Source of the DNA: a virus
Taxonomy: Duplodnaviria > Caudoviricetes
Direction: 5' to 3' (one strand)
Length of the DNA stretch: 64,000 nt
Virus record (IMG/VR): IMGVR_UViG_2731957752_000002
Span: 1 to 64,000 of that record
Shown: in pieces, positions 1 to 64,000 of the stretch
Position numbering within the stretch: the first letter of the stretch is position 1
Layout of the letters: every line of letters begins with the position of its first letter
The notes under the pieces: model-generated
The model's input: the letters and a program-made list of their open reading frames with translations, nothing else
Database searches by the model: none
What the model was told of the DNA's origin: nothing
Translations under genes and position numbers: made by a program

Positions 1-486
1 TTAGCCGCGGGGAGATGCCCGCCGCGCAGCGGCGGTCGTCTTGCTCGCGGCTTTCTTTGTCGCCCGCGCTGGGCGAGGTGTCTCAGCGAGGGGTTCGGCG
101 TTTGCTTCGTCGATCTGGCGCGCGATCGTCGTGACACCGAGTCGGCGTGCGACCTCGACCACAAGGTCACTGTCCGTCAGCTGAAGAGCCGGATCTGTGG
201 TCGTGATCGCCTGTCCCAACTCTTTGGCTGTGGCGAAGCCGGCGGCGATGAAGACTTCCGGAATTGGTCGGTTGAATGTTTCGGCGATGGCGCGAGCCAG
301 CTCTACCTTCGGCTGGACGGGGTTGTTCTGCCAGTAGAAGATCGTCGATGGCCTGATGTCGAGTCGCTTCGCAAGTTGGGTGACCGAGTCGATGCCCTCC
401 ACATACATTAGGTTTTCGATCCATCTCCACCAGGGAGTGGGCGTGGCGCCCTCGCTGCTGTCTTCAGTTGTGGGCCGGTCGGTCAC
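1..486 (-). CDS. XRE-family HTH immunity repressor (CI-like)
   Basis: HTH 'SVTQLAKRLDIRPSTIFYWQNNPVQPKVELARAIAETFNRPIPEVFIAAG'; divergent from the early rightward operon. Confidence 0.8.
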   Translation of the reverse strand: MTDRPTTEDSSEGATPTPWWRWIENLMYVEGIDSVTQLAKRLDIRPSTIFYWQNNPVQPKVELARAIAETFNRPIPEVFIAAGFATAKELGQAITTTDPALQLTDSDLVVEVARRLGVTTIARQIDEANAEPLAETPRPARATKKAASKTTAAARRASPRG

Positions 487-710
487 TGGGTTGCCTTTCG
501 TCGCACATCTCTACTCGACGGTAGGGAAGTGATAGTGGACTGATGGTATCGCCAGACCATTGAATGCGACACACCCGAAACAACCGTCCAGGTGTGCACT
601 GGCTCACAGTCTATCGAAATGTGCTGGTAAACGCCATGCGGTGCATGCGAAGGCGTACTCCGGACGACTGAATGTCCGCACCGCCTTGTTGTGCAGTTCA
701 TGAAATACGA

Positions 711-739
711 TTGCATTCACTGGATGCGACACGTAGTCT
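711..739 (+). promoter_or_regulatory. Early rightward SigA-type promoter with overlapping palindromic operator
   Basis: TTGCAT(711-716)-17 nt-TAGTCT(734-739); imperfect palindrome GCATTCACTGGATGC at 713-727. Confidence 0.65.
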
Positions 740-819
740 GAAGTGGTCCGATACGAAAAATGCCCGTCCCCCACTGGCATGGGAGACGGGCTGACCTACC
801 ACGAAAGCGACCACGTGGC

Positions 820-1029
820 ATGTCCAAACCACACGATACCTCACTCGTCCAACGCGCCCTCAGCGCGCAAGACAGCGTCGGCTGGACCGACTTCTCCGAC
901 CACTCGGCAGCCGCACAGTCGGTGACCGACCTTGCTCGGTTCGTCACCGAACTCGCCCGCCGAGTGCAGCAGCAGGACGCTGAGATTACCTCTCTGCGCC
1001 GCCGCATCAAGGACGTGGAGCGCCCCTGA
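820..1029 (+). CDS. Hypothetical protein with C-terminal coiled coil
   Basis: ATG at 820 in ORF 760..1029; stop overlaps next ATG. Confidence 0.55.
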   Translation: MSKPHDTSLVQRALSAQDSVGWTDFSDHSAAAQSVTDLARFVTELARRVQQQDAEITSLRRRIKDVERP

Positions 1030-1145
1030 TGCGCAACCTCATCGAACACGTCATCGCCGCCGTCTCCGTCATCGCCTACGGGGCACTCCTCGGCTCTCTC
1101 GCCTGGCTCCTCGACTGGAGCGGAACCCTCTGGAGCACATGGTGA
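1029..1145 (+). CDS. Small membrane peptide (38 aa)
   Basis: MRNLIEHVIAAVSVIAYGALLGSLAWLLDWSGTLWSTW, read manually; coupled to both neighbours. Confidence 0.5.
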   Translation: MRNLIEHVIAAVSVIAYGALLGSLAWLLDWSGTLWSTW

Positions 1146-2062
1146 TTCGTGAACTCGACGGCATCGAACTTGCCGACATCATCGAACCCGGGTCACCCGA
1201 ATGGTGGTCACGCATGAGCGCGTCGAAAGTCTCAGCGGTGCTTGGCCTGTCGCGGTGGGAATCCCCGTTCTCCATCTGGCACAAGATGGCCGGACACATC
1301 CCAGACCTCGAACAGACCGAGGAACAAGCACGCGGCCACTACCTCGAACCTGCCATCGCCGCATGGTTCGCCGACCAGCACCCCGACTGGACCGTCCGCA
1401 AAACCGGAACCTGGCAACACCGTGCGCGCACCTGGCAGATCGCGTCACCAGACGCTGCCATCTGGGTACCCACGCGCGCCGGGCTGGAGATCCGTGTGGG
1501 GGAGTGGAAGACCGACGCCGACTCCGACACCGAGTGGGGTGAACCCGGAACCGACGAAATCCCGGTCGGCTACCGAGCCCAGGTCATGTGGACCATGGAC
1601 ACGATCGGCGCCCGGACCGCGCACGTCGCGATGCTCGGCGCCTACCTGTCGTTCCGCGAATACGTCGTCCACTACGACCCCAAAGAAGCGGCAGACATCC
1701 GCCAGCGCGTCACCGCGTTCATGGACAGCCTCCCAACCGGCGGTCGACCGCAACCGCCAGACCTGGATCGGCACACCGCCACCTACCAGACGGTGAGAGC
1801 GCTCAACCCCGACATCGTTGACGAAGAAGTCGAACTGACCGAAGCGACCGCACTCCGCTACCTCAACGCGATCGACGCCGAAGCCGACGCCATCGCCGAA
1901 CGCATCGGCGCCACAGCGCAACTCGCGCACGAAATCGGTGACGGACGCTACGGCCGATTCCGGGGCGTCAACATCGCCCGCCGCCAACAGAAACGAGGCG
2001 GCACACCCTTCGTCACCCAAACCCGGAAACGCCCCGAACTTCACCACGGAGAAGCAGCATGA
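1139..2062 (+). CDS. YqaJ-like / lambda-exonuclease-family recombination exonuclease (RecE-like)
   Basis: SASKVSAVLGLSRWESPFSIW, RGHYLEPAI, ASPDA, EWKT, YRAQVMW motifs; upstream of RecT. Confidence 0.92.
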   Translation: MVIRELDGIELADIIEPGSPEWWSRMSASKVSAVLGLSRWESPFSIWHKMAGHIPDLEQTEEQARGHYLEPAIAAWFADQHPDWTVRKTGTWQHRARTWQIASPDAAIWVPTRAGLEIRVGEWKTDADSDTEWGEPGTDEIPVGYRAQVMWTMDTIGARTAHVAMLGAYLSFREYVVHYDPKEAADIRQRVTAFMDSLPTGGRPQPPDLDRHTATYQTVRALNPDIVDEEVELTEATALRYLNAIDAEADAIAERIGATAQLAHEIGDGRYGRFRGVNIARRQQKRGGTPFVTQTRKRPELHHGEAA

Positions 2063-2928
2063 CCACCTCAACCTCTCAGGCCGTCGCCAAACAGGACCAC
2101 TCGCCGCGCGGAATGATCGCCCAATACCAGGGCGACTTCGCGCAGGTCATGCCCTCCCACATCCGACCCGAAACCTGGGTCAGGATCGCGCAAGGCGCCC
2201 TGAAGAAGGGCAAGAAGCAGGGCGACTACTACGAACTCGAAATCGCAGCCATGAACAACCCCGGCGTTTTCATGGCCGCCCTGCTCGACGCCGCCCGCCT
2301 CGGCCTCGAACCAGGGACGGAGGAATTTTGGCTTACGCCCCGAAAGGTCAAGGGCCGCCTGGAAATCCTCGGCATCCCTGGCTACCGGGGGATCATCAAG
2401 CTCATCTACAACGCGGGCTTCGTTTCGTCCGTTGTTGCCGAATGCGTGTACTCCAACGACCGGTTCACCTACCACCCCGGACGTGACCAGTACCCGCAAC
2501 ACGAAATCGACTGGGACTCCGAAGACCGCGGCAAGCTGCGTCTCGTCTATGCGTACGCGCGGATGAAGGATGGCTCTTACTCGAAGGTTGTCGTGCTGAA
2601 CCGCCACGACATCAAGCGGATCAAGGAATCGTCGCAGGGCTCGAACTCCGAGTACTCGCCGTGGCAGAAGCATGAGGCCGCGATGTGGCTCAAGTCCGCG
2701 GTGCGGCAGCTCGCGAAGTGGGTTCCGACGTCCACCGAGATCCGCAACGACGCGAAGGTCGTCGAGTCCAAGCGGGTTCAGCAGGAGGAGTTCACGGCAC
2801 CTGCCTTGGTGGAAGCCGACCCGGTCTTGGAAGGCGAACTCGTCGACGACGGGGTGACCGACGCGCCGGCCGCCTACTACGAGGACGCCGCCGACGGTGG
2901 CATGTTCCCGCCGGACCCGGAGGCGTGA
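2059..2928 (+). CDS. recT: RecT-family ssDNA annealing recombinase
   Basis: AARLGLEPG, GYRGIIKL, YAYARMKDG, SPWQKHEAAMWLKSAVRQLAKWVP. Confidence 0.93.
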   Translation: MTTSTSQAVAKQDHSPRGMIAQYQGDFAQVMPSHIRPETWVRIAQGALKKGKKQGDYYELEIAAMNNPGVFMAALLDAARLGLEPGTEEFWLTPRKVKGRLEILGIPGYRGIIKLIYNAGFVSSVVAECVYSNDRFTYHPGRDQYPQHEIDWDSEDRGKLRLVYAYARMKDGSYSKVVVLNRHDIKRIKESSQGSNSEYSPWQKHEAAMWLKSAVRQLAKWVPTSTEIRNDAKVVESKRVQQEEFTAPALVEADPVLEGELVDDGVTDAPAAYYEDAADGGMFPPDPEA

Positions 2929-2931
2929 GCC

Positions 2932-3150
2932 GTGAACGTTGTGAACCTCGATCCCCCAGAGGCAGGCGCCTGGCTCGTGTTCCCAGAAGCGGGGAAGCGG
3001 GCCGGGGAAGGCGGCGACTGCTACCAAGTCACCTACTTCGATGACGAACTCGCAGCCCTCCGCTACGCCAACCAGCGCAACGGATATCGCGCAGTGCCGA
3101 TCAAGCCAGGCCAAACGATCCTCGACGCGATCGGAGCAACCTTTGACTAG
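2932..3150 (+). CDS. Hypothetical protein
   Basis: Fills gap between recT and exonuclease. Confidence 0.55.
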   Translation: MNVVNLDPPEAGAWLVFPEAGKRAGEGGDCYQVTYFDDELAALRYANQRNGYRAVPIKPGQTILDAIGATFD

Positions 3151-3835
3151 TTGGACAACCATGCCCCTCGCGGCCTTCGATTTGGAGACGACGGGAATAT
3201 CGGTCGAGTCCGACCGCATCGTCACCGCATCCATCGTGCGCATCGACGGCGGGGATGTCCGGGCGCGCAATTGGATCGCGCATCCCGGCATCCCTATCCC
3301 GCCGGCATCCACAGAGGTACACGGCATCACCGATGAGTACGTCGAGAAGCATGGCCGTCCGCACGCGGATGTGGTGTCGGAAGTGGTGTCCGAGCTGTAC
3401 GCCTGCTGGGCTGAGGGCCGATGCGTCGCTGTCTACAACGGCAGCTTCGATCTCAGCCTGTTGGCCACGCATGCACCCGATTTCGAGGTCCGCGGCCTCG
3501 TGGTGGATGGCTTTGTGCTGGACAAGCACTACGACAAGTACCGCAAGGGTTCCCGGAAGCTGTCCGCAGTGTGCATCCATTACGGCATCCGATTGGATGA
3601 CGCCCACGATGCGCAAGCGGATGCGACCGCGGCGGCACGGCTGGCGTGGAAGCTGCCGCGCGTCTTCCCCGAGCTTGCCGCCTACACCGCATCAGATCTG
3701 ATGCGCGCACAAGAGAGCTGGTACCGCGAACAGGCGCACAGCCTCATCGACTACCTCCGCCGCAACGACCGGCCGTTCGAGGACGTCCGTGCCGATTGGC
3801 CCATCGCACGAGCAACCGAAAGCAAAGCAGCATGA
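3143..3835 (+). CDS. DnaQ-like DEDDh 3'-5' exonuclease
   Basis: AFDLETTG, VHGIT, YNGSFDL, AHDAQADA; TTG start at 3143 after GGAG. Confidence 0.92.
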   Translation: MTSWTTMPLAAFDLETTGISVESDRIVTASIVRIDGGDVRARNWIAHPGIPIPPASTEVHGITDEYVEKHGRPHADVVSEVVSELYACWAEGRCVAVYNGSFDLSLLATHAPDFEVRGLVVDGFVLDKHYDKYRKGSRKLSAVCIHYGIRLDDAHDAQADATAAARLAWKLPRVFPELAAYTASDLMRAQESWYREQAHSLIDYLRRNDRPFEDVRADWPIARATESKAA

Positions 3836-4689
3836 GCAAGCGTCACGAACTTGAGTGGAGACAGCCCACCGCCGTGGGGCGCCGGAAGTCGACCCAGCCG
3901 CGGCTCGGGAAACCGAAGGCGCAGAAACGAGCACGACTCCGCGAGGCGCGAGGGATCCCCCGCATGGTTCCAGCCGCGCGGCCCGCGGCCCATGCCCGCC
4001 AGCTCCGCGCATGGGGATTCAGCGACTTCGCGATCGCGGCTGCCGCTGGAATCGACCAGAAGGCAGTGTGGAATATCCGCCACGAAAGCTACGAAACGAC
4101 CACGATCGACTGCGCCGCTCGAATCATGTCGGTCACGCATGTTCCGGTGCCTAGCCAAACCGGTATGAAGGTGCCCAGTGTCGGCACTCAACGCCGAATC
4201 CAAGCACTTGGCGCAATCGGGTGGCGCCACGACGACATCGCAGCACTCCTCACGGTTTCCCCTAGGCAAGTTGGCCTGTACGCGCAGCGTCGCTGGGTCT
4301 TCTTCGAGACCTGGCAAGCGATCAAGAACATCTACGACAAGTTGTCCGGCACACCAGGTCCCAGCCGACTCGGTGAACTGAAGGCCCGCAAACGCGGCTA
4401 CGCGACACCGCTCGCGTGGGAAGGCCGCGACATCGACCATCCCGACCACCAGCCGGACATGAGCGCCAGCGACAGCGGCGAACAACCCGACCTCGTTTTG
4501 GTAGAACGCATCCTCGCTGGCGAACACCGAGGCGACATACCGAAGGCCGAACGCCAAGCGGTTCTCGACCACGCGGTCTCCAACGGCTGGACCTATCCCC
4601 GGCTCAGCAAAGCCATGAACATGACCCCGCAGACCGCAGACCGGGCATTGGTTCGTCACCGTAAGAAGATTCGAGAGGCGGCAGCATGA
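3832..4689 (+). CDS. Multi-HTH DNA-binding protein (paralog A)
   Basis: HTH-like segments; RRIQALGAIGW, YDKLSGTPGPS, PLAWEGRDIDHP shared with next gene. Confidence 0.7.
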   Translation: MSKRHELEWRQPTAVGRRKSTQPRLGKPKAQKRARLREARGIPRMVPAARPAAHARQLRAWGFSDFAIAAAAGIDQKAVWNIRHESYETTTIDCAARIMSVTHVPVPSQTGMKVPSVGTQRRIQALGAIGWRHDDIAALLTVSPRQVGLYAQRRWVFFETWQAIKNIYDKLSGTPGPSRLGELKARKRGYATPLAWEGRDIDHPDHQPDMSASDSGEQPDLVLVERILAGEHRGDIPKAERQAVLDHAVSNGWTYPRLSKAMNMTPQTADRALVRHRKKIREAAA

Positions 4690-5495
4690 GCCAGCTCAGC
4701 TACCGATCGAAGCTGAACAAGCTGTACGAATGGCGGAAACTCAACGGAATCCCTTCCGTCGTCGATGCCACACCCATCCTCGCGCACATCCTTGAGCTGA
4801 AAGCCCTCGGACTCACCGACTCGATGATCGCACGCGCAGCTGAATGCTCTTCGCGGTCAATCGGATTCATTGTGGACGGCACAACCAAAGTGGTGCGTGT
4901 ACCGCTGGCCGGACGAATCCTTGCCGTCAACCACCTGCCCGACCCTCGCCAACATTGGGTGCTTACTGTAGGCGCCCGGCGCCGCATCCGTGCGCTCTCA
5001 GCCATCGGGTGGCCCACCAAAATGTTGGCGTCACGCCTCGGTATGTCGAGCCGTCACAAGCTCAACGAATCCATCAAATCCGGCTACATGACCTACACCC
5101 GCTGGGCGCAGATTCGAGACCTCTACGACGAGCTGTCCGGCACACCAGGTCCGAGCCCCAAAAGCGTCGAACGCTCGCAGCAACTCATGCACGCACCACC
5201 GCTGGCCTGGGACGGGATCGACATCGACCACCCGCACAGCCAGCCGAACTGGCAAGCCATGGGAGTGAAACTCGCTGACCGCCCTGTGTGCGTCAAGGGC
5301 CACCAGTACACCCCAGAAAACACCGGCCGCGACGATCGCGGAAACCGGTACTGCCGCATCTGCCGCCGCAACTCCAACGCACGTCGACGTGCGGAAATAG
5401 CCGCACAGAAGGCGGCAGGACGACAGGAAAGCCGGTTGGACAAGCCGAATAGGCTGAAAGCAATTGAGGCACGCGAAAATACGCATTGCGCCTGA
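4686..5495 (+). CDS. Multi-HTH DNA-binding protein with C-terminal Zn ribbon (paralog B)
   Basis: RRIRALSAIGW, YDELSGTPGPS, PLAWDGIDIDHP; CVKGHQYTPEN...YCRIC. Confidence 0.7.
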   Translation: MSQLSYRSKLNKLYEWRKLNGIPSVVDATPILAHILELKALGLTDSMIARAAECSSRSIGFIVDGTTKVVRVPLAGRILAVNHLPDPRQHWVLTVGARRRIRALSAIGWPTKMLASRLGMSSRHKLNESIKSGYMTYTRWAQIRDLYDELSGTPGPSPKSVERSQQLMHAPPLAWDGIDIDHPHSQPNWQAMGVKLADRPVCVKGHQYTPENTGRDDRGNRYCRICRRNSNARRRAEIAAQKAAGRQESRLDKPNRLKAIEARENTHCA

Positions 5496-5507
5496 GCCCT
5501 TAAAGCA

Positions 5508-5541
5508 GTTCAGCCCCCCACTGCCACATGGGGGGCTGAAC
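5508..5541. terminator. 13-bp GC-rich hairpin, probable terminator
   Basis: GTTCAGCCCCCCA-ctgccaca-TGGGGGGCTGAAC just after stop at 5495. Confidence 0.6.
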
Positions 5542-5623
5542 AAAGTCTCACGCATTACCGGATGCGTGACGCCGAACCGTAGGAGTGCGGTCGGCATACG
5601 GCCCATGGGAGGGGCCATACACC

Positions 5624-5905
5624 ATGATTCTACCATCTGACCGCCGCATCACCCAGATGACCGCGGCGCACATTCAGAACCTCTTCCGCGACATCGCAAC
5701 CCACTACGGGCACACCATCGACGCGCGTGACGCACCCGTGTGGCTCGCCGAAGCCCACCGCGCATGGACCTGGAACGGGGCAGTCGCCGACTGGGACCTC
5801 GTCCACGCCATCGACGACTACTTCAAAGCCGGGAACGCTGAGCCGATTACGCCGGCGGCGATCACCGCAATCATCCGCTCCTACTACGGGCAGGGGGCTG
5901 CGTGA
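5624..5905 (+). CDS. Hypothetical protein upstream of replication initiator
   Basis: GGGAGG SD before ATG 5624; GTGA overlap with next gene. Confidence 0.6.
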   Translation: MILPSDRRITQMTAAHIQNLFRDIATHYGHTIDARDAPVWLAEAHRAWTWNGAVADWDLVHAIDDYFKAGNAEPITPAAITAIIRSYYGQGAA

Positions 5906-6750
5906 GCATTCAAGCGACCCGATGGGCTGCACGCAAAGTACTCATCGAAGACGGGACGCTGAAATGCGTCCTGCTGATCATGGCCGACGCCGCGGGCAAA
6001 CACGGCGAAGGTGTCTGGCTGTCGCAAGAAACGCTCGCCTCCCGGACCGGATTCACCGACCGAACCATCCGGCGCTCGCTCGACAAACTCAAGGCGCTCG
6101 GCCTGATCCGGCCCGGAAACCCCGACCTCGTCGCCCACCTCCCCAAGGATGAACGACCTCTCGTCTGGAACCTGGTGCTGACGCGCACGATCGACCAGGG
6201 CGAAGTACAGCGCACGCCACGCAAGCTCACCAGAAAGACCGCCACACCCCCGGACACTGAGTCCAAAAAGGACCGGACACTGAGTCCAAAAGGACCGGAC
6301 ACTGAGTCCAAAACCCCCGGACTCAGTGTCCGACAAAGCGTTAATGAAGCGTTAGTAGAAGCAAAGCGCGTTCGCGAACCGCGTCAGTCACCGCTCCTCG
6401 CCCTCGTGCCCGACCTCGCACAGACGGTCGAGGAAACAGACCTCTTCGAGAAGTTCTGGGACGCCTACCCCAAACACGCCAAACGCGACGACGCTCGCAA
6501 AGCCTGGGACGAAGCCATCAGCAGCGGCGCTGACCCCCAAGCCGTCATCGACGCAGCAGCCCGGTTCGCCGCAGACCCCGAAACCCAGCAGCTCATGAAC
6601 AACCCCGAAAAGCGGCGCTACGTGCAATTCGCACGCACCTGGCTCAACGACCACGCCTGGAAAGACTGGAGCACCCCCCTCCGCGCAGTCTCCGGCGACA
6701 ACTACCAGCAGCCGCGGCGCCCCATCAACCCCAACTGGCAAGAGATCTGA
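5902..6750 (+). CDS. Phage replication initiator (N-terminal winged HTH, lambda O-like organisation)
   Basis: LSQETLASRTGFTDRTIRRSLDKLKALGLI wHTH; FEKFWDAYPK...ARTWLND C-domain; internal iterons. Confidence 0.85.
   Translation: MSIQATRWAARKVLIEDGTLKCVLLIMADAAGKHGEGVWLSQETLASRTGFTDRTIRRSLDKLKALGLIRPGNPDLVAHLPKDERPLVWNLVLTRTIDQGEVQRTPRKLTRKTATPPDTESKKDRTLSPKGPDTESKTPGLSVRQSVNEALVEAKRVREPRQSPLLALVPDLAQTVEETDLFEKFWDAYPKHAKRDDARKAWDEAISSGADPQAVIDAAARFAADPETQQLMNNPEKRRYVQFARTWLNDHAWKDWSTPLRAVSGDNYQQPRRPINPNWQEI
6250..6332. repeat. Iteron array, probable replication origin
   Basis: CCGGACACTGAGTCC at 6250, 6273 and 6295, inverted GGACTCAGTGTCCG at 6319-6332, then an A-rich tract. Confidence 0.85.
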
Positions 6751-6759
6751 GGCCACGCC

Positions 6760-8064
6760 ATGACCGAGAACCTCACCTACGACTACACCGCCGAACAAGC
6801 CGTCATCGGCGCCGTCATGCTCGCCCCCGAACAGACTGCCACCCACTTCCTCGGCATCCGGCCAGAAGACTGGTACACCCCCGTCTTCCGCGACACAGCC
6901 GCCGTCATCCGCGGTCTCATGGCCGACGGCAAACCCATCGAACCCGCAACCGTCCTCGTCGAAGCCCAAAACCGTGGCCTCGTCGGCCGCAAGATCCAAC
7001 CAGTCGCGCTCTTCGAAGCCCAGCAAGCCGCCGCCGTTCCCGCCTCCGTGCCCGTCCTCGCCGAACGCATCCGCAACCTCTCCGCCGCCCGCAAACTCTC
7101 CGAAACCGGCATCCGCCTCGCCCAACGCATGGACAGCGCCTGGACCTCAGGCGCCGACCGCGCCGACATCGACGACGCCATCGCCGCCACCCGCCGCGCA
7201 TGCGACGAAGCCGAACAAATCGCCGCCGACCCCACCAGCAACCCACCAACACCCATGGGCGACTTCCTCGCCCAACCCTCACACCACAACTGGATCGTCC
7301 CCGGCCTCCTCGAACGCATGGACCGCATCGTCCTCACCGGAGCCGAAGGCGGCGGCAAAAGTGTCCTCTGCACACAAATAGCGACCACCCTCGCCGCGGG
7401 ACTTCACCCGTTCACCGGAAACCTCCTCGGCTCAGACGGATACCGGGCGCGCGTCCTCGTGATCGACTGCGAGAACAGCCCGTCCCAATCCCGGCGCCGC
7501 TACAAATGGGTCACCCGCATGGTCAACGACCGGCGCACCAACCACGGACTCCAACCAGTCGACTGGAACGAGTCGATGAGCATCGAAGTCCGCCCCGCCG
7601 GCATCGACCTCCGCGCAGGCGACGACGCTGCATGGCTCGAACGCGCCATCGCCGACACAAACCCCGACCTTCTCGTCCTCGGCCCGCTCTACAAACTCCA
7701 CCGCATGAACCCCAACGACGAGCAGCCCGCGCGAGACGTTGTCTGGGTGCTTGACGGACTCCGCGAACGGTACGGGTTCGCGCTCCTCACCGAAGCCCAC
7801 GCAGGCAAATCCACCACAGGCGACGGACGCCGCAACATGTCGCCCATCGGCGCAAGCCTGTGGCTGCGCTGGAGCGAATTCGGATTCGGGCTCGCCCGCG
7901 CAGCCGACGACCCCGGCAAAGGCCGCGCCGAAATCGTCGACGTCGTGTCCTGGCGAGGCGCCCGAGAAGAACGCGACTGGCCGTCGAAACTCCAGTTCTC
8001 CCACATCCTTCCGTGGATGCCCTCCGACCCCGACTACTACGACCAGGCAAGGCGGTCGCAGTGA
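6760..8064 (+). CDS. DnaB-like replicative helicase (SF4/RecA-type ATPase)
   Basis: AEQAVIGAVML DnaB-N motif; Walker A GAEGGGKS; VLVIDCEN. Confidence 0.88.
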   Translation: MTENLTYDYTAEQAVIGAVMLAPEQTATHFLGIRPEDWYTPVFRDTAAVIRGLMADGKPIEPATVLVEAQNRGLVGRKIQPVALFEAQQAAAVPASVPVLAERIRNLSAARKLSETGIRLAQRMDSAWTSGADRADIDDAIAATRRACDEAEQIAADPTSNPPTPMGDFLAQPSHHNWIVPGLLERMDRIVLTGAEGGGKSVLCTQIATTLAAGLHPFTGNLLGSDGYRARVLVIDCENSPSQSRRRYKWVTRMVNDRRTNHGLQPVDWNESMSIEVRPAGIDLRAGDDAAWLERAIADTNPDLLVLGPLYKLHRMNPNDEQPARDVVWVLDGLRERYGFALLTEAHAGKSTTGDGRRNMSPIGASLWLRWSEFGFGLARAADDPGKGRAEIVDVVSWRGAREERDWPSKLQFSHILPWMPSDPDYYDQARRSQ

Positions 8065-8270
8065 CCGTCACGCCACCACCATGCAACGGCGCAGTAATCG
8101 TCGGCGTCGTCGAAGCCTTCGCCCGACACTGGCCCCACCTCAAACCGCCCATGTTCCGCGCCGACGACGTCCTCCCACTCCTCGCCGGCAACGACCGCGA
8201 ATACAACGCCGCATCAGCACTACTCGAAGCCGAACGCGTCCACTACCAGCCAGGGCAAGAACCAGATTGA
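8061..8270 (+). CDS. Hypothetical protein
   Basis: GTGA overlap with helicase stop. Confidence 0.5.
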   Translation: MTVTPPPCNGAVIVGVVEAFARHWPHLKPPMFRADDVLPLLAGNDREYNAASALLEAERVHYQPGQEPD

Positions 8271-8550
8271 CAACACATCGATACTCAACTCAACCCAACC
8301 AGACTCGTCGGCAAACGGACAGCAGCAAGACCAAAACAACTGCGTATGGCGTACGCAATTCGTGGCGGACGCAGTTTTCTCCGACCGGCCTCTATATGCC
8401 GCTACAGCCCACCGAAACCCTCTCCCGGCCACTCGGATACCAGACGGCCCTGAAAGTCGCTCCTACCGCCTCCTGCGGACTCAAGAATGAGGTTCCTGAT
8501 TTGCCTGCCCGACTGACTCCCGCCGAAACCGCCGTTGAGGCGGTGGCGGC

Positions 8551-10026
8551 ATGACGCTCACGGTGACCGACCTGTTCGCCGGATCCGGTGGTTCGTCGAC
8601 CGGACTGGCTGACGTGCCCGGCCTCGAACTGGTCCTCGCGATGAACCATTGGCAGCTGGCGATCGACACACACGCGTCGAATCACCCGCGCGCCGACCAC
8701 AAGTGCGCCGACATCTCGCAGTATGACCCGCGGTTGGCGCCGCGCACGGACATCTTGTGGGCGTCGCCGTCCTGCACTCACCACAGTCAGGCGTCGGGCA
8801 AGAAACGCAACCATGGTGCCGCGGCCGGTGACCGGCAGCCGGACCTGTTCGGGGAGATCCTGCCCGACGAGGCTGCCGAGCGGTCGCGGGCGACGATGTG
8901 GGATGTGTTGCGGTTCACCGAGCTTCACCGGTACCGGGCGGTGATCGTGGAGAACGTTGTCGACGTCATGCAGTGGGTGATGTTCCCGGCGTGGCGGCAA
9001 GCCTGGGGTCTGCTCGGGTACGAGATCCGGTTTGTGTTCATGAACTCGATGCATGCCCAGGCTGGGGGAGTGCCGGCGCCGCAGTCTCGGGATCGCTGGT
9101 ATGCGGTGGCGTGGCCGAAGGGGAATCGGGCGCCGGATTTGGAGAAGTGGACGCGCCCGCGCGCCTGGTGTGTGACCTGCGATGAGTGGGTGTACGCGGT
9201 GAAGTCGTGGAAGCGTCCCGATCGGGAGCCGTGGGGCCGTTACCGGGCCCAGTATGTGTGGCGTTGCCCGCGTGTGAAGTGCCGTAATTCGGTGATCGAA
9301 CCTGGTTGGTTGCCTGCTGCGTCGGCGATTGACTGGACGTTGCCTGGTGAGCGGATCGGTGACCGTGTGAAGCCGTTGGCGGAGAAGACGATGGCCCGTA
9401 TTTGTGCCGGGCTGAGCAAGTTCTATGGGTCAGCGGACGGCTTGTTGGTGCCTGCGGGTGGGTCGTGGAACGAGACCGCGTATCCGTTGACGGAGGCGAT
9501 GCGGACCCGTACGACTCGCGAGTCTGAAGGACTGTTGATTCCGGTGGAGGGTCGTGACGGGAAGGTCGCTGGGCATGTGCGGGAGCCGTTGCGGACCCAA
9601 ACCGCCCGCAACGAAACCGGGCTTCTGGTGCCGTATTACGGCAACGGCAACGCGGCTACCACGAGCGAACCGGATCGCACGATGACGACTCACGACCGGT
9701 ATGCGTTCGTGGTTCCGTTGCGGAACAACAACACCCCGAAGTCCGTGCGGGATCCGTTGGACACGTTCGCTGCCGCGGGCAACCATCACGCGCTCGCGAC
9801 GACCGCCGTTCCTAATATCGAGGACTGCATGTTCCGCATGCTCACCCCGGACGAGATCAAGCGCGGTATGGCCTTCCCTGACGACTACACGCTTCTCGGC
9901 AACAAGCGCGAGAAGGTGCGGTTGTGCGGCAACGCGGTCACTCCTCCTGCTGCACGCGATCTCGGCGCCGCGGTCGCGGAATCCCTCGGGCATGTGGTCG
10001 GCGAACCAGCGGCGGTGGCGGCGTGA
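8551..10026 (+). CDS. DNA (cytosine-5)-methyltransferase
   Basis: DLFAGSGG (I), SPSC (IV), ENV (VI), QSRDR (VIII), RMLTPDEIKRGMAFP and GNAVTP (IX/X). Confidence 0.95.
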   Translation: MTLTVTDLFAGSGGSSTGLADVPGLELVLAMNHWQLAIDTHASNHPRADHKCADISQYDPRLAPRTDILWASPSCTHHSQASGKKRNHGAAAGDRQPDLFGEILPDEAAERSRATMWDVLRFTELHRYRAVIVENVVDVMQWVMFPAWRQAWGLLGYEIRFVFMNSMHAQAGGVPAPQSRDRWYAVAWPKGNRAPDLEKWTRPRAWCVTCDEWVYAVKSWKRPDREPWGRYRAQYVWRCPRVKCRNSVIEPGWLPAASAIDWTLPGERIGDRVKPLAEKTMARICAGLSKFYGSADGLLVPAGGSWNETAYPLTEAMRTRTTRESEGLLIPVEGRDGKVAGHVREPLRTQTARNETGLLVPYYGNGNAATTSEPDRTMTTHDRYAFVVPLRNNNTPKSVRDPLDTFAAAGNHHALATTAVPNIEDCMFRMLTPDEIKRGMAFPDDYTLLGNKREKVRLCGNAVTPPAARDLGAAVAESLGHVVGEPAAVAA

Positions 10027-10184
10027 CTCCTGTGCAGGTCGCTTTGTTGTGGCTGGCGGTGCCCGCGGCGCTTTTCGTGTTGGCGTGCGTGGTTCGGCAT
10101 CTGGACGTGAAGTTCGCGTTGCTGATGGCTGCTGTGGGCGCGCTGGTGGCGTGCTTGATCGACCTGATCGAGGTGGCGGCGTGA
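10023..10184 (+). CDS. Small two-TM membrane protein
   Basis: GTG 10023 overlapping MTase stop; two hydrophobic segments. Confidence 0.55.
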   Translation: MTPVQVALLWLAVPAALFVLACVVRHLDVKFALLMAAVGALVACLIDLIEVAA

Positions 10185-10245
10185 GAAGTGTGTCGGTATC
10201 TGACTATGCGCATCTGTTGATTGAATCTATTGAAGGGAGAGCGAC

Positions 10246-10752
10246 ATGACCGACCTGATAATTGGCGTGGACGCAATCGCGAAGGCATCCGTGAACACCA
10301 TGCGTGAGCTGATCAAGCAGCCGTTGAACGTCGATGCCTGCACCCAGTTCGGGCCCCACAAGCCTGGCGACACCGTCGAGGTCCGCAAGGCCGGCACTGA
10401 GGACGAGACGATCTCGGTGCAGTTGAATACCGTTGCCGACGTAGCGTTCGCGGTGACGTCAGAAGATCTGACGCTGCCGTTCAACGACTTCCGTGACAAG
10501 TTCATCGTGCCCGCAATGGATGTGCTCGCGAAGAACATCGACCGGTCCATGCGCGCCGCAGGTCAAGGCGCGCAGTTCGCATCAGCCCCGCTTCCGCTCC
10601 CGGTCGTGGATGAGCGTTTCTGTGCTGTAGTGACTCTGGACGGCATTTCTCTGCGTGTCGTCGAGGTCTTCGACATTGCCAGGTGCGAGACCGTGATGGC
10701 CTTCGACGTCCTGTACGGCGTCGCAGTCGCAGAACAGGCGGAGGCCGCATGA
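10246..10752 (+). CDS. Internally deleted paralog of the major capsid protein (168 aa)
   Basis: Collinear with 61720..62637: KPGDTVEVRK/KVGETVNIRK, LNTVADVAFAVTSEDLTL/LNTIKDVSFAVTSEDLTL, PAMDVLAKNIDR/PAMEALAQSIDR, ASAPLPLP/ASAPLALP, GISLRVV/GLSLRLV, FDVLYG/LDILFG; GAAGGGAG SD. Confidence 0.9.
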   Translation: MTDLIIGVDAIAKASVNTMRELIKQPLNVDACTQFGPHKPGDTVEVRKAGTEDETISVQLNTVADVAFAVTSEDLTLPFNDFRDKFIVPAMDVLAKNIDRSMRAAGQGAQFASAPLPLPVVDERFCAVVTLDGISLRVVEVFDIARCETVMAFDVLYGVAVAEQAEAA

Positions 10753-10988
10753 TCTCGCTGTGGTGGAGTTTCGCGCTCACAACGATCGGCGTCACGGGCC
10801 TGGTGCTCGTGTACCGGTCTCAGTCGCTCGTCGGCCCGCTCATCGGTCTCGCCGTGCAGTTCCTGTGGATCGCCTACGCGGTCGCGACCCGGCAGTGGTG
10901 GTTCCTGTTGTCCGCGTTCACGTACGGCGCCGCGAACATCTACGGCCTGACCAAGCGCCGCAACGAACGAACCGAGGTAATCGAGTGA
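10749..10988 (+). CDS. Small three-TM membrane protein
   Basis: ATGA overlap; three hydrophobic helices. Confidence 0.65.
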   Translation: MISLWWSFALTTIGVTGLVLVYRSQSLVGPLIGLAVQFLWIAYAVATRQWWFLLSAFTYGAANIYGLTKRRNERTEVIE

Positions 10989-12119
10989 CCCCCGAGGATA
11001 TCCGCGCTTGCTACGAGATAGCGCTCGCCGAGCAGTTGGAGATCATCGCGCCGTCCTGGATCGGTGCGGGCCGCGAGGGGGAGGTAGCCGCCGACGTAGT
11101 CGACGCTCTCGCCGCCGCCGGGCTGCTGCCGACTGGTGCGGAACGGCTTGTCGCCTACGCGGTCATGGACACCAGCGACGACCACGTGATGCGGCGGTAC
11201 GTCACCGAATGGCAGCCGGAGGAGGCCGAGTGAACGGGATCCCGATCAGCTTCGCTGCACCCCGCACGTGCCCGCACAACTGGGAAGTCGTCTCGATGGT
11301 GTTCGAAACGCAAATGCTCGACGCCCGCGGGCGAGTCATCGTGCGGCAACCCGACGTTCAGGAAGCTCGCGTGTACTTCATCTGCCGCGGCTGCGCCTCA
11401 CACACCTACATGACCACCCAATGGATTGGCTGCCGCATGTACGGCAGCGAAGACGCCAAAGCCGCGTTGGCGAAACGGATGCGGTTCTGGGCGGACCGCA
11501 TCGACCCAGCCGGGGCACCCCGCTACATGGGGTACTCGTACACAATCGAACCCGGCAAGGGGGTCGTGTTCCACAAGAACGGCCGCGGCTGCAAGCTCTG
11601 GTACCTCGGGAACGTCGACCACGAGCGCGCCTACAGCGAATCGCGGGCGTCGACAGCGGATCTCGCCGACCTGACCGACCAAGAGTTGCTTGCTTCCGCG
11701 ATGCTCACACCCGATCCCGACCGTGCACGTGCATGCAAACAGGAGTGGGATCGCCGACTGCGGGCCAAGTGGCGGGGGGCTGAAGCGTGACCATAGAAGG
11801 GTGCAGTCGCTGCTGGTGTGGGCGCCCAAGCCACCCCGATCTGATCGACGGATGCGTAGGCGACCCGCTTCTACGCGCGCTGTTCGGGCCTCCCAGCGTT
11901 GAGGCGATGATCTCCACGGCCATCACCATGTACGGAGACCTGCTGGCGTTGGCCGTGGACGGCAACGAGGAGGCTGCGGCCCTTATTGCGGCGAACCCGA
12001 TCCCGGAACCGTCGATCGAGACCGATATGTCGATTCTGAAGCTCGCGGGCATGGACGTTTCTGCGGAAGATGTTCGGTCGCTTCGAGCGTGGTACGGCGG
12101 TGAAGAGCGGGCGGCGTGA
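10985..12119 (+). CDS. Three coupled hypothetical genes (10985-11233, 11230-11790, 11787-12119)
   Basis: Successive GTGA overlaps; Cys pairs in second and third. Confidence 0.55.
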
Positions 12120-12229
12120 CGGACTGCCGGCCTGCGCCACCCGACCATGCTCGCCGAAGACGAGTCCGGCAGCCGGGCACGCGGGGAGGTGCATGACCAC
12201 CGCCCGCGTGCGGCACCGACAGGGCAGGG

Positions 12230-12754
12230 CTACTCGTCGTAGCCGTTCGCGGCTGCCTGAGCATTCGCGCAGTCGATCAGGAAAGCGAGCGACACCGACG
12301 ACTGAAGCGGCGACGGCACCCAACCCGTTGCTGTCACAATGAAATCGCTCTTGGATTTCGTTTCCCCAGGCGCCCATGTGCCAACTGCAACCGGGATGCG
12401 CGCCCAGTTGACCGGCTCTCCGGTTTCGGTATTGACCGGACGCCGGTAGTACGACGTGAAATCCTCGTATTCACCGTATTCGGCCTTATGGGCATTCCTG
12501 TACTGCTCGCAGAACGGTGCGCGCTCGCCGAGGAGCACCCAGAAGATCGGGATGGTGTCGCCGTGCCGGGTTTCCACCTTCTTCGCCCAGATTTGGAACA
12601 TCTCGTACGCGCTGATCTCGCGCGTGGTGTAGTCGTCGGACACGGAAGCGTAGTCCGCTTCCCATTCGAGCACCAGGGGAACTTTCGTCTGGACTTCCCC
12701 CGAGATCTTCGGGGTGACTGTCCACTGGTTCTCTTGCTCGGTGTAGGTGGCCAT
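12230..12754 (-). CDS. Hypothetical protein, counter-oriented moron
   Basis: AAAGGAA SD; opposite strand to surrounding operon. Confidence 0.75.
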   Translation of the reverse strand: MATYTEQENQWTVTPKISGEVQTKVPLVLEWEADYASVSDDYTTREISAYEMFQIWAKKVETRHGDTIPIFWVLLGERAPFCEQYRNAHKAEYGEYEDFTSYYRRPVNTETGEPVNWARIPVAVGTWAPGETKSKSDFIVTATGWVPSPLQSSVSLAFLIDCANAQAAANGYDE

Positions 12755-12882
12755 CGGTTCCTTTCTTGCCCGCGGCTTGTGCCGCTCGTCAAGTCTAGCG
12801 GGCCATTAAGGGTCGCTTCATCTTTCGCGGGTCACCGGTTGCGCTCGAATTTCGAGTTTGACTCGGGCGAGACAATAGAAGC

Positions 12883-13486
12883 GTGAGCGAAGAAGAAGGC
12901 GGTTACGAGCTTTTCATGCCGTTCGTCACGGTGAAAAGCAACGGCGGACCCCACGACGACACCGCCTATGTTGCCGGTTGGGAAATGGGTGCACTCGACG
13001 CACAACTCAGGACAGCAGCATCGGTGCGCGCGGAAAACCTCACCGTCCAGGTCCACACCGCGAACATCCCGCAAGTCGACCTGCTGGCAATGAAACACGG
13101 ATTCACGGTCGAACACTTTGCTTACGAAGACTGCCCTAACTGGTCGGAAGTCGCATTCACCAGGAGCGCGAAGGACGCCGATGACTGACGACGAAATCGA
13201 TGACCGGGTCGACGCCTGGCACAACGGCGCCGGCGGGGGCATGCCGCTACATGAATACCTCGGCATGACCTGGAGTGAGTACGCGGAATGGGTTGAAGCG
13301 CCAGGGCGAGCAGGTGAGCCGGACACAGCGCAGGCAGTCCAGGAAGAGTTGGCGCGCGCGATGGCTCAGCCGATCGACGTCGACGCGATCCTCGGTTCTC
13401 TCGGACCCGAATACAACGACCCAGGTGACGATCCATGGGGCGGCGCCAACCTGTTCGACCTGACGGAGGTGAACGGCGGTGAGTGA
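12883..13486 (+). CDS. Two hypothetical genes (12883-13188, 13181-13486)
   Basis: Overlapping ORFs with SD-like motifs. Confidence 0.6.
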
Positions 13487-14669
13487 CCGTGACATTGTCG
13501 ACGCGATCGACGAACTCGTAGACGCGCAACTCGCCAACTACGACCGGCGCAGCGGCTACGACTACAACGTCAACCAAGACAAATGCCCGCACGAATGGTG
13601 CCGTGAGCCGTGGCATGGGCTCGCCATCACCCGACGCATGCGGGAAATGCGGTCGATCGGGTACGTCGACCCCGAATACCGGTACGCCGACGACGACTCA
13701 CAGGTCTTGTGCCCCGGCTCGACGTTCGAAGGCGAATTCGAGCCGCCAGCACAGGCGCCCAACGGCTTGGCGGCCTTCCGGCAGCAGCTAGAGGAAATCA
13801 ACGAGAGGTTCGCGGGGCTGGTTGGCATTCCGCCGCAGGCTTGGCGCAGCGGCGGCAGGATCTCCGGCAGTCGGGGCGGTGGGGGGCCTGCATCGTCCCC
13901 GATCATCGACATGGAGACCGTCAACCGACTCCGGAGCATGCGTGTCACCGCCACCTCTCCGATAGGTGTTCGCTACTACGACGGACTGTTCGACTACTTC
14001 GAAGTCGAAGTCGCGCGACACTTTCCCGGCGTGCAGGTCGACCGTGCCGACATGCGGCACGAGGAGCGGCCCCCACTGTCGTCGACCGCCCCGGCGATTA
14101 TCGACATGATGTGGCGGCCCCAGTCGAACGAGATCGAGTTCATCGGCGGGCCACGGCACGGCGAAACCATGCCCGTGCCCGGACTCGATGTGGAGCTGTG
14201 CCCCGAGATCCGCGTACCACTGCCGGTCACGGTGATGCGAATTCGGGATTTCGATCCCGCCGCGCCGATCCAAGACAACATCATCCGCTACAAGCGTTTC
14301 GGCTGGAACCCGGAAACCAGACGCTGGGTGTACAGCACCGACAGTGATTGGCGCCCGGAATGCCGGTACTGCCGACGCCAGCCCGTGCGCAACCTGGCCG
14401 ACAAGTACTGCCAGGGTTGCATACGGGACCTGATCATCGCCGAATCCATCTGGGAAGGCGAGCGGTACGCGCGCACGCACGGCATCCGCCAGCCTGTTGT
14501 CGCTATCGAAGAAAGCTACCTCCGCGGCATGGACCTGGAGAGGTTCCGGGTGCATGTCGTCAGCTGGCCGTGCGACAGCACCCAGTTGCTTCTCCGCCGG
14601 ATGGCCGCACTTGCCGGCCGCACACTCGAATCGTTCTACGTCAACACCTCTGGAGAACAAGCAGCATGA
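13479..14669 (+). CDS. Hypothetical multidomain protein (396 aa) with Cys/His clusters
   Basis: CPHEWCREPWHG and CRYC...YCQGC motifs. Confidence 0.7.
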   Translation: MSDRDIVDAIDELVDAQLANYDRRSGYDYNVNQDKCPHEWCREPWHGLAITRRMREMRSIGYVDPEYRYADDDSQVLCPGSTFEGEFEPPAQAPNGLAAFRQQLEEINERFAGLVGIPPQAWRSGGRISGSRGGGGPASSPIIDMETVNRLRSMRVTATSPIGVRYYDGLFDYFEVEVARHFPGVQVDRADMRHEERPPLSSTAPAIIDMMWRPQSNEIEFIGGPRHGETMPVPGLDVELCPEIRVPLPVTVMRIRDFDPAAPIQDNIIRYKRFGWNPETRRWVYSTDSDWRPECRYCRRQPVRNLADKYCQGCIRDLIIAESIWEGERYARTHGIRQPVVAIEESYLRGMDLERFRVHVVSWPCDSTQLLLRRMAALAGRTLESFYVNTSGEQAA

Positions 14670-17426
14670 CTGATTCGATGAACGAACACCTGCACGACAC
14701 CCTCACCATCTATGGCGAGACGATTTCCGCTCAGATTCGCGACTACACGCCGGAAACCAAACTGGTCCTGCATGTCCGCGATGACGCGCCCCGCTCGACC
14801 GAAAACGGGCACCCGTATGAGCTTCCGATCGGTGACGCGGTGCTGTTGCGTGACGTTTTGAACGCTGCCACGGAACGTGGGGAGCTTCCCGCATGAGCAT
14901 CCGCGTGGAAGCCTACGAAACCCGAGTCAGCGAGAAATGGTTCAGCGCATCCGGTGCGGCGATGAAGCTCGGTGATCTGCGGGCCGTTGTCGCCGCATGC
15001 GAAGGGATGCCAGACGAAGCCAAGGTAGAAGCTGGCGGCCTGGACGCGACGCCAGACCGTGAACGCGTCTGGTTTAAGACGCTGCGCATCCGATCGGAGC
15101 AAGCAGCATGATCACCGCGTCAACGCAGAACCGGGGCGCGCACCCCAAGCCAATGAGCAACATCGAAACGATCCGTTGGCGGGAAGCGCAAGCCGCATAC
15201 GAGATGCAGAACGTGCGCTACACTGCGGCCATCCCATGGGGCCTGCTCCCCGAACGCAGCCGCGCAGCCTGGCTCGCATCTCTCGACTGCCGCACCACCA
15301 TGTTCCTCACCGTCGGCGGCCTCGGCGAAACCCATGTCTACGACTTCATCCAGAAAGTCGGCGCCCACGCTGAAAGCTTCAGCTGGGAACCAACACCGTA
15401 CGCCGCGCCGATCGGATGCGTCTACATCGCTGATGTCGCGAACTTCACCGGCGACATCCGCGCACTGCTCGACGAACAACGCTGGACCGCGCCAGAACTG
15501 GTGAGTTTGACCATGTTCCGGGAGAACCACGGGCATTGGACGGTGCACACTTATCGGCCGAAGTTCTGGACGCAGTACGACATCGGGCAAATGCGTGAGA
15601 TCGTCACACAGCCGCAGGACCTGCCGCAGACTGCTGCGGTCGAACGCACTGTGTCGGCGGAGGAGATCGAGAAGTTCTACGCGGGCAAACACTCGCGGTG
15701 GGACAACCCATTCGACCGGCTGAGCGACGTGAGCCCGGAACTGTGTGCCGCATACGCCGAGATCGACCGGTTGAACAGCGAACTGGAATATGCGCTGGCT
15801 ACCGCGGATCGGGAAACCGCGTGAAGATGTCGGACGTGGTCCTGGAGTCGTGGCGGACAGGGCGATCCATCCGCGAAACCCTCGGGAAGCCACTGCCATC
15901 CGCTGACGCCGTCACAGGACCGACACCCGCGGGCGCCGACGTCCTCCGCCCGCACCTGGCCGCGTTCATCGACCTCGACGCGTACCTCACCGACCAAGGA
16001 TTCTGAATGACCAGCCTTCAAAAATGCGCGGCCGACATCACTCTCCGTTTCCGCTCGTGGCGCTATCGGACTGTGTCCGACACCTGCCAGTGGGTCGCGC
16101 ACCGCCTTCCCGCGCGGTTGCGGTACTTCGCGGCGATCGACGTCGGGGCATACGCAACGACCGGCCAGTACGACGACACCCTCGTGAACGAGCTGACCTT
16201 GATGGAAGCGGTCGACCGATTCGCGCGCGGTAAGGGCGTGAACTGATGCCGAGTAAGAAGAAGCTGCGGAAGCAAATCCGCTGGTATGAGAAGGCGTTCG
16301 ACCGGTACGAGAGCATCATGCCGCGCTTGGAGTTCGAATGCGAGAAGGCATGCGGAGAAAATGACCGGCTTCGCAGCGATCTCGCGCAACTCCAAGCCGC
16401 CGCAGGACATCTCGTCGACGCGCTCGATGCACACCCTGGGTTGAGGGCCGACGTACACGAACACCGCACCGTCGTGCGTGCACTCCTCCGCATGGGCCAG
16501 GCGCCGAAACTCGCTGAGGCTGTCGAGAAGCCGCGCGCGTTCAGCTGGCCGCAGGTCAAGGCCATGAAGTTCGGCGAGCCCGGCACCGTCCTCCACAACA
16601 CCGGCCGAACAGGCGGCGGCGCCACCACGTTCGGCACGTTCCTCGAAGGCCCCGCAGGCAAGGATGATGCGGCGTGACTTACATCCCGAAGTGGCGGACG
16701 ACGCCCTGCTCCCGGTGTGGCACGAAGCATCCCGTGTACTGCGATATGTGCTTCATCGGACCGGCATGCCATGACCACGTTTGCAGTTGGCCGGACGACG
16801 AGGACGGGCGATGAGCTACACCGACAACAACGGGCCGCGGCTGTCGGACCTGATCGAGGCGTTGCAGAAGCTCCAGTCGATTCACGGGGATGTGTTGGTT
16901 ACGGTCACAGACCCGTACGACGGGAAGCGATACCCAGCGGCCCTGGAGGTCGAGGTCGACGAGTTCGACCGCTTCGAGTCCATCCATGTACACCCTGGAG
17001 TCTGGCCGGGAGGATCAACACCATGAGCAGCCTGGAGTGCATCGGACAATTCGGCGAGTACGAGGTGTGGGAGTCGAGCGATCCGGTGCCGGAGTGGCAC
17101 ATCACGGACGAGGCCGGAAACTTCATCTTTCCAGGAGACGATGACCTGCTCGCCGCGCTGACCCTCATTGCCGATCGAAGGAAATCCGCTGCGGGAGGAC
17201 CAACACCATGAGCGGCTACCGACTCACGTGGCGTAGCCAACCCGAACCCGGCATGTTCGACAGCATCGACGCCGCGAAGCAGTATGCGGAAGCCAACAGT
17301 CACAAGAACTCCAGCGACGACGCCGACCACATCACCTGGTACCAGGAACCACCTGGCGCGCGCGGCCTCTGGTGGGGCAGCGACGGATGCAACAACTGGT
17401 ACATCTACCCAAGCGGGGAGCAATGA
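14666..17426 (+). CDS. Run of short coupled hypothetical genes (14666-14896, 14893-15111, 15108-15824, 15821-16006, 16007-16246, 16246-16677, 16811-17026, 17023-17211, 17208-17426)
   Basis: Consecutive ATGA/GTGA/TGATG overlaps. Confidence 0.6.
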
Positions 17427-17809
17427 CGCGGATCGAAGAGTTCATCGAAGCACGCTTAGCTGAAGACGAGGAATGGGCGCACGAGGTTGCTGCCGCGGAG
17501 CAGAGCGCGTCAGAAAGCCTTGTGTTGTTCGTCCGCCGGTGGCTGCCAGCCAGTTTCGGGAAGAAGCACCCCGACCCGTGGCCGCTGCCCGGTGACCCTG
17601 CACGCGTGCTACGTGAGGTAGCATCAATGCGGGCGATTGTCGGTAGGAAGGCTGGCGAACACCGCGAGCAGAACGGCGCCTGTGAGACCTGCCGCGACTT
17701 CGACTACCGCCGCGACTACGACCCGGTGCCCTGGCCATGCCCGACCTCGCGGTCTGTGGCGTCGATATGGGCGAACCACCCCGACTACCAGCCGGAATGG
17801 GCGACGTGA
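17423..17809 (+). CDS. DUF6221-like actinophage protein
   Basis: FIEARLAEDE...DPARVLREV...PCPT...WANHPDYQPEW pattern, recognised from memory. Confidence 0.7.
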   Translation: MTRIEEFIEARLAEDEEWAHEVAAAEQSASESLVLFVRRWLPASFGKKHPDPWPLPGDPARVLREVASMRAIVGRKAGEHREQNGACETCRDFDYRRDYDPVPWPCPTSRSVASIWANHPDYQPEWAT

Positions 17810-18204
17810 GCATCGAACAGCCCGTGTGCGCCGACTGTGAAGCACTCATAACCGGGTACGGCTCTCCAGACCGATCCTGCGACACCCACTGGACAGAAGA
17901 CCACCCAGACGGGATCCGGATGCGGCTCCAACTCCTCGAAGTGGACCCGGATGTCCTGAAGAAGGTGGCATGATCTGCGAGCATGACGAGTCCCGAGATG
18001 CGAGCAGCGGTAGAACAGAAGGCTGCCGAGCTGGGCCCGATGCCGAAACGGATCGAAGACCGCCTGGTACACATGTTCGTGACGGCGATCCGAGCCAGCC
18101 GCGAACAGCGAACGACCACCGCACCATAAAGTGTCGGTGGCTGTCCCTATCCTGCCTGTGTCAAGCAACACCCAGCAAACCGGCCACGAGATGTGAGGGC
18201 AGCA

Positions 18205-18498
18205 ATGGATTCCAGCACGACCCCGAACCATCCGATCGACATCGAACTTGCACTGGGCATCTACCTCAACGGCTTTCAATCAGGCATCGCGTCCACCGCC
18301 AGCGCCCTCGGTAAGGCCGGGGCCGATATCAGCAATGAACTCGCCAGCCAACTCGCCACCAGAATCCTCGCCAGCGTCAAAGCCGACCCGGCCGCGCTGG
18401 AAACGATGCGAGACCAGATCCGAGCAAACCTCGCTGGCGCCGACACCGGACCACAGGTGCTCAAACTGTACAAGTGGGATAACCGTCCCGGCCAGTAG
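18205..18498 (+). CDS. Hypothetical protein
   Basis: Last rightward ORF before the convergent cassette. Confidence 0.5.
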   Translation: MDSSTTPNHPIDIELALGIYLNGFQSGIASTASALGKAGADISNELASQLATRILASVKADPAALETMRDQIRANLAGADTGPQVLKLYKWDNRPGQ

Positions 18499-18559
18499 CC
18501 GATCACCTTGCCCGCGGGTTCGTCCATCCGCCAGTACGGGATCTCGCGGGCAGTGCGTG

Positions 18560-18892
18560 TCATCGCGGCCGATCCGGCGCGGCGATTGCCTGCCGAACGT
18601 TCTGCGGCGTCACACCCCACATGCGTGCGACCGCGGAGTAGTTGCCCGTCTCCTCGTGCAATGCGCTCCAGGTTGCGCGTCGGCATGCGGCAACGACACT
18701 GCGGATCGCCAGCGCGCGTTCATCGAGTTCGGCAAGCAGGTCCCGATCATCGGTCGGCGCCAAATCGGCCGGGTCGATAGTGGCGCAGCGGTCGGCGACG
18801 TCGGCCAACCAGCGGGCGTGTAGAGCGAGAGATTCCCACGGATTGAGCTGTGAGTCCTGCGCTGTGTCGAAAGTGGCGAGCGGGTCATGCAT
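18560..18892 (-). CDS. Small protein with C-terminal HTH
   Basis: GNYSAVARMWGVTPQNVRQAI; GAGGGAA SD. Confidence 0.7.
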   Translation of the reverse strand: MHDPLATFDTAQDSQLNPWESLALHARWLADVADRCATIDPADLAPTDDRDLLAELDERALAIRSVVAACRRATWSALHEETGNYSAVARMWGVTPQNVRQAIAAPDRPR

Positions 18893-18969
18893 TGGTTTCC
18901 CTCTCAGGGATAATGAAGGCGAGACCGGGGCGGTAAGCACGCCCCGGTCTCATCTCGAAGCGGCGGCAG

Positions 18970-19428
18970 TCAGGCGGTCGCGGCGTCGTTGAGTGCGGCG
19001 AGCTGCTGGGCGGGCACGCCGACCTCCAGGTACGGGCGGCCGTACAGCTCGGCGTTCCACAAGTCTTCAGGCACGACCAGGGCGTAGATGTCGGTGTCGG
19101 CGTTGTTCCAAGCGCCGTGCTGGTCGAGGAACGCGCGCACCTGATCGGTGTCGAGCGCGGGCGCGTCACCAACGGCCAAGCCGTACTCGACACCGGGCGC
19201 TTCGGTGGTGGTGTCGAGGATGACGATGTTGACGGTGGCGAGCTGGTGGCGCTCGACGATGGCCCAGAACTCGGCGGGCTCGATGGCGTCCACGTCGTAT
19301 CCGCCGGTCGCCGTGTGGATTTCGGTGACGATGGCGTCGATGTCGTACTGGTCGCGGGACGCTGTGTCGGTGCCGTTGGCTTCGATGGCGGTGATGACGG
19401 CGTTGCGGGCGTCGAGGTTGGTGTGCAT
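18970..19428 (-). CDS. Acidic hypothetical protein
   Basis: AAGGAGGA SD; D/E-rich, no Lys. Confidence 0.8.
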   Translation of the reverse strand: MHTNLDARNAVITAIEANGTDTASRDQYDIDAIVTEIHTATGGYDVDAIEPAEFWAIVERHQLATVNIVILDTTTEAPGVEYGLAVGDAPALDTDQVRAFLDQHGAWNNADTDIYALVVPEDLWNAELYGRPYLEVGVPAQQLAALNDAATA

Positions 19429-19458
19429 TGGGTCCTCCTTGGTGGGTGTGAACCTAGC

Positions 19459-19476
19459 TTAAACCCTAGGGTTTAA
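19459..19476. promoter_or_regulatory. Perfect 18-bp AT-rich palindrome, candidate operator
   Basis: TTAAACCCTAGGGTTTAA about 30 nt upstream of 19428 start. Confidence 0.6.
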
Positions 19477-19586
19477 ATCGGCAAGAGTTTTGCCCAAACC
19501 CGCGGTGTCGAAACATGTCGGTGCGATCCGATAGCCTCCGGGCAAGCCTGCGCACCCAACGATGTGAGAGCAGAGGAGGCCCCACA

Positions 19587-19859
19587 ATGGCCGAAATCTC
19601 GACCCTGGAACAACTCAACGAGTTCACTCGATCCGGAGCGCTGAGGGCGACGATAACCGGCGACCTCGCCGCGCAAATCAACCGGACTGCCGGGCTCAGC
19701 CCTGCCGCGCCAATCACCATCACTCTCGACCGGAAAGAGCACCGGGATTGGAACCATGCCAGCCTTGGCGTAACCGAAGTTCACTGGGTGACTCTCGGTG
19801 GCGCCAGGATCGACCTGGGGCAGATTCTGTCCAGGCTGGGTGTAGCCGGGTTGGAGTGA
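19587..19859 (+). CDS. Hypothetical protein
   Basis: GAGGAGG SD before ATG 19587. Confidence 0.6.
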   Translation: MAEISTLEQLNEFTRSGALRATITGDLAAQINRTAGLSPAAPITITLDRKEHRDWNHASLGVTEVHWVTLGGARIDLGQILSRLGVAGLE

Positions 19860-19970
19860 CATCGGGCGCATGATCGTCGCTGACGTTTGTTCGCTACCCT
19901 CATCGAGTCAATGAGCGATCAGCGACGATTACCCTGACTATGCCCCGAACCAGTTGGGTTCGGGGCATAG

Positions 19971-20534
19971 TCACGCCGCCGACCCTTCCGTATCGGCCGG
20001 ACGCACAGCCCAGGCCGCCAGCGCCTCGAAATCCGCGTCCAGCAGACCCTTCGCCGGATCCACCCAATGCAGCAACGCCCGACCAGGATGCTCACGCTCC
20101 ACGTACCGCCGGTCACGGACAGTCATTTCGTCGTCCACCCACACGAACGGGCGCCCGGCCGCATGCTCGACGAGTTCCGCGGTCTTGAAGAACGTCAAAT
20201 CAGGCCCGAACCGCTTCGACGTCTGCCACTCCACAACCGGCAACTCCGGCAGGCCGATCCGCGGGCCAATCCACTCGTTCGCGTCATGCTCCCACGTCGT
20301 CGCCCACACCAGCTCGAACCGGTCAGCCAACGCCAACAGCTTCGGGCCATGAGCAGGATTGAGCCACACCCGCAGCTCTTTCACCTTCCGATGCGGCTTC
20401 ATCTCCGTGCAGCGGGCAACCCAAGACGCTGGCAACAAGCGGTGCGTCTCATAGCCTTCCGGCCGCCGATGCGGTTTCGCCGCGAACGGGTTGAGCGGGC
20501 CGTCGACATCCAGGTACAGGAGCGGGCGGTCCAT
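19971..20534 (-). CDS. HAD-superfamily phosphatase, Swiss-Army-knife RNA-repair type (HAD_SAK_2-like)
   Basis: LYLDVDGPLN (DxD), LVWATTW, PFVWVDDE. Confidence 0.85.
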   Translation of the reverse strand: MDRPLLYLDVDGPLNPFAAKPHRRPEGYETHRLLPASWVARCTEMKPHRKVKELRVWLNPAHGPKLLALADRFELVWATTWEHDANEWIGPRIGLPELPVVEWQTSKRFGPDLTFFKTAELVEHAAGRPFVWVDDEMTVRDRRYVEREHPGRALLHWVDPAKGLLDADFEALAAWAVRPADTEGSAA

Positions 20535-20995
20535 TACGCGGTCCTTCTCTTCAGCATCCGTTCTTTCCGCTGCTCATCGGTCGGTTCCGCCCAGGTATGC
20601 CACTTCACCTCCGGCGCCCACCGCTGAAGATGCGACTCACGGTCAACATCACACCAACGGCAGGCATTTGGACTTGGCAACGATGCGGATTTACTCATCG
20701 TTGTCTCCGTCGAATTCGTGGAGCGGCGCGTATCGGGCTACTTCTTCCGGGCTCGCCCAGCCGCCGTCCTTCCGCTTCCAGTTCAGCCCGTCGTCGGTGT
20801 GGCCGTAGCGTTTGGTCCAGATGTCTCCGTCCCGGTCTGACAGGAGTGCGGCGGCCGGCGCGTACCGCAACGCAAGCACCCATTCAGCATGCGTGACAGG
20901 CGATACCGTGATGGTGAGACTCAGCGGGCGGCTAGGCATGGTCCTATTCCGGGTCAGGGTTGATGGTGCGGCGCACTTTGACGGCATGCCAGGGC

Positions 20996-21358
20996 TCAGA
21001 CCGCTTGGGGCGCCTCCGCATAGTCCGCCGCGGCAAGCAGCGCGACAGCCAGCGAACGGGCATCCGCAGGTCGCGGAACCGGGTTGCTCACCATGTCTTG
21101 GACGATCCGACCATCCGACGCGCGCACGGTGACGCGCGCCCGCGAATCGTGACTACTCACGGGCCAGCACTGTTGGCCCGCACCATCCAGCTCAGCATCC
21201 GGCAGCTTCACCAACGCATAGCCGCCATCGATGATGCGCCGAGCGTAGATCTCGGACTGTTCCCGGCGGGTCTGGATCTCGATAGCCTCACTGAGAGTCG
21301 ACCACGTGGCCGCCCAGGCTTCCGGGTCGAGCAGCCGCGCCAGCTCGCTAATGTCCAT
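20996..21358 (-). CDS. Hypothetical protein
   Basis: ORF in leftward block with SD. Confidence 0.6.
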   Translation of the reverse strand: MDISELARLLDPEAWAATWSTLSEAIEIQTRREQSEIYARRIIDGGYALVKLPDAELDGAGQQCWPVSSHDSRARVTVRASDGRIVQDMVSNPVPRPADARSLAVALLAAADYAEAPQAV

Positions 21359-21471
21359 CTCGTTCGTCCTGTTCTTTGCTCAGCACCTCGGCAAGCCCTG
21401 CTTCGATATCGAGGCTGTCGCGTATGGCATCGACGAGAGCCTCATGCTGATCGTGCAGCCACTGGTCCAGC

Positions 21472-21876
21472 TCACTCATCGCGCTTCTCCGGCTCTCGTG
21501 TGTGTTTCGGCGCGGTATCAACGATTTCGCCGAGCATGGCCAGCAGTAGTCGGCGGCCTTGCTCCGATAGCGCTGGATCGGTGCGGATCGCGGTCTCGCT
21601 ATCCGATTCCTGCTCGGTCAAGACGATGCCCATGTCGGCGAGCACGGCGCGTGCGACCGTCGCGGGCGTGACCCCCAGGCCAGCGGCGAGCCCGTAGATG
21701 GTCGATCGGCTCAACGACGGGTTCTCGCCGGTAGCGACACGTCCGATATTGCTTTTGCCAAGCTTCTCCCCGGACGCCTCCGCACGGGCGACCATGTCCG
21801 CATACGACAAGTCGTTGAGTCGTTTACGCTGCTCAATCAACGCTCGAAGGTGCGACTCCTCACGCTTCCCGTCCAT
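21472..21876 (-). CDS. XRE-family HTH regulator
   Basis: LSYADMVARAEASGEKLGKSNIGRVATGENPSLSRSTIYGLAAGLGVTPATV. Confidence 0.75.
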   Translation of the reverse strand: MDGKREESHLRALIEQRKRLNDLSYADMVARAEASGEKLGKSNIGRVATGENPSLSRSTIYGLAAGLGVTPATVARAVLADMGIVLTEQESDSETAIRTDPALSEQGRRLLLAMLGEIVDTAPKHTREPEKRDE

Positions 21877-22027
21877 CGCGCCTCTCTCGTTCCTGTTCAT
21901 GTTTCGGCTTCCGCTCATACTGCTTCCCAGACGGGATCGGTCGTGCCGCATTCGACGAACGGAGAGCTTGCCGGCGACGCCACGCCTCCAAATCCGGGCG
22001 GTCAGGTGGACGGTCATGAGCGGTCAC
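21860..22027 (-). CDS. Small basic peptide
   Basis: GTG overlapping upstream stop; RRRQALRSSNAARPIPSGKQYERKPKH. Confidence 0.45.
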   Translation of the reverse strand: MTAHDRPPDRPDLEAWRRRQALRSSNAARPIPSGKQYERKPKHEQERERRDGREA

Positions 22028-22669
22028 AACTCGCCCCGCCTGCGTTTGCGTTCGCGTTCCCGCTCCTGGTGCTCGACGAGTAGTTCGCTCGCCCGCGCTT
22101 CCGCCTGGTCGCCGAACTCCCACTTGTGCTCCTCGCACAGTGCATACCCGGCGACGATCGTCACGGCCTTGTCGTCGATGGACCTCGGACGCGGTGCGCC
22201 GTACAGGCAGAGCGCGCATTCGAGCCCACCCGAAATAGTCACTTCCATGTCAGTCCTGTTCGGTGTCGTTCAGTTCGAGGTAGCGGGAAACCGCGGCTTG
22301 CAGTGCGCGAGCAGCATCCGGGCTCGGGCTGCTTTGGAACCGGTCAGCAGCGTCACGTGCAGCGCCCTCAACCGCTTGGCGCCGCGCCTCTTCTCGGTAC
22401 TTCTCGACGGTGGGATCATCGTGCGGGGCGAGGTAGTCGCTGCGGCTCCACGCACCGCTGTCACGACGCAACCATGTCGCGCCGTGAAGTTGAGTGGTCC
22501 GGTTGATGTTGAACTTTTCGTCGCGCCCGTGGACGATGACGAGGACATCACGTTTACCGACCTTGTCGACGGTGGCTTCGGCGACAAGCTTCCCGCTATA
22601 GCCGAAGCTCGTGATGTATGCGACTTTCGCGCCCATGGTCAACCATTCGAGGCCGGGGGTGATGGTCAC
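22024..22669 (-). CDS. Two hypothetical genes (22024-22248 Zn-finger-like, 22250-22669)
   Basis: CALC...LCEEH; adjacent ORFs in leftward block. Confidence 0.6.
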
Positions 22670-22820
22670 TCTGTGCCCTCGTCGTTGCTGTGCGGCTTCG
22701 TCAACTCCGCCAACGCTTTGCTTATCCCTGCGATCCGCTGTTCCGGCGTCTGCTCCATGTAGCGGCGGACACGATCACGGGCGGTGAGCTGGTCGTTAGA
22801 CATGGCTTGATCCTCGCTCG

Positions 22821-23312
22821 TCAGGCGGCGTCGGCGTCGCGGTAGACAGTGACCGCATTGTCCGTGACGACCAGATCCCAGGTGTCGTCCGAATCTTCGC
22901 CCTGAGCGTGAATGACGCCGTTCACGACATGATCGAATGTGAAACCCTCAAACCCCGGATGCCCCTCGGCGCGCGCGCCACTGCGAAGGAAATGGTCGAT
23001 AAGGTATCGCATCCAGACGTCCGCCTCATGGAACTTCTCGCCGCCATCCCATTCGATGGCAGTCCCATCCTCGGTCGGCACCCATTGGCACCAAAGGCTG
23101 GGTTGACCTTCGGGCGGGCAGTTGTAGTCGCGGATATCGGAGTCGTGCCCCTGACCGTGCCCCCATTGACCGTCCGTGCCATCCACGAAGTAGGGGCCGC
23201 TGGTGCGGTCCATGCGCCGCGTATCAGCGAACCGCAACAGGTAGGCGCGTTCGGTCTCGTTGAGCGGAGGTGTGACGGTCACAGAGCCTTCGAAGTCCGT
23301 CGTGTATCCCAT
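22821..23312 (-). CDS. Hypothetical phage protein
   Basis: MGYTTDFEG...QPSLWCQWVP...WDGGEKF; AAGGA SD. Confidence 0.75.
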   Translation of the reverse strand: MGYTTDFEGSVTVTPPLNETERAYLLRFADTRRMDRTSGPYFVDGTDGQWGHGQGHDSDIRDYNCPPEGQPSLWCQWVPTEDGTAIEWDGGEKFHEADVWMRYLIDHFLRSGARAEGHPGFEGFTFDHVVNGVIHAQGEDSDDTWDLVVTDNAVTVYRDADAA

Positions 23313-23362
23313 GATTGGTTTCCTTGCGTGCGTCGGTCGGTTTGGGGGGAGGTGGTCAGAAG

Positions 23363-23695
23363 TCAGGCGGCGTGGACGTCGCGGCGGAAGAAACACGAGG
23401 CGCCCGTGACGAGCGACAGAGCCTTCTTCGCGCTGATGTCATGCCAGTCCTGGTAGTAGCCGCGGGCGATTGCCGTGAACAGTCGGTAGGTGCCCGTGCT
23501 GCGCGTGTGCCACGTCAGCGTGACTTCGGTGGTGACATCGCAGCCTTCCGGCAACCATTTCGCTCGGAACGTCACGAACGGGCTGTCGCCGCTGTTGTTG
23601 TGCTGCACGATGAACGACCGACCATGCGACAGGGCCGCTTCGATCAGTTCGGCGAGCGCCTTCGGTGGCGTGAACTGCGCGGCTTCGGTGGTCAT
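23363..23695 (-). CDS. Hypothetical protein
   Basis: GAAGGAA SD. Confidence 0.65.
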   Translation of the reverse strand: MTTEAAQFTPPKALAELIEAALSHGRSFIVQHNNSGDSPFVTFRAKWLPEGCDVTTEVTLTWHTRSTGTYRLFTAIARGYYQDWHDISAKKALSLVTGASCFFRRDVHAA

Positions 23696-23792
23696 GGGGT
23701 CGTTCCTTCGATTCGTAGTGGCTGGTGAACTGGCCGGGTTTGTTGCGCCGAGTCCTGGAGGCCGGTCCCTCCGCCCAATCGGGCTGCCCCGC

Positions 23793-23804
23793 TTACACTT
23801 TCAT
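23793..23804 (-). other. Three-codon minigene Met-Lys-Val-stop behind a strong SD
   Basis: Minus strand GAAAGGAGtcagagcgATGAAAGTGTAA. Confidence 0.5.
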
Positions 23805-23846
23805 CGCTCTGACTCCTTTCGTGAGGTGTTGGGTTGGTGGCTGGTG

Positions 23847-23910
23847 TGGGTCGTGCAGGGGTTGAACCTGCTGCCGCTATCGCCATTCGCGGCACTCACC
23901 CGAGCGACCC
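23847..23910 (-). ncRNA. tRNA-like mini-element (acceptor stem + T arm, no canonical D or anticodon arm)
   Basis: GGGTCG...CGACCC-A acceptor-like stem, GCAGG-TTCAACC-CCTGC T arm, TGCCGC/GCGGCA stem. Confidence 0.55.
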
Positions 23911-23915
23911 TGGGG

Positions 23916-25097
23916 TTATGCGGCTTCGTTGCGATGTGCGCGCGCCAGGAAGCGGGCGTGTTCACGGTCCTCGGCGTACTTGAACCAGCCGCACAGGCAC
24001 TGCGCTGAAGCGAGCATGGTCGACACATAGCGACCACACGACCCGTTCGATTTGGTCTTGTAACGCTCACCCGTGACCCGCTCATGAGTGCGGGTTCGGT
24101 GCTCACCGGTACCGGTCCAGCCGACCTTCGGCGCGGCGGGCAAGGGGAGAGCGGCGAGTGCATCCCACCCGGCGTTGGTCAGATAGACACCCCGGATGCG
24201 CTTGTCCTCGGCGTGACCCATTTCGATCAGTCGGTTGAGGGTTTGAGCCGAACCGGTGATCGCGCCGGAGTCGTCCACTGTGTCGAGGGCCTTCGCCATC
24301 GCGGGTGTTACGGCTGACATAGGGAACTCGCCAGCAGCGCTGAAAAAGCTGGTCGGAATGATGGTCATCGTGAACTCCTCGGGTTGGACGGTCGGGGCGT
24401 GTGGTGGCTGGTTTGTGGGGAGCGTCGTTGATCCGTTCCGCACGCCGTTGTGCGTCAACCAGCCACCACCATTCGGAAAGTCAGGCGACGACCGTGACGG
24501 GTGCGTCCCAACCGTCGAGATCCCACGTCGAGCCATCGGCGAACGTGACCTGAACCCAGCAGCCGTGATCGTCGGCGGCTTCGGTGACGTCGGCGACGAC
24601 ACGGCCTTCGACCGCGAGACCGCTGCGGGTGATTCGGTGACCGGCGCGGAGTCGGCTGACGGGGATAGTGGTCGTTCTCATCGGGGGTAGTCCTTTCGGA
24701 ATAATCAGGCCGCGACGAGGTGCGCGGTCCGTGGGTAGGCACGCAGCCCCTCAGTTAAAGACGAGTCGGTGGGGGAGTATGCGAACACCTCGATCGGGCG
24801 GTCGTTGCGGACCGTCCACACACGCTGCGGGTCAACGCCGGTGAGCGCGATGTGCGCGGCCTTCACCTTCTTGCCGGCGTGCGACCCGAAGCGCCGCACC
24901 AGCTCTTCGTCGGCACCCAGTGTCCGCATGTGGGCGGTGATGGTGACCAGCGCGCCGCGGGTGATGGCTGCGGTGATGTCGGCACCGTTGAGGAACCGGA
25001 CGACCGCCTGGGCGAGGAGGCGGCGCACGCGAGCGCGGAGGGCTTTCGCGGTGGCGCGACGCTGGGCGCGGGCTTCGCTGTAGGTGGTGCGGATCAT
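23916..25097 (-). CDS. Three hypothetical genes (23916-24368, 24481-24681, 24705-25097)
   Basis: Each with GAGGAG/AAGGA-type SD; first genes of the leftward operon. Confidence 0.65.
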
Positions 25098-25135
25098 CGC
25101 GGGGCTCCTTCGGTGTGATCTCGGCTACACGAACT

Positions 25136-25164
25136 ACTGTACGCGTCGCATATAATGAATGCAA
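25136..25164 (-). promoter_or_regulatory. Leftward promoter with operator
   Basis: Minus strand TTGCAT-17 nt-TACAGT; operator GCATTCATTATATGC. Confidence 0.7.
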
Positions 25165-25196
25165 CAGAATCGCATGAATGAGACATTGCGATTCGG

Positions 25197-25523
25197 CTAC
25201 CGCTGCTCGTCCATACCCTCCGGCAGCGACGTCAGGATGTCCCCCAACATCACCGCAAGCGCCGGATCGCTATAGACCCGACCCGATTTCGTGTCCCGGA
25301 CACAGAACTCCTGCCCATGCCGGTGTGCGCGCACCAGTACGGCCATGATCAGCATCGCCTGGTTGTACAGGTGCGACTTCGGCAGCCCGGTCAGCTCCGA
25401 CAGTTCTGACGCATATCGGTGCGTGTACGGCGACTGCGTGAAGGTCAAGCGCCGTTCAGCGTCTTTGCGGCCGTTGCCGTTCGGTGAGCCGTTGGTGTGT
25501 GGGGCGCCTGGGCCCGCGGTCAT
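25197..25523 (-). CDS. Putative ribbon-helix-helix regulator
   Basis: RRLTFTQ strand then HRYASELSELTGLPKSHLYNQAM helices. Confidence 0.5.
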   Translation of the reverse strand: MTAGPGAPHTNGSPNGNGRKDAERRLTFTQSPYTHRYASELSELTGLPKSHLYNQAMLIMAVLVRAHRHGQEFCVRDTKSGRVYSDPALAVMLGDILTSLPEGMDEQR

Positions 25524-25667
25524 GGCTGCCTGCCGCTCGGTGAGTGTTCGAGCGTCGATTTGGTGGTCATCTGGGGCCTTCCTGTGATGCGCCAACGCAT
25601 GCAGAGGGCTGCGGGCGGGGGAGTGGAGGGCGCGCCGGCCGATCGTGGGCGGCGCTGCTGTCTCTTG

Positions 25668-25780
25668 ACGGTACGTCTCGTGTGCAGTGAATGCAATCGC
25701 ATGCATGAGATCGAACCGTTACCGAAGTTTCTCAGCAGTTCCTGTTGCGTCTAGTGAGCTGTATCTCATACAGTGAATGC
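25668..25780. promoter_or_regulatory. Divergent promoter pair with CAGTGAATGC operator half-sites
   Basis: Minus: TTGCAT(25696-25691)-17-TACCGT(25673-25668); plus: TTGCGT(25745)-18-TACAGT(25769); CAGTGAATGC at 25685 and 25771. Confidence 0.65.
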
Positions 25781-25826
25781 AACGAACCGCTCCGGCTGGC
25801 ACCGGACCAACCCGAAAGCGACACCC

Positions 25827-28395
25827 ATGGACGACCGATACGAGTGGATCCCCGTCATCCACGAAACCTGCAACGGACAGGGCTGCCGCGACTGCGGCTT
25901 CACTGGCGAACTCACCGTCCGCATCAACCTCGACGAGGTGGCGGCATGAACCTCACCACCGTCGTACGTGACGTCCTCAACACCAGCGACTACCGCGTCA
26001 CCGGCCACATCGGCGCAGACCACCTGTTCGCCGACGAATGCGACCACTGCAACACCGGGGCCACCGTCCTCATCGAGGCCACCACCAGCCACCAGCGCGG
26101 CGCGACCCGCGAAGGCCACATCTACTGCGTCGAACACGCCATCAACGCCATCGACACCCTCACCTGGGCCAGCGACGCCGACGAAATCGCCGTCACCATC
26201 CCCGCGAACCTCGCCGCCCTCGCGACCTTCACCGCCTCCCTCGACATCGCAGCCTGAAAGGCCACACCATGCGTACCTACACCGAAACCGACGTCCGCCG
26301 CATGCTCGGCCTGCCCGCGAAGGACCCACGCGTCGACTTCGAGAACGACTGGAACGGAAGCGAATTCAAAGACGCCGAGTGCGTCGTTGACAAGTGTCCT
26401 CACGTCAGCGCCGCCGTGTTTCTCGACTGGACCCGCCCCGGCTTCGACCCCGACACCGACCGGCCCAACCAACTCAACCTTGAGCAGTGGGCTCTGTGCT
26501 GGGAGCACGCTCGCGCCGACATCGCCGAAGCGCTCGACGAGACTGAGCCGTTCGCGCATGACGACGACGTTTACATCAAGGTCGTCGTCAACGGTTGGTA
26601 CCTGGTGTACGGGCTCGGGCAGGTGGCGGCATGAGCGCCCGCATGTCCGGCGACGAGTACATGGAACTGCTGAAACAGCGTTCAGACGAATGGATGGCCT
26701 CACACTCGACCGTCCGGCCGAAGTTTCCGCCGCTGCTGACGTGGTTCATCCAGGACGGCGACGAAGACTTGGTTGACCCAGCCATCCTGGCCGCCCCCGA
26801 ACCGAAGCCGAAGCCGGTTCGCCGTCCCCGCTACTACCGGCCCGCGTCGTACTGGCGGGACCAGATCGCCGAGATTGAAGCACGGATGGCACCGCTCACT
26901 GCGCCGCTGATCAACGACCGCGCGGCAGCTGGCGGAGTCGGTCTCGGCCCCAAGCGGACAGCCCGCATTCAGGCCAGGGAAGACGGCCGATTGCGGCGAT
27001 ACGTCGCCCTGCAAAAGCAGCTGGAGCACGCGAAACACATGTTGCGGAGCGCAGAGGTACGAGAGGCGCGCGCAGCAGGGAAGGCGGTGGCGTGATGATC
27101 ACCCGGCATCCGGCAGGCCGCCCCGTCACCTACTACGGGGAGGAACCGATCACCGACCACGACGGGTACGCCGTCGAGGTCGCGGGGGAGGAAGGCACCG
27201 AATGGTGCCGCCTGCGCATCGCAACCGCGGTCGGGAGCCGCGTCCGTATCTCGGCTGAGCTCAACGAATCCGACGTCCGCGAGACCATCGCCCGCCTCGC
27301 CGCGTGGCTCGAAGATCACCAGGAGCAGAAGTGAACCCCAACGACATGTGGGATCCCGAGTTGGAAGCGCTCGCGCTCGTCATCTTCGGCGCCATCCACC
27401 GCAACGAAATCGGCACCGACCCCGCCGACGTTCGCGCCGAATGGCACGTCATCGGCCACAAAGAGCAAGCCAACTACATTGCCGGCGCGGTCGCCGCGTG
27501 TGCTCACGCACTGGAGGTCCAGCGGTGACCGATTGCAGGCACGAGCAGCAGGCCGCCGCAAGGTTCGCTCGCGCGGCTGACGAACTCCGCGCTATCGAGC
27601 ACGACCTCCGGTGGAACAACCACGGTCAAGCCGCAGCCCAAATCGCCGCGCTCGCCGACCGATTCGAGAAAGACATCCAGCGATGACCGAGCAAAGAAGC
27701 ATCAAGTACGCGATCCGGCAGCCAGACGGACGCCTCGTCTACGACTACCCCGGCAACGACCCCGAAGACGGCGTAGCGATGTGGATTTCGGCGAGCGAAC
27801 GCGCCTACGTGTGGGACACGCTGGAAGAAGCCGAACAAGCACGCCGGGTGATCATCGAATACATCTCCCGACTGGGGTTCGGGCTCGCCTACGCGTTTCG
27901 TGCGCACTCACAGGTGACTCCGTTGCGGATCGTCACAACAGTTGAATTGCTCAGGTTGGAGGAAGTAGACGACCCGAAGGCAGATGCCGAAGTCGCAGAC
28001 GTGACGGAACTGCGCACGTGGCCACGAGCCGAGGACGTGCCAATGGGTGTGAAGTTCAAAGGCATCGGCGAAGCCAGCATATACGTGTGGCAGCGCAGTG
28101 AAGATATCCGATTCGCGGTATCGACTACGCCCGAAAACCCATCCGCGGAATACCTTTACGAGCTGGACATCGCATACCCCGACGGTTTCGTGGAGGTACT
28201 GCCGTGAACAAGCCGTTCGTGTACCGCACACCTATTGGAGAGTGGGCCGTATCCCGCCCCACCGGACGCGACGAGTGGGAATGCGTCGCCACCTTCCCGG
28301 CATGGCAAAACGCGTTCAGCTACGCGCTTCGGCAAGCGACCAGCGACCGCGAGCGCTACCAGCCGTGGTGGCCGCCGAAGCGAGTTGCAGCATGA
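25827..28395 (+). CDS. Run of short hypothetical genes (25827-25949, 25946-26257, 26269-26634, 26631-27095, 27092-27334, 27331-27528, 27525-27686, 27683-28207, 28204-28395)
   Basis: Translationally coupled ORFs, several with Cys pairs. Confidence 0.6.
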
Positions 28396-28643
28396 GCGCC
28401 CCGAAGCCTGGTGACCTGGTCGTCTGGTACGTGCCAATGCCGCCAGTCCGCTCCTACACGCAACCGGTCCAGCATCTCGTCGAAGCCATCGCAGTCCTCG
28501 ACCACATCCGCCTCGTCCAAACCGGTAGGCCGACACAAATAGGCGTCTCCCGGTGGGAACCCGACGGCGACGGCGAGTTCGAGTGGACCGAAGTCGAAGC
28601 CCACGAACTCGATGAAGTGAAAGTGGCACTCGCCGCGCAATAG
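28392..28643 (+). CDS. Hypothetical protein resembling the P22 gp17-like family
   Basis: VVWYVPMPP...PVQHLVEAIAVLD...GDGEFEW, compared from memory. Confidence 0.35.
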   Translation: MSAPKPGDLVVWYVPMPPVRSYTQPVQHLVEAIAVLDHIRLVQTGRPTQIGVSRWEPDGDGEFEWTEVEAHELDEVKVALAAQ

Positions 28644-28777
28644 ACCTCCCAGCTCGCCGCCGCGACCCACGAGAAACGCGCGCTCGACGGCCAGCACAGG
28701 AGGAGGGCGGCGGCCCGAGATCGACCCGCAATCTCTCGGGCCGCCAGCCCTACCAAGCCTCAACCAGGAGAACCGAA

Positions 28778-31700
28778 ATGCCCGACACCATCCCCCTCAT
28801 GCGTAAGGTGCTCGACCACCTCACCCAGAACCCCAAAGACCACGACCAAAGCAAGTGGCGGAAATGCGTTGCCGGATGGGTGATCCAGATCCACGGCGAG
28901 TACGGATTCCTCTACGACGACCGCCCCTACGCCGATGCGTCCGAAGTGATCGACTTCCGCACCGGCGAAACCAGCAACACCGAAGACGTCGCCGCCCGAC
29001 TCCTCGGACTCGACCCGAACGAAGCCGCCGGCATGTTCGGTGTCCCGGAGCGCGACGCTCTCGACTGGCTCAGCGACCTCATCGCCGCCCACGACTCGAA
29101 GGTCCTCGACGCGCTCGCTGCCGACCTCGACGGGCGGGAGATCCGCCATGCCTGACCGCGACACCCTGGCCGACATCGTTCGCCAGCACGTCTCCTACGA
29201 CCACCAGCAAGCCACCGTTGACGCCATCCTCGCCGCAGGCTGGCAGCCACCCGCACGAGTCATCGAATCCGTGGACGAACTCGACAGGCTCCAGTCCGCT
29301 CAAGCGCTCACCGACGCCCGCGATCGCTGGGAATCCGTGGTGCCAGCAGTCATCGAGGACGCCCGCGGGCACATCTACGAACGCGACGTCGACAACGTCG
29401 AGTCGGAACTCTCTGGTGGCCTGCCGCACGCGGGTTGGTGGAAGACCGGCACCGACAACGAGGACTACGACAGTTCCACGATCCCGCTGCCCGTGAAGGT
29501 TCTGCGGCGTCCGCTGCATGGAGGAGAGGAGATCACCGATGACGAACGATCGAATTGGTGAACTGGAAGCCGAAGTCGAACGACTCCGTAATGGCGGCAA
29601 AGACCGCGGCGAAATGATCCGGCGCCTCAACGCAATCGCGTTGGACGCGACCGGACTTCACGACGCCATCAACGCGGACGGCGACGGGGACTGGGCTGCG
29701 GTGTGGGAGAACGTCAGCGACCTCGGCGCCAACCTCAAACGTGCGCGCGCCCGCGTCGCCAAGTTGGAGGAGCAGGTTGAAGCCGTGGCGGGCGAAAAGT
29801 GGCAGGCGGTGCTGATCATCCGTGAACAAGCGCACCGTGTCGATGAGCTGGAGGAGTTCGTCACCGACCTCGCTCGTCACGGTCTGCGGTTCGACACCAC
29901 ACCGACGATGCTCTCCTACGAGCCGACCCAGCTGTACATCAAGCTGACTGGCTACCTGCAAGACGCCGACCGGCGTATCCGCGAACGCGCCCGCGCACTG
30001 ATCGCTGCGGATGTGAATACCGATGTCTGACAGTTCGATCCGCAAGAATCTTGCGCGCGTGATGGCGGAATCGACCGACAGGCAGGCCCGTGAAATCGGC
30101 GGAGCCAGCTGGAACGAGACCGCGGCAGATGTCATCGCGGCCGGTTGGCGTCCACCCGCCAGCGTGGTCACTGACGCCGAGGCCGGCGAGCTTCCCAATG
30201 GGTCGGTGATCCTGCGCAACGGCAAGGCTTGGCAGCGCGACGGCTGGTGGTGGCACGCCGGTACCTCGACCAGCTGGGACCGGCCGTATGGGTCCGGCCC
30301 GATCACCGTCCTGCACATCCCCACCGAGGAGGCGTGATGGGCCACACGATCATCAAACCGATTCGCGACGAGGACTTCTACGTCGTCTACTCGTCTGTCG
30401 TGGATGCGCCGATCCAGTGCGGCACTCGCGCAGAGCTGGAGGCCACCTACGAGCACGCCGCAGCGGACCGGTTCGCCCGCGCGGACGAGCATGGCACGTC
30501 CTCGATGCATGGCTGGGATGGATGGGATCAGCAGACCATCACGGTGCGTGAAGGCTTTCGACCGGGCGCGTACCCGGCGAATGCCTGGTGCGCGAAAGTC
30601 GCACGTGCGGACCTCCGCAAATTCTGCGAATCCGTTGATGCCGACGGCTACTGGAACCCGCCCGAGGGGCTCATTACCTGGGACCTCTTCGACGAGGAGG
30701 GCGACGACGATGTGTGACCGCGACACCCTGGCCGAGTTGATCAACCTCCATCAACCAGCCGCTCGGGGGTTCTGGTGTTCGTGCGGGGAAGCGCTCGACT
30801 GCCATATCGACCAGCACCGCGCGGCCGTGGTGATCGCCGCAGGTTGGCGTCCACCCGCACGCCGCATCGAGACTCCCGCGGAGTTGGACGCGTTGCCGGA
30901 AGGTGCAGTCGTGCGCACCGCCGAAGGGCGGATCGCGGAGAAGACCTGCCACTACGGCGCCGCCGATCGTCACGGGTTTCGGTCCGACTGGGCGGAGACG
31001 CAGGACGACGACATCCCCATCGGCACTGACGAACTCGACGACCTGCCCGCCATCGTGCTGTGGGAACCCGAGGAGGTGACCAGCGGTGAATAACTACGAA
31101 GACTCCTACCGTGACTTTCTCGCCTACGCCGCTAGGCACGAGATGACTGTTCTGCACGATGACGGCCTGTACCGGCACATCCAGTTCGGGGCGCGCGGCA
31201 GTGTCGGCTGGTTTGAACTCGTCACCTGGCCTGGATATTTGGCGATCACCGGCGATTTCTATTCGTTCACGTTCGCGCGCATCTCGGACATGTTCGAGTT
31301 CTTCTCGGCATCCGGCATGGAGCGCATCAATCCTGGCTACTGGGCGGAGAAGCTGGTAGCCCGAGGAACGGACATCGAGGCGGTATCGGCAGAGAAGTTC
31401 ACCACCGAGGTGGTCCGCTACTTCTGGGAGCGTCGCGAAGACTGGATCGGCGAGAACGCTGCACTGTTCCACGAGATCCGTGAGGACGTTCTCAGCCATG
31501 CCGGCCACGGTTCGGAGCGGTTTGCGCTCGACGACTTCCGTTACTGGTTCGACGACGGCACCCCGTTCACCTTCGAGGACTCGTGGGAATGGGACCTCAA
31601 CGACTGGTCCATCCACTACCTGCGTGCCTGCCACGCCATCGTCTGGGGCATCAACAAATACCGCGCCGCCGCGGTCGAAATCACAGGAGCAGCAGCATGA

Positions 31701-32185
31701 GTTACATCGGCGGATACGGCAGCCGCATGTACGAGCGGCTTGAAGACCTCAGCGAACACGCCGACTGGATCGGCCGCAGCAGTAGCGGATACGACGACGC
31801 CATCAAACAGTACGTCGAAGCCTTACACACGGCCGCGAAAATCCGTGCCGCCGAACACCCAACCGTCACCAAGCCAGCCGAAGACCAGGCGCGCGGCCGA
31901 CGCGTCGTCCCGATGCAACGCGGCATCGGACGCCGGTCCGCAGGCCGTCCACGCCGCGGCGCCCGAGCCGCATAACCAACCCCCGAGGTGAAGTAGTTGA
32001 TCACGACCGAAACCGACGCCACAATCAAGCTCGAAGTCGCCGAAGGGAAGAGCGGCGCGAAATACGCGCTGCTCACCGTCGAGAACCACGCTGGCCGGAT
32101 CGTCGTCGCACTCGACCGCGACCAAGTCCGAACCCACGTCGGCGACAGCGTCGAAGTCTGGGCCGAACTGGGCCAGTCCAGCTGA
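28778..32185 (+). CDS. Run of hypothetical genes (28778-29155, 29148-29561, 29539-30030, 30023-30337, 30337-30717, 30710-31093, 31086-31700, 31697-31975, 31997-32185)
   Basis: Coupled ORFs; three share an AAGW(R/Q)PPA module. Confidence 0.65.
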
Positions 32186-32207
32186 CAACTGAACACAGCA
32201 AACCCTG

Positions 32208-32235
32208 ACGGGGCGGGAGAAATCCCGCCCCGTTT
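32208..32235 (+). terminator. Intrinsic terminator-like hairpin
   Basis: ACGGGGCGGGA-gaaa-TCCCGCCCCGT followed by TT. Confidence 0.65.
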
Positions 32236-32256
32236 GCTATCTCCAGCATTGTGTGC

Positions 32257-32271
32257 GCATACAGTGAATGA
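32257..32271 (+). promoter_or_regulatory. Operator-like site GCATACAGTGAATGA in AT-rich promoter region
   Basis: Matches the element at 713, 25148, 25766 and 39256; contains TACAGT. Confidence 0.55.
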
Positions 32272-32500
32272 TATTGTTTCCAGTGAACTCGACATTACCG
32301 CAAACCGGCAGCAAGACGACGAAACCATCGCCGACGCAAGCGAAAACCACTGCCACAAGCGCGAATACAATCCCCGATCTGGAGCACCCCATGAACAGCC
32401 TCAAACCCCACCCGCTCCTCACCCTCCTCGGCGTCCTCGCCGCAATCCCCATCCTCGCCATCGGCATCCTCATCGCCCCCATCATCGCGGCGGCCAAGCA

Positions 32501-32842
32501 GTGAGGCAGCTACCACCATCACCCTTCAAAGACGCGCCCTGCACGTCCGAAGAGTCGCGGGAATGGATGCGCCAGCACCGCGGCGCCTCCCAATGGGACT
32601 TTCGCATCGACGGCGAATCCGACTTCGCTGCGAAAGAGCGTCGGCTCCGGTCCCAACAGCTGTGCGGCTCATGCCCGGCCAAGGCGAAGACCGCATGCGC
32701 GAAGATCCACGCCGACTTGGTAACCGAGTATTCGACGTCGATCCCCGGCATATGGGCGGGCCGCATCTGGCGCGACGGCGACGACAGCCCCAAGACCCCT
32801 AACGTGATCCCGCTCTACACGCACGACGACCTCGCCGCCTAA
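32501..32842 (+). CDS. WhiB-family transcription factor
   Basis: C...LCGSCPAKAKTAC...GIWAG. Confidence 0.75.
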   Translation: MRQLPPSPFKDAPCTSEESREWMRQHRGASQWDFRIDGESDFAAKERRLRSQQLCGSCPAKAKTACAKIHADLVTEYSTSIPGIWAGRIWRDGDDSPKTPNVIPLYTHDDLAA

Positions 32843-33020
32843 CCGTCCGAGGAGGACTCACTCATGGCTGACAACCAGCCGATCGACCCTCGGGAACCGA
32901 AAGGTGTTCTGCGGGGTCTGCAACACAAGCCGATGTACGAGGGCACCGTCTCGCACTCGGAGGTCGCGAAGCGGCGCACCAAGAACAAGGCCGCCCGCAA
33001 AGCGCGGAAGCAGCAACGAC

Positions 33021-33407
33021 GTGGCTGAACGATCATGGCGCGGCCTGGCGCCCGACCTCCGTGACGGATGCGTGTTCTGCGACCGCATCGCCGCAGAAGA
33101 CTACGAATACGAATACGCCGACACCGTCGTCCGGTTCACACCCCTCAACCCAGTCACGCCCGGACACATGCTGTTCCTGCCCGCCTGGCACGCCGAACAC
33201 CCACACGCCGAAGCAGTCCGAGTGTCGATGAGCTACGCCGCGACGTACGCCAACAGCCAGGGCGAGGACTTCAACCTCATCACCTCCAGCGGACCAGCAG
33301 CCACTCAATCTGTCGCGCATATTCACTGCCACTACGTTCCGCGGCGACCGGGTGACGGCCTGCACCTGCCGTGGACCGGTCAGAAGAAACCGAGGGCCGC
33401 CGCATGA
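33021..33407 (+). CDS. HIT-family nucleotide hydrolase
   Basis: CVFC, PLNPVTPGH, ATQSVAHIHCHYVPR histidine triad. Confidence 0.92.
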   Translation: MAERSWRGLAPDLRDGCVFCDRIAAEDYEYEYADTVVRFTPLNPVTPGHMLFLPAWHAEHPHAEAVRVSMSYAATYANSQGEDFNLITSSGPAATQSVAHIHCHYVPRRPGDGLHLPWTGQKKPRAAA

Positions 33408-35209
33408 CCGCCGCGACCCGGCTCCGCCGCGCCCGCAAGGCGTACCGGTGCGACACCTGCGCACTCCGCAGCATCAAAACCGGCCAACAGTACCTGGAGG
33501 GCACCATCTTCCCAGGGCATGACTCGGGTCTGGCAGACACGGTAGGGCATCCGGTGCGTCTCCGCGAATGCTTCGTATGCGCCGAGCGGTACGGACGCGA
33601 CCACCTGTTCACAGACGACGAATGGCGGTGCCGATGACCGCCGCGACCCCGCCCGCGTTCGTCTACATCCAGCGCGCGGAGAAGCTGATCCACGAGCTGC
33701 CAGCAGGCACAGAGTTCGTGAACGCCGACATCTACGCACGCATGAAAGCGGCAGGCTGGCCTGACATGCCGGAACCCCGCCAGTTCGGGCCGATGCTGCT
33801 GCGTCTCCGCCGTGAAGGCGTCATCGAAAAAGCAGGAGTCCAGGCAACAGCCGCCCGATCACACGGAGGAGTCGCATCCGTGTGGCGCCGAACCCGAATG
33901 GAGAAGACGACATGACCGACCCGCAAACCCTGATGCGGAAACCGTGGCTCGCCGCCGAACCTCAGTCCATCTGGGACATCACCGGCGACTACCCGTATGG
34001 CGGCACCTTCACCAACTGTCTCGCCCTGGTGCTGCCGCTCCACGTTACCGACGGGCACTTGTTATTCGAACTCCTGCCGCCTGCTGCCGGGTTCAGTTCA
34101 CATATCTCGCCTGACTGGATCACATCCGCGCGCCGCCTGATCTTGGTGGATGCGCAGAACCCGACCGAGGCGTACTTCGCTGACGAACAGGATTTCCTTG
34201 ATGACCGATCGTGACCTCATCACCGAAGGGCGACGGTTGCTCGCCGAAGCCACCAACGGGCCATGGCAAGTCACCGATCTGCGCAATGCCGAGGACGGAA
34301 ACCGGGACTGCCTGTGGGTTGATAGCTGGGGCGGCCCAGAAGTTGAGGGTGTGCCGCACTCTTACGCGACCGTCGCTGAGATGACCGAAGACGAAGGACT
34401 GCAAGTCATTTGGGGGCTCGCCGACGCCGAGCTGATCGCGTGGATGCGCAACAACCTCGGCACCATCCTCGACGAGTGGGAAGCCGCCCGCAACACCTAC
34501 GAACAGTTGCAGCGAGACACCCAAGAAGGGTGGACAGCGATCGCCACCAAACAACAGCGGGACGCCCAGCTCATCGCCGACCTTCAAACGCAACTGCGAG
34601 GCGTGTCATGAACCCAACCCAACACGTCCTCACCCGCGTCGACACCGGCGGCAAATCGTATGCCGCGCAATGCCTGTGCGGGTTCTCCTCGGTCTCCTAC
34701 AACCGGCAAAAAGCCGTCGCGAACCTCTACTCGCACGTCATCCACGCGAGCAAACCGGTCTGCCCGACACCGAAGAAGAAGGCGTACCCCAACCAGGTGC
34801 ACGCGGAAAACGCCATCCGCAACTACATCCTCCGCCCAACACCTGGCGCCCGACCCGCACGCGCCTACCAATGCCCATCCGGACAGCACTGGCACACGAC
34901 GAAAAACGTCGCCCGCGAAAGGCGCATCGCATGACCACCCAAACCCTCGAAATCGTCGACGGCATCGAACACCTCGACCACGAAGTGATGTGTGTGAGCA
35001 AGCTGCATCAAGACGGCGCTCGTCCGCCAGCGGAACTATTCATCGACCAGCACGGATGCCGCGACTACCTGTTCTGCGCAGCATGTGAGGCGCACGATCG
35101 GCGAGTGATCGAAGACGCGCTCGCGAATGGGGCCGACGTGTTTTGTATCAGGTGCAAGCAACAGTTTTGGGCGTACGGAAACCTGTACACGCGGGTGATG
35201 CCGCTGTGA
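33404..35209 (+). CDS. Run of short hypothetical genes (33404-33637, 33634-33915, 33912-34214, 34201-34611, 34608-34934, 34931-35209)
   Basis: Coupled ORFs; Zn-finger-like and wHTH-like members; 34201 has Ead/Ea22-like ATNGPW...ADAELIAWMRN. Confidence 0.6.
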
Positions 35210-35592
35210 CCAGCAAGCAGAAGCGCAAGGGCGACGAGTTCGAGCGGCAGCAACGCGACTTCTACCGGCTCGCCGGATTCCCCCACGCCGAACGGACCCG
35301 CGCCGGATACGAGCGCGACGGCGGAGACATCCACCTCGACCCCACCGTAGGGCTGGCGCCCGGAGTGATCGCCCAATGCAAGAACGTCGTCACACCACGA
35401 TGGACGGAATGGGTGACCGGGCTCCGCGAGCAGACCGAAACCGCCGGCGCCGAGGTGGGGTTCATCGCATGGAAGCGCCGCGGGGTCGGATGGCCCGGTG
35501 ACCAGCTGGCGATCATGCCGATGACTGAATTCCTGGAGCTGCTGCGCCGCGCAGGCTACGGGCTGCCGCTGACCGACCAGGAGGCCGCGTGA
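35206..35592 (+). CDS. PD-(D/E)XK Holliday junction resolvase (Hjc-like)
   Basis: KRKGDEFER, DGGDI, AQCKN. Confidence 0.8.
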   Translation: MTSKQKRKGDEFERQQRDFYRLAGFPHAERTRAGYERDGGDIHLDPTVGLAPGVIAQCKNVVTPRWTEWVTGLREQTETAGAEVGFIAWKRRGVGWPGDQLAIMPMTEFLELLRRAGYGLPLTDQEAA

Positions 35593-36366
35593 CCGCCGTC
35601 TATGACGAGCCCTTGTTGCCGCCGCCGGGTGAGCCTGCGACGTCACGTGACGAATACAGGATCACCTACCGGGACCCGGAAACCGGCGAAGAATTCACCC
35701 TCCTGTCGGACAGGGCGACGTGGTTGGAGAAACGCAACGGGCTCCGCAAGATGGGCTACCCCGTCGTCGTCCAGAAACGCCAAATCCACACCACCGCATG
35801 GGAACAAGTAGGGGACAAGTGATGGGCGACCGGCTGTCCGACGAACTGTTCGACGAGATCTCGCATGCAATCCCGTTCCCCTACATGGGCGGCGACTACC
35901 CCGAAAACCTCAGCCAGCAGGCACGGGAGTGGATCGGCCCGGACGGCGGAACCCTGTCGCTGCTGAACGAACTACGAGACGAACGCGCCCGCCTCGCTGA
36001 AGCCGTCCAAGCCATGAGTAAAAGCCGCATGATGGAACCGATCTACGTTTCCGCGGAGGATTTGCGTCTAGATTCGTCGGCGGCTGACTTGCAGGCGCTT
36101 GTCGCAGAGGTGCACAGCCTGGCGCTCATGCACTGGGACGCCGACTTCGGGACTGCGCTCCGGTACGGCGAAGGTGTGTGGCTGCATTGACGGTCGCGGA
36201 GTTGATTGCACGGTTGTCGGAGTTCCCGGCCGAGCTGAGTGTGCAGATCGAGTTTGAAAACCCGCTCGAAGACGGCGGATGCATACTCGAAAACCTCACT
36301 GTCACTGGGGTGAAGTTGGAGCAATCTAAGTTCCCGTGGCGCGGGCATACGGTCACCATCTTCTGA
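35589..36366 (+). CDS. Three hypothetical genes (35589-35822, 35822-36190, 36178-36366)
   Basis: Coupled ORFs. Confidence 0.55.
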
Positions 36367-36424
36367 GCACGAAAACCCGGTTTGACTTGATCGATACGCT
36401 TCATTTGAACACGAGGAGATGCTA

Positions 36425-36556
36425 ATGAGCGTCGACAAATTCAATGAAGCAGACGAGCGAGACTATGACCCGCTCGACGAATTCTTGCCCTCGGTGAAAG
36501 GTCTCCCGTGGGTGGTGTATGAGGAGACCGAACCCGATGAACCGGACTGCAATTAG
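36425..36556 (+). CDS. 43-aa acidic peptide
   Basis: GAGGAG SD; MSVDKFNEADERDYDPLDEFLPSVKGLPWVVYEETEPDEPDCN; below ORF-track cutoff. Confidence 0.55.
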   Translation: MSVDKFNEADERDYDPLDEFLPSVKGLPWVVYEETEPDEPDCN

Positions 36557-36839
36557 TGGTGTGGCGGTCGCTGTCCTGGTTGCTGCGTGGGCTGTGTGCG
36601 TTCGCTTTACTTTGGCTCAGCTGGTTCGCGCGGCCGAGAACATCGACGACACCGCAACAGGCGATGAGTAAACGCGTGGGCGTCGCCCAATACGTGTGCC
36701 TCTCCCACGGCTGCCCGCTGTGGACCGGACGTGAACTCACCAAAGAGGAAGTCCGCGCCCTCTCCCTCGCGCACGCCCTCCAACACCACACCCGGCCCAT
36801 CGCACCCGCCGACCTCTTCGGCGAACAGGAGAACCCCGA

Positions 36840-37184
36840 ATGATCGTCGCGATCAAACGCCAGTTCGACGCAATCAAAATGTACGGGAGTTGGGTAGATC
36901 TCGTGTGGCCGGTGGGCTGGATCGGCGTGGCCGCGTGGGCTTGGAGCGCCAGCCAGGGAGCGATTGCGTCGTACTCCGTCGGAATGTTCGTCTGGAACGT
37001 TGTGTTCGCGCTGCAACAGCTCAAAGTCCGCGCGCTGACCGACGAGAACGAACGCCTCCGGAGGCTGAACCAGCCGACGAACGTCTACAACATCACAACC
37101 GGGAATCCGCTCGACACCTCGGAAGCGGTCCGGCAGGCAGCGCGTTTGCAGCACATGGAATTCCGGCATGACCGCCGACGATGA
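36840..37184 (+). CDS. Two-TM membrane protein
   Basis: Hydrophobic N-half, ATGA overlap. Confidence 0.6.
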   Translation: MIVAIKRQFDAIKMYGSWVDLVWPVGWIGVAAWAWSASQGAIASYSVGMFVWNVVFALQQLKVRALTDENERLRRLNQPTNVYNITTGNPLDTSEAVRQAARLQHMEFRHDRRR

Positions 37185-37735
37185 TGACGACACCTATGTG
37201 CCGCGCTACCAGGTGGACAAGATCACGGTTAAGCCCGGCCAGCTCGCGAAGATGGCGGCCAGCGGTGCCGTACCCAGCCCCGAACTGCGGGCCGCGATCG
37301 AACGCGCGAGACAACGCCGTCATGGATGACTACGACGACATCCCCGACTGGCTCGACGCTGACGACTGCTGCATCGCCTGCGGACACTTTTGGACGGACT
37401 GCACATGCCCCTGATGCCGTGGCGACGCAACCGCGAACACCGCACCAAACCGCGCCAGTTCTACGACAACGGCTCACCCTGCACCGCCCAGTTCTGCCGC
37501 GCCTACGACGAATGCCCCTGCCTGGATGCCACACGCCAGGACGAACAACGGAGAGAACGTTGAGCGAGACCGAGAAGTACGCCCGCGGCGGCATCATCCG
37601 AGGCGGCGCGCCGATCAAGCTGTCTGAACGGCTCGGCATCGGAATCGACGGCGTATGCATCTACGCCGCACCAGAACCCGTCCTCACTCCTGAAGAGATG
37701 GGGCGCATCGTCAACGAACCTGCTCAGGAGGACGA

Positions 37736-38134
37736 ATGAAGAACACCAAGTGGCTGCGGGTCGCGGCTGCGATGGCCGGTATCACGCTCGCCGCTAGCCT
37801 GATGGCGGGCTGCTCGTCCGACGCCGACGTAGCCAACGAAAACATCAAGAAGGCCGCCGAACAGTTCGAGATCAGCCGCCGGATCGTCGCCATCAACGGT
37901 GTCACCGACAAGTACCTGCTGGTTGTCGAGGGCAGGTGTTCCATCGAGTGGCCGGACAGTCGCGCTGACATCATCTGCAAGCTCGACGACGGCTCCTACA
38001 TCAAGCACACGGTGCACCTGTCCGACAACGTGACCGTGATGTCTGAGCAAACCAACGGCACGCAGGTCTCCACCGACCACTACCGGGTTGTCTTCAAACC
38101 TGAAGTGCTGCTGCCCAACGTCGACCGGCCGTGA
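37736..38134 (+). CDS. Lipoprotein
   Basis: Signal peptide with lipobox LMAGC. Confidence 0.8.
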   Translation: MKNTKWLRVAAAMAGITLAASLMAGCSSDADVANENIKKAAEQFEISRRIVAINGVTDKYLLVVEGRCSIEWPDSRADIICKLDDGSYIKHTVHLSDNVTVMSEQTNGTQVSTDHYRVVFKPEVLLPNVDRP

Positions 38135-38206
38135 CCTTGACGAATGCACCCTGAGCTGCCAGTTGCGATGTGTGCGCGAAAACCATCAACACGACGGAGA
38201 TGAGCA

Positions 38207-38599
38207 ATGAACGGCGTGCGCCAGATCTATCGGGGACGCATACATGAAGCCCCATGCGGCGAACATGACGACGCCCTATTCCTCGCCGATATCGATGTTC
38301 CCTTAGCTGAGCGCATCGAAGACGGGCTAGACCAGTGGGGACGGTTCGCGACAGTCCGCTACTGGATCACCGACACCGAACGGTGCGCCGAAGAACTGAC
38401 CGACAACCTCGCCAAGATCGCAGTCGGCGCCATCGATGCCGACTACACCCACTGCTACTCCGAGTACACCGGATACCTGTGGACCGACGAGGAATTGAAC
38501 GTCGGCGGCCACGACCTCCTAGACGAGCTGCGCACGCATCTCGGGCGGTTCGCTCACATCGAGTTCGAGTACTGCGTGGAGGCACCCAACCTTGAGTGA
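38207..38599 (+). CDS. Hypothetical protein
   Basis: GGAG SD; YSEYTGYLWTDEELNVGGHDLL. Confidence 0.7.
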   Translation: MNGVRQIYRGRIHEAPCGEHDDALFLADIDVPLAERIEDGLDQWGRFATVRYWITDTERCAEELTDNLAKIAVGAIDADYTHCYSEYTGYLWTDEELNVGGHDLLDELRTHLGRFAHIEFEYCVEAPNLE

Positions 38600-39248
38600 A
38601 GCGACCCCTGAGCTAGTCGCGGGCGCGCACACCGCCTTTGTCGACGCTGTCCATGCGCTCATCGGCCTGCGCCCCGACACCATCACCCGCGACGACGGAA
38701 CCACCACCATCGTCCTCGACAGCCTCTACGCCGAACTCCTCGAAGCCCGACACGGCGAACAACGCAGCGACCCAACCGCCGGCACCGTCTACAAATCCCG
38801 GCCGCCCTTGTGGATCGACGCCGCGAGCCTGCTGCATCAGATCGACCGCACCGTAGCCGGATGGTGGCGTCACCTGCCCGCGGACGACCACGGCCTGCCC
38901 GCCACCGTGCGACGTTTGCATGCCCTCGTCGACCACGATTGGCGCCCGCAGGATGTGGGGGAGTTGCGGCGGATGACACGCACCGTCGAAGACTGGGTGC
39001 AGCGCGTGAAAACGCTGCTGCCCGAGGAAGTCACACACACGTGGGAGTTGCGAGCTGCCTGCCCGGCTTGCGGTGAAACCACCCTGCATGTTGACGACGG
39101 CAGCGGGGAGCTGGTGCGGCGGGCGGTGTTGCAGGCCAACCAATCCGGTGCGCACTGCCTCGCCTGCACAACCACGTGGGCGCCTGAATACTTCGCGATC
39201 CTCGCTCGAACGATCGGCGCGGGCCTCCCGGAAGGCGTGCTCGAATAA
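38592..39248 (+). CDS. Zn-ribbon protein, possible transcription regulator ending the early/middle operon
   Basis: CPACG...HCLACTTTW; directly before a promoter and the ncRNA cluster. Confidence 0.6.
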   Translation: MSEATPELVAGAHTAFVDAVHALIGLRPDTITRDDGTTTIVLDSLYAELLEARHGEQRSDPTAGTVYKSRPPLWIDAASLLHQIDRTVAGWWRHLPADDHGLPATVRRLHALVDHDWRPQDVGELRRMTRTVEDWVQRVKTLLPEEVTHTWELRAACPACGETTLHVDDGSGELVRRAVLQANQSGAHCLACTTTWAPEYFAILARTIGAGLPEGVLE

Positions 39249-39253
39249 CGCTG

Positions 39254-39283
39254 TTGCATCCAGTGAATGCGATGTGTTACAGT
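39254..39283 (+). promoter_or_regulatory. Promoter for the Y RNA-Ro60 operon with overlapping operator
   Basis: TTGCAT(39254)-18 nt-TACAGT(39278) with extended -10 TG; GCATCCAGTGAATGC at 39256-39270 is the exact reverse complement of 713-727. Confidence 0.75.
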
Positions 39284-39299
39284 GAATGAAAGCATCGGA

Positions 39300-39372
39300 T
39301 CCCGGTGCGAACGCAGACGGTTACTTCTCATTCTGGTTGATAAAGACACCGACTGCGGTCATGTTCTCGGGA
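39300..39372 (+). ncRNA. Y-RNA-like element 1 (minimal, no tRNA module)
   Basis: TCCCG/CGGGA, CGCAG/CTGCG, CGGT/ACCG stems; shares GGTTACTTC with elements 2 and 3. Confidence 0.6.
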
Positions 39373-39384
39373 GACAACTTCACA

Positions 39385-39528
39385 GGGGCGCTGGTCCGTA
39401 GGAGTGGGTTACTTCGCATTGGGAGCGCGTAGAGCGGGTTCAACTCCCGCCATCTCGCCATAGCGCGAGATGTGGTGTAACGGCAGCACTCGTACACGTC
39501 ACCTACACCGTCTTGTTGTCAGCGCCCT
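39385..39528 (+). ncRNA. Y RNA, YrlA-type with permuted tRNA-like domain
   Basis: 5' GGGCGCTGGTCCGTAGGAGTGGGTTACTTC pairs with 3' CTTGTTGTCAGCGCCC; T arm GCGGG-TTCAACT-CCCGC, closed acceptor-like stem CATCTCGC/GCGAGATG, D-loop-like TGGTGTAACGGCAGCAC; upstream of TROVE gene. Confidence 0.88.
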
Positions 39529-39578
39529 ACTGTGACTGCCTCCCAAGGGCATCCGGGAAACCGGGGAGAACTTCACAA

Positions 39579-39686
39579 GGTGCTGATCCGTAGAAGTGGG
39601 TTACTTCTTTGGTTGAAACTCGCAGTGCTCCTGCGAGCTAGCGGTTCAAACCCGCACGTCACCCACCTCGCCTTGTTGACAGCACC
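39579..39686 (+). ncRNA. Y-RNA-like element 3 (hairpin + T arm module)
   Basis: GGTGCTGATCCGTAGAAGTGGGTTACTTC...CACGTCACCCAC...CTTGTTGACAGCACC; CTCGCAG/CTGCGAG hairpin; GCGG-TTCAAAC-CCGC T arm. Confidence 0.8.
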
Positions 39687-39735
39687 GCTTGAAGCCTCCC
39701 AGCGCAATCCAGGAACCCGTTGGGAGGCATTTCTT

Positions 39736-41409
39736 ATGGCCCGCTTCAATACCCCCGCCAAGGCACGCCCAGTCGCTGTCGGACCGATCCGCACCAAGAG
39801 CAAGAAGACCACCACCCACGAGGGTGCGGACGGATTCTTGCGCGACGCACGCTCCGAACTGCTTCTTTTGGCAGTCTCAAATTTCGTAGGCACCGACTCC
39901 TTCTATGAGTCCGCTGCCGTCCGTGACGGTCGCTACCAGAAGCTCGTGCGGAAGATGGCCGTCAAAGACGGCGACTGGACCGCCCAGCTCCTCGCGTGGC
40001 TCCGCGGCCCCGAAGCCAACATGCGCACCGCATCGCTCGTCGGCGCCGCCGAATACGTGAAAGCCCGCCTCGACGCCGGCATCACAGGCAACAACCGGCA
40101 CGTCATCTCGTCCGTTCTTCAGCGCGCCGACGAGCCGGGGGAGATGCTGGCCTACTGGGCCTCGAAGTACGGCTGGCCGGGAGGGCGCACACCCCACGAG
40201 AGCGGTAAGATGCCGACCGCGCCGGTGCTCCCGCAGCCGGTCAAGCGAGGCGTTGCAGACGCGGCGGTCAGGCTGTTTTCGGAACGGTCGCTGTTGAAGT
40301 ACGACACCGCATCCCACGGCTTCCGGTTCGGCGACGTCATCGACCTCACTCACCCCGAGCCCAAAGCTGACTGGCAGTCCGACTTGTTCCGGCATGCCCT
40401 CGATCGCCGACACAACCGGGGCGAGAACATCCCCGACGCGCTGAACATGTTGGTGAAGAACCGGAACGTCCGCAACTGGACACCGGAGGAGATCGTGAAG
40501 CGCGCGAATTACACCGGTGACGAACTGACGCCATTGTCGGAGGTGCTCGCGCAGTCCGGCATGACATGGGAAGACGTTCCGTCGTTGGTGAACGGACCGT
40601 GGACGAAGGAACTGTGGGAAGCCATCATCCCGTCCATGGGCTACATGGCGCTGCTGCGTAACCTCCGCAACTTCGATCAGGCGGGCGTGTCCGACAAGGT
40701 GGCGGCGCAGGTGATCGCGAAACTCGCCGACCCCGAGCAGGTTGCGCGGTCGCGGCAGCTGCCGATGCGGTTCCTGTCCGCGTACAAGGCGGCGCCGTCG
40801 CTGCGGTGGGCGTACCCGCTGGAGCAGGCGTTGGATCACTCGCTCAGCAACATTCCGAAGCTCGCGGGCCGCACCCTGATCCTCGTGGACACCTCGTCGT
40901 CGATGGACGCTGGCTTCAGCAAGGACGGGACGCTCATGCGGTGGGATGCCGCGGCGCTGTTCGGGATCGCGTTGGCGTCGCGTTGCGCGGACGCGGACGT
41001 GGTGTCGTTCTCGTCGACTGCCATCTACTGGGGTGACCCTGTCGGCGCGAGGACGAAGGTGTTCGACCGCCCGCGTGGTGAGTCGCTGCTGAAGTCGCTG
41101 GACCGTTGGAAGTCGGGTGGCTGGTTCCTCGGCGGCGGTACAGCCACCCGAGAAGCCGTGCAGAAGCATTTCGCGAACCACGACCGTGTCGTCATCCTCA
41201 CCGACGAACAGGCGGGCGGCACAGGGAATCCTGGCGCGGCAATCCCCAAGCAGACGCCGCTGTACACATGGAACCTCGCCGGATACCGAGCGAGTCATGC
41301 GGAGTCCGGTCCGTTCAGGCACACGTTCGGCGGGTTGAATGACAGCGGCTTCCGCCTGATTCCGTTGTTGGAATCCGGGCGCAACGGCACGTGGCCGTGG
41401 ATCTCCTGA
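39736..41409 (+). CDS. TROVE-domain Ro60/Rsr RNA-binding protein with C-terminal vWA domain
   Basis: TTHEGADGF, FYES, NMRT, LQRADEPGEMLAYW, MGYMALLRNLRNF, SRQLPMRFLSAY, LVDTSSSM (MIDAS), GGGT, ILTDEQ, WNLAGY; GGGAGG SD. Confidence 0.95.
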   Translation: MARFNTPAKARPVAVGPIRTKSKKTTTHEGADGFLRDARSELLLLAVSNFVGTDSFYESAAVRDGRYQKLVRKMAVKDGDWTAQLLAWLRGPEANMRTASLVGAAEYVKARLDAGITGNNRHVISSVLQRADEPGEMLAYWASKYGWPGGRTPHESGKMPTAPVLPQPVKRGVADAAVRLFSERSLLKYDTASHGFRFGDVIDLTHPEPKADWQSDLFRHALDRRHNRGENIPDALNMLVKNRNVRNWTPEEIVKRANYTGDELTPLSEVLAQSGMTWEDVPSLVNGPWTKELWEAIIPSMGYMALLRNLRNFDQAGVSDKVAAQVIAKLADPEQVARSRQLPMRFLSAYKAAPSLRWAYPLEQALDHSLSNIPKLAGRTLILVDTSSSMDAGFSKDGTLMRWDAAALFGIALASRCADADVVSFSSTAIYWGDPVGARTKVFDRPRGESLLKSLDRWKSGGWFLGGGTATREAVQKHFANHDRVVILTDEQAGGTGNPGAAIPKQTPLYTWNLAGYRASHAESGPFRHTFGGLNDSGFRLIPLLESGRNGTWPWIS

Positions 41410-41717
41410 ACCTGGTTTCGGGTCTGCTGGGGTGGAGGAGAGCGCAGGCGGCTGGTCGTGCGCTCTCCGCCCAGCTGGCGGCCAACCGGAACGCATTCAA
41501 AGCCGACCTCGTTCGGGCGCGTGAGGACGCTGGACTGAGCCGTGAGGACGTCGCCGAACGGCTTGGTGTCAGCGTCGAGCACATCGCCCGGTTCGAGGAT
41601 CCGAAAGCCAACCCGCGACTGCAAATGATCTGTTCCTACGCGCATGCGATCGGCGCGATCGTGGCGTTCGATGTCCGACCGTTCGAAGGGGATAAGGTTG
41701 CGAAACAAGCTGGGTGA
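41391..41717 (+). CDS. XRE-family HTH protein
   Basis: LVRAREDAGLSREDVAERLGVSVEHIARFEDPKANPRLQMICSYAHAIG. Confidence 0.85.
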   Translation: MAVDLLNLVSGLLGWRRAQAAGRALSAQLAANRNAFKADLVRAREDAGLSREDVAERLGVSVEHIARFEDPKANPRLQMICSYAHAIGAIVAFDVRPFEGDKVAKQAG

Positions 41718-42005
41718 CTGGTGGTTCTACGCCCATCAGCGCGGAGTGTTCATGCACTGCAAAGGCATGTTCTGGACCTGCTTTGCCGACAACATCGCCG
41801 CTGCTGTTCTGCGGCGGGAACTCACATGGGCGGACCCAACCGTTCGCTGGCACTCCCGCACCGCGGATCGTGTCGGGCTCCGATACGCCGAGAGCGAGCA
41901 GGAACGCGCCGAATGGGCCGCCGCTGCTGCGGAATTCGACGCCCGCCTGGACGCCCGCGTCGCGCGCGCCCGCTCGATCCGGAGGCTCGGATGGGGAAGC
42001 GGTCG

Positions 42006-42799
42006 ATGAAGACACTCGCTGACCTGTACCGCCTGCACGTCGGCGACGAAGTCGTGTTGAAGCTGCATGACGGTTGCCCCGGTTACACAGGTGCCGATCA
42101 CCTGGCGGCGGGTGACGGCATGCCCATCCAGCACGAATGGGGAAGTGCGGAGGAGGCAGAGTTCGTCTGCTTCGAACGCATCAACGCATGCGCTCTCTCG
42201 ATATGGCGAGAGGGCCGCTGCATCGACTGGATGTGGTTGAACAACGGCGACTCACTACCCGTGAGGTGCCGCCCTGGAGGCACCCTGAAGGTGCGTGTCA
42301 GCCAGAGAGGAAGGTGGGCATGAGCGGCAACGAAGTTCTCGTGATTCTCCCGCCGATCAGCGACGACGATGTGTCGACCTCGCTGCGGGCACTCACACGC
42401 GCGATCGCCAACGCCACCAGACAGGTACTTTGGGGCGGCCTCGGTGGAGATGACGGGTACGGGCTCGCCCACGAGACAGACGTTTTCGTGATGCGCCCCT
42501 TCTACTGGGGTGACTGCGACTGCGGGCACATGGACCGCATCAACAACCGCTGGTACGACCTCGACTTGGACAATCACCCTGGCGGATGTGACTGCGAACA
42601 GTGCGCCGCCTACAGCGAATGGGTCAACAAGCAAGGCAGGTGCCTGCCGACGTGCTCGACCGAGCTGCCGAACTTCCTGTACAAGCCGACCGGCGCGCGG
42701 GTCGAGTGGTACAAGTGGATCGGCCGTGACATGGAGATCAAAGGCGACCTGCCCGCGGACTTCCTCACCCATTGCCTCCAGTCCCTGGAGGGTGCGTGA
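42006..42799 (+). CDS. Two hypothetical genes (42006-42323, 42320-42799)
   Basis: Coupled ORFs; second has RPFYWGDCDC...PNFLYKP...WYKWIGRDME. Confidence 0.65.
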
Positions 42800-43098
42800 A
42801 GCTCTTCGTTGATGACGAGCGGCCCGCGCCCGACGGCTGGGTGCGTGTTGAGACCAGCGCCGAAGCGCTCTCGATCCTCAGCGCCTACCGCTTGGATGGG
42901 CACACCGTCGAAGCCATCTCCCTCGACCACGATTTGGGCGGCGACGACACCACACGCCCGGTCATGCTCTGGATGTGTGAACACGATTGGTGGCCGCTGC
43001 GGCTCACCATTCATAGCGCGAATCCGGTTGGCCGCGACCACCTGGCTGGCATGGCCCGCCGCTACGCGCCCGACTGGGTGAAGGTGGACAGCCGGTGA
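42796..43098 (+). CDS. Cyclic-phosphate-processing receiver-domain protein
   Basis: KLFVDDERPAPDGW, ISLDHDLG, IHSANPVG. Confidence 0.85.
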   Translation: MKLFVDDERPAPDGWVRVETSAEALSILSAYRLDGHTVEAISLDHDLGGDDTTRPVMLWMCEHDWWPLRLTIHSANPVGRDHLAGMARRYAPDWVKVDSR

Positions 43099-43671
43099 GT
43101 GCCGAAGACATGGTGATTGTGGTGACCGAACTCGACACGGCGCACTCGATCCGCAACGCGCTCTCCCGTCTCGGCTGCACGTTCGAAGACCTCCACGAAA
43201 TGCACCGGACAGGCGACTACGCCACTCTGAAACACCGTCTCGCATGGATCGCGATCGGCCCTACTACGACGACCGCGAACACTACCTGAAGCTCCTGGAG
43301 AACGAATGACCCTGTTCGTCCGCTACATCGAAAACAACGACCACGAAGGCGAACGGTGGGTGTTCTGGCTTCAGAAGGACGGTAACGAAGCCGCCCTCGC
43401 CGAGCTGGAACAAATCCTTGAGACCGCCGAAGCCGAAGCGACCGCCGCAGAAGGCTACTACGAGATGCCCTACCAGATCCCAGCCGACATCGAGCCCGAA
43501 GCAGTCGTGGACAAACTGGTCGAGTACGCGGAGGGCGGGTACATGGATGGCCACAACAAGGTACGCGGCAAACTCGATCTAACTCGACTGCGTGGGCGAT
43601 CTTGGGAAGGCGCCTTCGACACCTTGTACAAGGGCGGTATCCGCAACATGTTCAAGGACGACACCGAGTGA
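43095..43671 (+). CDS. Two hypothetical genes (43095-43289, 43306-43671)
   Basis: ORFs with SD or overlap. Confidence 0.6.
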
Positions 43672-44414
43672 CCGCCTGGGAAGACCTCGCGCCGACCCGG
43701 CTGGCGATCGCGGGCGATTGGCATGGCAACCAGTTCCATGCGGTTCGCGCAATTGAGTACGCGGCTGAGCAGGGCGCTGACGTCATCGTGCACGTCGGCG
43801 ACTTCGCTTACGACTTCAAACCGAAGTTCATGGCAGCAGTTCAGCGCGCGCTCGAAGACGCTGGGCTCGTTCTCGGGTTCGTGCCAGGCAATCATGAGAA
43901 CTGGACCTACCTCGACACCCGCGAGCAAGAACACGGCTGCACTGCGATCCCGCTGCGCCCCAACATCTTCTACCTACCTCGCTGCTACCGATGGACTTGG
44001 GGCGGTGTCTCGTTCCTCGCGCTTGGTGGTGCGCACTCCGTCGACCGGCCATGGCGCGTACCCGGCAAGTCTTGGTGGCGGCGGGAGACGATTACGCAGG
44101 CCGAAGCCGACCGTGCGATAGCCGGGGGAGCGGCCGACGTGATGATCTGCCACGACGTGCCCTCGGGCGTCCGTATCCCGTGCATTGAGAGCAACCCGCT
44201 CGGCTTCCCGCAAGCGGAGATCTACGCGGCTGACGTGCACCGCGCGCGCCTGCGTGAGGTCGTCGACGTTGTTCAACCGCGGCGCCTTTTCGCCGGCCAC
44301 TACCACTGCCGTCTGACCGCTGAGCTCGACTGCGGCAGCTACCGGACACAGGTCGACATCCTCGCCGACGACTCGGCGCCACTCGCCGACAACACCACGC
44401 TCGTTGACATTTGA
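43668..44414 (+). CDS. Calcineurin-like metallophosphoesterase
   Basis: GDWHG, HVGDF, PGNHE, ICHD, AGHYH. Confidence 0.93.
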   Translation: MTAWEDLAPTRLAIAGDWHGNQFHAVRAIEYAAEQGADVIVHVGDFAYDFKPKFMAAVQRALEDAGLVLGFVPGNHENWTYLDTREQEHGCTAIPLRPNIFYLPRCYRWTWGGVSFLALGGAHSVDRPWRVPGKSWWRRETITQAEADRAIAGGAADVMICHDVPSGVRIPCIESNPLGFPQAEIYAADVHRARLREVVDVVQPRRLFAGHYHCRLTAELDCGSYRTQVDILADDSAPLADNTTLVDI

Positions 44415-44537
44415 TCGAATGTATTGAATCTCATCGTTTGAATGAGATAACCTGGAGGCATGAACCTCGCCTCCTCGAACAGGTCTGTTCGTCCTCGGGG
44501 GGGGATTCCCGATCGCGATGACTTCTGAGGTGGCCTG

Positions 44538-45695
44538 ATGTTCAAAGCCGTTCGCATTCCATGGGTCGGTTGGTCGGTGCACATCCAAACGTGGTACCCG
44601 GAGTTCGACCAAGGTCCGCGCTGGGCTACCGGCCGCGGGCGCTGCCGTGAGCGGGTGTTCGCGATGCCGTTCTTCGGTTGGGACGTCACCTTCTACGGGC
44701 GCGGCAAGTCGTACCGGGAGCTGGTCGGGTTCGACCTGCCTATCGACTGGATACTGGACGAGTTCGATGACTCCTTCAACGATCTGGCTATCGCCTCGCT
44801 CCGCTACCACATGGACTACTCGGTCGCATTGTGCAGCGATGAGCGCCGAGCCAAGTACACCGATCTCATCGAGCGCCTGACCGAGCCACGCCCACGGTTC
44901 ACCGAAGAAGAGCTGGCGATCCTGGAGCCGCCCGGCTGGACGTGGGAAGACGACTTCGAGCCGCACCCTGATGGTGGCGCGCTGATGAAGCCGACACCTC
45001 CCGAGAAGCAAGCGGTGTACGAAGCGCATCGGCTCCGGGAAGACGCGTACCTCGAACGCATCCGCCAAGCACGACACGACTTCGTCGACATCATGCCCGA
45101 GCTGTGGAGCTGAACCATGACAACTATCGATCCGTGGGCGCCGCCTGAGCAGGGAGAGGACGAAGACTATGTCGACTACCTCGGGCGCAAAGCCGACCTT
45201 TACTACGAGAGCCCGCCGCCTGCACCACCTGGCTTCCGGTTGATCGAATGCACTGCCGAGCCGCGGCACTGGCCTCGATACGAGTTCATTGACCACGACT
45301 TCTACGGCAGCTCATGCCCGGACTGCGGAGCAGACCTTTACCACCGCGAGCTGCGGGAGTTGAAGCGCCGCTACCACCGCCTCCAGCATCCGATCCGAGG
45401 CAGGATCGCAAGCCGCGGATTGGGTTACCTCCAACTGTTGGGCGTGATCGCAGGCTACGGCTCACGGTGGGGCGGGGACGCGGGTTGCAAATGGTGCCTG
45501 ACTGGGATCCGCATCCGCGGCAAGCGTTCCTACATCTTGGGTTGGCCGACGTGGAAGTGGGCGTGCCTGTTCCAGCGCCGCCACTGGCCTGGCGAGGAAG
45601 CCTATTTCGGGTTGTGCGGCAAATGCCTGCCCTGCCCCGACTGCGGAACAACGAAATGGGACCACGAGTGCACTGGAACTGAGGCGGCGGCATGA
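44538..45695 (+). CDS. Two hypothetical genes (44538-45113, 45117-45695 Cys-rich)
   Basis: ORFs with plausible starts. Confidence 0.65.
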
Positions 45696-46324
45696 ATCTG
45701 TGGGATGACGTGGCGGCTTTTTCCCGTGCGTGCGGTGTGCGGATGCTGACCAAACCTGGATGGGTGCCAGACGACGAGTTGCAGCTCGCCTTACGACTCG
45801 TACGGGAAGAACTGACCGAACTCGACACCGCCCTCCAAGAACGCGACCTCGTGGAGGTTGCTGACGCAATCGCGGACAGCTTGTACGTCCTCGCTGGTCT
45901 CGCTCTCCGCACGGGCCTCGCACGCACGTACATCGTCGACATGATCAAAGACCTGTCGTACTCCACGCTCATGACCATCAGCGGACATGTCGGATTCGCG
46001 ACGCTCACCGACGACGAAATCGACGAAATCCGCCGCGACCTCGAAACCCAACACGAGCGCATCACTGCCGCGGTCGACGCCCGCAACCTCATTGAACTGG
46101 ACGCCGCCACACACCAAACCATGCACGCGGTCGCGGGCATCGGATACGTGATGTGCCTGCCCATGAAAGCGGTCTGGGATGCCGTCCAGTCCTCGAACAT
46201 GAGCAAGGTCGTTGACGGCAAGGTGATCCGCGATGAAGGCGGCAAGATACTCAAACCATCGACCTTCGTGCGCCCCGACATCGCTGGTGTTCTCGCACGC
46301 CACGGATGGACGGAGGCGGCGTGA
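45692..46324 (+). CDS. MazG-like / PRA-PH-family NTP pyrophosphohydrolase
   Basis: LVREELTEL, EVADAIADSLYV, VQSSNMSK, GKILKP. Confidence 0.88.
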   Translation: MNLWDDVAAFSRACGVRMLTKPGWVPDDELQLALRLVREELTELDTALQERDLVEVADAIADSLYVLAGLALRTGLARTYIVDMIKDLSYSTLMTISGHVGFATLTDDEIDEIRRDLETQHERITAAVDARNLIELDAATHQTMHAVAGIGYVMCLPMKAVWDAVQSSNMSKVVDGKVIRDEGGKILKPSTFVRPDIAGVLARHGWTEAA

Positions 46325-46599
46325 AGACGCATCCGTCGCTGGGTTGGTGCCAGTCCTGCGGTAAGCAGGCGTTCAGCGGTCGGAAGGCAGCGAAGGCTGC
46401 TTGCCGGCGCCGGTTTCCGAATGAACGGATGCAGGGCTACCGGTGCCCTGTACGTGAAGGTGCTTGGCATGCTGGGCATCTCGCGGATGAAGTGCGGTCG
46501 GGTGAGGTGTCCCGCGCCGAGTTCTACGGTCCGCGTGGGGTTGGTCGTGTACGGGAGATGCAGGGCACTCGGCGCCCGCTGAGGAGGGCAGTGGCGTGA
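46321..46599 (+). CDS. Small Zn-finger-like protein
   Basis: CQSCGK...YRCP...WHAGH. Confidence 0.6.
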   Translation: MKTHPSLGWCQSCGKQAFSGRKAAKAACRRRFPNERMQGYRCPVREGAWHAGHLADEVRSGEVSRAEFYGPRGVGRVREMQGTRRPLRRAVA

Positions 46600-47108
46600 G
46601 CGGGCGAGGGATGGGGAGTCATCATTCGGCGCGAGCCGGGTCGGATGTGTGGTTGACGCCGCCCGGTGTCGTCACCGCGCTTGGCGCTTTCGATCTGGAC
46701 CCCTGTGCGGCGGAACCTCGACCGTGGGACACCGCCCGTCGACACATCGCGCCGCCTGACGACGGGCTCGCAGCCACATGGGAGGGGCGTGTGTTTCTGA
46801 ATCCGCCCTATTCGAACCTTACGGACTGGCTTGGCAAGCTTGCCGACCACGGCCGCGGAACCGCTCTGATCTTTGCGCGCACCGAAACCCGATGGTTCGT
46901 TGACCTGGTGTGGCAGCGGGCGAGTGCAGTGATGTTCCTGCATGGGCGACTCCACTTCCATCTGCCTGATGGTTCCAGGGCGCGGGGCAACGCGGGCGCC
47001 CCAAGTTGCCTTGTCGCCTATGGCGATGGTGACGCCCTTCGGCTGGCGGGGTCGGGGCTGGCGGGAACTTTCGTGAATCTCGGCAACAGTAGTTTGGAGG
47101 CGGCATGA
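46596..47108 (+). CDS. Phage DNA N6-adenine methyltransferase (Dam-like)
   Basis: WLTPP, FDLDPCA, FLNPPYS, FARTET. Confidence 0.9.
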   Translation: MSGRGMGSHHSARAGSDVWLTPPGVVTALGAFDLDPCAAEPRPWDTARRHIAPPDDGLAATWEGRVFLNPPYSNLTDWLGKLADHGRGTALIFARTETRWFVDLVWQRASAVMFLHGRLHFHLPDGSRARGNAGAPSCLVAYGDGDALRLAGSGLAGTFVNLGNSSLEAA

Positions 47109-47877
47109 GCGGTGACTTCGTGAAGGTCGATATCGTGCTGCCGCTCCCGCTGGATGTGGCCGCGACCCTGATCAATTTGATCGGCACCGCTTATCCCGGC
47201 GCTCAGATGGATGCGTCCGGTGGCCGGGATGGTTGGGGGCGTGAGGTGATGAGGATGCAGATCCCTAGCGCTGAACGCTATGCGAGTGCCGCGGCGCGTG
47301 ACGAGATCCAGGCGGCGAAGCGGGTTGTTGAGGACGAGCGAGAGACGATGCTTGCGAGCGTCCGCGACGGTATCGCCGTGTCGACGCCGGAGGAGATCCA
47401 GCACCAGTTGGGGTACTTGTGTTCCCGGTTCTTCCTCGACAACCCGGCCGCCGTCAACTATGTGGAGGTCGAGATGGACGTCCAGAACCGCGACACCCGC
47501 GAGCGATTCGTGCTCACGGTCCGGCGGGCGGAGGGTAAGACCCCGCATGCGTTGCGGAAGGAAGCCGAAGCAGAGGTGGAGCGGCTGCGTGCCCGCCTTG
47601 CAGAACTGGAGGCGGCAGCGTGAGCGTCATGTACTTCCGGGAACATCGTGCCGAAGACGGTTCGATCGCTATCGAGTGCGTCAACCCGTTGCCGCGGATC
47701 CCGGTCACGGAAGAGTTCTTGCGGGACTCTGATCCGGGCTTCCTCACCCGCGACGGCGACACCTTCACGTTGCACTGCATGAACGGCACATGGACCTACC
47801 AAATCCTCGAACCAACGTCGCGGCGCCCGGATTCGCGGACGCTGACCGCGGTTCTCATCGAAAGCGAGGCAGCATGA
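47105..47877 (+). CDS. Two hypothetical genes (47105-47623, 47620-47877)
   Basis: Coupled ORFs. Confidence 0.6.
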
Positions 47878-48473
47878 CCAGCATCGTGAAAGCTGTGCAA
47901 ACCTGCTACGCAATCCCGTCAACGTGGGACGTGTGGACCGAGGCGGGCGAGTACCTGCACTTGAAGTACCGGAGCGGGTTGGCGAAGGTGTTCGTCGGTT
48001 CAGAGGACGGCCCGCTGGAGATGGAAAGCGCTATCCGCATCGGCAACCGGTTCGACGGCCTCATCACCATCGAAGCATTCTGCGAGGCAATAGGATTGAC
48101 GTTGGCGTTGCAGGAACCGTACGTGCCGCTGCCGGATCCCAACGAGGGCCACGACGATCACGATGGCGAAGATCCGTCGTGGGCCGTGAAGACGGAGCGA
48201 CCTGTCCGCGCGGAGGTGTTGCAGGAAGCGGAAGCGCTGGTGTGCGGCGATCGAGATGAGCAGTACGGTTCGCCGCGGGACAACCTCCAGCGGATAGCGA
48301 ACTACTGGAACGATTACCTCTTCGACGTAGTCCACCCGGAAAACCAGCTCACACCACGTGACGTCGCCCTGATGATGGTGCTGCTGAAGGTCGCGCGCGA
48401 GGCCGCGGGACACAAGCGCGACTCGTGCGTGGACGGCGCCGGATACTTCTCGCTGGCCGCTGAAGTGGCGTAA
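47874..48473 (+). CDS. Protein with C-terminal DUF6378-like domain
   Basis: [17 protein letters not shown]...[13 protein letters not shown]...DSCVDGAGY. Confidence 0.8.
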
Positions 48474-48585
48474 TCGGCGGTATGCCCGAGGTCGGGGCGG
48501 GGACCGGTTAGGTCGATCAATCGTCGTACGGATAGGGTTGGTGGCTGTTGTCCATTCCCCGCCAGCCCTGGACAGGAGACCAGTA

Positions 48586-49971
48586 GTGGGTAAGCAGTCC
48601 CGTGTCGATACCGTCGCCAACCTCGCAAAACGTCGAGGAATCGTCTACCAATGCGGCGAAATCTATGGCGGCACCAAGTCGGCATGGGACTACGGTCCGC
48701 TCGGCGTCGAGCTGAAGGAGAACATCAAGCGGCAGTGGTGGCGGTCCATGGTCACCGGCCGCGAAGATGTCGTCGGCTTGGACTCGTCGGTGATCCTGCC
48801 GCGCCAGGTGTGGCATGCATCCGGCCACGTCGAGACGTTCTCTGACCCGCTGGTGGAGTCGCTACACACCCACAAGCGATACAGGGCCGATCACCTGCTG
48901 GAGGCGTACGAAGCCAAGCACGGGCACCCGCCGGCCAACGGTCTCGCCGACATCCGTGACCCTGAGACGGGGCAGCCTGGCGCGTGGACGGAGCCGCGGA
49001 ACTTCTCCGGCCTGCTCAAGACCTTCCTCGGTCCGGTGGATGACGAAGAAGGCTTGCACTATCTCCGCCCGGAGACGGCGCAGGGCATCTTCGTCAACTA
49101 CAAGAACGTCGAGACCACCGCGCGCAAGAAGCCGCCGTTCGGCATCGCCCAGATCGGCAAGAGCTTCCGCAACGAGATCACGCCGGGCAACTTCATCTTC
49201 CGCACCCGCGAGTTCGAGCAGATGGAGATGGAGTTCTTCGTCAAGCCGGGCGAGGACGAGCAGTGGCACCAGTACTGGATCGACACCCGCATGGCCTGGT
49301 ACACCGAACTGGGTATCGACCCGGAGAATCTGCGACTGTTCGAGCATCCGAAGGACAAGCTGTCGCATTATTCGACGCGGACTGTGGACATCGAGTACCG
49401 GTTCGGGTTCCAGGGCAGCGAGTGGGGTGAGTTGGAAGGTGTCGCCAACCGCACTGACTTCGACCTGAAGACGCATTCGGAGCACTCGGGTACCGAACTC
49501 AGCTACTTCGACCAGGCCACCAACGAGCGCTACATCCCGTACGTCATCGAGCCCGCGGCCGGTCTGACTCGTTCGCTGATGGCGTTCCTGGTGGACGCGT
49601 ACACGGAGGATGAGGCGCCGAACGCGAAGGGTGTGATGGAGTCGCGGACCGTGCTGCGCCTGGACCACAGGCTTGCGCCGGTGAAGGTGGCGGTGCTGCC
49701 GCTGTCCCGTAACGCTGATCTGACTCCGAAGGCGAAGGATCTCGCGGCCCAGCTGCGGAAGCACTGGAATGTGGAGTTTGATGATGCGGGTGGTGTCGGT
49801 CGTCGTTACCGCCGTCAGGATGAGATCGGTACACCGTTCTGTGTGACGGTCGATTTCGATTCGCTGGACGATCAGGCGGTGACCATCCGGGAGCGGGACT
49901 CGATGGCGCAGGAGCGTGTCGGGTTGGACCAGGTGGAAGCGTATTTGGCGACGCGGCTGCTGGGCTGCTGA
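48586..49971 (+). CDS. glyQS: Glycine--tRNA ligase (alpha2 type, class II)
   Basis: [80 protein letters not shown]; AGGAG SD before GTG 48586. Confidence 0.97.
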
Positions 49972-50194
49972 GCCCGTAATCACTCGCGTGTGGTGAAAAA
50001 CACATTAAGTAGTGAATCGGCAGGTCATCGCACTGTTCACGTCAATTCGTGACGCGTGAAAGCGGTTTTCGGGCGGCTGAAGCTGGATATCGTCTGGTAT
50101 AGTCCGCCTCGCGGTACCCCCATGCCCAAAATCAGTCGGCGCTCCGACTGCATTGGTGGCCGTGGGTGTCTAGCTGTAGAACTTCATAACGGTC

Positions 50195-50264
50195 TCCTCG
50201 ATAGCTCAGTGGTAGAGCGCCCGATAGAAAGGGACGGTCCCGCGTTCAATTCGCGGTCGAGGAA
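50195..50264 (+). tRNA. tRNA-like gene with degenerate anticodon arm (identity undetermined)
   Basis: TCCTCGA/TCGAGGA acceptor, GCTC-AGTGGTA-GAGC D arm, CCGCG-TTCAATT-CGCGG T arm; anticodon region only CCC-GATAGAAA-GGG. Confidence 0.75.
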
Positions 50265-50289
50265 CAAAGCGCAGGCTAGCTACCTGCGC

Positions 50290-50481
50290 TGGTGGTGACA
50301 GAGGGAGCGGCTATCTGCGTGATCGGGCCGCGAATGTGTGCGATGTCGGGAACCCGACGGGCAAGTGCCTGAGGGGAAGCCTTAGCCGGCGGAAGCCGAT
50401 GCCTCAGCGGGCAACTCGCAGCACCGGGTACATAAGCCTTACGGTCCGTGCCCCGGTCGGAGCCTAGGAAACTCCCCACCA
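50290..50481 (+). ncRNA. Unassigned multi-stem structured RNA between two tRNA genes
   Basis: TGGTGG/CCACCA, GGGAG/CTCCC, GGCT/AGCC closing helices; internal GTCGG/CCGAC, CTGAGG/CCTCAG, CGGC-GGAA-GCCG, ACCGGG/CCCGGT. Confidence 0.5.
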
Positions 50482-50611
50482 ACTAACTTCGCCTCGGGCC
50501 TCGCGGGGCCTCAGCTTTCTCCCGAGGGCATTTGATCGTGATGGCTCTGGATTCGTAACACCGAGCTAGGTTGGCAACCTGACGTAGGCGCCTACGTCTC
50601 AACAGCCTCAT

Positions 50612-50687
50612 AGCGGCGTAGAGCAGTTCGGTAGCTCGCTGGGCTCATAACCCAGGTCTGTCGTGGGTTCAAATCCCACCGCCGCGA
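50612..50687 (+). tRNA. tRNA-Met(CAT), initiator-like
   Basis: CTGGG-CTCATAA-CCCAG anticodon arm with three G-C pairs; unpaired 1:72 (A:G); GTGGG-TTCAAAT-CCCAC T arm; 7-nt variable loop; CCA not encoded. Confidence 0.9.
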
Positions 50688-50713
50688 CAACCACCCCGAC
50701 TTTGCGAACCGGG

Positions 50714-51490
50714 TCAAATACCTGCCTGCTCAAGCTGATCAAGGATGTCGGTCACCCTCTCCTGCATCGGACGCAGTGTCTCGATGATCGGCTCAGGTAT
50801 GCCGTCGGGAAGGTCGATCGAAATCGGGAAACCGACCGCCATCGCCACGAAATCCGCAGGATGCAGTGAGGGGTCTGCCTTGTGCCGAAACCGAAGCATG
50901 CACACCCGAGTCCCGACAGTCAGTTCGGATCCGTTGTACGACTCGCCGCCCTTGATGAGCTCGTAGCGGGGATCCGGCTGTATGTCGATCATCAACCTCA
51001 CTGAGTTGGTGGCCAGCAGATACCTGTGCTTGTCGCGGTTGACAAGCGCATTCAGCCGCCACAGGGGATCCTCTTGGTATGAACTTGCCTGGTATGGCTG
51101 ATTGGCCGTGATCACGGCCAAAACTGCTGTATCGAACTGTGCGCCAGCATTGTTCAGCCTTGCGGGGCTTGTAACGATCGGAAACGAGATTTGCGTTTCA
51201 CTAAGGTTTGGGCACCTCGCCCGCACGTGGTCGAAGATCGAGTGATCGAGCGCTGCGCGCAGGTTTGTAAGGTAGTCACCGGTGATCAGCGAAAACTCCT
51301 CCGGCAACTCCACAGCCGAATCGACCACTAGCGTGCAGGTGAACACCTGCTCGCCAGGTGTGTAGTCCCAGTCGGGGCGCAACGTGTACGGGCCGGGTTG
51401 CACGAAGTCGGACAGTGCTGACTGGAGTGTGTCGAGATGGTGTGCCGCGCGTCCCAGTTTCAGTCGTGCGCTCTCCATCGCCGGAACCAT
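50714..51490 (-). CDS. Counter-oriented lower-GC moron protein, possibly HEPN-like
   Basis: Helical N-region, NLRAALDH and LNALVNRDKHR motifs; AT-rich upstream region. Confidence 0.7.
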   Translation of the reverse strand: MVPAMESARLKLGRAAHHLDTLQSALSDFVQPGPYTLRPDWDYTPGEQVFTCTLVVDSAVELPEEFSLITGDYLTNLRAALDHSIFDHVRARCPNLSETQISFPIVTSPARLNNAGAQFDTAVLAVITANQPYQASSYQEDPLWRLNALVNRDKHRYLLATNSVRLMIDIQPDPRYELIKGGESYNGSELTVGTRVCMLRFRHKADPSLHPADFVAMAVGFPISIDLPDGIPEPIIETLRPMQERVTDILDQLEQAGI

Positions 51491-51939
51491 CATTACTCGA
51501 AATGTACTGGCTCTCAGATGATTGTCAATGAAATTTAACTGCGCGTGATGCGTAGTGCGACCTCCATGCGAGGTAACGCAAATAGGTAGACGGTGACTGC
51601 CTGGAGAACCAACACCGCTAAGCACAGAAGGAAGCCCCCGGCGCATACCCAACGGGTAGAGGCGACGCCGCGTAGCAGGGGGCAGCGGCGGCAACACGGG
51701 GGCGTTCCCCGTCAACGATAGCCGCTGACAATAAGTTTCGCCACCACCCTCGTGCCCCATTCGCTCACGGGGCCGCCGCGCCGATCTCACGCCGCGCGGC
51801 TGTAGGGGATCCAGGTGGCGGGGCCGCAGGCAGCGCTTACCCGCGCCGCGGCCCGCCCGCCGGGCCATTGTCGCTACCTGGGAGCCCGGCGGGCACAAAC
51901 CACCCTCTCACCGCATCGAAAGCCTGCCAGGAGCAGCCC

Positions 51940-52905
51940 ATGTCCAATCCGCGCACTATTCGGACCACTGCTCTCGCAGGTGTCATCTTCCTCGGCAGCC
52001 TCGGATTCGCGACACCAACCGCCACTGCCGACACCGAACCCGACTGCCGACCACTCGTTCTCGGCATCGGCGGCAACGGGCAGCGGTCGGCAGAAGCTGT
52101 CGGCCAGCCCGGTTTGATGGGCGCCCAGCTCGCGCATGAAGCCGCGCAGGGCAAGCAGGTGGAGTCCCTGGACTACAAGTCCAGCGTGTGGCCGACCGGC
52201 CCGTACACCAAAGACGAATCCGTCACTGACGGCCGCGCCCGCGCAACCGAACGGATCAACCAGTATCGGCAGGACTGCCCCGGCGGACATGTGAAGGTCA
52301 TCGGGCACAGCCTCGGCGCCGAGTTCGCTGACGAGGTGGGCGCCGATGAGGTTGTCACATACGGGGATCCGCGCCGTCCGGGCGGCATCTACGACGCGCT
52401 GCCCGGCATTGTTCCCGGCATCTCCTCGCCCGGCCCGCGTGAACCTGGCGGGACCGTGACGACCGTGTGCCACGAGTTCGACGCCATCTGCGATTCACCT
52501 GCGCCATGGTCGGACCCAGCCAAGTTCATCCAGGGGTGGGCGGGCTACCTGAGCGGCTGGCACTACTACGCGCCCGGCGAAGCCGACGGCCTGCCGCCCG
52601 GCGACCACTACGTAGACATGCCGGCGCCGCTGCCGTGGCTGCCCGAGAGCACCCCGACCGGGATCCCGGAAGCGCCGCACTTCGCGCTGCCACCCGTCGA
52701 GCCCGGTCCGCTGCCGAGCCTCATGGACTTCAACCCGATCATCGACGCGGTCACACCGGATCCGTACGTGCCGACACCGCTTTCTGTGTACATCCCGGAT
52801 GAGGTCGAAACCGTCCTGCCGTCCGAGGTTCTGACGTACGTTCCGCCGCCGTTGCCGGAGATCGTTCTCCCGCCACTGCCTGATCTGGGGGTTCGGCTGC
52901 CATGA
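51940..52905 (+). CDS. Secreted cutinase-like alpha/beta hydrolase with Pro-rich tail
   Basis: Signal peptide ending ATA-D; GHSLG, YGDP, CHEFDAICD, downstream His (WHYY). Confidence 0.85.
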   Translation: MSNPRTIRTTALAGVIFLGSLGFATPTATADTEPDCRPLVLGIGGNGQRSAEAVGQPGLMGAQLAHEAAQGKQVESLDYKSSVWPTGPYTKDESVTDGRARATERINQYRQDCPGGHVKVIGHSLGAEFADEVGADEVVTYGDPRRPGGIYDALPGIVPGISSPGPREPGGTVTTVCHEFDAICDSPAPWSDPAKFIQGWAGYLSGWHYYAPGEADGLPPGDHYVDMPAPLPWLPESTPTGIPEAPHFALPPVEPGPLPSLMDFNPIIDAVTPDPYVPTPLSVYIPDEVETVLPSEVLTYVPPPLPEIVLPPLPDLGVRLP

Positions 52906-53096
52906 GTGACGCACTTGCCCACGCTCAATCGCGTGTCGCGTACGCGCAAGAGCGGCTTCGAAAGGCGCAGGAGAGCGTCGCTGCCAAGTCTCAGTACTTG
53001 GCGTACGCCTTCGCGGAACTCGCCAAGGCGGAACGCGACGCAGCCAGTGAACTCGCAGAAGTGAAGAGGGAGCTGGGCGCCGACGATGCCGAGTGA
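52902..53096 (+). CDS. Small coiled-coil hypothetical protein
   Basis: ATGA overlap. Confidence 0.55.
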   Translation: MSDALAHAQSRVAYAQERLRKAQESVAAKSQYLAYAFAELAKAERDAASELAEVKRELGADDAE

Positions 53097-53340
53097 CATC
53101 ACCGTCTACAGCAAGCCCAACTGCGTGCAGTGCGACGCCACCGTGCGCAAGCTCGACCAGCTCGGCGCAACCTACGTGAAGGTCGACGTCACCGAAGACA
53201 TCGAAGCCCTCGAAACCATTCGAGCCATCGGCTACTCGCAGGCGCCAGTCGTCGTCGCGGGCGAGGACCACTGGTCCGGGTACCGCCCGCACCGAATCGA
53301 GGAACTGGTGGCCGATGCGCAAGAAGCAGTGGAGAGCTGA
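53086..53340 (+). CDS. nrdH: NrdH-like glutaredoxin
   Basis: ITVYSKPNCVQC...QAPVV...HWSGYRP. Confidence 0.92.
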   Translation: MPSDITVYSKPNCVQCDATVRKLDQLGATYVKVDVTEDIEALETIRAIGYSQAPVVVAGEDHWSGYRPHRIEELVADAQEAVES

Positions 53341-53942
53341 ACCATCACCGACCGCTGAACGCGAATGGCATGTGCATCCGATCGACGACCTCATAGCGCA
53401 CGAGCTTGACGGCCACGACTGCGCCTGCGGGCCACGGACTGAACTGCATCTACGTGGCTGGTTGATCATCCACCACAGCCTCGACGGCCGCGAACGCACC
53501 GAACGATCCCCGCGCGGGCAGGAGAACGACTCATGAAATTCCGGCTCAAGCTGTGGGCGTTCGAACTCGAAATCAACACCCCCGAACCCGTACAGGTGTC
53601 ACCCACCGACCTGGTCACCGCATTGTGGTCGGCCATCTCGGCGCACCCGATGCAGCCGATCGTGCTCGTTGAGGACACTGAAGCCGAGGACTGATGCACG
53701 CCTACCGATCACGGATCAAGGGAGAGTATGCGTGGTTGATTTTGGGAGTCTCGGTGCTCGTATATGAGGCCCTTGCACCGGCCGATCAACTGCTGACGAC
53801 GGCGTGTGCGCGGGGATTGACGCGCCATCCTGTGCTTACTCGGGCCGCGATTGTAATCACGGCCGCTCATCTGCTCCGGCTCATACCCCCCTCGTTGGAC
53901 CCGTATAGTGGAGCTGAAAAGCTCCTCCGAAAGTGGAATTAA
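53315..53942 (+). CDS. Three small genes (53315-53536 His/Cys-rich, 53533-53694, 53694-53942 membrane)
   Basis: HVHPIDDLIAH...CACGP...HHSLDGRE; last ORF hydrophobic. Confidence 0.6.
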
Positions 53943-53970
53943 ATCGACTGTCGCAAGCGTTATTTCAGAT

Positions 53971-54729
53971 ATGGTTGATGTCGAACGATGGTCCGATATT
54001 CCCGGATATGAGGGCTACTATCAAGCGAGCGACCAGGGGCGGATAAAGAGCCTCCGGCGAACGATCCTGCGAGCCAACGGCATCCCGCAAACGGTGAAAG
54101 AGCGGATCCTTCGCCCAGGTCGATTGAGCAGCGGGCATCTTCATGTCGCGCTGAACGCGCCCGATAAGTCAATCAAGACGCGCCGAGTGCATCAGCTTGT
54201 CATGCTGGCATTTGTGGGACCGACGCCCGAAGGGCTTGAGATCTGCCACAACGACGGCAACCATGAGAACAATCGTCTCGATAATCTCCGGTTCGACACT
54301 CACGCTGAGAATATGCGGGATGTCATCAGGCATGGTGGCAATGCATACACGCGCCGGACCATGTGTCCAAATGGTCACGAGTACACATCTGAGAATGCCG
54401 GTGCAATCAAGGGGCGCGGTGGACGCTACTGTCGCGCATGCAAGTCGGAGAACTGGCGGGCATGGCGAGGACAACAGGAACCACGAGGGCCGCGGTCGCA
54501 CTGCCGTAAAGGGCATGAGTACCGTCCTGGTTCCTTCACTCAAAATGGTGAGTCCGGACGGCGTCTATGCATCGAATGTCAGCGGGCGAGAACGGCACGA
54601 CAGCGTCCGACGCATTGCCACCGAGGGCATGAACAGAACAGTCAGAATGCATATACGGGCAAAGATGGCCGACGTCAGTGTCGTGTCTGCAAGAACGCCC
54701 GGCGGCGCAAGAACTCTCAAACTCCTTGA
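53971..54729 (+). CDS. NUMOD4-HNH endonuclease with three C-terminal Zn-ribbon repeats
   Basis: WSDIPGYEGYYQASDQGRIKS, VHQLVMLAF, ICHNDGNHENNRLDNL, three CxxGH...CxxC repeats. Confidence 0.92.
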   Translation: MVDVERWSDIPGYEGYYQASDQGRIKSLRRTILRANGIPQTVKERILRPGRLSSGHLHVALNAPDKSIKTRRVHQLVMLAFVGPTPEGLEICHNDGNHENNRLDNLRFDTHAENMRDVIRHGGNAYTRRTMCPNGHEYTSENAGAIKGRGGRYCRACKSENWRAWRGQQEPRGPRSHCRKGHEYRPGSFTQNGESGRRLCIECQRARTARQRPTHCHRGHEQNSQNAYTGKDGRRQCRVCKNARRRKNSQTP

Positions 54730-54881
54730 GCGAGTGACAACACCACGCCCACATCTGTCCCTAACCGGCAGCGGAGCTCCTGTCATTTCTCTCAATCGGC
54801 TTGCCCAGGCGGCAGCCGCCCCCACCCCCAACTGATCGCGGACCGGCCAGGAGCCCGCCGCGCATCCTGGAGGTCCGCCAC

Positions 54882-55409
54882 ATGGCACGAAAACGCACCA
54901 TCCCCGTCGAAGTCCTCGTGCAAGCGCAGGAACGTCGCAACAAGATCCTGGAACTGCGTCTCGCAGGCAAGTCCCAAGCCCAGATCGTGGCCGAAACAGG
55001 CTGGTCCAAACAGACCGTCAGCGCCGACCTGAAACGAGCTATCGAGGACATCACCCGCGAAAACGCCGAAGAATACCGGGAACTGGAACTCACCCGCCTC
55101 GACGAAATGTGGGCAGCCATCTGGCCGCGGATCGTCAACCCGAAAAACGCCGAGGAACGCAAAGCCCAACCATGGTTAATGGACCGCGCATTCGAGATCA
55201 TCGAGAAGCGCGCCAAACTCACAGGCACTTACAAGGCAGCCGAACTGCGCGCCATCGCTGACGCCAAGGGTGGTGTCGGCACCGAGACTTTGTCCATGGT
55301 CGGCAGCTTCTTCAGCCGACTGGAAGAACTCGTCGCAGCCGATCAGCTCGCCGACGACAACGAGGAGACAGAGCCCGCAGATAGCGACGAAACGGACCTT
55401 CCAGAGTGA
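54882..55409 (+). CDS. Terminase small subunit
   Basis: HTH LRLAGKSQAQIVAETGWSKQTVSADL; overlaps terminase large subunit. Confidence 0.8.
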   Translation: MARKRTIPVEVLVQAQERRNKILELRLAGKSQAQIVAETGWSKQTVSADLKRAIEDITRENAEEYRELELTRLDEMWAAIWPRIVNPKNAEERKAQPWLMDRAFEIIEKRAKLTGTYKAAELRAIADAKGGVGTETLSMVGSFFSRLEELVAADQLADDNEETEPADSDETDLPE

Positions 55410-56716
55410 ACGTCCTCGACGACCTGCCACTGTCTCGCAAGCAGATCGTCAGCATCGTCGAAGCCCGCCGCTACCGCACCACCATCTGGTCAGGAGCCGT
55501 CCGCGCCGGCAAAACCATCGCCTCGATTCTCGCGTTCTACGACGCCGTGCACAAGGCGCCCGACACCGGGCTCATCATCATCGTCGGCCGAACGTTGCAG
55601 ACCATTGAACGCAACATCATCGAACCGATGCAGGACGAGAACGTCTTCGGTCCGTGGGCGGCAGAGGTGCATCACACCCGCGGCTCGAACATCGCGGTAA
55701 TCCTCGGTCGCACCGTGCACTTGATCGGCGCGTCCGATGTGCGCGCGGAGGGGAAGTTGCGCGGCATGACGTGTTGCCTCGCGCTCGTCGACGAAGCAAC
55801 GTTGTTGCCAGAGAACTTCTGGACCCAGTTGCAAGCGCGACTCTCGGTTCCTGGCGCCCGTTGTCTCGCGACAACGAATCCGGACAATCCTGCCCACTAT
55901 TTGAAGACGAAGTTCATCGACAAGGCGTCCGACCCAGAGATGCGGTTGCGTGCGTGGAACTTCACGATGGACGACAACCCGTCTCTCGACCCGGAATTCG
56001 TGGCTACCACGAAGGCGTCGTTCACGGGATTGTTCTATCTCCGCAACATTCTCGGACATTGGGTTGCCGCCGAAGGCGGCGTGTATGACTGCTTTGATCC
56101 CGATCGGCATGTGGTGAAATGGGCCGACCTGCCCGAGATGCAATGGTATGTGGGTGTCGGCGTCGATCACGGTACGACTAACCCGACCGCCGCGACCATG
56201 GTTGGCCTCGGCGTGGACAATGTCCTCTATGCGGTCGACGAATGGCGGTATGAACCCAGCAGCAAGGAAGCCCGCCGGACCAACGTACAACTGTCCCAAG
56301 GGCTACGAACATGGCTTGCCGGTCCGCACCACCCGAGCGAAGACCCAGACAGTCCGCCCCGGATCACATGCCCCGTGGTCGTCGACCCCGCCGCTGCGGA
56401 CTTCCGTGTCCAGTTGAAACAGGACGGGCTCAGCACCGGCCCCGCCCAAAACGATGTCCTCTATGGGATCAGGACGGTGTCCGCTCTTTTCAGCGTGGAC
56501 AAACTGAAGATAGCTGATCGATGCGTCGGGCTTATCAAAGAGATTCCCGGCTATGTGTGGGATACCAAGGCCACCGAAGAAGGAAAAGACCAGCCGATCA
56601 AGCTGGATGATCATTCTGTGGACAGTGTTAGGTACGCCCTGGTTTCGACTGAGCGGAAATGGCGGCGCCGCGTAAAGCTGGCGCATGATTCGAAAGCAGA
56701 ACCGGTTGCTGCGTGA
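55406..56716 (+). CDS. Terminase large subunit (PBSX-like)
   Basis: GAVRAGKT, LVDEA, ATTNPD, GVDHGTTNP, VDPAA, DDHSVDSVRY. Confidence 0.95.
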   Translation: MNVLDDLPLSRKQIVSIVEARRYRTTIWSGAVRAGKTIASILAFYDAVHKAPDTGLIIIVGRTLQTIERNIIEPMQDENVFGPWAAEVHHTRGSNIAVILGRTVHLIGASDVRAEGKLRGMTCCLALVDEATLLPENFWTQLQARLSVPGARCLATTNPDNPAHYLKTKFIDKASDPEMRLRAWNFTMDDNPSLDPEFVATTKASFTGLFYLRNILGHWVAAEGGVYDCFDPDRHVVKWADLPEMQWYVGVGVDHGTTNPTAATMVGLGVDNVLYAVDEWRYEPSSKEARRTNVQLSQGLRTWLAGPHHPSEDPDSPPRITCPVVVDPAAADFRVQLKQDGLSTGPAQNDVLYGIRTVSALFSVDKLKIADRCVGLIKEIPGYVWDTKATEEGKDQPIKLDDHSVDSVRYALVSTERKWRRRVKLAHDSKAEPVAA

Positions 56717-56785
56717 TTTGCGTCGACGAATTCGGGTTTGCTATCGCCGATACGATCATACTAGTCAGTTGATCTAGGAGGCGGA

Positions 56786-57040
56786 ATGTCCCTCGCGGAT
56801 GATCTATTCGAGGACGCTCAAGAGAAAAGCAAGCCGATACCGTGTAAGACCGGTGTTTGGATCGCTGGGCTCCCCGACCGCGACCGAGAAGCATTCGACG
56901 AGTTTCTCAACAACGGCGGCCCGGTTTCGAACCTGTGGCGGCTGGCGGTCAAGAATGGCTGCGCATCCGCCGAGACCCGCTTCCGCGCGCACTGCCGGAA
57001 ACGATGCTCCTGCTACAACGCTTTGGAGATCGCTGCGTGA
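56786..57040 (+). CDS. Small Cys/His-containing protein
   Basis: AGGAGG SD; PCKTG...RAHCRKRCSC. Confidence 0.7.
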   Translation: MSLADDLFEDAQEKSKPIPCKTGVWIAGLPDRDREAFDEFLNNGGPVSNLWRLAVKNGCASAETRFRAHCRKRCSCYNALEIAA

Positions 57041-58179
57041 GCCTCGCCGACGACCTCTCTCGGCAGCCGACTGCCGCGGAATCGGAGTACCGGCCGCGTA
57101 CTGAATTCGACGGCCGCGCCGGGGGATACATCCAGACCGGGCCGCTGCCAACCGCACCCGCCTCCTACACAGAGCTGCTGGAACAGTTCGGCTACAACCC
57201 TGATGAAGTCGAGATCGTCGGTCACCCGCGGGTGAGCCGCTGGCAGGGCTTCAGCGGGGAATGGTTAGCGGCATACCGGTTCCGTATCGCGCCGAAGGCC
57301 GCACCGTCGAACGTTGACGACTTGCTGGCACGCATCAATGCGTGGACTGCACATCAACCGGTCGCCGCGCCTGGGCCGCACGTGTTCAACCTTCAGTGCT
57401 CGGATTTGCAGATCGCCAAGGTCGACAACGGTGGCACCGAAACGATCGTCGAGAAGTTCTTGGAGACCGTCGACCGCGCCGTAGCTGAATACAACTCGCT
57501 GAAGCCCCGCGGCATCGCCGGCGTCCACATCTTGTTTCCCGGCGATTGCATCGAGGGCAACCAATCGCAGGACGGCCGCAACTGGTGGCGCACCGAATAC
57601 GGTGTCACCACCCAAACCCGGATCCTGCGCCGCCTGATGCTGCACACCGTCGAACAGTTCGCGCCACTCACTGACCAGGTTTGGATGTCGGTCGTCAACG
57701 GCAACCACGATCAGGCCCAAAGGTTCCAGAACACGAACCCTGGTGACGGGTGGGCCACAGAGTGCGCGATCAGCGTCGCCGACGCCCTGAAGATGAACCC
57801 GGCCGCGTTCGGGCACGTCACCGTCGAGGTGCCGGACCCTGAGCAGGGGTTCATGACCGTCGCTCGCGGCGACACCATCTTCACCATCGCGCACGGTCAC
57901 CAGTGGAAGGGCGGCGCCAGCGCGAAGCATTCGCATGCTTTCACCTGGTGGTCCGATCAAGCCTTCCACCAGCAGAACCCTGCGGGCGCTCATGTCTTAG
58001 CGCACGGCCACTTTCACAGTTGGGCCGTCGAAACGTCGAAGACCCGCACCCGCATCTGCTCGCCCACCTTCGACGGCGGCAGCAACTACTACCGAGACCT
58101 GACCGGCGCTGAAGCCAAGCGCGGCGGCCTCATCTACCTCACCCGAGCAGGCGAAGTCTCCAACATGAGCCTCGTCTAA
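57037..58179 (+). CDS. Calcineurin-like phosphoesterase
   Basis: SDLQ, PGDCIEG, NGNHD, AHGH, HGHFH. Confidence 0.88.
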   Translation: MSLADDLSRQPTAAESEYRPRTEFDGRAGGYIQTGPLPTAPASYTELLEQFGYNPDEVEIVGHPRVSRWQGFSGEWLAAYRFRIAPKAAPSNVDDLLARINAWTAHQPVAAPGPHVFNLQCSDLQIAKVDNGGTETIVEKFLETVDRAVAEYNSLKPRGIAGVHILFPGDCIEGNQSQDGRNWWRTEYGVTTQTRILRRLMLHTVEQFAPLTDQVWMSVVNGNHDQAQRFQNTNPGDGWATECAISVADALKMNPAAFGHVTVEVPDPEQGFMTVARGDTIFTIAHGHQWKGGASAKHSHAFTWWSDQAFHQQNPAGAHVLAHGHFHSWAVETSKTRTRICSPTFDGGSNYYRDLTGAEAKRGGLIYLTRAGEVSNMSLV

Positions 58180-58240
58180 CGGGCTTTCGAACTTCACTGC
58201 GCCCCCGATTCGGCGCGTACACCTTTTCGGGAGGCGCCCC

Positions 58241-59848
58241 GTGGCGATGCCTGAGTTCAAAGGCGCGTGGCCGCCGGAGCCCCACGATCAGGCGGCAGAC
58301 GCCTACGACACCTTCACCGCCTGGTGGTCAGGTGATGTGGAAACGCTTCAGGAGATCTACAGCGATAGCAGCCGGATGCCAGCGCCGCGGCCGTCGCAGT
58401 TGGCGGGTGGGTGGCGAGGCCGGCTGGCCCGCTTTTGGTACGGCCGACCAGTCCTTCAGGACACCAAGCGCCTTCACATCCCGGCCGCCGCGGATATCGC
58501 AACCACTTCAGCGGACCTGCTGTTCGGTCAGCCCCCTACCTGGCTGTTCAACCAGGGCGATGCGAAAGACCTCCAAGCCGCGCAGGACCGGTTGTCGGAT
58601 CTGCTCGACGGCGCCGACACGGTAGCGACCCTGTTGGAAGCTGCTGAGGTGCAAGCGGCCTTGGGTGGTGTCTACATTCGGCTCCATTGGGACAAAGAGG
58701 CCACTGAGAAGGTGATGTTCTCCGCGGTCGCCCCTGACGCTGCTATCCCGGAGTGGCGGTACGGGAAGCTGATCGCAGTGACTTTCTGGTCTGTTGTCGC
58801 GAAGGACAAGCGGGGCACGTGGCGGCACTTGGAGCACCACAGTATCGGCAGGATCGAACATGCCCTCTATCTGGGTGATGACGGCTCGATTGGCCGTGAA
58901 GTGCCGCTCGACTTGTTGGATGCCACGAAGTGGGCCGCCGATCAGCCTGTCGTAGAGACCGGCGTGGACGGCTTGACTGCCTGCTACATCCCGAACGTTC
59001 GTCCGGCTCGCCGCTGGCGAAACACTCCCGGCCTGTCCGCACTGGGCCGCTCAGACTTCGAGGGTGTGGAGCCGCTGTTCGACGCACTGGACGAGGTGTG
59101 GTCGTCGTGGATGCGGGATATCGATCTCGCGAAAGCCCGCCTGTTCGTCGCGCAGGAGCTGTTGGAGGATCAAGGACCGGGCAAGGGCTCCACGTTCGAC
59201 CCGGAGCAGGCGATCTTCACGCCGGTGCCGTCCGATGGGATGGCGCTGAATGACGACAGCGGCGCGCGGCTCGTGCAAGCCCAGCAGTTCGCGATTCGGG
59301 TGGAGGAGCACTCGAAGACGTGCGACAAGCTGTTGAAGCAAATCCTTCGCGCGGCAGGCTATTCGGCGGGCGACTTCGACGATTCGGAGACTGCCGGTGC
59401 GATCACCGCTACCGAGGTGTCCGCGCGCAAGGACAAGTCGAACACCACCCGATCCCGGAAAATACTTTACTGGCAGAGCGAGTTTCCAAAACTTGCGTCG
59501 GTCGCACTCCGCCTCGATGGACTGATCTTCCAGCGCCCCGATCTCGGAATCACCGCCGACCCGGAAATGGTGTTCCCGGTGCGCGTGGACCAGGATCCGG
59601 TGCAGTTGGCTACCGCGCTTTCCGCGTTGAAGACTGCCCGGTTGATCTCGACGGAGACCGCGGTCCGGGAACGCAACCCGAACTGGTCGAAGGACGAGGT
59701 TGACGACGAGGTCGCCCGGATCCTGAAGGAAAACACGCTGGAAGTCGCTGACCCTGATGGCGGCGAGTTCGAACCAGCCCACGAGGAACCCGACACCGGT
59801 TTCACCGATGAGGTCGAGCCCGACAGTGAGGTGGAGGAGGCGGCGTAA
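58241..59848 (+). CDS. Portal protein
   Basis: Position and size; LHIPAAADIA, GRSDF...LFDALDEVWS, TATEV. Confidence 0.92.
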   Translation: MAMPEFKGAWPPEPHDQAADAYDTFTAWWSGDVETLQEIYSDSSRMPAPRPSQLAGGWRGRLARFWYGRPVLQDTKRLHIPAAADIATTSADLLFGQPPTWLFNQGDAKDLQAAQDRLSDLLDGADTVATLLEAAEVQAALGGVYIRLHWDKEATEKVMFSAVAPDAAIPEWRYGKLIAVTFWSVVAKDKRGTWRHLEHHSIGRIEHALYLGDDGSIGREVPLDLLDATKWAADQPVVETGVDGLTACYIPNVRPARRWRNTPGLSALGRSDFEGVEPLFDALDEVWSSWMRDIDLAKARLFVAQELLEDQGPGKGSTFDPEQAIFTPVPSDGMALNDDSGARLVQAQQFAIRVEEHSKTCDKLLKQILRAAGYSAGDFDDSETAGAITATEVSARKDKSNTTRSRKILYWQSEFPKLASVALRLDGLIFQRPDLGITADPEMVFPVRVDQDPVQLATALSALKTARLISTETAVRERNPNWSKDEVDDEVARILKENTLEVADPDGGEFEPAHEEPDTGFTDEVEPDSEVEEAA

Positions 59849-60810
59849 TGCCTCTGACCCCTTCCTACGGTGACCGCCGCATCGGCCCGATTCAACGCCT
59901 CTACCGCAAGACGGAGAAGCGACTGATTCAGTGGCTCGCTAAGACTGTGGCCCCTGGCGTTGGGCATGGGTGGGCGTGGGCGTACAACGCCCTGTCCCGC
60001 CTGCTGAAGTTCCGGGTCGGTGTTGACCGAATCATGTCCGAAACCGATAACGTGATGCAGCCGCGCGTGGAATCTGCGATCCGCGGCGCTTGGCGAGACG
60101 GACTTACTGAGGCTCGACGCGATGCAGGGCCCGCGCCGGCGCCGGATGAGCGGCCGATGTGGCGGATCATCGACGACACCACCGAGGCGATTCGTGGCGC
60201 GCACCGCCATGTTCCGCGCTCGCTGGACAACGTGTACCGCGAGATCGTTGACGCCGCAGTGCATCCCCGCGAGATCGGGGAGCAGGCGCGCAGGGACGCG
60301 GTGCAACGTGCGCTGGAAGCGTTCGCACGCCAAGGCATCACGGGGTTCATGGACTCCCGTGGTCGTCGCTACGACTTCGTCACCTATGTGGAGACTGCGG
60401 TCCGTTCGGCGATCACTCGCGCCGAGGTGGATGCCTACTGTGCACAAGCTGTCTCGGCTGGGCATGACCTTGTGATCGTGTCCGATGTCGCTGGCTCCTG
60501 CCCGCTGTGCCGCCCTTTCGAGGGCCAAGTGTTGAGCATCACCGGCAACACCGTCGGCGCCATCGCCCGCGACAACAGCACGGGCCACGCCGTGCGTGTG
60601 CGCGTGTTGTGCTCGCTCGCGCAGGCACGTGAACGTGGCCTGTGGCATCGCAATTGCCGACACACCCTCAAGGTGTGGACGCCCGATGACCCTGCTCCGC
60701 CGCGTGCGGCCCGTGTTCCTGCCGAAGTGCGTGAGCGGCGTCGCCGTCAACGCAGTGCTGCGCGCCGGAACCGTATCCGTGAACGCGTCGGATTCGTTGC
60801 ACAGTCCTAA
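59848..60810 (+). CDS. Minor capsid / head maturation protein
   Basis: GITGFMDSRGRR, CPLCRPFEG, GLWHRNCRH. Confidence 0.85.
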   Translation: MPLTPSYGDRRIGPIQRLYRKTEKRLIQWLAKTVAPGVGHGWAWAYNALSRLLKFRVGVDRIMSETDNVMQPRVESAIRGAWRDGLTEARRDAGPAPAPDERPMWRIIDDTTEAIRGAHRHVPRSLDNVYREIVDAAVHPREIGEQARRDAVQRALEAFARQGITGFMDSRGRRYDFVTYVETAVRSAITRAEVDAYCAQAVSAGHDLVIVSDVAGSCPLCRPFEGQVLSITGNTVGAIARDNSTGHAVRVRVLCSLAQARERGLWHRNCRHTLKVWTPDDPAPPRAARVPAEVRERRRRQRSAARRNRIRERVGFVAQS

Positions 60811-60847
60811 ATAAGCTTCCCGCCTTCTGTGCGGGGACTCTACCCCC

Positions 60848-60880
60848 AACCTTTAACTCAGAATTCCTGAGTTAAAGGTT
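60848..60880. promoter_or_regulatory. AT-rich 14-bp-arm inverted repeat upstream of scaffold
   Basis: AACCTTTAACTCAG-aattc-CTGAGTTAAAGGTT. Confidence 0.6.
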
Positions 60881-60956
60881 CTGAGGGTTTCGTCATTTCA
60901 ACACCCTGTATGGCCAGGTTGCCTGCGGGTGTTTCTGCGTGTCCAGGAGGCACATC

Positions 60957-61691
60957 ATGGCCGACGAAGCCACCCCCCAGGAAACCACAACTGAAAACGC
61001 TGTCGACACTCCTGTCGAAACCCCGGCCGACAATCCGGTGCCCGGTGACGCTGTACAGGTCCCCGAGTCCGAAAACCCGGTCGAAACTCCTGCCCCCGAG
61101 CAGGAAAAGCCCGCGGCAAAAACCTACGACGAAGCCTACGTCAAGAAGCTTCGCGAGGAGAACGCCGCGACCCGCGTGAAGGGTAAAGAGGCTGCGGAAA
61201 AGGCTGCACAGGATGCCGCCGCTGCTGCCGAGAAGGCCCTCACTGAGAAGTGGGCGAAGGCTCTCGGACTGACCAAGGACGACGAACCCGCCGATCCCGC
61301 TGAGCTGCTGAAGCAGGCTGAGGAGCGGGAAAAGCAGATCGCCGCAGAGCGCGACGCTGCTGCTGAACGGCTCCGCGCCTACGAGCGCAAGGACGCCATC
61401 ACCAAAGCCGTCAATGACGTTGACGGCGACCTCGAATCCATTCTCGATTCCCGCAAGATCAGCGTGGAAATCGAGAAACTCGACACGAATGCCGACGATT
61501 TCGCTGCCCAGGTGGCCGCGATCGTTTCTGCGGCAGTCGAATCCAACCCAAAGCTCAAGAAGGCTGCCGACCGGGCGTCGGCTCCTCGAAGCGGCGGTGA
61601 TCTCTCGAACGGCAACGCGGCACCGAAACCGCGCGGCCCGAAAACCGTTGACGACTTCCGGCGCGAAATCGCCGAACGCAATAAGCGTTAA
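60957..61691 (+). CDS. Capsid scaffolding protein
   Basis: Acidic N-terminus, YVKKLREENAATR, coiled coil; precedes capsid. Confidence 0.88.
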   Translation: MADEATPQETTTENAVDTPVETPADNPVPGDAVQVPESENPVETPAPEQEKPAAKTYDEAYVKKLREENAATRVKGKEAAEKAAQDAAAAAEKALTEKWAKALGLTKDDEPADPAELLKQAEEREKQIAAERDAAAERLRAYERKDAITKAVNDVDGDLESILDSRKISVEIEKLDTNADDFAAQVAAIVSAAVESNPKLKKAADRASAPRSGGDLSNGNAAPKPRGPKTVDDFRREIAERNKR

Positions 61692-61719
61692 GTCGTTCTG
61701 ATTCTAGGAGCCACATTCA

Positions 61720-62637
61720 ATGGCTAATACCCTGCTTACCCCCGATGTTCTGGCGCGGGCCGCTCTGGCGAACCTGTACGAGCAGTTGTGCATGGTGCCG
61801 CTGGTGTACACGGATGTTTCGTCCGATTTCACTCGGACCAAGGTCGGCGAGACCGTGAACATCCGGAAGCCCGCGACCTTCACCGCGAACACCTTCGATC
61901 GGTCCAGCGGCATCACCATTCAGAACGCGACTGAGACCAGCGTCCCGGTCGTGCTGAACACCATCAAGGACGTGTCGTTCGCGGTCACCTCGGAAGACCT
62001 GACCCTCCACCTGGAGGACTTCACCGAGCAGCTGCTGAAGCCCGCCATGGAAGCACTGGCCCAGTCGATCGACCGCGCCATCATCGCGCAGGCGAAGGCC
62101 GACTTCACCCAGGTCGCGGGCACCCAGACCGGTTTCGAGTGGAACAAGCCCGAAGTCCTCATCGAAGCGCGGCGCCAGCTCGACATCAAGAACGTCCCGA
62201 ACTCGGAGTGCGCGGCTGTTGTCGGCCCCACGACCAAGGCGAACTGGCTGAACTCCGACTGGCTGAAGCACGCCGACAAGAGCGGTTCGACCGAGGCACT
62301 GCGCAAGGGCTCGATCGGCACCGACCTCCTGAGCTTCGACGCCTTCATGACCCAGAACATTGTCCAGCCTGCGGGTTCGCCGGCGACCGGTCAGCCGACC
62401 ACCGAGGTGGGTTTGGCGTTCCACCGGACTGCACTGGCGCTTGCTTCGGCTCCGCTGGCTCTGCCGAGCGACCAGGGCTGGGCCGCGGTCGAGTCGTACA
62501 AGGGTCTGTCGCTGCGGCTGGTGAAGCGCTACGACATCGTCAAGAAGCAGGACGTCTGCTCTCTGGACATCCTGTTCGGCACCAAGACCCTCGACGCGAA
62601 CCGCGGCGTTCTGCTGCGCGGCGCTCTGGCTGCCTAA
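61720..62637 (+). CDS. Major capsid protein (HK97 fold, P22-coat-like family)
   Basis: MANTLLTPDV, GETVNIRKP, LAFHRTALALAS, LDILFG; follows scaffold; hairpin downstream. Confidence 0.93.
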   Translation: MANTLLTPDVLARAALANLYEQLCMVPLVYTDVSSDFTRTKVGETVNIRKPATFTANTFDRSSGITIQNATETSVPVVLNTIKDVSFAVTSEDLTLHLEDFTEQLLKPAMEALAQSIDRAIIAQAKADFTQVAGTQTGFEWNKPEVLIEARRQLDIKNVPNSECAAVVGPTTKANWLNSDWLKHADKSGSTEALRKGSIGTDLLSFDAFMTQNIVQPAGSPATGQPTTEVGLAFHRTALALASAPLALPSDQGWAAVESYKGLSLRLVKRYDIVKKQDVCSLDILFGTKTLDANRGVLLRGALAA

Positions 62638-62643
62638 TCCCGT

Positions 62644-62677
62644 GCCCGTGCCGCCTACTTCGGTGGGCGGCACGGGC
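62644..62677 (+). terminator. UUCG-capped hairpin after capsid gene
   Basis: GCCCGTGCCGCCTAC-TTCG-GTGGGCGGCACGGGC. Confidence 0.7.
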
Positions 62678-62716
62678 GCCGGTCGGTCGCCGTAATCCGT
62701 TTGGAGACAACGACAA

Positions 62717-62920
62717 GTGTCCTATTGCTACAAGTATCTGGGCGACGATCAGGATCTGGTGGTCGAGTCCGACGAGCCGCGCCCTGATCTGCTGGAGTGG
62801 GCGTACTGGGCTGAAGTCCCCGCGCCCGTCGTGAAGCCCGAGCCGAGGCCGGAAGCCGAGTCGGAACCGGTGAAGCCTGCCCGTAAGCCGCGCGCCGCGA
62901 AGGCGGCGGAGGTCGAGTAA
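62717..62920 (+). CDS. Small virion-region hypothetical protein
   Basis: GGAG SD; between capsid and adaptor. Confidence 0.6.
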   Translation: MSYCYKYLGDDQDLVVESDEPRPDLLEWAYWAEVPAPVVKPEPRPEAESEPVKPARKPRAAKAAEVE

Positions 62921-62922
62921 CC

Positions 62923-63345
62923 GTGCTGACCTACGCCGTACCGGACGACCTTGCAGACGGCTGGATCATCGGCGACCTGCCAGACGACGCGACCGCGAAC
63001 GTCTTGATCCGGTACGCCTCACAGTTGGTGCGGAAAGCAACTCGGCTCGACCTCTACGAAGTCGACCCCGCCGGATTGCCCACCGAACCCGACGTGATCG
63101 AGGCCATGCGCGACGCCACCTGCGTTCACGTGGCCATGTGGCACACCGCTGGCATCAACCCTGCTGGGGGCGCGGTCGGTCGAGAGGTTGCGATCAAGTC
63201 GCAGACCGCAGATGGCGGATCCACCACCTATATGGATGCGCCGAGCGCGGAGGAGATTCAGCGTTCGCTGGAGTACCTGTGCGCGGCGGGCATCGACATC
63301 CTCCGCAACGCGGGGCTTGCGTCGACGAGGCCGTGCACATGGTGA
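62923..63345 (+). CDS. Head-to-tail adaptor
   Basis: Position; LIRYASQLV...DATC...DILRNAGL. Confidence 0.75.
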   Translation: MLTYAVPDDLADGWIIGDLPDDATANVLIRYASQLVRKATRLDLYEVDPAGLPTEPDVIEAMRDATCVHVAMWHTAGINPAGGAVGREVAIKSQTADGGSTTYMDAPSAEEIQRSLEYLCAAGIDILRNAGLASTRPCTW

Positions 63346-63719
63346 GGTACGCAGCCCCGAAGTTCACCAACGGGACGATGCTGACCGTCGTCCGCCGCGG
63401 TACAGCGAACGACCGGAACTGGGAAGGCGACTACGAAACACCAACGGAGTCGACACATCAGATCGGCCCTTGCGACATGAAGTGGCTGACCGACACCGAG
63501 GACAACTCCACCGGTGAACTGTTGCAGCGGCTCGCCCAAATCACAGCCCCGCTCGGCTCGGATGTGCTGGCTACGGATGGGATTCGGGTGCCTGGCATCA
63601 CTGAAGACTTCGTGATCGACGGCGCTGTCCGGATGACCCCTAATCCGTTCACTGGTTGGGCGACGGGGGTTCGGTTTCGGATCGCGAAGGACGGCGGCAG
63701 TGGAATACGACAGCGCTGA
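63339..63719 (+). CDS. Head-to-tail stopper / head closure protein
   Basis: Position; beta-rich, NPFTGW motif. Confidence 0.65.
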   Translation: MVRYAAPKFTNGTMLTVVRRGTANDRNWEGDYETPTESTHQIGPCDMKWLTDTEDNSTGELLQRLAQITAPLGSDVLATDGIRVPGITEDFVIDGAVRMTPNPFTGWATGVRFRIAKDGGSGIRQR

Positions 63720-63999
63720 CTTCGACCTCGACACCACGTTCATGCGGACCTCGCCGGAACTCACCGAGTTCGTGCACGAGATCGCGGAACAGGGCGCGGA
63801 CAGGTGGGCAGCGCGCAGTAAGTGGAGGACGGGCTTTAACGCAACCAGCGTGTCCGCACATTCCGGCCCCGGCGAATCTGGCGACATCGAAGGCGTCACC
63901 TACGCCTCCGGCTACTACTCCCGCTTCCGCGAGCACGGCACCCGCTGGAACCGGCCCGAGCATGTGATGCACGACTTCATCCGAGACGTGGAGGGGTGA
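63700..63999 (+). CDS. Neck / tail-completion protein
   Basis: RTG...YSRFREHGT pattern; position. Confidence 0.6.
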   Translation: MEYDSADFDLDTTFMRTSPELTEFVHEIAEQGADRWAARSKWRTGFNATSVSAHSGPGESGDIEGVTYASGYYSRFREHGTRWNRPEHVMHDFIRDVEG

Positions 64000-64000
64000 C

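Follow-up and report, generated by a model that had tools for sequence, protein, structure and literature searches.

In shells built on the HK97 fold, pentamers and hexamers have the A-domain at their centre, and the tip of the E-loop clasps the neighbouring subunit. The 168-aa protein described here, which we call mini-MCP, resembles the P22-type coat proteins of this fold (PF11651/PHROG 283) in its N-arm helix, spine helix, P-domain sheet and clear sequence homology, and the coats of CUS-3 (Z 9.1), Sf6 (Z 8.0) and P22 (Z 7.9) are among its fold matches. Unlike these coat proteins, it is without an A-domain and has only a short hairpin left of the E-loop; moreover, its presence is optional, in 3 of 5 elements its gene is found away from the head module, and it has lost a third of the positions conserved in major capsid proteins (MCPs). 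It presumably cannot be a usual shell subunit. Encapsulins share with it the HK97 fold and an N-terminal helix packed on the P-domain, and they match it with Z 8.0-8.9, its own N-terminal helix included; they keep their A-domains, however, and close shells around cargo, whereas no cargo or shell context was seen for mini-MCP. The T4 vertex protein gp24 (PDB 1YUE; fold match Z 7.9) is, like mini-MCP, a phage-encoded paralogue of a shell protein (gp23), but it is an essential structural pentamer with a complete fold, while mini-MCP is optional and without the capsomer-forming domain. Ccm of SaPIbov5 (PMC8569155; PDB 7RWZ) is reported as another HK97-fold homologue of a capsid protein that accompanies a normal MCP and has a non-standard role, and its chain 7rwz_B is found among the fold matches of mini-MCP (Z 5.8). 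In the same account Ccm forms shells, co-assembles into procapsids and is satellite-encoded, whereas mini-MCP is domain-deleted and phage-encoded.

Capsid proteins are also read by bacterial immune systems. One source describes the capsid protein as a pattern recognised through CapRel and Lit, and reports that the MCP activates CapRel(SJ46) by binding to it directly, that the interface, modelled and supported by HDX, centres on the P-domain of the MCP, and that CapRel is prevalent in Actinobacteria (PMC9712102). According to another, Avs7, Avs8 and Avs10 sense HK97-fold MCPs, and Avs-type sensors engage the A-domain extensively (bioRxiv 10.64898/2026.01.04.697583). A search of the literature turned up neither papers on capsid homologues that lack the A-domain or on capsid decoys, nor any phage counter-measure built on a capsid look-alike.

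A short capsid-protein homologue in an actinobacterial prophage

The window, by which we mean the whole 64,000-nucleotide stretch of DNA that was analysed, carries the mini-MCP gene and a full-length MCP gene 51 kb apart, within an integrated prophage of roughly 97 kb (Table 1). The contig in which it lies (C17) has a GC content of ~63% from roughly 22 kb to 120 kb, against ~70% in the flanks. The carrier is a temperate phage of a soil actinobacterium. Unlike Ccm, mini-MCP is encoded by a prophage or phage-like replicon that also has terminase, portal and MCP genes; in the window the portal gene is at 58241-59848 and the scaffold gene at 60939-61691.

Table 1. Coordinates of the mini-MCP gene, its neighbours and the full-length MCP gene in the window
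Feature	Position	Strand	Remark
RecT	2059-2928	+	in the string shared with the methylase and mini-MCP
DnaB-like helicase	6760-8064	+	in the string shared with the methylase and mini-MCP
C-5 cytosine DNA methylase	8551..10026	+	upstream, in the co-directional, tightly packed string of mini-MCP
53-aa ORF with two hydrophobic segments	10023..10184	+	GTG start overlaps methylase stop (GTGA); immediately 5' of mini-MCP
Shine-Dalgarno GAAGGGAG	10232-10239	+	6 nt 5' of the mini-MCP ATG at 10246; read directly
mini-MCP gene (168 aa)	10246..10752	+	P22-type/HK97-fold capsid protein derivative; ATG start
79-aa PnuC-like membrane protein (phrog_2421)	10749..10988	+	ATG overlaps mini-MCP stop (ATGA)
Full-length MCP of the prophage (305 aa)	61720..62637	+	P22_CoatProtein family; comparator

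The original prediction took the short ORF for a homologue of the 305-aa MCP, and this was supported by several searches. BLASTP aligned residues 1-107 of mini-MCP with MCP 1-126 (35% identity, E 8e-19) and residues 122-158 with MCP 251-287 (38% identity, E 1e-7). Both proteins matched the Pfam family P22_CoatProtein PF11651, mini-MCP with 2.3e-8 (33.7 bits, cut-off 24) and the MCP with 5.6e-40, and both matched PHROG 283 'major head protein' (8.7e-12 and 1.4e-64, respectively); the Pfam family was matched by 7 of 17 members of the mini-MCP family. The block FAVTSEDLTL is identical in the two proteins and its DNA differs, as had been noticed; the differences are at the third position in 6 of 10 codons. 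The 168-aa ORF is thus a true homologue of the P22-type MCP. The further claim, that it is a paralogue of the phage's own MCP, did not hold for a recent paralogue: mini-MCP is no nearer to its own MCP (39% identity) than to foreign ones (33-40%), and the short forms sit on a separate branch. It is neither a private relic nor a recent copy of its carrier's MCP, but a member of an unnamed family.

The mini-MCP gene lies in a co-directional string with overlapping starts and stops that includes the RecT, helicase and methylase genes, and its setting in the window is therefore non-late. The Shine-Dalgarno that had been assigned to it (GAAGGGAG) is indeed present, its GC content by codon position is coding-like (GC3 0.78, GC2 0.40), and its stop codon (10750-10752) overlaps the ATG (10749) of the next ORF. 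Promoter prediction over positions 8000-13500 called one promoter-like site, on the opposite strand, with 0.8 expected from shuffles, and no sigma-70-like promoter was called near mini-MCP in that range. Neither mini-MCP nor its neighbours had a match in PADLOC (a library of defence proteins) or NCBIfam. A degradation tag was considered for the Ala-Ala C-termini of mini-MCP, the methylase and the 53-aa ORF and was rejected, since each of these endings sits at an overlap between a stop and the next start and that of mini-MCP also has the GGAGG of the next gene just upstream of it. The coupling to the downstream membrane protein that had been noticed does not indicate a module: the 79-aa PnuC-like gene occurs in 323 phage records, and two short forms searched against the collection that holds these records found no short form in it. 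The membrane protein is a common, independent actinophage gene and no dedicated partner of mini-MCP.

Domain loss and predicted fold

To map the deletions, the short forms were aligned by MAFFT with 95 MCPs. The window's mini-MCP has two in-frame gaps, as predicted, which correspond to MCP residues 51-69 (17 aa) and about 123-238, and the same two gaps are found in 20 of 20 short forms (MCP 50-52 to 69-74, and 123-138 to 238-239). In the AF2 model of the MCP, the E-loop spans residues 45-78, the spine helix 101-128 and the A-domain about 131-235. All 20 short forms therefore have an E-loop shortened by 16-23 residues and no A-domain (the MCP from about 123-138 to 238 being missing). Structure prediction, proposed originally as a check, gave a confident fold for mini-MCP (pLDDT 91.9, pTM 0.86) from just 17 sequences. 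This model retains the N-arm helix (8-22), a hairpin in place of the full E-loop (43-59, with strands 43-47 and 55-59), the spine helix (79-105) and the P-domain strands (62-70 and 110-160). Both the models and the alignment point to deletions that take out the E-loop tip and excise the A-domain cleanly, with the N-arm, the spine helix and the P-domain sheet left in place, as had been supposed from the sequence.

Fold searches agreed with this assignment. All 50 matches listed by a wide VIA-align search were HK97-fold capsid or encapsulin shell proteins, and the best of them, the CUS-3 coat, superposed with an rmsd of 4.8 over 132 residues; Foldseek against the PDB gave weak rows only (best E 1.3e-3). 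The ESM Atlas model of mini-MCP superposed on that of a 308-aa P22-type MCP cluster with a TM of 0.83 by query over 159 residues. The N-arm helix is present in 19 of 20 short forms, the 146-aa member beginning at MCP residue 29, and the most conserved stretch of the window's subgroup is a subgroup-specific RE-x-I-K/T-Q-P-L-N motif at the end of the N-arm.

An optional, mobile and fast-diverging family

Short proteins matching mini-MCP end to end numbered 16 among the best 150 of 715 matches, and further short forms were found in two Nocardia prophages and in two circular Rhodococcus/Prescottella records of 85-92 kb. They are rare: a short form was present in 3 of 267 genomes of the genus sample, compared with 33 of 267 for any match (MCP included), in 2 of 401 genomes of the family sample, in 1 of 27 genomes of the R. 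rhodochrous-type genus and in 1 of 401 genomes of the class sample, this last being the window's own genome. Five large IMG/VR relatives had none, and a scan of genome contigs returned one short form among 23 loci. A profile search of IMG/VR returned 57 loci, all consistent with full-length MCPs when re-scanned with the HMM. Searched against the phage collection, the segment 9800-11300 found no match by megablast, mini-MCP found by tblastn 12 records, all with full-length MCPs, and the short form P0039 found none by tblastn; likewise, tblastn of the short form P0028 against plasmids was without a match. The mini-MCP gene is thus optional. A full MCP of the same family was also present in each of the five elements with a readable context, and one element carries a tandem pair of diverged mini-MCP copies.

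The gene moves between genome positions. Its distance from the MCP gene is 51-52 kb both in the window and in the R. rhodochrous record; in both Nocardia prophages it is found between terminase and portal, directly 5' of the portal gene. The placement in an early region that was originally proposed is consequently borne out, as a non-late setting, in three of five elements and fails for the two Nocardia prophages, where the terminase-portal interval adjoins late genes. This interval is a variable cargo region, at which the DNA similarity of the two relatives breaks off. The neighbours differ as well: methylase and membrane ORFs in the window, an SPFH lipoprotein, a 2-TM ORF and an exoribonuclease in the R. 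rhodochrous record, nrdF in the P. equi record, and a VIT-like transporter and a helical protein of 130-147 aa in Nocardia. Membrane proteins occur at most two genes upstream in four of the five contexts, and no partner gene was found to be conserved across the five. The helical protein upstream of the Nocardia genes was considered as a partner and rejected: tblastn at E<=1 did not find it in the genome of the window, and its single match in the loci covered from the two plasmid records had E 0.55.

In the tree, a single branch parts 19 short forms from 95 MCPs (SH-aLRT 82). The 20 intact short forms are 26-64% identical, with common boundaries and no frameshifts, and these features together with the confident fold favour the original view of an intact derivative under selection over one of decay. 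The mini-MCP diverges faster than the MCP. Two related Nocardia prophages are 86% identical in TerL, 83% in portal and 89% in MCP, but only about 45% (44-45) in mini-MCP, the lowest identity among eight syntenic genes, and across elements the short forms are 26-46% identical compared with 48-89% for the MCPs. From 49 columns that are conserved in MCPs and still represented in the short forms, 15 are kept in at least 70% of the short forms and 17 in less than 30%, the latter indicating that shell-type constraints have been relaxed. The dN/dS of 15 mini-MCP pairs (NG86) was 0.33-1.01 at pS 0.46-0.63, a range in which synonymous sites are saturated, so that the ratio is uninformative for mini-MCPs (pN 0.37 and pS 0.52 for the MCP control pair).

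Possible roles of the short capsid protein

The reading that we favour, with a probability of about 0.35, is that mini-MCP acts as a soluble, assembly-incompetent mimic of the capsid protein and titrates a factor that binds the MCP, for which a host capsid sensor is the likeliest candidate. We hypothesise that the A-domain and the E-loop tip were removed once, in the common ancestor of an old, conserved and optional family, and that the remaining module of N-arm helix, spine helix and P-domain should fold alone but could not build a shell. Since the shell-building parts are lost, mini-MCP is probably a soluble look-alike of the shell protein; we infer its solubility, its inability to assemble and any binding partner it may have. 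It could then mimic newly made, unassembled MCP and compete for a factor that binds it. The lead candidate for this target would be a host immune sensor of capsid protein, and mini-MCP, as its decoy or sponge, would dampen the abortive infection that capsid protein triggers. A narrower version, which we hold more tentatively and regard as doubtful, is that the P-domain/N-arm module, made before or together with the MCP, soaks up sensors that read the P-domain, with CapRel-type toxSAS as candidates, without activating them or entering the shell. At best mini-MCP would address such P-domain-reading sensors, because the Avs-type ones engage the A-domain, which it lacks. The host genome has two matches to PF04607 (RelA/SpoT), with open frames of 820 and 294 aa, which are not decisive for the decoy reading; a small RelA/SpoT-domain protein is encoded on contig C13. 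What speaks against a decoy is the terminase-portal position in two Nocardia prophages, by late genes and in no early operon. Furthermore, the short forms do not seem to track their cognate MCP, which is awkward for the mimic of a specific epitope, and other conflict roles or relaxed constraint would account for the fast divergence just as well.

A role in head assembly should be considered alongside, although we regard it as somewhat unlikely. As an assembly modulator or scaffold sponge, mini-MCP would bind the scaffolding protein, the portal or the growing edges of the shell, and would thereby time or tune the assembly of its own phage's heads, or poison that of a co-resident phage or satellite. 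In the P22 coat protein the N-arm is the scaffold-binding site, and the N-arm helix and P-domain that mini-MCP retains face the interior of HK97-fold shells, where they bind peptides of scaffolding or cargo. Consistent with this, the N-arm helix persists in nearly all short forms (19 of 20), the N-arm motif is the best conserved stretch of the window's subgroup, and the matches to the encapsulin 7bcv (Z 8.9, model 4-166) and to the 80alpha procapsid with the scaffold C-terminus, 6b0x (Z 6.6, model 2-164), include the N-terminal helix. The constant company of a same-family MCP (5/5 elements) and the position directly 5' of the portal gene in the two Nocardia prophages point the same way, and there is a precedent in SaPIbov5 Ccm, reported to be a capsid-protein homologue that redirects capsid shape (PMC8569155). 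On the other hand, mini-MCP is missing from about nine in ten genomes with a family match and from all five large viral relatives, and from this optional presence it follows that it is not needed for assembly; the loss of 17 of the 49 MCP-conserved columns and the non-late position in 3 of 5 elements also count against such a role. Moreover, an inhibitor of same-family heads would endanger the carrier's own MCP unless self were spared, and no matching of self against non-self was seen in the identities.

The capsid ancestry could also be only historical, the P-domain module having been recruited for a job unrelated to capsids, for instance to bind a nucleic acid, some membrane complex or a different protein of the phage. 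The varying neighbours and the strong drift away from MCP-invariant residues would fit such a change of function, but we consider it unlikely, given that mini-MCP is found only in elements with an MCP of the same family (5/5), that in its predicted structure it can still be superposed closely on the core of the MCP (TM 0.83) and that no partner gene is conserved across the five contexts. Less probable still is a prophage defence, in which mini-MCP expressed by the lysogen hinders superinfecting relatives by co-assembly, or serves as an abortive sensor with a nearby membrane effector. Its carriers are temperate, the gene evolves fast, is optional and has in some cases been duplicated, 4 of 5 contexts have membrane proteins no more than two genes upstream and the Nocardia copies belong to a variable cargo region; against this, the window's copy is deep in a co-directional, translationally coupled string of lytic type with no sigma-70-like promoter called near it, PADLOC gave no match, and the membrane gene downstream is common among phages independently of mini-MCP. 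Finally, that mini-MCP is a decaying, functionless remnant of a duplicated capsid gene is extremely improbable: apart from its truncated look nothing suggests this, and it is already contradicted by the conservation data, namely 20 intact short forms (26-64% identity) with the same boundaries and no frameshifts, besides a confident fold, coding-type codon composition, its own Shine-Dalgarno and start/stop coupling.

Among the molecular patterns through which phages are recognised by bacterial immunity, capsid protein is one of the main ones, and a small, confidently folding, naturally domain-deleted, fast-evolving and optional HK97 module is a ready-made reagent for asking which factors bind free capsid protein when an actinobacterial cell is infected, whether a sensor can be bound by the P-domain on its own, and how far the HK97 fold can be pared and still fold. 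Should its target be the scaffold or the portal instead, mini-MCP would amount to a natural, phage-encoded inhibitor of assembly. If the decoy reading is true, it would represent a counter-strategy of phages against immunity that senses structural proteins.

The mini-MCP gene and its relatives

The mini-MCP, the window's cut-down homologue of its own 305-aa P22-type major capsid protein (MCP), has the codon-position GC typical for coding genes of this replicon (GC3 0.78, GC2 0.40) and the Shine-Dalgarno of its own that the original prediction had assigned to it. BLASTP aligned residues 1-107 with MCP residues 1-126 (35% identity, E 8e-19) and, collinearly, residues 122-158 with MCP residues 251-287 (38% identity, E 1e-7), and both proteins matched Pfam P22_CoatProtein (mini-MCP 2.3e-8, MCP 5.6e-40) and PHROG 283 'major head protein', all three confirming the proposed homology. 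The block FAVTSEDLTL is, as had been quoted, identical in the two proteins with synonymous differences in the DNA; the third codon position differs in 6 of its 10 codons, and it is therefore not a recent conversion tract.

A word-indexed search gave three further short proteins (166-178 aa, 42-63% identity), and a profile search over 1.84 billion representatives gave 715 matches at E<=1e-3. Within the top 150 of these, the profile was covered from end to end in a single stretch by 16 proteins of 146-188 aa, and in two or more stretches by the full-length MCPs. Alignment A3 consists of these 16 proteins and the window's mini-MCP. The named short forms come from Nocardia and Rhodococcus and are titled 'hypothetical protein' or 'P22 phage major capsid protein family protein'. 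When 20 short forms were aligned jointly with 95 non-redundant MCPs, all 20 shared the deletion boundaries, as expected from the original prediction: a small gap from MCP residues 50-52 to 69-74 (16-23 aa absent) and a large one from 123-138 to 238-239, whose C-terminal edge is nearly invariant. In a maximum-likelihood tree of 19 short forms and the 95 MCPs (170 common columns, a quick method, with many long mini-MCP branches), one branch parts the two groups (SH-aLRT 82; 1 change, where shuffling gave a mean of 17.9), and another branch, starred (98), places the short forms with 37 MCPs, apart from the other 58. A single origin of the short forms is thus supported but not proven, and the common gap boundaries lead to the same conclusion independently of the tree.

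Predicted fold and divergence

AlphaFold2 run on A3 gave a confident mini-MCP model (pLDDT 91.9, pTM 0.86) with a helix (8-22), a hairpin (43-47/55-59), a strand (62-70), a long helix (79-105) and C-terminal strands at 110-114, 126-131, 134-143 and 148-160. The MCP model (pLDDT 89.6) has all of these elements; its E-loop is long (45-50/73-78), and a domain of helices and strands is inserted at about 131-235. From this comparison of models, the gaps are therefore predicted to take out the E-loop tip and, from between the spine helix and the P-domain strand that follows it, the A-domain, as had been supposed. The A-domain cut falls between elements, consistent with a protein that can still fold. 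Foldseek with the mini-MCP model returned only weak rows. In a VIA-align comparison with 48,161 chains, all 50 matches listed were capsid or encapsulin proteins of the HK97 fold, led by the CUS-3 coat (Z 9.1, rmsd 4.8, 132 aligned) and B. linens encapsulin (Z 8.9); the tool itself warns that values of 8-9 are middling. The Atlas model of the mini-MCP superposes on a 308-aa P22-type MCP cluster (TM 0.83 by query, 159 residues). Because of the uniform VIA-align list and the sequence homology, the HK97-fold assignment is secure.

The clearest comparison of rates is between two Nocardia prophages carrying short forms (L004/G905 and G970), where gene-by-gene identity is 89% for MCP, 86% for TerL, 84% for the head-tail protein, 83% for the portal, 63% for the tail-tube-like protein, 60% for both MuF and the VIT-like protein, and 45% for the mini-MCP; by blastn, DNA similarity is lost just past the terminase and returns at the final bases of the mini-MCP. 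Across the five elements with readable contexts (the window, these two prophages and two circular records), mini-MCP pairs are 26-46% identical against 48-89% for MCP pairs, and short forms are no closer to their own MCP than to foreign ones, the window's copy having 39% identity to its own and 33-40% to the others. We scored the 49 columns with a conservation of at least 90% among MCPs that 15 or more of 19 short forms also contain. Fifteen of them, including A12, G43, L79, D84, P108, A109, G262, R266, L285 and G287 (MCP numbering), are retained by 70% or more of the short forms, and 17, including Y20, E72, Y260 and K276, by fewer than 30%, a pattern in which the core appears preserved and many shell-invariant residues free to change.

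Gene neighbourhoods and occurrence

The window corresponds to positions 26005-90004 of host contig C17, in a 7.69-Mb, 124-contig genome, and GC on this contig is about 63% from roughly 22 kb to 120 kb against about 70% outside, which suggests that the window is part of an integrated prophage roughly 97 kb long. The mini-MCP belongs to a co-directional, tightly packed gene string, 45-51 kb upstream of the head module, which also holds a MuF-like protein and a scaffold. The promoter search called no sigma-70-like promoter adjoining the gene.

Features of the window around the mini-MCP gene and in the head module
Feature	Position	Strand	Remarks
RecT	2059-2928		same string as mini-MCP
DnaB-like helicase	6760-8064		same string
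C-5 cytosine methylase	8551-10026		same string
HTH protein			same string
53-aa two-TM ORF	10023-10184	+	two strongly hydrophobic segments; GTG overlaps methylase stop (GTGA)
Shine-Dalgarno GAAGGGAG	6 nt upstream of mini-MCP ATG	+	read from sequence
mini-MCP	10246-10752	+	168 aa, ATG start
PnuC-like membrane protein (phrog_2421)	10749-10988	+	79 aa; ATG overlaps mini-MCP stop (ATGA)
Next three ORFs	starts 10985, 11230, 11787		each overlaps preceding stop by 4 nt
Terminase	55406-56716		head module
440-aa ORF	56857-58179	+	between terminase and portal
Portal	58241-59848		head module
MCP	61720-62637	+	head module, 305 aa

The proposed coupling to a small membrane protein stands as far as the overlap is concerned, which argues for co-expression of the two genes but not for a module. 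By tblastn the 79-aa protein is present in 323 actinophage records, annotated variously as nicotinamide riboside transporter, membrane protein or 'nicotinate ribosyltransferase'; a search of that phage collection with two short forms found no short form. Its gene is independent of the mini-MCP, and the shared module was not borne out. A complete PnuC transporter is far longer than 79 aa. Ala-Ala is the C-terminus of three products in a row, those of the methylase, the 53-aa ORF and the mini-MCP (10020-10026, 10176-10184, 10741-10752). The endings of the methylase and the mini-MCP coincide with the start/stop overlap of the following gene, and in the mini-MCP's case the GGAGG serving the 79-aa ORF sits just upstream; a tag function was rejected, since translational coupling seems to have produced these endings incidentally.

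In the Nocardia prophages the terminase is followed in turn by small ORFs, a VIT-like membrane transporter, a helical protein of 130-147 aa (33% identity between the two prophages, both copies beginning with WLRAEHE), mini-MCP, portal, MuF, scaffold and MCP, with the mini-MCP 4.3 kb upstream of the MCP. Their terminase-portal gap (L004:7245-10495, and locus L139 in G970) is a variable cargo region, with a DUF1003-like protein in L004 and the VIT/CCC1-like transporter, 60% identical between prophages; in the window, that gap is filled by the 440-aa ORF, which has no Pfam or NCBIfam match, where the Nocardia prophages hold the mini-MCP and membrane cargo genes. The circular R. rhodochrous record NZ_CP027560.1 (L132, 85,315 bp) carries two tandem diverged mini-MCPs (32-33% identical), 52 kb from its MCP and near SSB, 5' of a 3'-5' exoribonuclease and 3' of a protein with an SPFH domain and lipoprotein-type signal two genes upstream (L132:5956-6783) and a directly adjoining 68-aa two-TM ORF (L132:6798-7004) that resembles the window's 53-aa ORF. 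The circular P. equi record NZ_CP027794.1 (L131, 92,135 bp) has one, between small soluble ORFs and nrdF, with its MCP about 60 kb away on the opposite strand. These two 'plasmids', typed non-mobilizable, encode a P22-type MCP with SSB, RusA, RtcB, NrdF and a cyclic-phosphate receiver domain, and have the look of phage-plasmids or of phage genomes, with a gene content related to that of the window's prophage.

All five elements also encode a full-length MCP belonging to this family, and no neighbour is common to all contexts. The early-region setting originally described holds for three of the five, where the gene lies in non-late strings, and fails for the Nocardia prophages, where it lies between terminase and portal. 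Short forms are nevertheless rare: they occurred in 2 of 401 genomes in a family sample, in 1 of 401 in a class sample (the window's own genome), in 3 of 267 genomes of the genus (against 33 of 267 with any match) and in 1 of 27 of the R. rhodochrous-type genus; none was found in five large IMG/VR relatives (64-99 kb, at least 90% complete) or, querying with two short forms, in the INPHARED phage collection.

Possible roles of the short forms

In the HK97 fold, pentamer and hexamer centres are made by the A-domain and the E-loop reaches over the adjoining subunit, and scaffolding or cargo peptides are bound by the N-arm and the P-domain, which are turned towards the interior and the contacts between capsomers. 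Without A-domain and E-loop tip the mini-MCP would be unable to make capsomers, and it would still present the surfaces that a free capsid subunit shows on its N-arm and P-domain, so that it could act as a soluble mimic competing for some binder of free MCP. Since the short forms are optional, position-changing, sometimes duplicated, fast-diverging and, for three of the five elements, part of non-late strings, they carry the usual signature of conflict genes. Published work describes CapRel(SJ46) as activated through direct MCP binding, the P-domain being at the centre of the interface, and CapRel as prevalent in Actinobacteria (PMC9712102); several Avs families also sense HK97-fold MCPs, but with heavy A-domain use (bioRxiv 10.64898/2026.01.04.697583). 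From the conflict-gene traits and the CapRel interface, we hypothesise that the mini-MCP may be an immune decoy for P-domain-reading sensors, our leading reading, with a probability of about 0.35.

Against the decoy stand the adjoining portal gene in the Nocardia prophages and the fact that the sequence of a short form does not follow that of the MCP beside which it occurs. A modulator of assembly or a sponge for scaffold is a tentative alternative, a recruited domain with an unrelated role is rather doubtful, and an exclusion or defence protein expressed in the lysogen seems unlikely. That the gene is a relic is very improbable. NG86 dN/dS is uninformative here, as synonymous sites are saturated in the mini-MCPs and equally so in the MCP control; the case for purifying selection rests on ORF conservation and predicted fold, because 20 intact ORFs keep their length and boundaries at 26-64% identity and the fold is confident.

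Among known systems, the mini-MCP is a homologue of P22-type coat proteins that lacks the A-domain, the full E-loop and the core presence in the head module of a working MCP. It resembles neither T4 gp24 nor Ccm, both of which retain the whole fold and enter the shell. The literature searches turned up no paper on capsid homologues without an A-domain or on decoys of capsid protein. The mini-MCP family is real and uncharacterised, a capsid-protein paralogue with a putative non-shell role.
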